A stretch of DNA of 60,434 bases, the filler included, from Sphacelaria rigidula (Eukaryota): the NCBI GenBank assembly GCA_964200075.2. It is 6 parts of 6 records of this genome, joined end to end, with 100 filler letters (N's around TTAATTAATTAA, not from the genome) between each part and the next. Parts side by side here need not be neighbours in the genome. Positions count along the whole stretch, not along the records: positions 20,180 to 30,168 come from CAXNAA020007357.1; 5 more parts are not named here. The stretch is one strand, 5' to 3'. The notes under the pieces were generated by a model. It was not told the DNA's origin and did not search any database. It saw only the letters and a list, made by a program, of their open reading frames with translations. Positions 1-60,434 of the stretch are shown piece by piece. A program made the translations under genes and the position numbers. How positions within the stretch are numbered: position 1 is the first letter of the stretch; each line of letters starts with the position of its first letter.

Positions 1-57
1 AAAAAAAGGGGGGGGTTGTGGAGGAGGAGGAGAGCGAAGGGCGCGAAAGCACACCAG

Positions 58-88
<31 letters not shown>

Positions 89-699
89 CGCTCAATATCA
101 CACCATGTGATGCTTCCCTCTCTTTCTCCAAGCGTCTTTCATTGATCACTGTTATGACCATGTCAGCATTATCACGCATGGTGTGGCCCATGTTATTTAT
201 TGGAGTATGAGTCGGTGGTCGTGACTTGGAGCGGTCAGGAACATTGTGGCTGAGCTCGTCGCATCGCTCCCCGCGCGGTTACTCTCGATAACTACCCCAA
301 CGTGCAGTCCCAACGATAACACATGGCGCCGAGTTGACAAGGCGTTTAGTGGGTTCAACCTTCACGCTGCCTTGAGCAAAGCACAAATGGGTATACCCCC
401 AGTGGTTTCAGGTACAAAATGGGGCACATCCCGTGGTTTCAGGGGGGAGGGGAAGGGGATGGGGGCATATTCCGCAGTTTAAGGGATGAAATGGGGGTAG
501 CGCACTTTTTTGGTGCGGGGCGCAGCGCTGCACGCCGGCTGGGCACCTCTGAAACACGTTTCAGCGCCTCAACCCACAACTATTCGTCGAGGATTCCCTG
601 TCACCTTTTCCTAGACAAATCCCAGCATTATACAGATTGGTCGAAACCCGGGATCATTTCAAGGCTTCCATCAACAATCGCTAACCCAATCGTGATGTA

Positions 700-1075
700 G
701 TGTGTTGTGTGTGTGTTTGTCCTCCCATCTATTCTGGACGCCAGTCTACATCTTCGGGTATATGTTGGCGCATCAGCCGAGATCAAACAGGAGGAAGGCC
801 AACAAAATAGTTTTTTTCTCAATTTTGTTTTAGTACTTCACCTTCCTTCTGTGGTGCTTGCCTTACATTTTATCGAGAGAGGGTTTCAGCAGTTCCTTTC
901 CCGCGTCGACCATGGAGTCGAATGTTTTGTACTACCCACGACACAGTCGCTCTCCACTATTGAGCATTGTGTGAGAAGAAATCTCAGATCGTGTGACTGC
1001 GCCGAGATTAGAACCCACGACCCAACCGTCATGAGATTTCGAGGTTACCAACTGAGCCCCAGGGGCGACCGGCTG
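700..1075 (-). mobile_element. tRNA-derived SINE with (CA)n tail
   Basis: The minus strand begins GCCCCTGGGGCTCAGTTGGTAA (A-box-like) ... GGTCGTGGGTTCTAATC (B-box-like) and ends in CA repeats. Its 3' half recurs at about 42390-42530. Confidence 0.65.
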
Positions 1076-1102
1076 CAGTAGCAGTGCACTCGTAAATGAA
1101 CA

Positions 1103-1307
1103 TCACCTTTTCTGTGATGCCTCGGCCTCAGCCTGCCGTCTTGCGAGCTCCTGCTTCTGTTCGACCTCGGCCTGTCGTCTTACGAGCTCCTGCCTCTGTT
1201 CGGCCTCAGCTTGAGCAGTCTGAGCAGCCTGAAGTCGACGCGCTAACGCAGAGGCCGCCTGGTTGTTCATCTCTCGTACCCCGGAAGCGACAGCTGAACC
1301 GCTTCTC
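1103..1307 (-). CDS. Exon of gene A, coiled coil with 13-aa tandem repeat; possibly terminal
   Basis: Acceptor actccag|G AGA AGC (phase 2 match). Encodes QAEAEQRQELVRRQAEVEQKQELARRQAEAEA. Ends either at TGA (1103-1105) or at the overlapping donor AAAAG|gtgatg. Confidence 0.6.
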
Positions 1308-3166
1308 CTGGAGTATGACGAGATACACCACACAGGGCAAGGGGTACACAGTACAGCATATATATATCGTCATTGGTCAGTGCATGTTGGCGCTGTTATG
1401 CCAGTGAATGGGGGCCGATTTTGGGCACTATATACCGGGAAAATGGACCGACCAACTCCAGTCAGTTGAATGCAAAATGAGCCAATCAGTATCTATCACA
1501 AGTACACGCATCACTTGGAATGACAACGGCGCTCATACAAAATGTACTATTGCTATAGTACATTCTACAATACACCTGTGACTGACGTTGCTGTACGCCT
1601 GTAAACAGGGTTACAACAGGAGGATAGAAGCTGCTGCTCGGGTTGTTGTTGTGCTCTTCTTGTTGCAGTATGTTGTCAAGCTTATGTTTCAACGCTACTT
1701 TCTCGGCAACAACGCAGAGGATTGGACTGCGGTTTGATGCGTGCGCTTCCCACACACCAGAAATAGTGAATTTGACAAGAGATTTCCGTACGCGTGCCGC
1801 GGAGGACGCAGCACTGTGCAAACCGCTGCACCAAACACAAAACGTACAAAAAAAAGCGTTTCTTGCAACGTTCTGGGGCTTTTCGGGTCCGCTGTGGCGA
1901 ATTGAGCAACTCCGCCGACAAACTCAATACCTCTAGTGTGTGCGGGGGGCTGTGAAGTTCCAGAGGCCGGTTTGCTTCCTGTCTCGAGATAGTAGCAAGG
2001 AAAAATTTACAGTTGTCGCATACTAAACCTAGGTAACTTGGGATGGAGCGTGTATTATGTTCGGCAGAGGTTCGGCACAGGCCCGACCAGTCTATGACGT
2101 CTTCAATATGTCTTCAATATCCGTCCGCATTCATTTTTTTTGTGAACAACGAATTTTTGGTCGGTAAGGCCTTCATCCACGGGCATAACTGTCACTTGAC
2201 GTGGACCAATACTTCAGTTTTCAAACATAAAATATGGAATAGACAAGTGGACACAGCCGTGGTTACACACATAAACACCGCAAATCGCCATTGCCGCATA
2301 CTGTTGGTACACTATCACCATCAATCGAATCTTGGGCGGATAAAAATCACGAGTCATCATGTTTACTTCTGGCGAAACCGCCCCGCCCGGTGGTGTAAAT
2401 AAATTAAAATGGTCCGACTGTCAGCATTAGGGTGGAGGGAACGTGGGTTCGATTTTCGATGCGTTTGTTTTTTTTCTCCGACGTAACAGGTTTCCCCTGT
2501 CTGAAGCGTGAGTACGTGACCAAACAAAAGAGTGGTTGATTGAGTTTGTTCCGCGAGAGTTGAGGTGATGCAGGAATGCTGACTCCGTCCGCAAGACAAA
2601 ACTCGAATGCGTGCACCGCGGAGAGATTGGTTGGGCCCTTGAGACCACGGACTCGTCCCGAGGAAGGGGGAGGGGTTCAAAGTGCGACAATATATATAAA
2701 AATATAAGTAAATATTAATATTATACAGCAGAGTCCCACCACAGAGCAGTGCTTCAAGTGGGGTCCCAGCACAGTGAGTTCCAAAAAACGTACACAATAA
2801 TCATCATTCACTATGTTTTTTTTCCTTGTAGCACCGACTGATAACAAGTCCGATCCGCCATACGAATACCGAGTGATTGCACAACTCAAACAAAGCGCCG
2901 GGGTCCCCGCGTAGTGCGGAGGACGCGAGAGCTGGCGACCAACCGCACTATACCGGGACCTCTACTGTACATTTATGTATATTCTGGTTATCGAGGATAA
3001 AGAGACGCATAGATCTCTTCTCGATTACGACCTGTACTTCCTCTGTCCCATTACTTTGCTCGGTTATGTTTGTACGACCCCAGGGACCTACCGCTTCTTC
3101 AGCGACTGTTGTCGATACAATACAGCTACAAGAAGGGAGAAATAATCCCAGTGGAAAATGACACAC

Positions 3167-3496
3167 CTTGGATCCAACCCAGAAGACGACGCATCGGCGC
3201 GACTTCCTCCGCCTCCACCCGACCCAGACCCCCCGCCATCGCCGCCTCCGCTTCGGCCACTGCTCCACCCAGCACTACCGGAGTCCCGCCTGTCGACGGG
3301 GGGCCGTCCGCTCCGTCGCCGACTGGTGTCCAGATCCCGATCCCTGTCCCTGCCCCGATCGCGGTCTCGATCCCGATCGCGATCCCGATCGCGATCCCGA
3401 TCTCTGTCTTTGTCTCTGTCGCGACTGCGACTTCGGCTTCGACTCCGGCTTCGACTCCGGCTACTGTCGCTCCTAGAATATTCCCGACTGCGCCGC
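3167..3496 (-). CDS. Exon of gene A with RS and RD dipeptide repeats (SR-like region)
   Basis: Acceptor gcaagcag|G CGG CGC matches the phase 2 of the previous exon. Encodes RSRSRSRSRDRDKDRDRD...GLDP. Donor CCA AG|gtgtgt. Confidence 0.75.
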
Positions 3497-4544
3497 CTGC
3501 TTGCCACCGCCGTGGTGATGATGGGTAATGTTGGAAATATATAAATAGACCACGAGTTGAAAGAGTGGTCGTGGGTGTGAAATACGGCGCCCGTCTGGAA
3601 GAATTTTTCATGCCTCATTCAATTCTGCAAACGTGTTTCTCTCCCCGAGCCAAAACGGCGTAGTCAGCTGATCAAGAGCTTTTGTATGTGCGGCCCGAGC
3701 TATGCACTGTCTATCCTGGGACAGTAGGAGAAAAAGTTAACGGGCGCTTTTTGCCACAGATCTGGCCTGTGTGACAGGCGTGAACCACAGCAAGGAAGGG
3801 CCATTGCGCCGCTGTTATATGTTTCTCTGCCGGCAAAAAGTCTTGCCGAGCAGCTTAACTGTTTCTCGATAATTCGCAAACAATTCGTGCAAAAATGAAC
3901 TGACGGGTACGGCAAAAAAAAATGCAATTTTTGGAAGCTTCAGTTACCGTCCGTCTAAAACCACAGTGGAAAAGCTGCCACGTAACCTGCAAGCAAGTAC
4001 TCTCTGGCCCGTTTTCCTTCGACGTTCATCCTCACCTCTTTTTCTTGTTGTCATGCCATCTGCCTTGTACCTTACACGCACTTTTCAGTCACAGTACAGG
4101 TTGGGAGTATCACATGAGTCTAATTTCTCGGAACGATTGGAATGAGAAATGTGGCTGTAACATCTATTTTTTGTAGGTGTTCACATACAGAGTATTGTTT
4201 GTGTTAAGTGGTTTAACTATGGATTGTTCTGTCCCCGTGCTTGTCATACTACTGTAGAATACTATTTATCGTGGCTCTACATATCTACATTGTTCTACAA
4301 TGAGCATTGGTAAATTCTACGCCATGATATCAATCGGCTTCTATTTTATGTCTGCCTGCTCTCCTCTAGCATGTTCCCTCGACTCGTTATTCCTACCATG
4401 TGCCTGTGATGAGGGGGGGGGGGGGGGGGGGGGGGTGAGGTGATTTCCGGTTGTGGGTTAATAAAACCCTAAACCCCCCACCCCCAAAAAGGAGNNNNNN
4501 NNNNCGCGTCCCTTCGCGTGTCTTTTCCGTCCCCCCCTCCAGCT

Positions 4545-4575
<31 letters not shown>

Positions 4576-4579
4576 CGGG

Positions 4580-4720
4580 GGATGTGCTAGTAATCTCGCA
4601 TGTCGTAGTCATAAGACCATTAACCTCGCATCCCTACAAAGCCGGGAAGGAGCATGCCGGGTTTTCGCCGGAACACGATCGCAATCACCAAGCGTGAAGC
4701 GCCGTGATATGTTCGTGATG
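4580..4720 (+). repeat. Interspersed repeat family R1 copy (starts after a poly-G run)
   Basis: gtcataagaccattaacctcgcatccctacaaagccggg...gccgggttttcgccgg; same sequence at 10091-10155 (-), 30269-30366 (-), 40358-41195 and 43397-43520. Confidence 0.75.
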
Positions 4721-4791
4721 GGGTGGGGGGATAGCGAGGCGGCCGTCTCCACAACACTTCATCATGAATGTCCGTAAATGGACGTACGCAC

Positions 4792-6347
4792 CTGCCGTGT
4801 CCCTTCCCGGACTCCCTCCCACGGTCTCTATTGTCTCCCGCTGCTCGCCGCCCCCCGTCCCCTCCGCTGCCCCCCCTACCGCCGCGGCTACGACTGTCGC
4901 TCCTGCTTTGACTCCTGTTGCTGCTACTGCTCCTGCTTCGCCGCCGCCTACCGCCCCCCCCGCCGCCACCGCCACCGCCTCCACTATCCCTGCTTGTGAA
5001 ACCGCCAACGCTGCGTCCTCGACCATTGGAATGATCTCGTTCTCCGCTCAAGGTTGACCCTTTGCTCCCAGCGGCGGTACCGCCGCTCCCGCCGCTCCCG
5101 CCGGCACTACCACCGCTACGTCGATATCGGTCGTTATCGCGCGACTCGCTCTGGGACTTTGTTCGCTTCCCACCGCCGTTGTCTCCCGCTCCCAGCATTC
5201 CTCCGTCTCCGTAACGTCCCCCCCGGTCCCAGTCCCGGTCTCGCTCCCGGTTGTGCGGAAAGTCACGGCTGTGATGACTGTGATGGTAGTGGTTGCTGTA
5301 GTAGTCACGGTTGCCGCCGGCAGAGGTGGAAGCGGTGCTAGTTGTGGAAGCAGCGCCGGGTGATGGTGGTTCGATATTTTTCCGGCGAGGAATGTCACGT
5401 GCTCCTCCTCCCCCCCCGGGGCGGCGTTCGTCTATGGCTACAGCGGTAGTAGTAGAGGACTCTACCGCGCGCGGCACCCTTTCACTTTTTTGCATATCCT
5501 CTCCCTTGCCACTGCCGCTGCCGCTGCAGTCGCCGCCGGCGTGAAGATCATCATCATTACTATGGGCGTAGCTCCGAACGTGACTGCGCGGCGGCCGTCC
5601 GTCATGGCCGTCGTCACCGCCGCTGCCGCCACTGCCGCCGCGTGCGCGGCCGCTCTCCTTCTTACAGGCACGATCAAGTTCAGGGCTCCAACTTTGGTCG
5701 TCATAGTGACCCATGGGGCGCGATTTCCGTCTTACGCCGGTGGCGCTCCCACTCCGACGGCTGTCGGGTGGACTATTGGCGGGGCTAGCACCACCTCCAC
5801 CATCAACACCCTCACCACCATCACCACCCTTCCGTCGGCCGTGAGTGTGCCGGCGTCCATCATCATCGTCTCGCCGTCTTCCGCTGCTGCCACTGCTAAT
5901 GCCATCCCCTAGTCGGCGGTCCTTCTTCTTGATGATTATTCCGGCGTCGGCTTTACCACCGCCTGTCCGTCGTTCACGGCTGTTGTCACTTCTCCTGCTC
6001 GCCGACTCACTTCTGGATTTGCTGTGGCTGTGGTCTTCTCGGTCGATGCGGCTGTCGGCGACGGAGGTGGTGGAGACACTAGTGGCGGACGACACACTGT
6101 TGCTGATTTTTTTCTTTTTTTTCATCTTCTTGGGCACATCCAATTTCGCCCGCTTTCCTCCTTCGCCGATACTGCCAATGCCATCGTTGTCGATACCACC
6201 GCCGATGTTATTGTCACTGTCTTCTACCTGCCGTTGTTTTCGTTTTATTCCAGCGATGGAGGCAGTGGCAGTGGTACGGGCGGCTGCGCTCCCGTTAGCG
6301 AGGCCGCCATGCTGCTCCCCGCCCTTCTTTTTCGCCTTCGGTTTTTT
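4792..6347 (-). CDS. Exon of gene A (Gly/Ser/Arg/Asp-rich)
   Basis: Acceptor ggaacag|AAA AAA CCG and donor GGC AG|gtgcgt (phase 2). Open frame within ORF 4620..6425. Confidence 0.75.
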
Positions 6348-6794
6348 CTGTTCCATTACATGGGGTATCATCACACACGCACAACAGAAGCAAGAAGCTG
6401 GAAACAAGAATGACCTGTCGTTCATCTACACAGGAGGTTACACATAACCCATGCGGAAATATTTGAGCTTCAAGGCACTCTTCACTATGCACGCATGTTC
6501 GAAAAGGCAGTAGAGCTTGATGTAAGGGAGGAGTCACGCCCCGTGCGTTCCTTGAGGCCGCCATTCACACCGCAGGCCTGTCGAGCAACACGACAGATAC
6601 GCCCACCCAACCACGTCCCGCTACGCCAAAACCCGCCATGATAGTGCATCATAACTCGAACTAGGCAAACCGAATGAGCGCGGTCGTTAACATGTTTGAC
6701 AAACTAACCCATTCGGAGGGACAGTACCCAGGCGAAATGTCCACCACAGGCATACAAAGCACATGTACACACAAGACTATTGATTTAAGCTCAC

Positions 6795-8261
6795 CTTTTT
6801 CGGACCAACACCACTTCTTTTCAAGCCATCATCGCCATCCGTCTTCGACAGCTTCCTCGGTTCCACCGCCCACTGGCCACCGTGTTCCTCGGAACGTTCC
6901 TCGTCAATCAGCTCCCCGTCCGCACCACCACCTATTTCCCGTCGATCCTTTCGCCCACCCTTCTTGCCCCTACGTTTCTCGCTGGACGTCCTTGTAGATC
7001 CAAGCACTCGTCCGCCGGCGGCTTCTCCTTGGACTTCGACACCATCCATGCTGTCGGCGGGTAGCGACTCGACCTCCTCGGTGGAATCTAACAGCACCGG
7101 CTCCGGCTGCGGAGAAGAAGGTACTGCTTCGGGGATTTTCACCGGTTGCTGCTGGTGCTGTTGCGGTGGCGGCAGCGGCAGCAGAGGCGAAGAAGGCAGA
7201 GAAGGCGGAGGGAACGAGGGGACCGCGTTCTCATTTGTTCGTCGCGCTGTTTTCTTGTTCAGGATCGCCCCTTTTTTCTTGTTCCCCACCGACTTCTTGC
7301 TGTTCGCAGTGGTGCTGTCGCTCTTCCTGCTACTGGTCGATTTCGCCTTACCCGCTTTATCGATCTTCTTGTCTTTGTTACTCTTCTTCCCATTCACAGC
7401 CCACTTGACGCCATAGCTACCCTCATCGACCTCACCCGCCGTCCCCCTCTCATGATCAGCAGGCGTATCCACATCCTCGTCTTCGGTCAACCCCAACAAA
7501 GCGGCGCCGTCGGCAGGTGATCCTGGCCGTCCCCGCTCTTGCGATTCGACCCCGCTGTTGCCTTCCCCAACACCCACCCCATACATGTCATCATCATCGT
7601 CACCCTCATCCTCTTCAACAGCTCTACTTGCGAAAACTTTCTTCCGCTTCCCGCCACCATCACTTCCGCCGCCTCTCGAAAACCGCTCATTCCAGGACTC
7701 TGGCTTCACCTGCCGATCATCAGTAGCCGCGGCTCCCGCTGCCGCTGCCGCTGCCGTCGCCGTCGCCCCCGCCTCTCGTCCCTGGACCAGCGCTCCTCCC
7801 TCTCTCTCCTTTAGCTCCTCCTCGACCGCCGTACTGTTCCAACCTCTTTTGCGCTTGCTGCCACTACCGCCACCGTTGACCTCCCACTCAACCGGGCCCT
7901 TCTTTTTCGTTGCCGCCGGCGATTTCGAAGTCGACCTTGAACGACCACGAGCTCCCCCGGTGCTTGTGCCTTGCTTTTTGCTCTTGGCCGCCGGGACAGC
8001 GGCAGCGGAGGCTGTAGCGGAATCTTTCGTTGCGTATCCATGGGTGAACGCGTCGTCATCGGTATAGTCGGCGTCGGTGCCGTGGGGGGTAGCACCTCGC
8101 TTGTCGTCCTTTGGCGCCGTGTCGGCTTGCTGCTTGCTTCCCCCGCCCCCGGTGGCTTTCATTGACGCTCTTGATGTTTTTTTCCCTCCGCTTTTCGGTG
8201 TTGTTGTTCTTGGTTTCTCTGCTGCCGCGGCTTGCTTCTTCTTGGTGCACGCGGCAGACTT
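6795..8261 (-). CDS. Exon of gene A (disordered, Lys/Gly/acidic-rich)
   Basis: Acceptor ttatcgcag|AAG TCT GCC and donor CCG AAA AAG|gtgagc. Phase 0 at both ends; open frame within ORF 6777..9830. Confidence 0.75.
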
Positions 8262-8534
8262 CTGCGATAAGAATTGGGGAAGGGAAACGAAGGAGAGAAA
8301 CGAAAGGAAGTGTGAAGCGAAATCATACACACAAGAGCTTTTAACATGCCACGGGGCTGATCTCAAAAGATCGCCGTCATAAGATCCTGTGTTTGTTTGA
8401 CAGGTTGAGTGGAATGGAGAGTGTATCACTGCAGAAAGAGAACGAGAGAGCAATAGAGCTCTTCCATGACACGACAACAACAACAACAACGACGACGACG
8501 ACGACGACGACGACGACAGGAACAAACTGCTCGC

Positions 8535-9316
8535 CTTGGCATTGCTGGTCACGCTCCCCCCTCTCATCCCAGTCCCTTGGCTCTCATCCTCGCCATGTTC
8601 CCCACCGTCCACCGCGTCCCCTCCTTCACCCTCCTGATCCTCCACAGCAGCCCCGCCATCGGCATCACCCCCGACCGCCGCAACGGTATCTGCATCTGAT
8701 GGGCCCTTCTTTCCCGCGCCCCTCGAGCGCGCGGAGAGCGACCTCCCCTTTTTGCCGCCCCTAGCGGCACCGCCCTTACTTGCTTTTGATCTCGCGGGCG
8801 ACTTCTTGCCAGTCGTTGATGGCGCATTCCCTTCCTCGTCGTCACCGCCGGCGGCGATTGATGCTGCTGCTGCTTGTTCGGTCACTTCTTCTGTCTCGCC
8901 TTCGTCGCTATGTCGGTTTTCGGGTGCGGGCTCTACTGTTCCCTGGTCGCCATTATTATCGCCGCCGCCCTCTTCTTCCTCTTCCCCTACCCCATCCTCA
9001 GAACCTGATTGCTTCGCTTGTTTTTTCCCTGTGCTGCGGCTGCGGCTTCGACTCCTGCTCGCGCTGCTGCTGCCGCCTCTCTTCGCGACGGCGCTTTTAC
9101 CTCCGCCGCGACCCCTCGGCGTACTCCTGGGGGTACTTACTTTGCGTTTCGAGGCAGCACCCCCTTTCGCTCCGTCGCCGCTCGTGGGCCGCCTTCGCTT
9201 CGGCGCGGGAGCCTTACCCTCCTCGCCCCCTTCGCTCTCATCGCCATCACCCGCGACGGAGTCCGCTGTGTTGTCGTCTACTTTATCGCTTCCTGACGCA
9301 TTACCCTCCTCCTCCT

Positions 9317-9353
<37 letters not shown>

Positions 9354-9632
9354 TGCTGCTTCTGCTGCTGCTTCTGCGGCCTCGGCTGCCTTCTTAGCTC
9401 TCCTCTGCTTTCTCTTCTCTTGGGCTGCCTTGGCCCTGTCTTGCGCTTGCTTCGCCTTCTTTTCTCGCAATAGCTTGGCTTTGGCTTGCCGCTCCTCGGC
9501 CTGCTTCTTTTTGGCCTCCTCGGCGGCCGCTTTGTCGGCTTGCCTTTTTGCCTTCGCTGCCGCCGCCTTGACGGCGGATTCTTCGTCTCGAATCTTCTGC
9601 TTAGCATCTTCTTCTTCCTGCTTTTGCTTCGC
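8535..9632 (-). CDS. Exon of a large low-complexity K/E/A/G-rich protein (gene A; 5' end lies beyond the contig end)
   Basis: Acceptor ...gaaaaaag|GCG AAG CAA after a pyrimidine-rich tract. Encodes AKQKQEEEDAKQK...SVTSNAK, with a coiled coil and basic NLS-like PKRRR. Ends at a probable GC donor AAG|gcgagc. Confidence 0.7.
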
Positions 9633-9990
9633 CTTTTTTCGGGATAAAACAAACAAAAAGGAGCAAAACAAAGCAGGCAAGCGTGAAAAAAACATACATA
9701 TACCATCTTCTCTCGCTCCGCTTTCCTTCGGAGAAAGGAAGAACGGAAAAATCGCTCGCAAGTTTGAGCAAAAAAGAAGGGGAGAGGGGGGGGGGGGGGG
9801 ACGCCGCCTCCAATGCTTTTTCTTATCCACTTCGTGTCTTTCGACAAATCGTTTTGCGACAGTTTACGTTTCAAAGTAAGCGCTTATACGAATACGTGTT
9901 CACCGCAACCCAGAGGAACGTTGAACGCTCTAAATGCAAATAAACCGTGACACATCCACCCGCCCCCAACCCACCCCCCAATTCTCCCCC

Positions 9991-10090
9991 NNNNNNNNNN
10001 NNNNNNNNNNNNNNNNNNNNNNNNNNNNNNNNNNTTAATTAATTAANNNNNNNNNNNNNNNNNNNNNNNNNNNNNNNNNNNNNNNNNNNN
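9991..10090. other. Artificial contig spacer (N44-TTAATTAATTAA-N44)
   Basis: Identical 100-nt linker with stops in all six frames, recurring every 10089 bp. Confidence 0.97.
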
Positions 10091-10155
10091 CCGGCTTTGT
10101 AGGTATGCGAGGTCAATGGTCTTATGACTATGGCATGCACGATCATGAGTGCACC
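10091..10155 (-). repeat. Family R1 copy at contig start
   Basis: Reverse complement of actcatgatcgtgcatgccatagtcataagaccattgacctcgca...acaaagccgg. Confidence 0.7.
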
Positions 10156-10156
10156 C

Positions 10157-10190
<34 letters not shown>

Positions 10191-10236
10191 ACCCACCGTT
10201 CTACCGAACACCTGTTGGTTTTCTTTTTTCTCGTAG

Positions 10237-10339
10237 AGAACTGACTAGCGCGTATGACGGAGAGGAGCAGGAGGAGGAAGGTGGAAAGGAAGCAGAGCCA
10301 GAAACGGAGAACGACAGAAAGCCCCAAGAGTCTCGAGAG
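10237..10339 (+). CDS. Probable internal exon of an unknown gene B (acidic)
   Basis: Strong acceptor ttttctcgtag| and donor GAG|gtaacc. Encodes ELTSAYDGEEQEEEGGKEAEPETENDRKPQESRE. Confidence 0.55.
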
Positions 10340-11355
10340 GTAACCAATTTTCTTCAACTGTTTTGATTTACCGACCAATGGATCTCTGTATCTTCGTGCA
10401 GTGATGCACTTGGTATGTTCCAGCTTGTGCACAGACCAGTTGGGTTTCCGTACACGGGTTGCTAGATAACGGTAGGGTAGAGAAAGGCACTTCCCATTCG
10501 ATATCTCAAGGCCCTACAAAACTCAATACTGTTGCGAATACTTTGGGACAACCCTCGGTACGCCAAGTGCGATATCCTAGAGCAATCTCCTTCGATTATT
10601 AATGGCTTCATCACCCCCCCCCCCCCTCCCTTTTTTGTACGCCCCCTCCTTCTTTGTACGATCCCCCCTCCCTTGTTTACCCACTGAAGAGTGTAGTGGT
10701 AGGTAGATGACCTGTGATGGTGATGTTGAGTCGGAACCATTTCTAGGCCTCCAAACTGCGACAAGTTCTTGCTGTATGTCGTAATACTGTCTTTTGTTAG
10801 ACGTAACACAGTCAAACTGGTGCAAGTGTGTGGAAGACTCACCACGTTCTTTACGTTGATACGCTGTTCTGATCTCGTGCTGTAATAATAAAAAAAAAAC
10901 GTGTATTGTTTCCTGTGCGTTTTGCTCTGTTCGATTAACTTCATTTCACCTGCATCCAGTCTCCCACTTGTTTCTTCCGATGCAGCAGTTCGCACGTGCT
11001 CAGGGTAGGGTAGGGTGTAAAATAGGGTATTTTGATATCTCGATACCCTGAATACCTTGGACTACGGAGTATTTTCGACGTCCGATGCCGTGCATTCCCT
11101 GGATTTCTAATTATATTCGGCAGGTAAAACAATATCCTGCGTCCAGTCGAGTATCGGGTAGGGTACTACTCCGAGTACCGTGCCCCGGGATGACGAGTAT
11201 TCCAGGGTACGCACCATGCTCGGAGCAACTTTGTTGCTATTGGACAGACTGCGTATAACCTGAACCTGTGTATCTACACTCGCTTGTTGGCTGCACTCAA
11301 TGACTGGCCCTCGTATTTGACGTTACAACTGAATAACATATGTACGCATGCCCAG

Positions 11356-11427
11356 GCCAAGTCGAAAAGAGGTCGGGATCCAGGGGCGCGGGCAGAAGGG
11401 TACGTGGTAGTAGATCTGGTGAAGTGA
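11356..11427 (+). CDS. Possible terminal exon of gene B
   Basis: Acceptor atgcccag|GCC is in phase 0 with the previous exon. Encodes AKSKRGRDPGARAEGYVVVDLVK-stop. Confidence 0.35.
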   Translation, partial: AKSKRGRDPGARAEGYVVVDLVK

Positions 11428-12375
11428 TCCCTTTCTGTCGGAAAGACTCGGGAAGCAAGAGCTAGGCAGCTCACACACGCAGGCATGGGCGGTAAGTCTC
11501 GAAGCGAAATGTGTTGATGGGTCGGTTGGTCGGCTGGCTTGATTGATTGACTTCAAGTAACTGGTCCTCCCGACTGCGGTGGTGATATTGTTGCAAACAA
11601 ATGACGAGTTTTCTCTCGCGTTTTTGATCGATTGATGATTGCGTCAATCATAGCGGATCCAATGAAATCTAGCCGAACTCGAAATATGGTGCACGTACGG
11701 GCTCGAGGTGAAGGGACCCAAACACTCCGCCGATGGAACGTCGAGTGCGGTACTGCTCGCGCGGTAGTGTGCAGTGGAATTGTACGCTGCATTACCGTGT
11801 GGCATACCACAATATCCTGCGCTGTTCAGTATCATACTATGATACCTTGCACTCCGATACAACACTCTCCTAAAAGCCCACGACATGGGACTCCACACAC
11901 AGCATGCCTCTGTAGTATCGTACACCGCCCGATTCACGCTGAACCAGTATCAAAATGGCCCCATTCTTGTAGAGCCATATGCAACGCAAAACGCTTCCCC
12001 AGGGGCCGCTGGCAAGACTACACCAGCAAGCAACGAAACAATTAAACATACAAATGACCAACCGCTTGAACCATACCCACGCAATGCTGCACGAGTCGAA
12101 CGTCAACTCTTTGCGTTCGTTTTATGTCAGTGGTCCATCCTGGTCTCGACCACCTGCCCCAGATTGCTGTTGGTGAGTCCATACCATGGTTCCAAGGTAT
12201 TCTTGAGGGCTCAACCAACTCATATCTGCCTGGGCCTGGGTACCTGCTGGAAGCATTGACGTAGAGCACTCAACCAGCGCTCAAGCTGTCTTTCCCACCC
12301 TCCATACTACAGTAGTACCAACAACGCGTAGGATGAACAATGAAGCGCTCTCCAAGCGCGGCCTGCGTCCAAAAG

Positions 12376-12710
12376 AACCTCAGCCCCTCGCCCTGCACTG
12401 TCGGGGGAGAGTTGGGTAGATGGACCAATCCTTGAGATGACGGACGGGTACCGAGGAAAGCACCGGAGGGAATGTAACCCGTGCGGTGCCCACGATGGAC
12501 GTCTGAAAATGACAGTCGCGTTTCAAGTACTACACGACCTACGCCCATAAGAACGAAACCTCAGCCCCTCGCCCTGCACTGTCGGGGGAGAGTTGGGTAG
12601 ATGGACCAGTCCTTGAGATGACGGACGGGTACCGAGGAAAGCACCAGAGGGAATATAACCCTTTCGGTGCCCACGATGGACGTCTGAATATGACAGTCGC
12701 GTTTCAAGTA
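12376..12710. repeat. Direct duplication of ~150 bp (period 181 bp)
   Basis: cctcagcccctcgccctgcactgtcgggggagag...gacagtcgcgtttcaagta at about 12378-12529 and 12559-12710, with few mismatches. Confidence 0.85.
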
Positions 12711-13529
12711 ATAGTAATGCTGATTCAATATATAGACATATCTCGTCGATCAAGGGGTCAAGATTGCGGTGTGACGGAGAAAATAAGTGAAGGTCCAGCA
12801 GCTGAATACCCTTTCCGATTCCCTCGATCCTCCTCCCGTGCCACCCTACCCTGTCGCTGGTTGATGTTCAGCTCGGTCTTGGAGGTCGCCCACAAGATTT
12901 CTTGTCTTCCACGTTGTGCAGTATGATGCTGGCAGCTCTGCTGGTCGTCGCTGTGGACGTCGGCGTTTCACGAAATGCCGCATGTATCCTCTGGGTTGAC
13001 AGGTTGTGAAGGCGATGGTGATGGTGATGGCGATAGTTGGTGGTGGACGTCCTGCGATTCATCAGATCGTCTGCGATCTGATGGTGGGAACACAACATGG
13101 AAGCAGAAACTGTTGAAAGCTACGTTATTATCATCACATGCAATGGGATGCATTTCGTGTTCTTGAGCCTGTAGCTTCGAATTGGGGAAAAGATTGGGCC
13201 GTTTGATCGTGTGATGATTCACGGCGGACCTCGGATGGGTTTGATGTGATCGCAGGACATGAACTGTCAAGAGCGGTGATTGATCCTTGCAGCCACACCT
13301 CGTATGAGCGTGAACACAGTATATGGGTAAAACACGAGGCGCTATCACGCAGAGGGCGTAGCATTATGTGAGCTGGCCCTTCCATGATCCACTTACGAAG
13401 AAACCGATATGGTACAGGCTGATTTGGATCCTTCGGTACCAAGGCACTTTGCTTGTAGGGGCAATCGAGTGATTATGGTACACGTCGTGGCGGGCGGAAG
13501 TAGTTGCGTAGGGGGAGCGGGGAGGGGGG

Positions 13530-16500
13530 GGGGGCTTGCTCGTGTAGAGGGGGCCCAAGTTGGAACCTAGTTTCGCCCTGGGTGATATACCACGTATATC
13601 GTCTATAGTACGCCTCATGACAGGCGTATTTGTCGCTTGAGGGTGAGAAGCGCGAGGGTGGGGATTTGCTTGTGGAGAAAGTCGACCTCGTAATGTTTCT
13701 TCGCTCTGGGTGTGACTTCGCATGTTCCTCCTTGTATGCGTCATGGCTGACGGGGTTTTGCGTATGGGAGAGGTTGGAGGCCCTAGGGGGCAGGGTAGCT
13801 CATACAAACTCGAGTTTGGCATTCGATGTCGCCCTGGCGGCATATGCGTGGGAATGGAGACTAGTAGAGAAGAAGGGCGTGCTTGTTGAGAAAATGCGGC
13901 GTGATAGTTGCCGTCGCCCTCGGTGGTGTACACCGTATTTCGCATACCGTATACCCCGTAGTAGGCGGGGTTCGCAGCGGAAGGGGGTCAGGGGGCCTGG
14001 GACGGGAGGGGTAGGTTGTCGGAGAAGTCAAGCTTGGGATTTGTCGGTGGCCTGGCGGTATACGCGAGGGAGCGGGGACGGGGAAAGGAGTTTGATGGTG
14101 GAGAGGGAGTCGAGGTTGGGGTTTGTTGTCACCTAGGCGGTTCATGCAGTGGCATGGGAATGGGGAAGAAGAGAGCACGCTTGTGAAGTAGGTGGAGGTC
14201 GGGATTTCTCCTCGTCCTGCAAGGTATACTCTGTGTTATCACCTATGATGTAGCACGCAGTAGGCCGAATATACACAGGACGGGGGACCGGGGGGAAGGG
14301 ACGAGGGCTTGCTTGCGTAATAATTTGAGTGTAGGCCTTGCTGTTCGCCCTACGTGGTGCACGCGTGAGAGGGCAGGCGAGGAAGGGAGAGGGCTAGCTC
14401 TCAGAAGAAATGGGGCTTGAGATTTTCTGGCGCTCTACGTGTGGTATTCCATATATCACCTATGGTATACCGCGAGGCGGGCGGAATTGGCATGTGAATA
14501 GGAAGGGTGAGGGGCCTGGCTCGCGTGTTCCAGAAATCACGGTTGGGACTCGTTGTCGCCTTGGGCGGTGTAGGCACGAGGCGGCAGACAGGGATGGGAG
14601 ACGACCGCCTCGCGAAGGAAGTCGCGGTTGGGCGTTGTTGGAGCCCTGAGTAGAGTATTCCGGATGTGATGTGTGGTATCCCGCGTGACGGACGGAGTTA
14701 GCATATGGGGGTGGAGGAGGAGCGGGGCAAAACCCGCTTGTTGGGGACGCAGAGGTTGGGATCGTTGTCGCCCTGCGTGGTGTACACAAGAGAGGCAGGT
14801 GGGGGTAGGACAGGGCCGTGTCGTGCAAGGAGTGAAGCTTGGGGTTTGTGTGGCATCCTGGTGGTGTAGACTTGAGAGGGCAGGCGGGGATGGTAGAGGG
14901 CTGGCTCGGGATTCGTTCGTGCCCTGGGTGAGGTACTCCACATATCACCCATGGTACGCCGTGCGAAGGGAAGAATCAAACGTATGGGGGCGGCGGAGGA
15001 GGAGGGACAGCGCTTGTTTCTTATGCAAGTAGAGTTTGATGTTTGTTGTCGCCCCAGTGTTGTACGCGTGAGAGGGCAGACGGGGATGGTAGAGGGTCGG
15101 CTCGTGGCGAAATGAGACGGCGATTGCACGCACTGAGCTAGGTACTCCGTATATAGCGAATGATGTGCCACGTGTCTGACGGAATTGACTTGTGTGGGAT
15201 GGGAAGGGAGGGCACAGGCCTTGGTTGTTGAGGAAGTACAGGTTGGGCTCCGTTGTCGCCCCGGCGGTGCACGCACCGGAGGGCAAGGTGGGGAGCAAGA
15301 GGGCTGGTTCGTGGAGGAGTACGCCTCGGGATGTATTGGCGCCCTAAGTGTGATACGCGGTATATGGGGTATGTTATGCCGCATGGAGGGCGGCGTTGAC
15401 GTGTGTCAGATGGGAGGGGGGAGACAAGACTCGCTAGCTGACAAGGTAGAGGTTAGGATTTGTTGTCGCCCCGATGGTGTGCGCGTGAGAGGGCAGAATG
15501 GGCTGGAAGAGGGCAGGGTCGTGGAGAAGTACAGCCGGGGATGTATTGGCGCCTTGATTGAGACACTCCGTATATGGGGTATGGTATGCTGCGTGGCGAG
15601 TGGCGTTGACGTGTGTGGTATGGGAGGCGGGGGCGTGACTTGCTTGCTGAGGAGGGAGGGTTTGGATGGGAAGGAAGGGGGCTGGTCCGTGGAGAAAGTC
15701 GAGGTTCTGATTTTCGTGGAGCCTTGAGTGAGATACTCCATATATGGCCTGTGGTGCCGCGTGGCGGGTGGCGTTGACGAACGGGGGTGGGAAGAGAAGG
15801 GTACGGCGCTCGCTTGTTAAAAGAGTCGAAGTTGGGATCCGAGGTCGCCTTGGTGGTCGCTTGGGAGGGCAGGCGGGGATGGAAGAGGGCTGACTTGTGG
15901 AGAAGTAGAGCTTTGCGTGTAGGACCTAGGATATGCCGCGTGGCGGGCGAAATTGATGTGTGTGAGATGGCAAGGGGGGCACAGGGCTTGCTTGCTGAGG
16001 AGATGGAGGTTGAGATCCGTTGTCGCCCCGGTGGTGTGTACGCGTGAGGGGGGCGAATGGGAAGGGAGGGGGCTAGGTCGACGAGCAAGTCGAGGATCTG
16101 GTATGTGTGGCGCCCTCAGTGAGGTCCTCCGTATGTGACCTATGGTATGCTGCGTGGCGGGCTGCGTTGACGTATGAGGGTAGGGCAGTGGGGGGCAGGG
16201 CTTGCTTCTTGGGAAAGTCGACGATGGGATCCGTTGTCGCCTTAGTGTTGCACGCGTGAGTGAACAGACGGGGATGGGGGAGGGCTGGTTCGTGGAGGCA
16301 GCCGAGGTTAGAATGTGGTGATGCCGTGTGGCGGGCGGAAGTGATGCATGGAGGTGGGCACAGGGGTTGATCGTGGGGGAAGTAGAAGTTGGGATCCGTT
16401 GTCGCCGTGGTAGTGTACGCTTAAGAGGGCAGGCGGGGATGGCAGAAGGCTGGGTCGTGGAGGAGGAGAGGTTGGGACTATCGCCGCCCTAAGTGAGGTA

Positions 16501-16870
16501 CCTTGTCTATGTCCTATGGTATGCCGCTTGGCTGCCGGAGTGAACGTATGGAGATGAAGGGGGAAGGAGGGTACAGGGCTTGCTTGTTGGGGGAGTCGAA
16601 GTTGGCACCCGTTGTCGCCCTGATGGTGCACGCGTGAGAGGGTAGATGGCGACGGGAGAGGGCTGGCTGGTGGAGACAATGGGAGAGGGCTGGCTGGTGA
16701 AGACAATGAGAGAAGGCTGGCTGGTGGAGACAATTGAGGTCGGGAATTGGTGGTGCAGTAAGGAAGATACTCCGTATGCGACCCACAATGGTATGCCGCA
16801 TGGCGGGCAGAACTGACGTATGGGGATGGGGAACGGGAGGGTACATAAGGCTTTCTTGAAATGTAAGGCG
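13530..16870. repeat. Complex diverged G-rich satellite, ~210-bp unit
   Basis: Recurring anchor gttgtcgccc..ggtg..cgcgtgagagggcag at about 14342, 14552, 14763, 15045, 15252, 15462, 15843, 16019, 16233, 16397 and 16610. Confidence 0.85.
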
Positions 16871-16985
16871 TTGCATACACAGATTACCCAAGCGCGTCAT
16901 TGTGCCCGCGCGCGAAACTTCCTTGTTTTTTAGTCAATGTGTGCAAGCAGAGGAGTCTACACGAGCTTCTCCGCTCTATATTCTA

Positions 16986-18213
16986 CACACGTGAACAAAT
17001 AGCACCCTGTAGGACGAGCTGCGCAGGGTTCTCCACAGTCTTTGTGAAAACCCCTGTGTAGCATTTGCAAACCCTAGTACCTATAATAGCATTTTGCATA
17101 GCGTTTTTGTCCAAACCCTGCAAGCAAACCTGTGGGGGGGCCTTCCCAATTTGGAAAATTTCAAATTATCTTGGTACAAAATCTGTAAATTTATCTCGGG
17201 CAGCAGGAGAAGCTATTAAAAAAAGATTTATTTCGAACAGCGGAAGAAGCTGTTCGAAATAGATTTTTTTTCGCCCAGTAAGCTGTTCGAAATATATCCT
17301 TTTTTCGCCCGTTATAAACGGGCGAAAAAAGGATATATTTCGAACAGCTTCTTCTGCTGCGCAAATCCCATGCACACCGGCAGATTTGGGATTTTAACAG
17401 CAGAAGAAGCTCGAAATAAATGTTCACGTTGCCCTCCAATTCAACCGGAAATTGGGCAAAAAGAGATTTATTGCAAACAGCGTCAGCTGGGCATATCCCG
17501 CATCCTGCACCGTTATCAGCACATGGGATCCGACGAGCAGAAAAAACTGTTCAAAGTATTTCATCCTTTTGCCCCTCGGTCCATGCACATGGGCTGAAGG
17601 ATGAATAATTCTCAACAGCTTTTGCTGAATGGAGATCCGACACACTGATTACGATCGAGTGTATGTCCACACGCCTACAAGCTTAGATACGACTCTTCCG
17701 CTCAAGACGTGGATATTGGGATGCCGGTATATACCTCGCATATGACAGCACATTGCTGTTGGACACCCCGTGGTCCGCAGTCTACCAAAATCACTCAACC
17801 GAGTATGCTTTTGTTTAGACAGGTTTTTGTTTGATAGTCATGAGAAGCACAAAATATTAGGTAACTTGACACACTCCCGAGCACAAAACTGGGAGTTCAT
17901 TTCTTACCCCTTTTCTGCCAGTACCATGCCCATGCTGTATGGAGTGTATTGCATACGTGCTATAAAGGCTGCACAGCATATTAACAGCGATGGATTCTAC
18001 ACGGAGCGACGAAACCCTGTGAAGCGCCCTGTGTGGCACAAAATAATACCCTACAGTCAAATCCCCACGAGAAACCCTGCACAGTTTCCCTGAACCCTGT
18101 GAAGCGTCCTGTGGGGCGCAAAAAAAACTACAGGTAAATCCCCGCGAGAAACACTGCACAGTTTTCTTGAATCCTATAGACGTGCCCCACAGGGTGCTAT
18201 TTGTCCCCGTGTG
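16986..18213. mobile_element. Non-autonomous DNA transposon with ~25-bp TIRs (CAC...GTG termini), TA flanks and subterminal repeats
   Basis: Left end TA|CACACGTGAACAAATAGCACCCTGT; right end ACAGGGTGCTATTTGTCCCCGTGTG|TA (22/25 complementary). An aaaccctg(t/c) motif is repeated near both ends. Confidence 0.75.
17280..17350. repeat. Perfect 34-bp-arm inverted repeat with 3-nt loop
   Basis: aagctgttcgaaatatatccttttttcgcccgtt-ata-aacgggcgaaaaaaggatatatttcgaacagctt. Confidence 0.95.
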
Positions 18214-20079
18214 TATCATGGCCATGGGTCGACCAACGACAAGCTCACTGATGGCTAATGTCGTCTTCGGTTCGGGACACCGTTCTCTTGCTCGCACTGT
18301 CGTGGGGAGCGACGTAAGCAGGGATATCAGGTTTCGGCTAAATGTGGCCTCCGCGGAATATCTGCAGATCGCGTTGGCCCCGAACATTCTTCCGCACAAG
18401 AGCGCTGGGAACGACTTCAAGGTCGCAGGGTACGGGATCGAATTCCACGGCGGGGAAAAGGGCTACCACACGCACACCATCAACCGGTGGCGCCGTCCAC
18501 ATCTCTAAGCAGATTGTTATGGAGTTTCAGAACTGTGCACCAGCTAGCGAGTGTTCTCTGAACAAGTAATTCATTCACGGCGATGCAGCGCCTCACGCGG
18601 ACCTGTCGTCTACCCAGCACATCAAGATGTTTCGTGAAAGCTGTTCCGCCCCGCTTCAAATGGTGCTCTTCGAGAAAGTACATTATGTCCACTCAACACA
18701 TCTAACAAGTGCACGGTGTTCAGCACGGGTGATTTGGTACATTCGACTAATGCCGAGGTAGCCCCCCCACCAAGAGTGCACCGGCACCATCCAACGAACC
18801 GGCTGCGATCCCACTATTGGGCTCGTTTGTAGCAACTTCGCCCACATGAGAGGTGTGTAGCAGTCCGAAATCAGCTATAACGCTCTCAAATCACTCGCGT
18901 CGTGCAGCACGAAACCAGCTTTAACGACAGTTATGATCATCGCCCCCGTGCACGTTTTTGGCCGGTTTGGGGGGGGGCTATCTCGGCAGCAGTCATTCGC
19001 CCTTCGTTCCTCCCCCTCTCTCTCTAACTGATTCGCGCGGTCCTTTCAGAGCCACATTGGACACAATGTCTCTACTACCATTTTTTATCTCGAAGCTGTC
19101 CTTCCTGTTGACAATGAAGCTGCGTGTTGTGGCATCGACGTATATACATAATCTTCCGTGGAGGATGCCGTCATCCAGCGCCGATAGGGCAATGTGGGCA
19201 CCTGGAGAAGTGGGGCGCAAAACAATCTTGCCTTGCACAAGAATATTACTGTTGAGACGAGGAACGCTTTTGGGAAGACGTTGAATGGTATCCTATGTGG
19301 TAGGCACGGGCGAAAATAAGTAGAGAAGGGCAGTTTGATCGTACATTTAACAGCACAAAAACAGCGTCCTTTTCGCGACTACTCTGTGCCTACCTACGGG
19401 AGTGACGCTTAGAGTCGGTTGGCTGTTACCCCTGTTGAGCCATAATGAGGCATGCAGCGGAGAAGAGGGCGTATAAGAGCATACAGCGGGTCGTGTTTAT
19501 TCCTGCCACCATGTTTTAGCGCTCTGTCAGAAACCGACTTTCCGCACGTCGCCGTCGAGGCCACGGTGATACACGTGGTAGCCGACACGCCGTCATCTAG
19601 ACATCATGCACGCCGATCCACCAGTAAGGCCGTCTACGGTGGGCGCAACCACTGTGGTTTCTATGATCTGTTTGCGGTGTCCAAACAAACAAACGAGGGC
19701 ACAAGAGAAAAAGGGGTTCACTAACAAGAGGGGATAGACGGAATTACCTCCCGGCTGCCAGGACTGTCAGAAATATATACCTAGCATTCCTTCCGACCTC
19801 GTGCGGCGTCGGGTTATCAGCAATGCCGCGCTTGGGAAGACTCGCCCTACTCGCAGTCGGAGACGATCCTTCACGGAAATGTATAAACAGAAAAAGCGCT
19901 GATGCTCTAAACAAGAGCTCCTATCGGTTTTCGAGCTGACCAAATTTAATGTCGATGAAAAAAAAGACGGGCGCGCGGCGTAGTTCATTGATGGCATGCG
20001 ACGTTCCCCCGACCGAACAACTGAGTGATGCTACGGTAGGGGTACAGAAATAATTTCTGAGGTTAGAACTGTTAGGAGC

Positions 20080-20179
20080 NNNNNNNNNNNNNNNNNNNNN
20101 NNNNNNNNNNNNNNNNNNNNNNNTTAATTAATTAANNNNNNNNNNNNNNNNNNNNNNNNNNNNNNNNNNNNNNNNNNNN
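20080..20179. other. Artificial contig spacer
   Basis: Same 100-nt linker. Confidence 0.97.
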
Positions 20180-20689
20180 GTTTTTCCACACATACATACA
20201 CGACAAACTCACCTGTTTCGAACCGACCACTGACAGGCAGATTGAAATTGGGACATCACGACGCTGATCCAGGGGCTCAGGCCTATGTCGATGACCAAAC
20301 ACAAACAGGTGATGGTTTTCGACTGTATTATGTTGGAGACTACGTCGTCTCTCTGTCCCGTGAACCTCAACACATTCATGTGAATCTTGTGAGACGGAAC
20401 GGATCCCCCGCCCTCACTGGACGGCATCGTCGACTAAACCAATCCCAACCGAACCCCACACAGTATTCCCCCCTTTGATCAGACCGATGTATTCGTCCAT
20501 GGGGGTCGGCAATCCATTCCCCTCACGTCCTATGCATATCTCGATGTCCTCCCTGGTCAGTTGTTAGGTTTTGCTCAAGCGCCCCTCCTGCGGGCAGCCT
20601 TGTCGAATGTATGTCTGAAGGTGCCACCGCAAACATCATCAGACAGCTGAGAGACAAACGGTTCCACTTCGTTCGACAAAACTGACCCC

Positions 20690-21935
20690 ATGGTTGTAGA
20701 CGAATCGACTGATGCGCCTGACACAAACCCTTCGACTGCCTTACTAGATACATTTTCGCCAGAGCAACGTGTTACTTTTCAACGATTATGGGATGAAATT
20801 CTCCCCCATTTGAGACACCTTGTGTTTGATTCATCTGGTGAGGGTTGGACACCCACGGTGATTGATCGGTTGCGCTCCATCTTGATACGATACTCTGGAC
20901 GGTTTTCCAAATCGTCAACAGATTTGGGCCGCTGCAACACTATACCGTTCAAAATCAACATTCCTGATGGTACGACACCTATCGCCATGCGTCCGTACCG
21001 TACAAACCCTCTACTAGCGGGTAAAATTCAAGTAATTCTCGACGAATACTTGTCCGTCGGGTTAATACGGCACTCAGCGTCTCCGCGGGCCTCACCTTTG
21101 GTAGTCGTCCTGAAGAAGAATGGTAAGATCCGACTGACCGTCAATTATCAACGATTGAACGCAGTCACCAAAATCGCACGTCTACCTCTTCCCCGGATAG
21201 ATGAAATCATCGACTCTCTCAGCGGGGGCAAAGTATTTTCAAACTTCGACATGCAGTCCGGTTACGACCAACTGGTGATGGATCCGCACTCTATCGAGCT
21301 GACGGCGTTTTGCACCCCGTCAGGTCCATATGAGTGGCTGGTCACTCCACAAGGTGCCGCTGGCGCCCCAGGAGCATTTCAACGTGTGATGTTTCGCGTC
21401 AATGATGGACTGTTCAAATGCCGCATGTACCTCGACGATGCGGTGGTTCACGGCAGTACACCTGCTGAACACGTCGAACATTTGGCGTCCTTCTTTGCTC
21501 GTTTTGAACAACACAATTTGAAGCTCGCCCCATCTAAATCCCGCATTGGAGCCACGCGCATCGAGTTCCTAGGCCATTGCATCAGCCCTGAAGGTCGTAG
21601 CTCCAACCTCGACAAAGTTGCCGCACTTAGAGAGATGCCCATGCCACGCGATGTCTCTCAACTGCGCTCTTTACTCGGTGGTTTGAGTTACTATCGTCAA
21701 TATCTGCCAAATTCAGCCCAAACTCTAAAGCCTCTCACCACCCTCCTCAAGAAGGGGGTGAAATTCGTGTTCACGTCGGCAATGGAAAACATTGGACGAG
21801 AGCAGCTCAACACAATGTCAAAGCCGCCAATTCTGGTTTTTCCAGACAGGACAGCTGCTGAAAATGGCTCCCGTCCATTCCGACTTCACATGGATTCTTC
21901 GAAAATTGGGTTTGGCTGCACACTGGAACAATGCT
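20690..21935 (+). pseudogene. Gypsy pol: reverse transcriptase and start of RNase H
   Basis: Motifs RPYR, SPRASPLVVVLKKNGKIRLTVNYQRLN, LPRIDEII, FDMQSGYDQ, PQGAAGAPGAFQ, YLDD, FLGH, LRSLLGGLSYYRQY, LHMDSSKIGFGCTLEQ. Confidence 0.92.
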
Positions 21936-22994
21936 GGTGTTCGCCCCATTGTATATCTGAGCCGAACCACCCACCCAAACGAACAGATCTGGTTCGTCAT
22001 GGAACAAGAAGCCGGTGCAATTGTTTGGGGAGTGCGACGACTCCGGCAAGATTTGTATGACCTCCCGTTTGTGATTCATACAGATCATAAGTCTTTGGAA
22101 AACCTCGCCAAAATGGCGGAACACAACGCCCGGGTTCAACGCTGGTTTGAAATCCTGTCTTCCTACAGCTTCACGTTGAAGTACCGCACAGCTCCCCAAA
22201 ACGCAAACGCCGACTTCCTGTCACGCTTGCCCTTGCCAGCCCAACCCATCGACAACTCCGCCTTGGGTCGCATCACAGACCCCACCGAAGACATCGTATA
22301 TATCATAAGCACCAATGGTCATCGCGGACTCTATGCACCACTCGCACTGAACCAAAACTCGGCACTTGTTGAAAATAAGCTGACGCCTTCGGCTCACGCT
22401 TCTGTATTGGGCAGTTTGGCCCCACGATCGTTGTGTTCAGTCAGGAGTGAAATTCGTGCAACTACCGGCGGGTATGATCAATTTCGTGCGTCTGGTCATC
22501 GGATGGTTTGCACTGTAGAGCCGGTTTCTACTCACTGTGTCCTCCCGGTTCAAGTCCGAGACCTCATCTCGAGCCGGACCCGAGGACGCTGGGTCGCGGA
22601 AACGGCTGCCGCCCTGGCAGCAGCCGGCCCAGACCTCCCCATCCCCAACCCCATTCCACTCCCCGATAGCCTCCTTGCTCCCCCGTTACCTCCACGGCGC
22701 AAAGCCCCCAGAAAATCGACAACTTCCAAACCACCTCTGCCCACCATAGTCGAGACCTCGACTGTGCCTTCCCCACCCCGTGATGGTACCACCTGCGGCA
22801 CCACACCATCCGACACCCTCAATAACGTAGGAATAGAGGTGAACGTTCCGTTTGAGAATACACTGACCACCCCTTCTGCCCTTGATCCAAATAACGCCTC
22901 GTGTCCATCCCACAGTGATTCGATGCCCTGCGTTTTGGACAACCCCTCCGATAGTGTATTCAGGAAACTGACCCTCTCTTCTCACGCCGATTGA
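21935..22994 (+). pseudogene. Gypsy pol: RNase H (frameshifted) and Pro-rich linker
   Basis: RPIVYLSR, EQEAGAIVWGV, TDHKSL, RVQRW, NANADFLSR. Confidence 0.88.
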
Positions 22995-22999
22995 GCCCG

Positions 23000-24265
23000 G
23001 GAACAGCAAGCTGAACCTGCTTGTAGAGCAGCTATACGTTATCTATCCAAAGGATGCCCCTCCCCCTTTCCAGAAACTGAGTTCCCTTTGCCAGTAGGGC
23101 CCCACCGAGCCCCCACACAGGATGGGGTTACTGAATTATCGCGTAAAGGCATGCTTTACACGGATGACGATGGCGTTGTTCTTTTAGTTCACCGGCCCCC
23201 CACGAACCCTCCTGGAGGGAAATCTACAAGTAGTCACTCCCGTTTGTTGGGTGATGCCCCCGTTCATATTTATGTTCCGATGCTTCTGCGTCCATGGGTT
23301 CTCCATGAATTCCACTCACAAGCATCCACACATCTGCAGGGCGTCGCTAGGACATCCCAGATGCTTCAGCGTTTTTTTTGTGGATTTGTATGGACCAATG
23401 TGTGCGTTGGTGGGTTCGGCGGTGTCTTCTTTGCCAAGCACGCAAAACTTCGAGTCAAACAGCTAGATGGCCGGTAATCCCTATGCCCCTTCCCAATGAG
23501 CCTGATGAAATAGTTTCATGGGACTACTTTGGCCCCCTGCCCCTCACTGATAGTGGTAGCAAGTACATTTTGTTGTTTACGGATCGGTTCAGTCGATATG
23601 CTGCGGTTAATGCTGTTTCGGAGGCCAACTATAGTGCAGAAGGGACTGCCAACGTCCTTGTGTACACATACATCCCTCAGTGGGGTGTTCCCAAACGTTT
23701 GCTATCCGATAACGGCCCATATGTCGCCGGCAAACTTTCTGCGGCAATCAGTAATCTCCTGGGTGCCCATCGTATTTTTACTAGTTCATACCACCCGTCA
23801 ACAAACGGCGGGGCCGAACGAGTAAATCACACGATGGCGCAAATGCTTGCCACAGTGACCAATGAGCGACAAACGGACTGGGACCTGCACTTACCCCTTG
23901 TCCAAATGAACTACAACAACTCCGTCAATGCCGCCACAGGCTTGGCTCCCAATGAAGTTCATATTGGTCGTATGCCCAGGCTGCCATTGACAGTGTTCGA
24001 CAGGAAACCCCCTGGTGGTCATCAGAGTTTGGATCGGGATATTGTGGAGTATCATATGTCTGTTAGTAATCGTCTTCGTCTTGCATATGAGGTGGTACGG
24101 GAGCAGAACTTGATCAACGCAGCAAAGGTAGCTAAGGCAAACAGCGTGTTGGATGATGCAGTGAATAACCGTCCGGTGTGGAAAGTAGGTGAATGGGCAT
24201 GGGTGTATAACGATGTGAGAACTGTAACCCAAGGTGCAAGCTCTGCTGAGTCATCGTCGGATTAG
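23000..24265 (+). pseudogene. Gypsy pol: integrase (HHCC zinc finger plus DDE core), frameshift near 23378
   Basis: HEFHSQASTHLQG...VRRCLLCQARK, WDYFGPLP, DRFSRY, LLSDNG, YHPSTNGGAERVNHT, YNNSVNAATGLAP. TAG at 24263-24265. Confidence 0.92.
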
Positions 24266-25171
24266 GTGTTGAAGTCGAAGCTTTGCTTGAATTGGACTGG
24301 TCCTTGGAAGATTTTGGCAGTGTGGCCCTGTGATACCGCACCCGACGATAAACCAGTAGGTGAGAAGCTTTTGTATTTGGACTTTCCCGCGGATGAACCT
24401 GGCGTCAAACCCAAAAACCGGGTCTCGATGCTTCGGTGCAAGCCGTGTCTGCCCCCTCACGACATTAGTGATCTGCCTAAGCAATTGCCAATGGGGCTCA
24501 GTCAGTATGTGCTAACCAGGTATGCGGCGAAATCCCCACCGTACCACATGACGGTTGAAGACGCTGACGGCCCTCTTGAACGTGGAGTGGTAGATCGCAT
24601 CTCGGGCCATCAATTAGTTGGAGGTCGAGGCGGTAAAATTGCGGTTATGTATCAGACACACTGGAAAGGCCTCATGCGTTTTACGTGGGAACGGGAGGAG
24701 GATTTGCGTCATTTTCGAAGAGATATACTTTCATATTGGGTCGGAGATGTCGTCCAACACCGCCCGTTGAACAAACGATATAGGTCTATGCGAAAAGGCG
24801 CAGCAGCTCGTGAGCTGGCCCGACAACACTCGGCACGATTTGTCATTTCGGGCTTTAGTCTCATTTCTCGTTCGCAATACCTGCGCTCGTTTTCGAAGAA
24901 ACGTTTGCCGAAAGGTGCATATTTTTGGTACAGGGCTATGAATTCGCGGTGGTGGCTGGGGAAGATTCATTTGATAGATCCTGAGGCAGACGATTCCTCC
25001 TACATCCGCTTCCTCGATGATCCGGGTCCTCTCAAGATCCGTCTTCACGACGATTACTACATCGAGATGCCGACCGCTCGCCGAGGATCTTGGTGCCTAC
25101 AACGACACGACAAAGGGGACATCGACACGGCTGTCTTGCGCAACCCCGATACGGCGTGGGACACGGAATAA
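24266..25171 (+). pseudogene. Integrase C-terminal part: GPY/F-like module, chromodomain-like and PWWP/Tudor-like segment
   Basis: KLCLNWTGPWKI (GPY/F-like); VDRISGHQ...MYQTHWKGLMRFTWEREEDL (chromo-like); GAYFWYR...WWLGKI...YIRFLD. In frame with the integrase across one stop. Confidence 0.75.
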
Positions 25172-26872
25172 TCTTGATAGCGAATTGCGTTCCTTCCGAT
25201 TGTTTTGGCGTTCTTCAAACCCCCCTGTTCTTGTCTTGTCGTTGGTGTCGTTTTCTCAAGTACCGTTGTCAGTCGGTTGTCTGCGTTTTTCCCTACCGCC
25301 AATCGTCGTCCCCCTGGTCTCGTCGTGTTTTTTTTTCAGAATTCCCCCCCGCTTCCCCTTGTCCTCTCGTGGTCTCGTTTCCTTGAACCCCGTGTAGCCG
25401 GTTGCCCACGTTTCTCTCGGCAGTACCCCGTAGCCGCGTATGTCGGTGTTCTGTAGTGAACCGTTGCCGCGTATGCCTGTTACTGAATGAAGCTTTTGTG
25501 TTCTCTTTTTCTTGTTTTCTGTTAGCTCTTGTTTTTTTCTGTTTTTTTTTGTCCTCTGTTTTTTTTTTCTTCCCTGTTTCCCCTTCTTCCTTCCTTGCAT
25601 GGCCACCTGTTTTCCTCGTTTTTGTCTTTGGTTTTCTTTTTGTTTGTCCTCGGAGGCGGCCGACGCACACCGTTGTATTCTTCAGCACGTCCCGTACCAA
25701 CCCCTTTCCGGGGCACATACCCGGTGTGTGCAATCGCTTTCTTTGTTTCGTGCTTTTTTGTTTCGTTTTTGACAGCTTGATACCGTTGGACTCACCTTGG
25801 TTTTCGATGACCGGGATATGTGTTGAATGTCCAACAAGCCCTCTCCTTGAGTACCGTCGCAGATTCATGTGTAATTGCTCGCTGTATCAGGTGTCCCATG
25901 TTCGGGGATGTTTCTTTTCTCTTGGATTATGTTCAGTTCCATTGCTACAACAGTCCGCCAAAACAAAAAGCAAAAACAAAAATCGTTTTGTTTTTCGCAA
26001 GCTCGAGGTCGTACATCTGGTCCGCCGCTTCGGAAATCAGTACGGTGGTTCGTTTTTGTTGTAGGGTTATTGCTGGCAAATTATCGCGTTGATGTGCTCG
26101 GCGGGGGTTTATCCTTCCGTTTGTATGCACACCCTCTCGATTTTCTCGTCTGAACGGGCATATATCTAAGAGCGGACCGCATCGGCCCCTCTTTCTGTAT
26201 ACTTGCCGTTGTTCACCACGAACGCATCGGATTACCCGCCTTGGATTTATCTCCTACGGCTGTGTGTTATTCGTTGACGCTTTGTGGGACGATGCGGAAA
26301 CTTTTTCAATTCGATGGGCCGCCCTTCATCGTCACGTTGGTGCATCATGTTGCCTCACGGCTGCATGTTGATTTTGGTTTCCGGTGTCTTTCGCTCAGCG
26401 ATTTTCTTTTCCCGCTTGAGCATTCAACACCGTGGCGTTCTACTGATGAACAAACTGTACGATCGTTTGTGCTTCCCCGGCACTGTGAAACGCCTTGGTG
26501 GGCTGCTTAGCAACCTCTGACAGCGGAACTGGACGTCTATTGAGACATGAGTTCCCCTTCGCATGATAGCAGTCAAGCTTCATATCAAGTTTTGTAGCGG
26601 ATGGACTACCGGCTTGTTTTTTCGCTGCTTCAGTTTTTTTTTTTGGCGGATTTGTTCTGGATTCCCAAACATTTCGTAGCTTCTGGCGCTATTTTTCCAA
26701 GGGCTGTCGATTCTTGCGTTTTGCACACCCTTCGAATTTTTTGTTTCCTTCCATATATCGTGTCACCCTCTAAGTCCCTGTCACAATACTCCCCCCTTGA
26801 CGTGTCTCACATTTTTCGTTTTATTATGATCTCTTGTTTTGCTTTTTTTTTCTGTGGTGTGGGGGAATGAAA

Positions 26873-27549
26873 TGTGTGGGTAAAGCAATCTCGTTTCACT
26901 GCGTTTTCCTGCGATTGCTTTACCCATTGGAGGCTAGTGTGATATGATGTGACTGCAGGACGTAGCCATGATTTCGAGCAAAGGTGACATTGAATGATGG
27001 ACATTTTCATGTTCAATTAGCGGAGACTTCGCTGCCCTTGAGGTTGACGTTCTACGGAGAGCATGTATTTGAATTCGAAAAAAGGTGGTGACCCAACCAT
27101 GGCATGAATCGAGGAGCACGGCTTTTGGATTTTATGATATGACCTTAGCTTATGTTGATTCAGGGGGCGGCAAAACACGTTCGAAATAGCAGCCCCTACG
27201 ACCCCACTCTCTTTTCATTCCCGGTTTTGGCTGCGACCCAACAGTTCCTCATTGGAGTATCTACAAACCGCGAGAAAGTGAGTCCCAGAGATAAGAGCAG
27301 TAGTCGGACTGCTGTTTTGTCTGGTGTGTTTTCTTGGTTTCGGTTTTGGCTTATGTCGATTTGTGTTGTATCCCCCTGTTCTGTAAATGAATTTGGATAC
27401 AATCAATTGCGTGATAAAAGTTCTATTCTGGTCTGTATTATTTGCTTGTTGTCTCCTTGTGTGAAAGCAACACGAGAGCGACTGTGGTCAGCCTGCGCTA
27501 CTGAGCTGAGTAAACAAACAACGTACACAGAGGTCTGAACCTTGGAACA
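26873..27549 (+). repeat. Putative LTR
   Basis: Starts TGT after the purine-rich gtgggggaatgaaa; ends ACA and is followed within 4 nt by TGG (PBS-like). There is no second copy in the contig to confirm it. Confidence 0.35.
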
Positions 27550-28558
27550 ATCTTGGTGAACACCATTACACCCTTCTCAAGGCGCCGTCACCCTCTATCG
27601 CATCACAGTCGGAGCTCCCGCACTGCCTCTGCAATAATTTTGTTTTTGGGTTGGGTTGTGTTCGGACTGCCGAACTGCGTGTACACTACACTACTATTAT
27701 GTGCCTCGTATGCGCATCTAGTTTGTTTGTTCATCGCCTAGCCGTCTGTAGCTGTCGCTCTGTCATCTACCCCTGGCGATATGAGTTCAAGGGCCTCTGA
27801 TACAGTAGACGCTCGCACCCTGCGCCGACCCCGACGCGAACGTACGCGCGCAATAGCACTTGCCCCCCCACCATCCTCACCTGCTCGTCCCAGCTGCCTC
27901 TTTGTGGTAACTGCCCCAGTAATGATACCCATCTTCTCTGTAGCGGATGCGAGTCACCATGTAGAGCCCAATTTATACCGTGACTCTCCTGCCCCATTAC
28001 ATTTTTTCCCACATGAGCTGCCCGTACATTATCAGCTACCAACTCTTTTCTACCACCACCGACACTGTATCAGCGTGCATCCTTTCGCTACACCCACCCC
28101 GCCGCATGTACCGCCGGCCTTTTATTCATCAGTAGCTAATGTTGACCATTTCTTGCTGTCTCATAATATGGTCACCGTGCAGCACAGTTGTTTTGTGCCC
28201 AGCCTGGGTGTTGACTGTACATCATCCGACCCCACCCTATACTATGTATGTGAACCAAACATCCGTGATAACACTCCAGTACCACCCTCTTCCCAAGGTC
28301 CTGTGTCCATCCAGTACATTTCGTGGACCCCGGTATGGACAACTCGTCCACACACTCTCTCTCGTACCTTCTTAGATCGCCCCTCCCTGTCTTTCGCGGG
28401 GGCCTGGCCAACCCCCACCACGCCCACAGCCTCCTACAATAGATTATTTTCCTCTTCCATTTCCAATGCAACACCCCGGTCACTCATTACCACCCCGGTC
28501 ACTCATTACTCTCCTTTCTACACTGACTATGACGCGCACCCGCGCAGGTACACAAGCG

Positions 28559-30168
28559 ATGTCTAATTCCCCGGCTTCGCTAGAGCTACGTGCCGATGAA
28601 GAAGGCACATCCTCTGCCGAATCCGGTGAACCACTGCTTGCGTCGGACACAGTCTTGCATGATCCAGTCATTGAAAGTGTAGAGGATGATGATGATGCCC
28701 AATCTCAGTCGGGAGGAAGTCCCCTCTCTATAGTGCCCGACGTACAGCCGGGACTTGATTTCCCACTGTATGCCGCCACCGCTCAAACTCTTACCAGTGA
28801 CACTAAACAGGTCGACTCTACTGCTAGTGGTGACCATTCGGTTCGTGATCATTCCCCTGCTGAGCCCTACGTTTCTAACGTCGTAGCCTCGACGAGTGGT
28901 CGTGAGTCGGGAAAAAAACCCGTCTACGCGCCTACCCAAGAAAGCACGCGACAAAGCTAAGACCCAGTTCAAACATAGCCGTCCCGCTGCTATTCCAGCC
29001 CACGCGTGGGATAAATTTTCCCGCGAGGAACAAGCCGCGTACTGGGATGACTTGTTGGCCCAGACCGTACAAGCGCAAGTAGAACGTAAGAACCGTGAAG
29101 CTTTCGAGCACGCTCAAGAAATCCAACGCGTCCGTCGTGAGGTCGAAGCCAAACGCAAAGCCTAGGCGGAGGGGTAGAACAAGGAAGGCCGCCTCCTCCG
29201 GCAAACCGCCAAGACTTTGCAGGCGGCTAAAGCCCAATATGAACAAGCCTTACAACAACACAACACGACGGCGGAACACAATCCACCTCTCGCATACCCG
29301 TCACTCAATCTTCACTGGACGAACAGATGAAACAATTACGTCTGCTCACCCGCGATCCCATCGACGTTGAATCCGATTCTGATTACTCATCCACTGGTTC
29401 ACCTGCACTTCCCAACGCCACTCCGAATGTCGCCCCTCTAGCCACGGGACTACCTCCCATGCCACCTGAGACGATCGCATCCGGCGTTTCAACCACGTTT
29501 GGTGTGCCCCCCCCAAGTTCACCGCGGCAAAACGCCCCCTACATTTGCCTCCACAGCGAACAAATCACTCTCCACTAAACCCACTCACCCAACCCTGGTT
29601 CCTAAGGCTACTCGTTCCGACGGTCTTGATTTTTCTGGTGTAGAAACTTAGGCAGCTGTTCCCCTCTACGATTTTGTCCACGACCCTGACACCCTCCTTA
29701 CCTACGCGTGTCAGGCACAGCGCCTTCCTGTTCCCGTCACTGACAATTCGATCAAGATCCTCAATTGGTTTCCGAAACACACCGAGACCGGAACGTTAGC
29801 AGGCGTCGTTCAATGCATACCTTCCAACCCACGTTCCGAAATTAGTCTCGCGCTACGGCATGAGTACGTCGGACCCCTCATCGGGCTATTCAAGGAAATT
29901 GAGCAGGTACGCATGACAGTACACGGCCCTGCTGATGGTACGGATCGTTCATACCCTACTACCACTAGTTCCCTTCAGACAGGTCACGTAGGGCACAATC
30001 CAATGGACAGTGACGGCAGTTGGACTGTTCAAGGGAAAGGGAAAAACCGTCTCAAGGATAGTGGTAAATCTCACATTTCGCAGCAGTCACGATCTCGCCG
30101 TCATCGTCGCCCTTCATTCGACAGTGAGTCGGACAGCACTGACGGGTCTCATAATGACACGAGTGCGG
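28559..30168 (+). pseudogene. Decayed ORF1/gag-like reading frame, probably the N-terminus of a second LTR element
   Basis: Broken + frames: MSNSPASLELRADEE..., coiled coil WDKFSREEQAAYWDDLLAQ...RREVEAKRK, then ...LRHEYVGPLIGLFKEIEQV. Lies downstream of the LTR/PBS-like site. No diagnostic gag motif before the contig end. Confidence 0.4.
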
Positions 30169-30268
30169 NNNNNNNNNNNNNNNNNNNNNNNNNNNNNNNN
30201 NNNNNNNNNNNNTTAATTAATTAANNNNNNNNNNNNNNNNNNNNNNNNNNNNNNNNNNNNNNNNNNNN
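30169..30268. other. Artificial contig spacer
   Basis: Same 100-nt linker. Confidence 0.97.
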
Positions 30269-30366
30269 GGTCGGGCGAAAATCCGGCGTGCTCCGTCCCG
30301 GCTTTAAACGGATGCGAGGTCAATGGTCTCATGACTATGACATGCATGATCATGAGTACACCCCCC
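30269..30366 (-). repeat. Family R1 copy at contig start
   Basis: Reverse complement of gggggtgtactcatgatcatgcatgtcatagtcatgagaccattgacctcgcatcc...agccgggacggagcacgccgg. Confidence 0.7.
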
Positions 30367-32005
30367 TCTCCTTTCGCTGCATTGTAGCCCCCCACAGGCG
30401 TTGGTTCGGGGTTTCTTTGAGCTGAGCTCACCTTCTTCGTGACTCCGTTTCCAGTAACCGTAGTCACATTTCTTGCCGCTGTCGCGTCTCTGTCCGTGTC
30501 CCCTGCTCATCTAGTGTTTCTTTCTCTTCTTGTCTTCGAGGTTTCTTCACGCGACGCGAGGACGGTAAATTTAGTCCAGCCTCCCATATGTTTGGAATTT
30601 TGATGACTCGTTCTCTGGATGTGTTTGTTGTTGTTACTGCTCAACCCCCTGGCGGCAGCTAAGAGAGCTCGCAGCATGGGAGTTCTCCCTCACATCGTCT
30701 TGTTGCACGGGTCCTTGGTCACACCGTGTACTGCTGTGTATACCGCCCTTGTTGTAGGCCGTATTCATGCCCGACGATTGTTTCAGGTCGAGGTGAATTA
30801 CTGCATTTCGACAAATCATCTGGATGTATTCGTTGATTCTTCTACCCCTCTACCGTAGCGCAGCCTGGTCAGCTAACGACACGGATGTGTTCGCTCGTGC
30901 TGAACGACAAGTTCTCTCCAACGACTTTCGGCTCCTTACCCTGAGTGTCGTCTTGGATGGGCTAGTGCACACCCCCGAAGAGGTTTTGAATTCGCACTTC
31001 GGGCACACCTAACCTGAATATCGGCTGCATCCCGGCTTTTATCTCCCTGTTGCTGCGTGCCCCCCCTCCCGCCCATCGCATTGTACTTCACGCTGCACGC
31101 CTTTTTCAAAGCAGGTTCGCTACCTCAAACGCCCCGCCAAGGAAACGGGCGGGGTGCCACTCTCGCTATACGCGACGGATGTGTCGGGACGGAGTCGAAC
31201 AAAGACGTGGAGCTCACTTGGATCTACGTCTAACCAGAGCAGTCGCCGCGATGCTATGCCGCAACTGCGTTTTCCCTCCCCTTTTCCCGGCTTGTCTGGC
31301 ATTCCGTCCTTGTTCCGTTGGTAGACGAAGTCCACACGTGCGTACCATTTAGTGCTTTACTTTGTAGATGGACTTGCGTGCGGACTTGCGTGTGTATTGT
31401 CTTGTTCAACATAGGTGCATGAGTGTCACGTAGATACAACGTTTTCCTTTTCGTGGATTGAACGTTTGATGCTGTGTCGGTTCGCAGCGATGCTCGCCTC
31501 TTAGAGGCGTGGGAGAGTGATTATTTTTCCTTCGCTTCATGCTTTTGTACGAGTGTAGTGTAGAAGAGCCCTTCCTCGTTGAATTATGAAATTCCTCGGC
31601 GCAATTACATTGTGCCGAAGTGATGTAATTCAACTGCATAAGGACTCGTCTAGGATGGGCTAGTGTGATGAAGCTCAGAGGCGTTGCAAGAAATACGCTG
31701 TGCGGGTCTGCTCGTAGACCCTGGATTCCGTGACGCGTTGTTATCGCGTCTGCTACTGTCATTAGTTAGGGTTGTTCAGCCGCGGCGGCAGGCCGCGTCG
31801 CCCTATCTCATCAGTTACCGGTTTGCCGTGGTCTCTACTCTGGGACAACACTACGCTCTGCTCCTATGGCTGCGCCCCGGCTATGCTGAGTAAGAGAGGC
31901 TTGTAGATAAAACATGATGCGAAGCAAACACGTGCGCTCCTTGTCAAGAGTCTGAACATGGATGAACGTACTCTGTGGTAGTCAAGGATCGACAGCTATC
32001 CACTC

Positions 32006-32204
32006 TGTAATGCGTGAGAGGACCGCGTGCTTAGAGGACCGCGCCGTTGTTCAAAATACGTCAGGATCAACGTTTTTTGAAACCAATCGGGCCAGTCCCT
32101 GCAGGTACCATGCCCTTGACCCTAACCCTAACCCTAACTCTAACCATAGGGATGCTCAAATTCTGATGCGGTCCTCTAAGCACGCGGTCCTCTCACGCAT
32201 TACA
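32006..32204. mobile_element. 199-bp MITE with perfect 37-bp TIRs and internal (CCCTAA)n repeats
   Basis: tgtaatgcgtgagaggaccgcgtgcttagaggaccgc (32006-32042) is the exact reverse complement of 32168-32204. ccctaaccctaaccctaactctaacc lies at about 32120-32145. Confidence 0.85.
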
Positions 32205-32561
32205 CATTCCATAGAACAACATGTAAGGTACTACGTCACATGAACATGTCTCATCCGGGATGGTGCGGACATATCATCTTTCAAATAATCGAACACGCAG
32301 GGGAACAATTCACGGGGGAACTACAGTAATAACATGCATAATAGTATGATCGTATGTATCATCGCCCCCCCGGACCCAAGTAGGGGTGATCAATCAAACA
32401 CTCCAACTCCTACTGCATGCCACTGTCCAACCCTACATGACAAGACGTTTGGAAAAACTTTCACGTAAGGTTTAGGGATGTCTACAGTAAACCCCGACGG
32501 AAAAAAATGATCATGTCGACAAAATGGGACGAAACCAGTACAGCACACCATCCCTGCTCAG

Positions 32562-32990
32562 TGTTCCGGGCGATTAACATGCAGTGTTGATAGCACCGTA
32601 GTTACAGAGCATTACAGTGTCGAATACACCGTATTATCACTGTATCACTTCATTCGCACACAGTCAGTGATCGACAACCTTAGTACATTGCTGTCAGGCA
32701 CATCATGTTCAGCATCAAAATTCAATCGGACACCATGAAGCTTAACTCCCACTATCACATGCTACAACCTGCATAGCACATCAGCGTTACCCAATGTGCC
32801 GGGCAATCAACCTGCAGTATTGGTAGCACTGTCGTCACGAAGTACTGTAGTGCCGAGTGCACCGCATTTTGCCGGCATTAATTGTTCTGTCATTGCATCG
32901 CTTCGTTCACATACAGTCAATCATGAATCAATTCAGTACATTGCTGAGACGCACGTGATGTTCGAAATCCAAATCCGAACGCACATCACG
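32562..32990. repeat. Diverged tandem duplication (~235-bp period)
   Basis: ccgggc.at.aac.tgcagt.ttg.tagcac ... agtacattgctg ... atgttc occurs twice (about 32565 and 32799). Confidence 0.6.
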
Positions 32991-33406
32991 GAGTATAACA
33001 CCCCCTTCTACATGCAACACTCTGGCAAACAAACCCGAAAGTACTTGTACAAGGCAGGCACATTTTTCATTGCACGTCCAGGCATATAGTATAGTGCTGT
33101 AATGATTCAGCAACATTCGAAAAGGAATGCAGGGCAGTTGTACCACACCAACACTCAGAGAGAAAACACGAGTGAACTCTTACGCGTGATACATGTTGAA
33201 ACCCGACACTCGAACCAAGCAAATTAGGCTGCAAGTAAAATCACTGAAATACTGCACTGTAAAAACAAAATACGTGCCTTGTCCGGCACAAAACTGCCGT
33301 GATGCACCCCGCTGCTGATGTTGCTCCGAACAAGAACGTCTCCATCCATCCCCAGTAAAAGCCTCCGTCAGCCTCCCCTGATCAAAAGGGCAGTCCTTCC
33401 CGATTG

Positions 33407-33566
33407 TCAGAAGGATTCGTGGTCGGGCCATTTTCCTCGATCGAAAGGAAATGAGGTTATTCCGTGTGACACAGCCGGGTCATTGGTGTGGGAGTCCTTA
33501 TCGCTTGTACTCCTCGTGCTGTCAGTGGTACCCCTCGTGCAGTTAATGCTGCTGCTGCTGCTGTTG

Positions 33567-33598
<32 letters not shown>

Positions 33599-34117
33599 GT
33601 TGCTGTTGTTGATGCTGCTGTCGTTGCTGCTGCCGTTGCTGTTGTTGATGCTGCTGTCGTTGCTGCTGTCGCTGCTGTCGCTGTTGCTGTTGATGTTGTC
33701 GCTGACGTTCGCGAGGGGCTCCCCGCTTGTCTCGAAATCAAAAACGTTTTGTTCCGGTCCGCTTTTCAAGGTATTTTCTTCCTTCTTCACTTTCATTTTC
33801 TCCAGTGCCGTCTTGAGTTCCTCCAGCTGTTTTGCAAGTTTCGCGATCACCCTCCGTTTTGCCTCTCTTTCCTTGATCTCCAACCATGCTCTGTTCTGTT
33901 TTACCGTCCATTGTCTTTTTCTCTCGCTCTCTCCGAACCACATCTCGTACTTTCTAAGTTCGTGTGCCATCACCTCTTCTCGCCCCGAAGAATCCGGCGT
34001 TACTCTCTCAACCCATTCTTGTATTCTCAATTGCTCATACCCCGGACGATAACAGCCTTCGGCCGCCCATGTCGCCCACTCACATCTTGAGTAGCAGAAC
34101 CTTCTGCACCAACACAT
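33407..34117 (-). CDS. Unknown coiled-coil plus Ser/Asn-rich ORF (236 aa), antisense to and upstream of the gypsy gag
   Basis: Uninterrupted ORF with protein-like helical segment WLEIKEREAKRRVIAKLAKQLEELKTALEKMKVKKEE. The C-terminal part is an (AGC/AAC)n microsatellite. Confidence 0.4.
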
Positions 34118-34479
34118 GGCTCACCTCATGCACGAGACTCACACCAATCGACGAACGCTAGCGTAATAAGCGTGAGAAGAAGCTCGGTGCATCGGTGGCG
34201 ATTATACACCTTTTCTCATTATCTCTCCAATACCATTCACCTCATAACCTCATACCGTAACCCTTGTAGCCTCACATAAAACCAATACAAAACATGAAGA
34301 ACGACCACAAGAGCAACAACAACAACTAAGTTCGGGACGGTGGCGAGTGTTGTGTCACAATACGGAAAAACACCAGGAATGCGTCATCATCACACAATCC
34401 GATGAAACGCCTCCTGTACGGAATACTTCAACATCCCCACATTCCAGTTATTCCGTCCACATAATCCTCGTGTCATAAT

Positions 34480-36048
34480 CATGAAATCCAACACGCACGC
34501 AGTATCCTACATGTAATCCTCATCTTCACGACTGAGCGTAAGCATATTCGATTACGCGGTACAGCCCTCGACGCGTACTCAGACCTAGCAACTGGCACAC
34601 TAGAACGGCGCACTGAAGCGCAACTCGAGCAGCTTCGAATGCAAGGCAAGGATGTACAGACTCGACCCCCAAGATCTTGGAACGAGTGGGTGGACGCAGA
34701 CACCAATTCGTACTCACCCCCAAACCGCATTGGCATTCTAACAAGAGCCATAGCGGAACTGAAGAACAAAGGAGGTCAGACCATAGATGCATACTTCCTC
34801 TGTCACATAAGTTAGGACCATATTTCGGCGCAGATCGTATCTTTTCAACGGAGGCGCCTACGATGCTATAATTAGTTTCATGGGAAAGATATTTTTTACG
34901 GCTAACTGATGCAAAAAAAATGATTTTCGATTTCATTGCATCTCGAAGTATGGGCCAAAAAGTCCCCGAAATTCGCCAATTTCGGCTACATTTCGATAAT
35001 GTTTTTGAGAACGTTTTTGAGAAATTAGTGTAGAGCACACCGGGGTATCCGCACGGCAAAGGGCGGGAACGTTGGAAAGGACAGTCAAGTACGACAAGGA
35101 GGCCTTCACAAAGACTTGGGACTATCTGGCATCAAGCACGAGTGATGGAGAGGATGATTAATGATTCATTTTTTTCCCATGTTTCTTTCCTTTTTCGGCA
35201 CTTTTTTGTTCGTGGAAAAGGGGTAAAAAACGGCCTCTTTTGGGCCGACTTCTTTTTTTCTGCCGCTACTCCACCTGGAGTGATGCGAAATGAAAAAAAC
35301 AAACAGTGTCTTCAAGTAAAAAAACGCCAAGAAATTCAAGAAAATAAACGAAAACAGCATCGGAGACCGTTAAGGACGTCTGTGAAAAATTCCGTCCTAA
35401 CCTATGTGACAGAGGAATTTTACACTTGTAGTAACCGAAGCCTACTCTCGTTTTTATGCTGAAGCTGCCCAAGTGACACCGAAAGGCAGTGGCCCGGTAA
35501 ACTTTGTACGAGAGGTTAGTCAGACTGCAGCTTTAGAAGCAGGTCTACCACCCCACATCAGGGTGGGAGCAATCAGAGAGGACCCAACCCACAGTTTTCA
35601 GATAGCGCGAGCAAGAGTAAACGAACACGAAACGAACAACTTGCGCGGTTCGACACCTGAAAACGAGGTCCCCGCTTCGCACGTCTCATCTGTCGCAGAA
35701 AATCCAACTGCACAGCTCGCGGAAACCGTTGCTGATTTGGACAAAAAAATTGAACGAACTCCTCAAGGAGAGACACCGCAGTTCAGAACGAGGTAGATCG
35801 CACAAACGCACATCGGCCACAACAAAAGAGCAAGGACAAGTAGCTAGAACCAAAGACGGCGGGAAACGTGTGCGTTTCAAGCCCAGAAGCAGACCTAGTA
35901 GCGAAAATCACAGTACCATGAGATCCGCCACGGGTGAAGAAGTGCAGGAAACATGCTCGTATAAATTTTGCAAGCACAGAAAAAACCACACGACAGCAGA
36001 CTGGCAACAGGCCAAGAAGCACAGAGAGAAGTTGTCCGCCCTTGGCTT
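34480..36048 (+). pseudogene. Ty3/gypsy gag, decayed and interrupted by a MITE
   Basis: LRGTALDAYSDL...SWNEWVDA...YSPPNRIGILTRAIAELKNKGGQTIDAY (retrotransposon gag pattern), LEAGLPPHIR, and zinc-knuckle-like CSYKFCKHRKNHTTADW with the last Cys replaced by Trp. Confidence 0.7.
34794..35420. mobile_element. Tc1/mariner-type (Stowaway-like) MITE inserted in gag
   Basis: Left TA|CTTCCTCTGTCACATAAGTTAGGAC; right GTCCTAACCTATGTGACAGAGGAAttt|TA (23/24 complementary). AT-rich interior; gag homology resumes on both sides. Confidence 0.75.
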
Positions 36049-36380
36049 TGTTGGTAAACTCGTGACTTCTGGAGAAAAATATGTATTGCTGTATTATTGA
36101 GACCTTGGTCCGCAGAGACGGGCCGGGAAAGTAGAGTGAGCAAGGTACGCGAGCTCGCGTCATCTACATCCCAGAGACTCTAGAAACCACATGGTTCCAG
36201 CAACATAACTCGGACCAACGCACTTCCTTATGTACCACAAAAAACTCGGGTTGCACCGCAAATACCATGCTCGGGCTAATGCAGTATCCATATAGAGTAT
36301 TCCTACAAAACCAACAGAAAGGACCGCGAACGTTCTTCGCAATTCTCAAATATACGATACTACGGCAGCTATCACGAACA
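36049..36380 (-). repeat. Probable 3' LTR of a Ty1/copia element
   Basis: On the minus strand the purine tract GTGGAGGG just downstream of the RNase H is followed by TGTTCGTG.... Termini are TGTT...AACA. The left boundary is less certain. Confidence 0.55.
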
Positions 36381-36402
36381 CCCTCCACTGGGGCTGTTGT
36401 AT

Positions 36403-38455
36403 CTACCAGACCAAATACATATATTTCAAAACCAAATGCGACTCAGACTTCCACTTCTCATTTCTCAAGCCAAGGGTAAAGACACGGTGAACTTCAGAAA
36501 GATCTTCCGGCAGAGCTTTCGTGAGGATGTCCGCATGCTGTTTTTCGCTGGGAACATGCGTGATCTCGATCACACCCTCCTCGGTCAAATTCCTGAGAAA
36601 GTGATGCCTCACGTCAATATGCTTACTCCTGCACGAGCTAAGTGGATTATCTGCAAGCGCAATCGCACCCTCCTTGTCCTCAAGTACTTCAATCTTACGA
36701 GGCTTCACACTAGACCTAAAGAACTGAAGCATTCCGTTCACAAACAAAGCCTCCTTCACACCATCACCCATCGCAAGATTCTCCGCCTCAAAAATCGACT
36801 GAGAAATGTATTTCTACGTCCTAGAAATCCAGACCACAAGCATGGCAGCCACAAAAACCAACGTTTCCGAAACGGATCTACGGTCAGTGGCCTTGCTTGC
36901 AAGGTCGGCATGTACGTACACCAACGTACCTACGTCCACCGTACTGTCCTGCTTGAACTTCAAAGTTAGATGTGCCGTTTCCAGAAGATAATTCAGAATC
37001 TTCTGGACTGCCTTCCAGTGGCTCTTCTTTGGCTCGTGAGAGTGCCTCGCCACCGCCCGCACAGCATTCGAGATGCCAGGCCTTGTCTGGTTGGCGATCC
37101 ACATCAGGCTCCCCACCACCTCTCGGAACGGCACATCTCCTGCCCCTTCATCCTCCATCAAGGACCTGTTATCGTTGGCAAGGGAAGCAGGGATCGAGCT
37201 GGTGCAACAAATATTGAATCTCTCGAAGCACTCCTGATATAACTCTATTGAGAACCTTAATGGTGCCAGCCTCGCGGTTGCGAATAAGTGCGCAACGAAG
37301 AAAGAACTTGACATCATCCAATTCTTCGTAGGAAGAGAGTCGCCTAGCGCTTCCACAACCACCTTAGCAAGACTCTTAGTTCCTACATACAGAATGGCAT
37401 CCACGTGAATGGCGACCATACCCATCACCTCGTGTCCCATCATAAAACGCAGGACACAGGGATCACACAGAGACTGCTCGAAACCAATCCTCTTCAGGTC
37501 CAACACTAACCTCTTGTAAAATGTTCTAGATGCCAGCTTCAATCCGTACAAATTTTTGTTCAAATGAACAACATTTCCTGACATCGGACCGCAGCCAGGA
37601 GGCAACTTCATGAACACCTCGTGATCCAATTCCGACTGAACCAACGCTTCCTCATTATCCCAGTGGAGTGATTCCAAGTTGTACTTGCACGCCAAAGCTA
37701 CTAGCAATCGCATCGATGCAGCAGTTGCAGTAGGCGAGAGAGTTTCAAGATAGTCCACACCATACTTCTGTTTGAAGCCCTTCGCTACAAGCCTAGCCTT
37801 GGCCTTCACTATCTTCCCTGTTTCATCTGCTTTCCATTTGAAAACCCATCCAGCATCAATCACATTACAGCCTACTGGGATCTTTACTGCTAACGCGAAC
37901 GTTCCTGCTCCTATCAAGCCTTCAAGTTCTGCAGACATGGCTCCATCCCAAATATTTGTGTGCTTCGATTGCCGATCTTCTTGAGAGCTACCAGGCTCTG
38001 ACTCACCATCTTGAACGGGTTCTTTCGGCCATTCCACGGCGTCACGTGCTCTCTGTTCCGCCAAGAGTGCATACAGTATCTCTGATGCGAAGATGGGTCC
38101 GAGAGTGGCCACAAGGCCAGACACGCTCTGCTGATGTATGGCACGGGTTTGCGCACAAGTTCTGCCTTCTCTTACTTCATCATTCTCACGCGCATCGGTA
38201 TTAAAATTAGCAAGCGACATGTCGCGGACGACGAGCGGCTGGAAGAGGTGCCTCCGCCTCTTCCAGCTCTCCCGGCCCTATTGATTTTACCTCATCATCC
38301 CCTCCCGGATCCGCCGTCTCTACTTCCCCTGTCTCGTGCCCTCCCTGCCCCCCCCCTATCTGTCTCAAGTGTTGGAATAGACACAGAGGGAGCCCTTCTA
38401 CTAGAGGAGTTCTTCACAGGCGAGAACGGTACAGAGCTGGACCATGCATGAGACT
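36403..38455 (-). pseudogene. Ty1/copia pol 3' half: linker, reverse transcriptase, RNase H
   Basis: WDGAMSAEL, WVFKWK, KAKARLVAKGFKQKYGVDYLET, LYGLK, HVDA (broken YVDD), FREVVGSLMW...TRP, RRSVS, frameshift, then SKHIDVRHHFLR and QHADILTKAL. Confidence 0.92.
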
Positions 38456-38486
38456 ATTGAGGGAGGCTTGATCAACCTGCCTCATC

Positions 38487-40120
38487 ATGGCTGAAACGGG
38501 GGACAAGGATCCTGCGGTTGACCCAACTGAGGGTGGATCGCAGGAAGTTGGTGAGAAAATTTGTTGCATAGAGACACAGTTGTCTCAGCTTGTGACTGTA
38601 GTATCGTCGCTAGTTGAGCAGCAAGGAGAGGAAGTGGGATCCTCTGGTTTTGTAGCTGCCGCGCCTGGAGGCAGCGGGCCAGAGACTAGTATGCATCTTT
38701 CTGACGATGCTACTGGTGGGACCGCGGGTGGTACGGGTGGCGATCCCCAAGGCTTAGGCGTGTCCAGCATGTGGGTTGGGAGTAGCAGTTTTGCAGACTC
38801 AGGCTTGAATCCACATACATCCTCTTTAAATCGTTCCCCCGTTGCTGCAGTAAACTTTGGTTCGACCGGGCTGTAGGTGGGACTTAAGGTCAGTCCTCTG
38901 TTCCGCCCGCTCCTTCTCCGTCGAGTAAGTGGTGGGAAAACGTTGCCAGTGGAAACACTCTGATTCCTGGGGCTGACATTTCCGACACAGGAGAGAAGTC
39001 GAGTAGGGCTCCTTCCCAAGTTCCCAATGCTCCTGTTTTTGACGGCAACGACGTGTCGTATCCCTCATGGTCGCAGAACTTTCTGTTGAGTGCCCGACAC
39101 AACAATCTGTATGAGGCGTTTTGTTTCTGAAGCTGATATTCCGATTGCAGACATTGATTTCGACTTACCGACATGATACTGTTGTTGAAACTTTATACAG
39201 TCAGTGTTCTAGCTGCTTATTTCCTCTTGGGTTTTGACTGTAGCAACTTAGCGGTGCAATATATTCCGTTTTATAAAAGGCCCCAGTATTGACCCTCGGT
39301 GCAGTACCGTTTCATGTGGATCCTTGATGGTAGATATCTTGAATTCAAGAAATATGACAGAGATGTGTGCAACCTAATACTTGAGGGACTGTCGCTCGAG
39401 TGCAAGACTTTGCGTGAAACACTTGTGGTGTTCTGTCCGAATGACCCATCGTTCATAGAGTGAAGGGTCCCTTGAGGAATGACTGCCTGGCTCGCGTGAT
39501 CACTGATCCTACCCAGACCGGAAAATCCGAGGATGCCGAGAATGAGAACGGTAGGAGGTCTAGTTTGTTGTGGCTCTCTCGAATCAACTTGAACAAATCG
39601 AGTGATCTGACGTGTCTGGTGGCATTTTACGATGCTATGCTGCGTGAGTGTACAGTGATGATGCTGTTCGTGAATTCTCTTCTCTTGTAAGGAAGGATAG
39701 ATGTGTCGAAGATTGGTGTGCAGACACGGGTACTGCTTTCCACATGACTGATTCTCTCTCTTGTATGAAGGATGTAAAGCCTTGCCACAAGAACGTAAAA
39801 GGGATTGGTGGCGTGACTTGTGAGGTAGCACTCTCTGAAACACTGGAGTTGGTGTTTGTGACTGCTGATAGCGAATTTTCCATAGCGTCGGAGAAGGTGT
39901 TGTACTCTCCCAACTTAGGGTATAACCTCTTTTCCCCCAGCGCAGAGTTTGATGGCAGGTCATGGAATGATATTGGTGGTCTTGATGGTGTGGTGACTGC
40001 TTACGACGGACATGTTACTTTTCAGAACTTCGATGGCATGCTAATTGTCACTGTGTATCGTCTGGGAGATGACTCTGTTCGTTTGGTGTTGGCTACTGTC
40101 ACTCCTTCAAACCCCAGGCA
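38487..40120 (+). pseudogene. Ty1/copia 5' half: gag and aspartic protease, decayed
   Basis: APVFDGNDVSYPSWSQNFL (copia gag start) and WCADTGTAFHMT...VLYSPNLGYNLFS (copia protease). Multiple stops and frameshifts. Confidence 0.8.
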
Positions 40121-40235
40121 TGAGACATCCTACTATATGGGGGGGGGTATTTTGGGTCATTTGTTGCTCGAAATTTCGAGTCAGATCGTTGTTGAAAGCA
40201 GCAACGGTTGTTCGAGGAAGCTTGTTGTAGATCAA
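40121..40235 (+). repeat. Interspersed repeat family R2 copy that truncates the copia
   Basis: gag.catcctac.ata-(G)n-atttt.gg...ttgttg...gttgttgaaagcagc.acggttgttcg; also present at 60340-60434. Confidence 0.7.
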
Positions 40236-40257
40236 TAACGCTCATCCATACTGCCTG

Positions 40258-40357
40258 NNNNNNNNNNNNNNNNNNNNNNNNNNNNNNNNNNNNNNNNNNN
40301 NTTAATTAATTAANNNNNNNNNNNNNNNNNNNNNNNNNNNNNNNNNNNNNNNNNNNN
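40258..40357. other. Artificial contig spacer
   Basis: Same 100-nt linker. Confidence 0.97.
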
Positions 40358-41195
40358 AGCTGCTTTATTTTCTGGTATCGCCACTTCCAGAGACAGCCAC
40401 GGCTTATACACTGCCTCATGGGTGTCGCACCATTTCAACGCTACGTATTACGATCATCCCCACTGTGCGGAGTTGGGGTTTTCCCACGCCGAACATGATC
40501 TAGCTCGACTACCATCATGGTTACCGCAAGAAAGCGCAAGCGCGCAAAATAAATCGGTAACCTGGTTGCCTAGCTTACGCAGTTAGTGGCGTGTTTTACA
40601 GCGCCATTGCCAATCGACGCCAACCCCATCGGGGGTCTGCCCCTACAAAGCCGGGACGGAGCACGCCGGGTTCTCGCCGGACCAGGCTCTGACATGAGAG
40701 GGGGGGAGTACTCATGATCTAGCATGCCATAGCTGGAAGACCATTGACCTTGCATCCTTATAAAGCCGGGAAGGAACAAGCCGGGTTTCGCCGGACCACG
40801 CTTGCAGTCACCCAGCGCGAAGCGCGGTGATATATTCTGCGAGTCGAATGAGGGGTGATCTGAGTCCTAAGATTGAGCACCCGAAGCGTACTAATTATCT
40901 TGCATATCGATGACGGCTTCCAATGGGTTGCTTCAGTTTCTAGTGTCGCCACTTCCAGGGACAGCCATGGTTCACCGTGCCTCGAGCGTGTCTCGCTTTT
41001 CAAACACAGGTTGCGATCATCCCCTTCGCGCAGAGTTGAGATTTTCATCCCACACAGTATGATTCAAGTCAATCACCATGATGATTACCGTACAAAGCGC
41101 AACCGAAAAAAAATTCGGTAACAGGATTGTTTAGCTTAGGCAGTGGATGGCGTGTTTTACAGTGTTGATGCCAACTGACGCCAATCCTTAGAGGA
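40358..41195 (+). repeat. Two tandem, diverged copies of the ~500-bp family R1 element
   Basis: 40358-40640 aligns to 40925-41190 (tcgccacttccag.gacagcca; cgatcatcccc; cggtaac; tggcgtgttttacag). The second unit starts GGGGGGAGTACTCATGATC at about 40700. Confidence 0.75.
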
Positions 41196-41445
41196 TATGC
41201 GGAGGGGGGCATGGGGAAAAGGGAATGACAGCACTAATAACAGGGGCTGATGCTGCCTGCGTGTTCGAAGGCGTTGAGTGATGTTGCTCCGCTAGTCACC
41301 GGGGGAACCGGGACTTGGACTCCAACTTTCAAATGATATTCTGCTCCTAGTGTCAGTTGACATGAAATCATCGGGGTTCGAGACGATAATCTCATTCGAG
41401 TACTTGCTATGTAGGATAAATAGACAATTGATAATTTAACATGTT

Positions 41446-41940
41446 ATGACTGTTCTTAGCTAGGAGAGTGAATTGCCAGCAAATCCGCAGCCAACGCGCG
41501 GAGGGTTTGGGTTCCGTTTGTGAGATACAAGACGTTGAACTTACAATCTGTGTGATTTTGGTTGCAGACTGAACGGACCACGTGGACGAGACAACGCAAC
41601 CTCAGCCCACGAGACTTCCTGACTGCATTCACGTCAGTCGGTCTATGATTGCATACGGCACAGAAGTAGGCAAATGAAAACTGCTGCAAGGGTCACTGGG
41701 TTCGCCTCTGACGAAAAACTAAAAATCATGACACCACATGCTATGACAGTTCTCCTAGAAGAGTGCATTGCGAGGAAATCCCGGGCGAACCCAGGGAGAG
41801 GTTGGACTCCTTTCGTGAGATACATGAAGTCTAGCTTACAACCTGTGTGGTTTGGGTAGTGGACTGATTGAAACACTTGGACCAGGCAACGCAACCTCAG
41901 CCCACGAGACTCACTGGATGCATTCACGTCAGCTGGCCTG
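41446..41940. repeat. Diverged tandem duplication (~297-bp period)
   Basis: atgac.gttct ... gtgagataca ... caacgcaacctcagcccacgagact ... tgcattcacgtcag at about 41446-41645 and 41743-41940. Confidence 0.8.
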
Positions 41941-42387
41941 AGTAAATCAGGACCGCGTCATACGTTGCATGACATTGGTGATGTTCGGCAAACAGTGTTG
42001 AAAATGGGCTGTACCTGTTGTAGTATTAAAAAAAAAACATGTGTGTGCGAACACGATTTCGGACGATTTCATGACACTAAAAACGACTCCAAGCCGCATT
42101 CTCAAGAATTATTGGTGCATAATTAGATAGTTGAGTTCATGCCCGAATAGTGCTTGATCGACCTCGTATTCTGGCGCGTGTATTGATATAAAAAACATCA
42201 TCCCGGGCAGCGCGATACTCGTGTTGAGCATCAACTCGTTGCCGTTTACACGTTGTGGAGACGGAAAATTTAGTCAAAAATGAATAGGCTTCACTTCAGT
42301 GGTCAGACATGCGTTAGGAATAGTACGAAATCTGCTTGTCGACAATCGTTTCTACTATAGTAATGTATACCAAACGTTTCATGGGAG

Positions 42388-42530
42388 ATGTGTGCGTGCG
42401 TGTGCATGTGCATTGTGTGTGTGTTGCCATTCCATTTATTCTGGACGTCGGTCTACACCTTTCGGTATACGTGGGCACACCAGCCGGGGCGGGGCCACAC
42501 AGGAGGAAGGCCAACACAGAAGTTTGTTCT
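42388..42530 (-). mobile_element. Truncated copy of the same SINE family (3' part)
   Basis: Shares cc(c)at(c/t)tattctggacg...tctaca...caggaggaaggccaaca with 720-810 and is flanked by (TG)n. Confidence 0.6.
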
Positions 42531-42836
42531 TGGGGGATACGCAGAGAAAATTCGGGGGCAATCACTGGAGGATCTGACGGGAACGTTTTAGATTGGGGAC
42601 AGTAAATCCGCCCGTTGAAATATCAAAACGCAACGAAGAGCCAGTACTTTCGGAACAGAAATACTTTCACATCGGTACTTGGAATCAGACTCTCTATCCA
42701 GTATCTGCGAAATCTTGCTGCGCGTCTGCACTAAAAACTTCAAGATCCAACTCCCAGAAACGGTAGAAGACGAACCGGTGCGAGATCGATCCGTCTCACT
42801 GGACCCCACCTTATACCAAAAAGACGCAACACCCAC

Positions 42837-43139
42837 CTCAGCCTCCTTTTCACAGCCATCGCCCATATACCTCTCCTGCAAGCAATCCGCCGAACAAGGA
42901 GTCCATACCTCCTCCTCCAACGAGCACGCCTGCTCCTGCTGCTGCCCCCCCCCTTCCCCACCATCCTCAATCTTGAGCTCCACTTCGCCATCCCCTCCCT
43001 CATTTGTCTTTACCTCAACCGTGGGGTTAGGTGCTCCTTTGGGACATTCCTTCGAGCACTCCCTCGTTTCCTCTGCCAATACTTCGGGGCACGGCTTACC
43101 CGATCCTTGGGCCGGTGTCACCACTACCTCGACCCATCT
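42837..43139 (-). CDS. Aspartic protease gene exon, Cys-rich TSP1-like region; gene continues
   Basis: RWVEVVVTPAQGSGKPCPEVLAEETRECSKEC...WTPCSADCLQERYMGDGC; cgcag|AGA ... GAG|gtgggt; 101 codons. Confidence 0.8.
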
Positions 43140-43396
43140 CTGCGGATCGGATCGGCGTTGAAGCGGGTCAGGGGCGGGCCGGGTCGCGCGGGTGCAGGGA
43201 GACGGAGGGGGGAGGGGGGGCGATTTCATAATGGATTGATTTATAGTACATGTTTGGCGTGTTTGCTGCAAATTTTTACCGACAAAGCAAGGGTGGGTAA
43301 GGAAAACAAATCCCAGACCCACACCCCTTTATATAATTTTCGGCCCCCCACAAGTGTTTTACTCACGATCTTGCATACCGTTTTCATAAGAAAATT

Positions 43397-43520
43397 GATC
43401 TCGCATCCCTATGAAGCCGGGATGGAGCACGCCGGGTTTTAGTCGGACCAGACTTGCAACCACCAAGCGCGGAGCGTCGTGATGTGTTCGGCGAGTCGAA
43501 TGAGGGTGATCTGCACCCTC
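43397..43520 (+). repeat. Family R1 fragment in an intron of the aspartic protease gene
   Basis: tctcgcatccctatgaagccgggatggagcacgccgggtttt...gcgagtcgaatgagggtgatctg. Confidence 0.7.
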
Positions 43521-44455
43521 CAAAGATCGTTCAACCCGACGCATAATAACTCATTCACGGAGATATTTTCACATGACTTCATATACGAACGAATCACCTA
43601 CTCCAAGTTGGGAGGCAAGGTACTTGAACTGGGTATGGGTGAGCCAGGCCACTTCATCTCATTGTAGCTTAAACAAGCCACTTGAATTAATTTGGGAGGA
43701 GGGAGGGGGGAGGGGCGGGGGACCATGGACCTAGGTTTTTTTTTTCACCCACCCCTGGACAAAGCAGGTGAAGAACAGCAATCGTACCTCTCCTAAAAAT
43801 ACATGGAATGAAATATCTCTCCGGTAACAGCGAGCACAGCACTCTGGTCAATATGCAGGATGACACTCGGCGCTGAACGCACCACTGCAGGAGTCGACGG
43901 GGGTTTCATCTGGCCATCCATATCTTCACTGGACGAACTACATTCAACAATGTTTCCATGAGATTGAGAGTCTAGGACACTATTCAGAATGAGAAGCGCA
44001 CAATTAATGGATGGCGTAGTTTCAGTTCCAAATTGTCCCTCCGGGTTTAGCACGAGGCCCGATACGCTTTCTGTAGTAACTTGCTACTGAAGCCTTCAAT
44101 GTCCCTGAATAGAATATCGACGTGTAGCTGTAAGCACACGCCAGTGTTACAGGCAAAGAAAAGCACAGAATGACAAAATAGTCAAGTTAGAGCGAATGAT
44201 GAAACTCGTCCTCAATCAACGCTGAACTCTCGATCTCACGAAAACAGTGCTACTTCCAATCCTTGCAGCCCTCACTATTCCTGACGCCATCACGGAAGGA
44301 TCAGTGACGTGTGGTGCACATAAGTATGGGCAAGTGTGTATTTCAAAAGTCGTACCACCAATAAATATCCACAACGAGCGGGTCTTTGAAATATGAAACA
44401 TGACGAGTCTCTTGCCAAGGGACAATCGACTACAACCGATGAGTAAGAGAAGCAC

Positions 44456-44635
44456 CTCGTGGCCGACGATAGTTCGCGCCGCCGACAATCCCACGGGACA
44501 AGCCACATCGCACACTGTCGTCTGCGCCTTCGCGGTGACACAGTCCACCACCTCCTCCCCCTCCTGTTCCTGCTGCCTCTCCTCTGGTGCTGCTCCGTCC
44601 ATTTTCACTTGTCCGTCGACTTCGGGCGAGCCCGA
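44456..44635 (-). CDS. Aspartic protease gene exon, start of Cys-rich TSP1-like region
   Basis: SGSPEVDG...VDCVTAKAQTTVCDVACPVG...GHE; gtcag|TCG ... GAG|gtgctt; 60 codons. Confidence 0.75.
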
Positions 44636-44854
44636 CTGACCGACGTGCAGTAGCAACGAAGCACGGTAACACGCACACAAGACATACACCAAAGGAGCAA
44701 GAGAGGGTGTGGGGGGGATATTTGACGCTTTTCTTGAGCAAGCATGGAGGATGTGGGTTGTCTTTTACTGTTGCAAGCAGGCAGATGTGAAAATCAAGTC
44801 ACGAAAACGAAATCTCCCGATCATCACCGCCTATACAATACTACTGCTACATAC

Positions 44855-45005
44855 CTCCTGAGCCCCATCAGTATTGGAGTTAGGCTTGTAATCGCATATT
44901 CCCTCCGCAAAGCCCACTCGATGGTGGTCGTAGTCGAACACAATATTATGATCCCGCATCACGTTAGCACCCAACACAGCCCCCATGGACTCCTCCATGT
45001 AGATC
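44855..45005 (-). CDS. Aspartic protease exon (end of catalytic domain)
   Basis: GAVLGANVMRDHNIVFDYDHHRVGFAEGIC; catag|G ... GAG|gtatgt (phase 2 to 0). Confidence 0.92.
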
Positions 45006-47877
45006 CTATGGGACACGAAAAAAAAGGGGGGGAACAATCGGAAACTTGTTGCATATTATATCAACATTTACAATATTGAGGGGAAGGGAGAGAGGGATGG
45101 GGGCTTCGTGAATATGACCCGATGAGTTCTGGATGCATGAGACGAGTAAAACATGTCATGTTCAGCACGTGCTGAGCACGACAAAGTCGGTCGTGCACAC
45201 AACATGGTCTGCAGGATTGTTGGCCTACAGGAAGGATGGAAGCTGCCACCGCAGAGCATACACACTGGAGGAGAGTAACGTGTCGGTGGAGCATGTGATC
45301 CCCGTATGCTACACGACATGCGTGTGTGAATGAAAGTCACATGTAAGATGCTGCGTGCGGCCTCTTTGTGAAAGCTTTGACAAAAAGTGGCAAAGTACGG
45401 AAATTGATAGGGACAGTAGTTGTACCACACGGCGGAATTAAACAGAAACTCACCGTGACTTCAAAAGCAGCCTTCGCCTGAGAGGCTTTACCCCCACGAA
45501 AATAGGTACTGGTCTCCTACCCGCAACTAGATCCATGTACTTTTACCGTGGGGTGGAGATCTGCAGCCCTTGACAAAGTGCTTTCGCCTTACGCCCTTTT
45601 AACATGCAGATGCCCCTGCATCAAGGATTCAAAAGTATCAACATGCAACGGATTACGGTCCAGTTCAACTGGAACAAAACGATGAACCGAGTGACCACGG
45701 AGGTCAAGCAGCCGCTACGCTGATCGTGAAAGACCAAAAATCATGAGACAAACTAACTCACAACTGGGAGCCTGTCTAACATCAGTGACGGATGAAAATC
45801 CTTTTGAGGTGGCTGTTGCTCGTGCGATCATCTTTTCACGAGAAAAACGAACAGGTCCAAGGATGTAGAACAAAATATTCAACCACGGGTTTTTTATGCA
45901 ATATCTAGTACAGTGCTCGCTGTGCCGACCGCCTGAGGCAAAAGCACGCTGTAGCTGCAGCACAGACAGCTTTACAAAATGTGGCGCAGCGATATAGCAC
46001 GTAGCGAGGGGTGATATCCCGCGTACACGTTGGCCGCAGGTTCAAGCGGCTACACGTTCATGATGTGGCGAACTGCATAGGACAGCATGAAATCCATGCA
46101 GGTTAGGGGTAGGCTATGGATGTCACGTCCTGCGGTGTGCTTTTTCACGCTGCACCCTGCCGCTGTGCAGTGAACAGGTAGTACCACCGAAGGCGTCACG
46201 CTGCGGTTGATACACAGTATCGAACACAGCAACAAGCAGCGTATTTTACGCACATGAATGTGTGTTCTAAGACCGATGCGAACAGAGTGGGGCCCGCATC
46301 TAGAGAATCCTGTACCAACTTCGCCCTGTTCTAGCGGACGCAGACATCTTTTCAGCAAAAATCGCTTGGAACATTTGCTGTGACGAATCTCGTGCATGAT
46401 GCAACATGACTAGAGCTACTAGAACGTACACATATCCAGTGTTTCTCGGGCAGACAGGAGACAGCGTCAAGCGTCAAGCAGCTGCACGCTGGGCGTCAAA
46501 ATTATCACTCGAGACTTCGATTTGGAGCATGATACTAGGTAGGGAGCAACAACTGCTGTGTGTTCAGGTGTCCCTTGGAGCAAGATGCGTTTGATTTCTC
46601 TTTGACAAAGTTTTCCCTAAAAATCGAAATCGATTGGGGTTTTAGGGCGGGAAAATGTAGCAAAAAACGAGTCGTAAAAATCGAGTCGCAGAAAATCCAT
46701 CGTGAAAAACGAGTCGCAAAAAATCGGTTAGTCGAATTTTTTACCCGGAGCAGACTTCACTTCGTGAAGTTAGAATTTCAGCTACCCCGCAACAACTATA
46801 GTCGACGTTGTTTTGTCGTACTAAAATGACGACAGGTACCAGTAGTGCGGTCGGTCACGCTTGGTATTGACAGCTGATCAACGCGGAGATCTAGAAGCTG
46901 GGAGGGGATCGCCGAATATGGAGTAGTAGTTTTGACCGATGACCGAATCAGCACCGACATGAAATACCTGTTACACTCAACTGTGGTCGCCAGTACCAGA
47001 GCAGCGTGATCTGTAGCGTAGTATGCGAACATGCGTTGCTTGAACTACCTCGGTACTAGGAATGGTATCGATTCGGTGGCAAGTTTCCCTATGCTCCCTG
47101 TAGCTAGAGTCTACATCTCGATTTCGATCTTGAATGAGTACCCTGACAAGTTTTTGTCACGTACAAATGTAGCGGTGTACAGGATTAGGGAGGATATTTA
47201 CCCGTGAGGCGCGAAGTGATGATCGTGCACCTCGTCATGATACGGTGGGAGCGTACAAAGTACAGAGATTGGAACATCTATAGTGGCAGCGGTATATGTA
47301 TGGCAAATACTCGGGCTGTTGTGTGAACAACCACATATGCCGTGACCGCAGAACTGCAGAATTGGATTGATGCGACCATGAAAACATTTGCTGGGAAGGT
47401 AGGCGTTGCCTCCCAACAATGACCATGATGCCGTATAATGATGGAAATCGAAAATCATTCAACGTATTGTGCGGTCGCGGGTCTGGACGACGAGGCAGAT
47501 GTGAGTATGAGAGCATCATCGAGGAATTGTGCGTCGTCATTTGACAGTCATTATTTTCACCTGCCGTGACCATGAAAAGTGAAAAACCAACCAATGTATA
47601 CTCTCTGACTGATGGCCTGAGCGGTCACCAGGGCATACGGTGTAAACGGCCCGTGTGCAGCATACGAACCCGCCCCCCCCCTCCCCTCTCGAATAACACC
47701 CCTGGATAATTATATTCGTATCCGCAACACTGTGCAGGTGAGATGCCGTATATCAATCTGGTAATTACCGCTACCAGATGATGGGTTCTCAGGTCCCAAA
47801 GTTCTTCACCTGGAGATCGTGTACCGCATGCTGTACGCCAGTTCTATGGTAGACTGTTATCATTATCAAAACAGTAC

Positions 47878-48041
47878 CTGGGGGCGTACAAGTTCTCCTT
47901 TCCGAGGGGGTCCATGTAAGCCTCTGGACGTACGTTGATTTCCACGCCACCTTCCATGCTAATGGTCAGAGTGGGCAGTGCGCTCAGCTCTGCAGGAGTC
48001 AACTCCATGCAGAACGCGTTGTTGGTGCATGGATTGTATGG
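47878..48041 (-). CDS. Aspartic protease exon
   Basis: PYNPCTNNAFCMELTPAELSALPTLTISMEGGVEINVRPEAYM; tacag|CCA ... AG|gtactg (phase 0 to 2). Confidence 0.88.
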
Positions 48042-49155
48042 CTGTATTTTTCAAACCGGAGACACACGAAAGAGGGATACCGTGACCGTGTTGTCACGAG
48101 TAAAAGGTGAACCATACTATGCATGCACTTGTACGCACAATTCGTTGCCTGACGCATGCGCTTCCTCGCCCCTGTTATTCCCTGCAAAAAGGAAATACAC
48201 CATCGTAAAGCATGTTTGGCCAATACCGTGGACTTCGACTGTCAATGGGAGACTGCGAAATGGCGACACAGGGCACCAGCGCACCCACGCGTGCGCACAC
48301 ATCACTCGAGTTGTATAGTGCACGTGGCGATGCTTGCTAAATAACAACAACAACAACAGCTCCTAACATACGAGTGCAGAGAAGCTTAAGTCGGATACAG
48401 CACAGCAGTCTTCATCCATTTCACACGAATCAGTACCCACAGAATGCCAACGCCTGGCTCGTGCAGAATCGCAAGTCAACTTCTGATAATGGTCCCATTG
48501 GGCGCGTGTTAACCTCTGGATACGCCCGCGCATACAGTCCTTTATTTTATATATATATATATATACACATGACCTCAACGGAGCAGAGCATCATGCTCAG
48601 TGCAAACTGAACTCAGCACGATCGGTCGTGTTTATTCGCCCCTCTCGAAATGTACACCAGGAGGACAAAGACGTGCACAACCTGCAACACGCGAAGCCAG
48701 AGTTAGTCCGTTCTTGATGTTTTTCTTCATGCCCGCTCAAACAGAAACACACGGAAAGGCACAATTTCCTCCGCAAATCGAAATATTTCGCAGCACACCC
48801 CCGGGGACACACAGCAAACAACCCCTCTACTTTCGTTTTGGTCGAGGCATGAAAAAACATCGTATTCCTCTTTATGGCCACTTCCTGATAATTCTAAAGT
48901 CACGGGGAAAATTGTGGGCGGAAAATAGATGAAAAATGGTTACTTGCTACGTTTTTTTGCCGTTTTCGGGTATTTTACCTTTTCCCGCCAATCAGGTGGC
49001 ACCATGGGGCAGTTTGAATCATTGCAGGGCTACATTAGACCTGAACATGTCCAAACGAAGCTTGAATATACCGAAACGTGGCCATTTTTTATCAGTCAAC
49101 GAGTCGGTCAATCCGTGAACCGACCCATATCCCCCGAATCCGGCTCATGACCTAC

Positions 49156-49314
49156 CTTCCCCGTGGCTGCCTGCCACGCCTTGCTGAAGCCGGTGGCTAC
49201 AACTTTGGGGAGGTATGTATCCGTAGTGCCGCTATCCACAATCGTTCCTTTGCCCCTCTGGAACACCGACGCGTCGACGGAAATAGGTACTCCGTTGAGC
49301 GATATTTCATTCAC
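49156..49314 (-). CDS. A1 (pepsin-family) aspartic protease exon with second catalytic motif
   Basis: VNEISLNGVPISVDASVFQRGKGTIVDSGTTDTYLP...AWQAATGK; aag|GTG ... AAG|gtaggt; 53 codons. Confidence 0.93.
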
Positions 49315-49497
49315 CTTGTTTCAACACGAAAAGGTGACATTGGGAGTTAGGGTTTCTCGTCGCGAAAGATGAGACTACTCTTCAAGATTTGGCCCAACTA
49401 TACAGACTACTCTTTGGCGATCAATCCGCGTTGGAAACAGATTAAAAAAGGTCTACATGGGGGGAGGGAGGAGCTTCCACCACTTCACGACAAGGAA

Positions 49498-49670
49498 CCA
49501 CTAGCACTAGCACTAGCACTAGCCCTAGCCCTAGCACTACTACTACTAGCCAGTAGTAATGGTACTAGTTAGTACTACGTACTACTTGTAGTACTAACTA
49601 GTACTACTAGTACTGCTACCACCACCACCACTACTACTACCACTACTACCCTTACTAGTACTCCTCCTCC
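49498..49670. repeat. Compound microsatellite (CTAGCA)n/(CTA)n/(CCA)n
   Basis: Direct inspection. Confidence 0.85.
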
Positions 49671-50346
49671 TTCTCATGCTCCTACTTCTACGCCTACGAC
49701 GACAACCGCAAACTCTTGCGATGAAAGGATGAAATATGTCGTGAGAACAACGATTGTCATCTTCGTGCTTCCCCGAACACCCATCATACCATACGAATGA
49801 GGCTAATGGGCTCCTTGCACCTTTGCGCAGACCCTCGAAAACAGGTTCTAGTTCAAAACTGATCCGCTACGACGGATCACACTAATGAGAAACTCACACT
49901 CAACAGTTCGGCTTAGTAAGCAGGGTCCAAGAAATCAGGCTTCACCTGTTCGCCCCAAACTACCTCCTACAGAGCAGGTGTAAGACTTTCGCAACCATGG
50001 GTGAGGCTCAAGAACGGAGGCTTCAGCCTGGGCTCAAACCGTACCCCCTGCTGACAGGATGGCTAGAAACAACTGCCCCGAAAAACACATTTTGCCGCCA
50101 TGCCATCAAACCCTCGGCCGCCAAACTAGCCTTGGGTAGACCCTATCTGAGCCACCGGGAAACAACAGCTTTCAGTGAACAACGGCACATAAATCTGGGG
50201 TCGGCGACACCATGCAAAACTACATCCGTGACAATGGACCACATCTGTCAAAAAGTGCACTGCGTACAGTATGGAACATATTATTATTATTATATTATTA
50301 TATCCATCACATTAGCTCGATCTCTCGAACCCGTGGTCACAGAGTG

Positions 50347-50446
50347 NNNNNNNNNNNNNNNNNNNNNNNNNNNNNNNNNNNNNNNNNNNNTTAATTAATT
50401 AANNNNNNNNNNNNNNNNNNNNNNNNNNNNNNNNNNNNNNNNNNNN
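50347..50446. other. Artificial contig spacer
   Basis: Same 100-nt linker. Confidence 0.97.
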
Positions 50447-51147
50447 ACACCACCTAATGCGCACCCTGCACCTCAAAACAGACTAGATGAAACTTTCGGT
50501 CTTCGTCATAACCCTGCAGTTACATATGCGGATTTTCAGCAACACGCCACTGTTTCGTTTAGACGCCAGACACGTCGTTCCTCCTGACCAGCCTCATTGA
50601 TCGTTCTGGAGGCCCGGTCCCAAAAGGGTCAAGAGCCGAATAGCAGCCCAATCTTGGCAACCATTTCACGCCTCTTTCGCATGCTCAAACGGATCGTTCG
50701 TCTGCTCTCACTTTTTTAGTTCCAATATTAGCTATTTTTTTGTGAGAAAAAAATTCGGAGGCGATGAAAATGTAGCATCAGCTCTCATCCAATCGGAAAG
50801 ACAAAAAAAAAATGATATCGAAAACCGCCAGAACGACTATTACTCTCACTTCGCATTCTCACTTCTCTGGTCTCGTTAAAACGGGCCCTAGGGCAAGCGC
50901 AATATCAGGACATGAGCAACATGAGTAAAGCGCTTCCCTCCGTACCTTCGCTCACCATTTCTGCGTGTTTCACTTTGACCATCAACCAGTTCAGTTGTCC
51001 GCATGCACGATATCGTGTTTTGAAGCGGGGCGTGTTTCGACCCGTCCACGACTCGTCGCTGCAACAACATATCCATCCGTCCTGCTGACCCTGCATCTTG
51101 AGTTTGTTATCTTTTGATTTTCCGGCATGCTTGTATGACTGGGACAG

Positions 51148-52069
51148 GTGTGCATACAGTGCTTTGAGTGGCGACACTACCGACATAGCTCCCAGCGTTC
51201 TGTGTCTACTGGACGACCCTCTGACCTCCCTCGATGCCACAACTCGAGACCACGTGTCCCAGCACTGCATACATGGTCTCCTCAGTGCAAACCCCGGGAT
51301 AGCTGTGGTGGTGGCTTGCGGCGAAATCTCACCGCCGGTGTCCAGCACCTTGACAGGTAAAGAACATGCAACGGTCAATTTGATGGGAGACACGTCGCTG
51401 GAGGAACGCGAATCAGAAGCCACGTCAGCGTCAGCATCACCAGCCCTATCGTTACCATCATCGTCAACACCAGCTCAATCACCTACGGCCATGCTCCAGA
51501 AGCCAGAAGAGGCACCACCTTGTTCCCACAAAACATCGCTGTGCGGTGATGATGGGTTGGCGACGACTTCCAATGCGCCGAGTGTGGAGAAGACACGACA
51601 GTTCGACAAAATCGTAACACTGTGTTCAGGACGTGCCACCACCACTGCTGCATGTACAGCTACTGCAAAGCACCCGCGTACGCCGGATGCTATCCACAGA
51701 CCCGTTGAAGTCCAGAAGCCGGCAACTACCGGCAAACCTCCGGCTTTGGAACTGTTGGAACTGTTTGATACCGACCGCACCGGCATCTCGGAAGGTTGCT
51801 CCCCAAATGAAAGTTCTGTCCACCCCGATTGCGGGTTATTGCGAGATGATAGTGAACCATTGCGGGATGACATGACAAATCGGAATATCGACGGATTGGT
51901 GCGAGACAAAAGGATCAACAGCTTCAACGAAGGCATCAGTGATGTGCAATGCGGAGAGATAGGGAGCATGATTGAAGAAACGAAGGGGGAGTGTTCGAAC
52001 GGTCAAGAGACTGATGGGGCGGGGCCCGTGGAGGATGAAGAGAGGAAGGACGGATCTGTGGAACTTAAG
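51148..52069 (+). CDS. ABCC (ABCC10/MRP7-like) transporter exon: end of NBD1 and linker
   Basis: RCAYS...LCLLDDPLTSLDATTRDHV (Walker B/D-loop), FDKIVTLCSGR, EDEERKDGSVELK; gacag|G ... AAG|gtaaat. Confidence 0.8.
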
Positions 52070-52742
52070 GTAAATTTCTGGATCTCGATGCTTTTCCCTC
52101 AGGTTAAGCAAGTTTCCGAATTGGCCTGCTTGCTCCGACCCGCGAAACAGCATGGAAACCATCTGCGCGCAGAAGTGGGAAACGTTGACAACTTTCTCAT
52201 ATTGCAAGCTATGCCCACGTGATCCGAACTATGTTGCAAGCTGTGCACGTTTTACACCTCAACATGTCTTTGTGTCAAGTGAATGATTGTGTTGCTTCGA
52301 AGTGGCTCTAAGGCGCCGGCAAGCTACAAATGCAGTGCTCTGTCGTAAGGGAAACTGTCTGTTCCGATTGTAACTGATTTTGCTGAACACCGGTCGCCGG
52401 TGCTTTGAATTTTTACGCATGCCCCCCCGCCGCCGCCCAGAATTTGATGGTTTCGACGTACACAAAGCCCTGCATGTCGGAACCAGTGGTTATCAAGAGG
52501 CGTGGTTTCATGAATTAACTGAACAAAAGGGTGAACCATACTTTAGAGTATATACTATACACGATCTTTCTCGATCTTTGTTGGCCGCGTGATTTTTGAG
52601 CGCTTCAAAGGCAGACACGGTATTATACGAATAGGCGTCACGTTTCGTCCATGAAATGTAGATGCGTCAACCAACCATGCGTGTGAAGCCACCCGGCGAT
52701 CAACCACTTGTTTTTCTCGTGTCATTGTGAATATTTGGACAG

Positions 52743-52868
52743 GTTTGTGTCCTATACGTGAAGGCGGCGGGAGTTTTGGTGACCCTCACTACTCTGGCAT
52801 CCCTAGGTGCTATGCAGGCCTCTGCCGCCGGCTTCAGCTATTGGCTATCTCGTTGGGCCACGCACCAG
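52743..52868 (+). CDS. ABCC exon, start of TMD2 (GC donor)
   Basis: VCVLYVKAAGVLVTLTTLASLGAMQASAAGFSYWLSRWATHQ; gacag|GTT ... CAG|gcgagt. Confidence 0.8.
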
Positions 52869-53946
52869 GCGAGTAGCACTTTTACTAAGGAGGCGGCCTA
52901 ACTGTTTGTTCATGGAGTCGGCGTTGAGCCTCCAGGAAGTACTCACTCTGACTGACGGTCGCGTCATATATTTTTTGTCCATGAAAAAAAAATCACGGAA
53001 CTCTGAGCTCGAAATTCCATACAAATGCATCGTCAGTTTGAGAACACAGTGTAAACGGATGATACGAACAAGACATACAAAACTTTCATATTAACGTGTG
53101 AAAGCCTGGATCGATACGTATCTATGTTGGAAAATGAAAATGTACCTACCCCCATGGGCGTCAGGCCTTTTTTCGGAACAATGTCATCGGCTGACCTCCA
53201 ATATCGGAAACTCCGACGCTATCGCTCAGCAGCTAATTTCTGTTCGCGAGCATCGCCCCGAATGACCGAATGATACCATACCTCACACCTCACCCCGTCT
53301 ACTCCGTGGCCCCCAACCCCTGACTCATATGTATCGTTTACTGTAACTAGAGTGGTTATTTTCCACATATTATTAGTGGTCCATGTACAGCCCATCTCAC
53401 AGGGGGTTGACTCCAGAGGGGTTAAATACGATGCTGTAGCAGTCAGTCTAGATTTGTTCACGCATGCGGATGTGGCGCTTTCTACGTCGGATGGAAGCAC
53501 TTCGTCGAGTTTTATAGTAGAAACGACGTCGACACTCACGCCGCGTTACCCTCAACTCAAACCCTCGACATCAGTCCAGGTCTACACTACCGTAGGTTTC
53601 ACTCGACCGAAACCCCCTCTGACTTCCGCTGGCGCGATTTTCATCGTCTTCTCGAAAAGTACTCTATAAATTACAGTATAACATGCGTACGTTGTACACC
53701 AGAGGTTGGACTATCGTTGGCATTGTATTATGTCGATATCTACGGTACTGTATAGGGTACGTTGTATACCACGCCCCGTTAAAAATAAGCTTAGATGATG
53801 CTTTCTCGGACCCCACATACGTATCACTTGCGAGTGTTATATTGAGCTTATATCGCGCACGGTTTGGTGCTGGTGCACGTGACGTGTTCTAATGGTGGCC
53901 CCACCCCGTCTCACTGCGTACTCGTGTACGTTCGGCTTGTACACAG

Positions 53947-54023
53947 GGTGGCACGTCCGTGCGGTCGTTCCTCGCCACCAGCTTTTCAATAGCGGCCGCG
54001 AACGCTGTGTTTACACTCGTCCG
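53947..54023 (+). CDS. ABCC exon, TMD2
   Basis: GGTSVRSFLATSFSIAAANAVFTLVR; cacag|GGT ... CG|gtgaga. Confidence 0.8.
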
Positions 54024-54979
54024 GTGAGAGAAGACACGTCACAACGGGGGGACTGACCACGGTAGACCGACCCAGTTGATTATCCCTACATTCTTTGTTG
54101 TTTCACGTGAAGAGCAATCCAAGAGCATGGCGAATTCTGAATATTTTAGTTTTGACTTTACTGGTCATGTCTGTGCTTCAGAGCACCCCACGTTGGTTGA
54201 TTTCCCAGATTTTGCTCTCCCTGCTGTCGCTATATTTTTCTCGCGTACATGTCCATTCCGAGCCCTTTTCGAGTTGAAGATCTGGTGAAACATGTGTCAG
54301 CATTGTACGATAGCTATCATGTCTTTTGACGGAGCGGCTTCACAGCGCAGCACACGGTAGAGTACGTTGCAGTTTTCTTGGAACGGTCGTCGTGGTCGTG
54401 TGCTATATATGCTCTGTCTGTCTCTCCATGCTCCCTCTTAGTCTCAAGCTTCTACCTTATGTTACTCGTTTACGTTAAAAAAAAAACTGGCATGGAATTT
54501 GTGCAGGTGTGATACCGCCTTATAACCCCGAAAAGTGCAGCCTCGTTTCGTAGTCTTATCGGAAGCAAAATTTCCAACGCCCCATATTTGATATGCCACT
54601 ATTATAGTGTCAGTGTCCAAAACGTGTCCTTCCCAGAGTGACAGCACACGCCTGGGAACTCCTGTGCATTGCCGAATGTGGCGACCTTATACTTTCTGCC
54701 TTGACCCCTCTCGTCCTTCCCACACACCCCAAGATCTCACGTAAAATCCGCATGCACAAAAGTGCTTGCAATTTTTGTTTTTATCCAGCCGACCGTCGGC
54801 CTTACAATTGGCGAATGCAGCTGAATATCTCGATGTTGCAACATTCACCTCGGGAGCAACACAGTACATGTTCCTGTTTCAGACTCTTTGTTATCCGCCT
54901 AGTCTTTCTTCCGTATAATTTTTCATGTAACTGCCTCACGGCTAGTTTGATCCTTGAAACCACGGTGTCACTGCCGCAG

Positions 54980-55172
54980 GGCCTTCGGCTTTGCGTACGG
55001 CGGACTCCAAGCGGCGAGGGTGTTGCACAGAAGGCTTCTGACGCACGTCCTTAGGAAGAAGACTCGATTCTTCGATGTGACCCCGTCGGGTAGGGTGGTT
55101 AACCGTTTCAGCAGAGATGCTTTCAGCGTGGACGAGGATTTGCCGTTTCACCTCAACGTGCTTCTGGCCCAG
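54980..55172 (+). CDS. ABCC exon, TMD2 (GC donor)
   Basis: AFGFAYGGLQAARVLH...FFDVTPSGRVVNRFSRD...LPFHLNVLLAQ; cgcag|G ... CAG|gcaagg. Confidence 0.92.
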
Positions 55173-56270
55173 GCAAGGGATTTGTTCGGCTATTAATTCT
55201 GCAGTCGAATTGTCCGTATGGGATGATGAATAAGGCAACATTAATCCGTTGATGACTCGAGAAAAATGGATGAGAAATAATGATGATGCTATTATAGTAC
55301 TAGTACGATGATGTACGATGATGACATAATATTAACGATAGTGACAATAGTGATGGTATTACTGGGAATAAGTTGATGGCATTGAGTATAAGATGGTAAT
55401 AATGATGAGCATATGTTTTTGAGGAGAGAGAGATGCCCCTCGGTGAGGATGAGGGGGCTCATCGTATCTTTTCAACGTGCTGATGAATCAGGCATGAATT
55501 TGTGTTTGTTGGTTGTTTGGTGGTGATAAATATGTACAGATCTCCACCATAGTTAATAATATTCATTACCAATAGTGTCACCTTTGAAAAAAATAGAGTT
55601 GACGTGTGGGTGTGGCATAATCACGTGCACATGTATAGTTTGCATCATCGCTTCATCATCTCATCGCGTCATCGGACGGACTATAGTGCAAAAATTCAGG
55701 AGAATGAGCAAGAAAATGTGGTTGAAGCTGACTTTGACTTGCTATGAATGCTATGAAGTCCAGGGCACTTGCCTTACTCGTACAGATATAGAGGGTGTAG
55801 AGAGTATAGATAGTGTAGAGAGTGTAGATAATGTAGATAGTGGGCCCATGTTGGCGACGAAATCAACGGAGCGAGCTATCAAGCGGCCTGCCCGTTTTGG
55901 AAAAAATACTTTGGCGGACTTCGCCGAGAGGACCCAGAATTTGGAACCTCAGTTTCGTCAGGAACGCGCTTTCAGTGTGATATGCGATATGCGATATGCG
56001 ATCAGTGATAGTGATATGTGATTTGATGGCCACTGTGAACAACTTTGACGGCCCAGATGAACCGACATCTATGTCGTGTGCTTGTTGCGTGTTCGACGAG
56101 TCAGACCTCAACTGTGATTCATATTTTTCTTGTCCTTCTCGTTTATTATTTATCTCGGAAAGAGTACACCCACGGTTGACGGATCCGCTTGTTTCAGTCT
56201 ATTTTCTCTGGCGTGTTCACTCCCCTCACCCGCGTGTTTTCGTTTTTCCTGTGATGTTCAACTGTCTCAG

Positions 56271-56422
56271 TCGGCAGGCTTGATGGCTACGTTGGTGGTG
56301 CTGAGCTATACCAGTCCTCTTCTGATTTTGCTCTTTTTGCCGCTTGGAGTGGTCTACGGCAGACTGCAGAGGTACTACCGGGGCAGCAGCCGAGAGCTGA
56401 GGCGCTTAGACTCCACATCCAG
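56271..56422 (+). CDS. ABCC exon, TMD2
   Basis: SAGLMATLVVLSYTSP...LQRYYRGSSRELRRLDSTSR; ctcag|TCG ... AG|gtcatc. Confidence 0.92.
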
Positions 56423-57200
56423 GTCATCTATATGTTTTATTATTGTTTTTCAAAGGCCCCCCTCTTTACGGAGAATCTGTAGTCTGTAGTCTCGAGCAAT
56501 CGCCCTACCTCTCACCTCTCACTTCTCACCCCTCCCTCGGTGTTTTCCGTGGCTCGCGCTTGCTTTACTGAAGAGCGTTGGATTACCACCCCCGCTGCCC
56601 GTTGATCTTCTCCGTCTTCTACTTTCTAGTGCAGTGATATGCATGTCAAAACTGGAACCCCGAACAAACTGAATCTCGTACCCAGATGAGCACTGAGGCT
56701 GACTAACTGAGACCCTATAATACGCAGTGCCCACGGCGAGTATGGACTACAATTTTAAATATATACATGCATTCGGTACTTTCAGGTCATTCGCACGGTA
56801 GTGCTGTTTTGGTTTGCTCCTCCTCCAGTTTTTGTCATCTATTGTTGTACATCCAGTGTTGGCATCATTGACCCGCAACCCTGATGGGGTGTTGCCCCTC
56901 GTGAACTGGCTAATGGTTCGTGCATGGTCCTTGACATGGTTGAGCCGGACAAGCCGACGACCATAGGCTTTTGTCACGGTGTTTTGTCAAGGGAAAAAGT
57001 ACTGGGATTTGTTGGGACTTCACAAACGAAGATTTCGGCCAGGTTATTGTCCGCCGTATAGTATACATCATATATCATACATCATCATCCATTATTTCAT
57101 TATTTCCCACCGTATTCAAAACTTTTCCGTTGCTTTTGCGCCCCTCTCTTATCTGCTATCATGGTACAATGGTACCATGGTACAATCCGATCAAAACCAG

Positions 57201-57270
57201 GTCTCCACTGTACGCGCTATTTTCCGAGACGTTGGATGGAGCGGTGACCATACGAGCGTTCCAGCAACAG
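57201..57270 (+). CDS. ABCC exon, TMD2
   Basis: SPLYALFSETLDGAVTIRAFQQQ; accag|G ... CAG|gttact. Confidence 0.92.
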
Positions 57271-57684
57271 GTTACTCGTACACACAGCACCCCTGTCCAT
57301 GAAAGGATTTTCCGCTCGTTACAGAGTAGTTTTGCTATGGTCACATAATATACCTACAACACCACCTGTGCCTGTAGTTTTGTCGCGCGTTATTTGGGCA
57401 GTGTCAAACGGTGTCTTCGATATGGTAACGTACTTTTGTGCTAAAGCTTCCCTCTTACGGATACACTTTTGTCCAGGAAATGGTGTCCTGCGTTGTTGCT
57501 GGGTGGCCGACGCCCAAGTCGCGATGGCATCGTGAAATTCGGCAGTCACGATGGCCTTCTTATCGTCTTCTCGTCACGGCCACCTATCTCACTTGTCGCT
57601 TGCTTCACCTGGCTGCTGTGTACCATGTCTCCCCGTTTGTCTCCGTTATACCTCACGTGTTGTCACGCATGCTGCCGCTTTCAG

Positions 57685-57783
57685 GACATGTTTTTCCAGA
57701 GGTTTATGGATCTGCTGGCGGCCAATCAACGCGCAACTTTTTCAGCGTCTACGGCCTCTGTGTGGCTCAGTCTCAGACTGCAG
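57685..57783 (+). CDS. ABCC exon, TMD2
   Basis: DMFFQRFMDLLAANQRATFSASTASVWLSLRLQ; ttcag|GAC ... CAG|gtgtgc. Confidence 0.9.
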
Positions 57784-57804
57784 GTGTGCTGCCACTACAC
57801 AAAG

Positions 57805-57842
<38 letters not shown>

Positions 57843-58856
57843 TGGGGCGTCTGGCTCGTGCAGTCTTGCACACGTGAAACGATTTCGGGAGTTAGTCGTT
57901 AGATTCAGGCTCGTTGATTCAATCGTGGAAACTTCAAGTTGGTCGCGTTGACGCGAGTCAGCTCGTCCCTCAGAGCCCTAAATCAGTCGTATGGTTCGAG
58001 GTATCACTCGTACAGCGTTCCGTTCCGTCCCTTCCCCTTTGTCCGTGTACTGGTGGACTTGAGTTGACATTGGGTTGGTATTTGAGTCTCTCACACCCTA
58101 GACAATATGAGTTAGGGTTAGGGTCAGGTCAATAGTTGCAAGAGGCGGCCTATACTTCACGCAGTCCTTTCATCTATTGCAACTGTTGCAACTACCGAGC
58201 ACGCATTGTTCACGGTGCGCTCTTTGTGGAAGCAGATGCTGCTCGAGTCTTGAAAAATCCGTTTCAGCTCTGCATGCCTATAGCAACGACAACAACAACA
58301 ACAACAACATCGAACAGCGAGTGCTACTGCTGGCGTGCGTCCCTGTTTTCCCTCCCCGTGCCGTGGTCGAAATACCGAAATGTCCACCTGTCGAGGTGAT
58401 TTCTGCATGAATTCTGTGGGGCTGAAGGCGCGCGTGCGATACAAGTAACCGTCCTTCTGGATGCTTCGAGTACAAACAAGATGACCAATACGTGTGAAAA
58501 AAGCCTCACAGATACTTGTAGGGACACTTGTAGTGACTATTTTTGTCCGTTATTATGTAGGTATCGTCTGCATGGAAAAATCTGAAAGTTTCCTTTTCTC
58601 ACTGGTGTTTTCTCTCCTTCGAATTCTCATCTCCAGCTCCCCCATCCCGCCACCTTTTCACTCTCTACACTTCCAGCCACCTCCCTGAAGGTACATGGGC
58701 ACGGGCAATTAGTCATCGGCGATCGATACCCTGCTGGAAAGAACGCGCCGTCCTCTCGTCTTGGCGTGATCGCTGGCCTAACCTAACAGGCAAGGCATGG
58801 GAATCGTGCGCACGTCCCCGTGTCCAAATACCGACCTGTGCTCGCTATGCCCGCAG

Positions 58857-59034
58857 GCGTTGGGGGTTGTTGTGATCGGCGCCGTGGCATTGGTCGCTGT
58901 AACTCAAGAGCACTTCCGACGGTTACACCCTGGCAGTCAAAGCGCCGTCATGGGTCTGGCGGAGGGTGTAGGAGGTCGGAGCGACAACGGAGGGCTAGTG
59001 GGGCTCAGTCTGACGTATGCGCTTCCCATTGTTG
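58857..59034 (+). CDS. ABCC exon, TMD2
   Basis: ALGVVVIGAVALVAV...GLVGLSLTYALPIV; cgcag|GCG ... G|gtgagc. Confidence 0.9.
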
Positions 59035-59581
59035 GTGAGCTATTAATATTCGTATGTGCAACGCCACCCACGGGTAGGTGGAATGCAGAGACGGTGCGAT
59101 ATTTGTTTTTGCGGTATCTTGAGCGTTGTGCGATTTCACTACTTGGGACTATCACTAAAAAAGTGGAATTATTTTGATGACAGTGGCCGCGGGATGCCCG
59201 AGCCTACGTCGTGGAACCCAAATCCTGTAACCACCACACGAAGTTCCTTAAGTGCGAATCCCAGCGACTAGGCAGATACGTCGATGAACCGAAACTGAAA
59301 CGAGCAGGCCGCATATCGCAGCGAGCACCTCGGCATCGGTAAGCTACTTGGTACGACGTTTTGATGAAATCTTCGTACCTGGGGTCACGAAAGCATACAA
59401 TATATCTTTTTCCAGGAAATACCACATTGTTTACAGTGCAGTAGCGTGGGCCCTGTTTTCTGCTACTATTTGCAAGGCAAAGTCGTACTATTGCACACGG
59501 TTTTGTGCTGTGATCGTATGTCTCATGCAAAGTAATGACAAGGCACCGGACGTCCCCCCTCCCGAAAAAACCTTCTTTCAG

Positions 59582-59774
59582 GAAATCTCACCGGACTACT
59601 TGGCGCCCTGACGGAGACCGAACGCGAGATGATTTCTGTGGAGCGCATGGACGAGTACTGCAGGGATAGGACCACTACCAACGGTATCCAGAGTGGGTCA
59701 GGACCAGGACCAATGGCAGGCAAAGTTCGAGAGGATGAAGAGGAAAACAGCATCGAACATCTATCCAGTCGTGG
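59582..59774 (+). CDS. ABCC exon, end of TMD2; NBD2 lies outside the contig
   Basis: NLTGLLGALTETEREMISVERMDEY; ttcag|GA matches phase 1. Donor GG|gtgagg (exact donor uncertain). Confidence 0.85.
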
Positions 59775-60339
59775 GTGAGGAACGCGACCGTTTCGTTTCT
59801 CCGTGTTTTTTTCATTTACATTCAGTGGGCTCGTATGAATGCACTCCAATACCAAAGCGTTGGACGTATATGAAATGATATATTTTGTGGGTTTATCCGC
59901 TTTGGAATTATTGGACTTTTGTGTAGGGGGAGTGTTTCAATAAAATAGCATGTCCTCTATGAATATGCTATTGGGCGAGGCACTCCCATACTTCATTTAT
60001 TGAGGCTACCTGTTGTATTTTTTTTCATATTCTCATCCTGAGTCAGTTCTTCGCGATGAAACTCGTGTTTGAACAAAATATGGTGAACTCAATGAAGTAC
60101 GCTTTTGGACGAAGAGCTGACATACGTCTGTGTAGGCTCGCCTGTTGCAGTTTTTTTTAGCCAGACCTTATGATCAGACTGGAGATCACAGCCAGTGTTT
60201 TTGCAAGTACGTGTCTGATATCTAATACTCCGGAGTATAGGCTGATATGCATCCAGCCGTGGGCAAGGACAGGTAGTTTCTTGTGGAGATTATGAACACG
60301 GTAGTAGCGCCCCAAGTTTACGGTGACAGTGTTGATTCC

Positions 60340-60434
60340 GGAGTCATCCTACAATAGGGGGGGGGGGATTTTTGGCCTTTGTTGTTTTGAATTCTCAGGC
60401 AGAAGGTTGTTGAAAGCAGCCACGGTTGTTCGTA
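60340..60434 (+). repeat. Family R2 copy at contig end
   Basis: Aligns to 40121-40215. Confidence 0.7.

Follow-up and report, generated by a model that had tools for sequence, protein, structure and literature searches.

Does the integrase of a brown-alga Ty3/gypsy retrotransposon end in one chromatin-reader module or in two? Fusions between integrases and chromatin readers are the clearest natural cases of transposons choosing their landing sites and, to our knowledge, such fusions have so far been described as single-domain: chromoviruses, Chronos, CoDi and ECR elements carry a chromodomain, and a Tudor domain is on record once, in Ectocarpus. The question is raised by a 60,434-nucleotide stretch of DNA from Sphacelaria rigidula (assembly GCA_964200075.2; hereafter the window), a composite of six pieces of approximately 10 kb with spacers of the form N44-TTAATTAATTAA-N44. 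The original prediction for this locus was a gypsy integrase ending in two tandem Royal-family modules, a chromodomain followed by a PWWP/Tudor-like domain. Of these, a chromodomain fold and a Tudor-type, SH3-like five-stranded barrel are found in the predicted structure, and the PWWP identity is not specifically supported.

All features described here lie on the plus strand. A degraded Ty3/gypsy pol at 20182-25171 was traced by tblastn with the full-length relatives P0030, P0028 and P0035 and from the list of open reading frames (ORFs); its 5′ side is cut at a piece boundary, so that the element is truncated at the piece start, 20180. Its frame changes near 20427-20471, 21931 and 23375, and in-frame stops occur at 22992-22994 and 24263-24265 (tblastn of full-length relatives and ORF coordinates). 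Pfam matches place a reverse transcriptase domain (RVT_1, PF00078) at 21110-21577 (E 5.3e-25, residues 154-309 of ORF 20651-22060), an RNase H domain (RT_RNaseH, PF17917) at 21930-22166 (E 2.1e-20, residues 57-135 of ORF 21762-22994), and a partial integrase zinc-binding motif with the catalytic core at 23366-23797, where residues 6-34 of ORF 23351-24265 match Integrase_H2C2 at E 6.6e-4 and residues 49-149 match rve at E 1.3e-7, with 32.2 bits against a cut-off of 32.6. Within 24266-25171, frame +2 stays open for the last 301 codons of the degraded pol, and this segment is the 3′ end of pol in a dead Ty3/gypsy retrotransposon of the brown-alga type. The GPY/F-like motif noted upstream of the two modules is indeed there in the translation of the integrase C-terminal region, reading GPW (24299-24307, residues 11-13 of the 300-amino-acid tail encoded by this frame), and is kept as GP[WFY] across the tail alignment. 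The pol stop codon (25169-25171) lies eight codons past the Tudor-like module; in intact relatives pol also stops 7-12 residues past the aligned tail (tblastn), and in L001 the ORF stop is at 8201-8203 and the tail match ends at 8179. Both peptides quoted for the two modules are encoded in this open frame, VDRISGH...WEREEDL at tail residues 108-146 and LPKGAYFWYRAMNSRWWLGKI...RFLDDPGP at 213-254, and the gap between them is 66 residues rather than the roughly 55 first estimated. Within the window, tblastn with the tail found no copy besides the query itself.

In the AF2 model of the tail, residues 101-292 are confident (pLDDT 68-93) and form two folds linked by a helix. The first is a chromodomain-fold module (tail residues 100-160, 24566-24748), identified from the AF2 model, VIA and a profile match, with a three-stranded sheet (strands 108-119, 122-132 and 138-142) and a C-terminal helix (143-158). 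In VIA, where Z-scores for both modules are all below 8, a range that may reflect merely a common arrangement, it aligns with Chp1 at Z 5.9 and an rmsd of 1.5 Å over 53 of 55, with HP1 at 1.4 Å over 51 and with Polycomb at 1.5 Å over 49. The family profile run against solved structures matches the MPP8 chromodomain at E 0.0016, and a search of solved structures with the single sequence gave nothing at E ≤ 10. Pfam Chromo (PF00385) matches the studied copy with 16.4 bits (E 0.009), below the gathering cut-off of 25.1, and 13 of 21 family members at E ≤ 10 (best E 2e-4); most full-length relatives give no Chromo match at E ≤ 0.1. The two folds are joined by a conserved linker (24749-24850) with a long helix at tail residues 169-186 in the AF2 model (pLDDT 73-89) and conserved alignment columns at N168, M174, R175, A178, A179, R181 and E182.

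The module that ends the tail (residues 195-292, 24851-25144) is Tudor-like, of Royal/SH3 type, by AF2, Foldseek, VIA and a profile match. It consists of a short strand and a helix, then an SH3-like barrel of five strands (218-222, 228-236, 243-248, 254-258 and 275-280 in the AF2 model) and a short helix. Modelled alone, the barrel domain reaches a pLDDT of 88.2 and a pTM of 0.78, with all five models at 86-88. The combination of structure prediction and Foldseek that had been proposed as a check thus returned an SH3-like barrel. Among the Foldseek matches listed for the barrel, ranks to 16 are all PHF1 or PHF19 Tudor domains with probability 1.0 (rmsd 2.1-2.5 Å over 45-47 columns, 23-27% identity, TM (target) 0.57-0.62, E 0.015-0.03), and neither the tail nor the barrel model gave an E-value ≤ 0.001. 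VIA lists mostly Tudor-type chains at Z 4.2-6.4, again below 8, including PHF19 at Z 5.1 and an rmsd of 2.3 over 55 of 57; approximately 32 of the 50 matches listed, counted by entry title, are Tudor, Agenet, PWWP, chromo-barrel, MBT or SAWADEE chains, and the best Z, 6.4, belongs to a bacterial TraI translocation-signal domain, which is not a histone reader. No match of the barrel region to a retroviral integrase C-terminal domain or an HP1 chromoshadow domain stood out in the fold lists.

At the sequence level, the family profile finds the PHF19 Tudor domain in the PDB at E 0.041-0.055. The single sequence of the barrel finds no Tudor domain among solved structures, only chance-level DNA ligase matches at E > 1. 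No Pfam family matches the barrel of the studied copy at E ≤ 10; among 56 members, sub-threshold matches are to SH3_VIII-1_N in 10, Agenet in 6 (best 0.012) and PWWP in 1 (E 0.12), with no Pfam Tudor family at E ≤ 10. From these searches, the barrel would belong to no curated family. An ESM Atlas search with residues 195-300 (best 0.84, Spin/Ssty cluster 0.80) was discarded; shuffled sequences reach the same range.

The proposal that the second module is specifically a PWWP domain is not supported by this analysis. Beyond the single Pfam match, the motif at the PWWP position reads L-W-W-L, with Leu, not Pro, on either side of two Trp that 91% and 88% of 56 sequences retain; the outer positions of PWWP motifs tolerate variation. 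After strand 5 the barrel has one short helix only (285-290), not the helical bundle of PWWP domains, PF00855 gives no qualifying match, and PWWP chains rank no higher than Tudor chains in the fold lists.

The aromatic cages that had been looked for are present in part, with two of four PHF1/PHF19 positions kept in the barrel and one of three in the chromodomain, and neither is complete by alignment. In the barrel, HMM alignment sets L227, W229, L230, F248 and D250 on PHF19 L54, Y56, L57, F74 and D76 which, with the offset of +9, are PHF1 L45, Y47, L48, F65 and D67, which are among the contact residues (PMC7492083, as far as covered here). These columns reach 73-88% conservation across 56 sequences. 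The surface that holds the histone peptide in the PHF1 and PHF19 Tudor domains has its predicted counterpart in the barrel's best-conserved part. The methyl-lysine cage of PHF1 is made of four aromatics, W41, Y47, F65 and F71 (PMC7492083, in part). W229 occupies the Y47/Y56 position and F248 that of F65/F74, A223 stands at W41/W50, and P254 would fall at F71/Y80 by ungapped extension of the alignment. Other conserved aromatics of the barrel, W220, Y221, Y244 and Y264, might complete a different cage. MTF2, with three of the four cage aromatics, is already a weak binder (PMC7492083, in part).

Of the chromodomain cage (HP1 Y24, W45 and Y48), only the central Trp is kept, as W132, which is invariant in 21 of 21 family members. 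Position 1 is Leu (Gly in the studied copy) versus Tyr in Swi6 and Phe in 2m2l, and position 3 is Leu versus Tyr in MPP8, although the underlying matches are weak (E 0.0016-0.85). The module is thus a putative cage-reduced chromodomain retaining the central Trp. The 'group II' chromodomains of plant retrotransposons are alike in this, with cage aromatic 1 missing and usually number 3 as well; they are described from plant elements only (PMC3350952, in the part covered).

We then asked how widely the tandem is conserved. The last 106 residues match 154 clusters at E ≤ 0.001 among 1.84 billion representative proteins, 42 of them at E ≤ 1e-10. Of 48 relatives in which the chromodomain is followed by 135 residues or more, 47 have the module, and none of the 154 matches is an integrase tail with the barrel that clearly lacks a chromodomain. 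Aromatic and Gly/Asp positions of the barrel are kept in 80-95% of 56 aligned sequences. Both modules appear to be under purifying selection, with dN/dS of 0.09-0.11 for the chromodomain and 0.13-0.28 for the Tudor-like module in pairs with estimable dS only, values that are rough because dS is saturated in most pairs. As had been anticipated for a functional module, intact Pol frames carry the Tudor-like module right at their C-terminal end, and the two predicted folds are conserved, in this order, in intact elements. The module also ends three proteins without an integrase (P0048, P0054 and P0185) and would therefore be a portable unit outside Pol. A word-index search with the N-terminal part of P0048 found only P0048 itself. 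The candidacy of P0048 and P0054 as Gag found no support: tblastn at E ≤ 1e-5, over an area that included approximately 2 kb upstream of pol in L001 and approximately 1 kb in L003, matched the C-terminal module alone in L001-L005, contigs without a whole gag. P0059 (1142 aa, 11 matched stretches) is a low-complexity repeat protein, treated as a false match because the family HMMs do not match it.

The tail has 24 near-length and 13 longer homologues with 46-76% identity and coverage of mostly 95-100%, and its best matches are brown-alga sequences, from Sphacelaria rigidula and Ectocarpus sp. Longer relatives carry a NADAR domain at the Pol N-terminus (P0191, E 3.6e-49; P0194, 1.7e-49; L001, 1.8e-52; L003, 1.9e-45), and in L003 one uninterrupted reading frame extends over at least 2385 aa and takes in NADAR, integrase, chromodomain and Tudor-like module. 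These NADAR-bearing relatives are collinear with the studied copy along the entire stretch between its 5′ cut and the stop codon of pol. The copy begins approximately 420 residues into Pol (tblastn) and its own NADAR cannot be seen because the piece boundary cuts before the expected place; from the relatives, we infer that it belonged to the NADAR-bearing group.

The closest published counterpart is lineage IV of the Ectocarpus Gypsy elements (for example Gypsy-12_Ec32), whose Pol has NADAR at its N-terminus and a putative chromodomain at its C-terminus (PMC12477816, 2025, as far as covered here). Its brown-alga host, the NADAR at the Pol N-terminus of relatives and a chromodomain after the integrase are shared, whereas the covered text of PMC12477816 names the chromodomain alone and here an extra barrel lies behind it. 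Going by these descriptions and the NADAR in relatives, the lineage matches the NADAR/chromodomain lineage IV and not the chromoviruses. The claim that the element falls outside the standard chromovirus clades hence agrees with the literature on the NADAR-bearing brown-alga lineage: chromodomain-bearing Gypsy lineages of Ectocarpus are reported to be unrelated to chromoviruses or Chronos, and chromatin-reader fusions to be present in all Ectocarpus Gypsy lineages (PMC12477816, in part). The element resembles chromoviruses in having a chromodomain fold at the C-terminus of a Ty3/gypsy integrase, but the chromovirus integrase ends in that single chromodomain, with no second barrel. Gypsy-10_Ec32 carries a C-terminal Tudor domain (cd20401) and was reported as the first transposable element with one (PMC12477816, in part). 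It too is a brown-alga Ty3/gypsy Pol ending in a Tudor-type fold; however, compared by description only, it is a separate lineage without NADAR in which the Tudor replaces the chromodomain, unlike here, where the Tudor-like barrel follows the chromodomain in a NADAR lineage. Identity with Gypsy-10_Ec32, likewise compared by description only, was set aside because the relatives carry NADAR, which PMC12477816, in the part covered, assigns to the chromodomain lineage. A literature search for a native PWWP or Tudor domain on a retrotransposon integrase gave PMC12477816 alone as relevant, and its covered text makes no mention of a tandem of chromodomain and barrel.

The barrel itself is most like the Tudor domains of PHF1, PHF19 and MTF2 (PDB 4HCZ, 6WAU, 4BD3 and 5XFR), sharing five strands, a DGL-aromatic-aromatic-LGKI strand motif and an F-x-D motif, and conserving, by alignment, the counterparts of the leucyl patch and of two cage positions. 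It differs from PHF1 and PHF19 in having one more strand and helix at the N-terminus and, ahead of the last strand, a loop of 16 residues; the matches are below usual thresholds (E 0.015-0.05), and it sits in a transposon polyprotein, not in a PRC2 accessory protein, in a group of hosts in which Ectocarpus lacks H3K27me3. A functional analogy is offered by LEDGF/p75, a host protein recruited in trans whose PWWP domain links HIV integrase to chromatin. In both cases a Royal-family barrel would tie an integrase to chromatin, but in this element the barrel forms the end of Pol itself and is thus encoded in cis, and PWWP membership is unsupported.

What the barrel binds can be read in several ways. 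It may lend the integrase affinity for DNA or RNA, for example by gripping target or viral DNA as a second integrase C-terminal domain would, being an SH3/KOW/Tudor-like fold for nucleic acid and not for histone marks. The incomplete canonical cage suits such a role, as does the VIA list, where the Shuguo PWWP with ssDNA (Z 5.2), Spt5 KOW (Z 5.1), UvrD/PcrA Tudor (Z 4.2-4.5) and TraI (Z 6.4) have the same Z as histone readers, all below 8; in PHF20L1, moreover, DNA binding by the Tudor domain is reported to override methyl selectivity (PMC13285377, 2026, in part). However, the PCL Tudor domains that come nearest in sequence and in Foldseek bind histones, their peptide-binding face is where the conserved residues map, retroviral intasome chains appear only at probability 0.11-0.23 and with rmsd above 16 Å, and a GPY/F-type C-terminal region is already present upstream in the element. 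We regard this reading as unlikely.

A role as a protein-protein adaptor, contacting a host factor other than a histone (such as a protein with methyl-arginine, or a tether that is bound to chromatin) or mediating integrase multimerisation, with the chromodomain serving as scaffold only, seems to us quite improbable. It would account for the methyl-arginine-binding SMN/TDRD3-type Tudor domains in the VIA list (Z 4.4-4.9, likewise below 8), for the deviation of both cages from the methyl-lysine pattern and for the module at the end of P0048, P0054 and P0185, yet no partner is known or predicted, and the tandem with a chromodomain fold, together with the published reader fusions in brown-alga Gypsy elements (PMC12477816, in part), points to chromatin. 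Because the copy is dead and the match was first made by eye only, one might suspect that the second domain resembles a reader by chance, or that it is a C-terminal extension without function in a decaying copy; but the 154 homologous clusters, the module at the end of intact open Pol frames, key columns conserved at 80-95%, dN/dS below 0.3 where estimable and the confident predicted fold of the barrel make this exceedingly unlikely.

Hence, the reading we favour, with some reserve, is that this dead brown-alga Ty3/gypsy pol carries a two-part chromatin-tethering tail. Intact members of the lineage encode NADAR-PR-RT-RNaseH-integrase, followed after the GPY/F-type region by a chromodomain, a conserved helix and, last, the five-stranded Tudor-like barrel. 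The tail may then anchor the integration complex on nucleosomes, or on factors bound to chromatin, and thereby bias insertion sites. Chromodomains direct insertion in chromoviruses, and the PWWP domain of LEDGF does so for HIV; by analogy, the chromodomain and the Tudor-like barrel together probably steer the insertion of new copies. For both modules a 'reader' function is putative, methyl-lysine reading included; because both aromatic cages are incomplete, the ligand need not be canonically read trimethyl-lysine. A more specific version, which we hold to be doubtful, is that the NADAR Gypsy lineage built its own bivalent reader, from a cage-reduced chromodomain and a new Tudor-like barrel, for a repeat-associated chromatin state specific to brown algae, for instance H3K79me2, H4K20me3 or marks combined on a single nucleosome. 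New copies would then be sent into DNA that is silenced already, and the barrel would be portable, because it also ends proteins without integrase.

A chromodomain in the NADAR-bearing lineage is not itself new, nor is a Tudor domain in a brown-alga Gypsy element: both were described in 2025, the latter for a different lineage (PMC12477816, in the part covered), and Ectocarpus is described there as lacking H3K9me1/2/3 and H3K27me3. Profile libraries miss the barrel entirely, and reader fusions in transposons are therefore probably under-counted. A conserved tandem of two reader-type folds on one integrase would be the first natural bivalent tether. The heterochromatin of its host is devoid of the marks usually read by chromodomains, which makes it testable in brown algae which marks label transposon-rich chromatin and how integration is targeted there.

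A Ty3/gypsy pol lies on the + strand of the piece at 20180-30168, from its first bases through 25171, with RVT_1 (Pfam E 5.3e-25), RT_RNaseH (E 2.1e-20), a partial Pfam integrase zinc motif and an rve core (E 1.3e-7; 32.2 bits, slightly below the 32.6 cut-off). It is collinear with full-length relatives over 20182-25165, but because it is spread over three frames and carries two in-frame stops (22992-22994 and 24263-24265), this copy is dead. Its 5' side is truncated by the piece boundary at 20180, and no LTR pair was found. RNase H is separated from the integrase zinc motif by a spacer of approximately 350 residues (window ~22170-23360; residues 670-1022 of P0028, a related protein), which is proline-rich in part, matches no Pfam family and shows an identity of only approximately 34% between the window and relatives. 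The last 300 residues, here called the tail and numbered separately, are encoded within 301 open codons (24266-25171). The original prediction had picked out two peptides here by eye, as a chromodomain and a PWWP/Tudor-like domain; both are present (tail residues 108-146 and 213-254), 3' of a GPY/F-like motif that reads GPW, and the spacing between them is 66 residues rather than approximately 55.

The window as a whole joins six pieces of ~10 kb and is not one genomic stretch, with spacers of 44 N, TTAATTAATTAA and 44 N at 9991-10090, 20080-20179, 30169-30268, 40258-40357 and 50346-50446, and features therefore cannot be traced across these points; a run of ten N lies at 4495-4504. The neighbouring piece holds a diverged direct-repeat array within a G-rich stretch (14357-16686; period ~165-215 bp, 60-80% identity), and another holds a Ty1/copia reverse transcriptase on the - strand (36817-38277; Pfam RVT_2 E 1.2e-32). 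Two long open frames of 601 and 1028 residues (4620-9863, - strand) lie in GC-rich DNA without a Pfam match, the latter with a low-complexity translation rich in Lys, Ala, Glu, Gly and Ser.

Searching with the 300-residue tail returned 24 near-length and 13 longer proteins at 46-76% identity, mostly with 95-100% coverage, and those with a named source belong to brown algae (Sphacelaria rigidula, Ectocarpus sp.). Related polyproteins of 1670-1848 residues align right up to the tail's end and terminate 7-12 residues beyond it. Among five related loci taken from public contigs (L001-L005), L003 is a single open frame of at least 2385 residues with NADAR, RT, RNase H, integrase and tail to the contig end, and frame 3293-8203 of L001 stops directly after the tail. 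The NADAR (YbiA-like) domain occurs at L001:2036-2959, at L003:973-1420 and at residues 27-176 of P0191 and P0194 (E 1e-45 to 1e-52 overall); in the latter two proteins, of 2075 and 2065 residues and from the 90% cluster of P0028, it is N-terminal with E about 1e-49. The window copy starts ~420 residues into Pol, so its NADAR is not visible. The same layout, with NADAR first in Pol and a chromodomain at the C-terminus, characterizes an Ectocarpus Gypsy lineage described in 2025, for example Gypsy-12_Ec32, whose C-terminal chromodomain is putative and which is reported as not related to chromoviruses or Chronos (PMC12477816). The suggestion that the element falls outside the standard chromoviruses agrees with this match.

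An AlphaFold2 model of the tail, built from a 21-sequence alignment, is unstructured at residues 1-100 and confident at 101-292 (pLDDT 68-93). Residues 108-158 are modelled as three strands and a helix, which VIA-align superposes on Chp1 (Z 5.9, rmsd 1.5 Å, 53 of 55 residues), HP1 (rmsd 1.4 over 51) and Polycomb (rmsd 1.5 over 49), and the family profile matches the MPP8 chromodomain (E 0.0016). Pfam Chromo scores 16.4 bits on the window tail, below its 25.1 cut-off, and touches only 13 of the 21 family members at E <= 10. Of its three cage aromatics, the domain retains the central Trp and no other; position 1 is Leu (Gly in the window) as against Tyr in Swi6 and Phe in 2m2l, and position 3 is Leu as against Tyr in MPP8. 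Passages of PMC3350952 describe the same pattern for plant 'group II' retrotransposon chromodomains. A conserved linker helix (169-186) follows.

Residues 195-292 are predicted to form a short strand and helix and then five strands, and modelling of this module alone with 56 sequences gave pLDDT 88.2 and pTM 0.78, with all five models at 86-88. The Foldseek matches listed to rank 16 were all PHF1 or PHF19 Tudor domains at probability 1.0 (rmsd 2.1-2.5 Å over 45-47 columns, 23-27% identity), with E only 0.015-0.03 and none among the matches listed at 0.001 or better. In a Foldseek-independent fold search, approximately 32 of the 50 listed chains, counted from entry titles, were Tudor, Agenet, PWWP, chromo-barrel, MBT or SAWADEE (Z 4.2-5.6); the best Z among listed chains was 6.4, for a bacterial TraI translocation-signal domain, and every Z was below 8, a range that according to the tool may mean merely a common arrangement. 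The family profile matched the PHF19 Tudor in sequence at E 0.041, and the window's single barrel sequence did not match it when compared with solved structures. No Pfam family matched the window barrel at E <= 10, and sub-threshold matches in other members were to SH3_VIII-1_N (10/56), Agenet (6/56) and PWWP (1/56, E 0.12). Assignment of the predicted barrel to the small Royal/SH3-type fold class is well supported, and the SH3-like barrel expected for the 24900-25110 region is present in the model. It is best described as Tudor-like and nearest to Polycomb-like Tudors, below the usual thresholds. The proposed tandem of two reader-type folds thus holds at the level of modelled folds, with sub-family matches below those thresholds, and a PWWP identity specifically is not supported: the motif reads LWWL without prolines, and one short helix only follows the barrel.

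Aligned with PHF19, W229, F248 and D250 correspond to Y56, F74 and D76, and L227 and L230 to leucyl-patch positions; the W50 position is Ala, and ungapped extension would place Pro at Y80 (cage and patch residues as assigned in passages of PMC7492083). By this alignment, two of the four cage aromatics are kept, as W229 and F248. According to the same passages, MTF2, with three of four cage aromatics, binds weakly. Five further aromatics, W220, Y221, Y244, Y264 and W275, are conserved at 82-89% in the 56 sequences and could form an alternative pocket.

The last 106 residues alone retrieved 154 representative proteins among 1.84 billion (E <= 0.001), most of them short fragments from short contigs. 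Family HMMs made from the first alignment detected the barrel in 186 of all 195 stored proteins. A full chromodomain was found in 41 of the 62 barrel proteins with at least 114 residues upstream; the other 21 had a partial chromodomain (4) or linker only (7), were non-Pol (3) or had neither (7), and at least two of these last seven resemble out-of-frame translations of decayed copies. The barrel was found in 47 of 48 chromodomain proteins with at least 135 residues downstream; the lone exception, P0036 (Ectocarpus sp., 1094 residues), has no barrel after the linker by family HMM. Intact relatives conserve both modelled folds, in the same order, where their Pol frames end.

Three stored proteins from public contigs, P0048 (828 residues), P0054 (612) and P0185 (832), end in the same barrel without integrase, chromodomain or linker. 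Each has a coiled-coil-like body rich in Arg/Ser, and its barrel starts precisely with the 'GY.LV' strand, the first of the module in Pol. A tree of 53 barrels, rooted by midpoint only, nests them within Pol-barrel diversity, adjoining the Pol-type fragment P0044, with support of 96/77 (not starred). The DNA 5' of pol in L001 and L003 gave no match to their N-terminal parts, and these proteins may be gag-like ORFs of non-autonomous elements, deletion derivatives or host genes. P0051 (373 residues), a gene model in which the linker and Tudor-like module are fused with TIMP and WSC domains, is most likely a chimeric prediction spanning a transposon fragment.

Both single domains are already in print, given that PMC12477816 states putative chromodomains for three Ectocarpus Gypsy lineages, this one among them, and lists TUDOR in its annotation table for Gypsy-10_Ec32 only. 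Neither the chromodomain-barrel tandem on one integrase nor the barrel family was found in the text, annotation table or supplement captions of that paper; its Fig. 1C, Fig. S1B and FASTA library might already show the extra domain. Both were also absent from passages of two centromere papers from the same groups, of a pan-eukaryote survey of transposon/chromatin-domain fusions and from the results of full-text literature searches. Within that scope, the tandem and the barrel family may be new.

Little is left in favour of the barrel being a non-functional extension. Nei-Gojobori dN/dS between the window copy and the five loci was estimable for only some pairs because dS was saturated. In those pairs the integrase tail gave 0.04-0.08, with the near-identical pair L002-L005 as its one outlier (0.48 at dS 0.04), the chromodomain 0.09-0.11, the barrel 0.13-0.28 and the linker 0.17-0.43. 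As rivals to chromatin tethering, the barrel might bind nucleic acid or act as a protein-protein adaptor. A background passage of PMC12477816 reports Ectocarpus to be without H3K9me1/2/3 and H3K27me3, and its repeats to be associated with H3K79me2 and H4K20me3. This host setting is consistent with a chromodomain and barrel that depart from canonical cages and does not indicate the ligand itself. Chromovirus chromodomains offer one analogy for tethering by the tail, and LEDGF, which lends a Royal-family barrel to HIV integrase, offers a second. By these analogies, the tail would most likely tether the integration complex to chromatin, and this tethering would most likely bias the insertion sites of the element.
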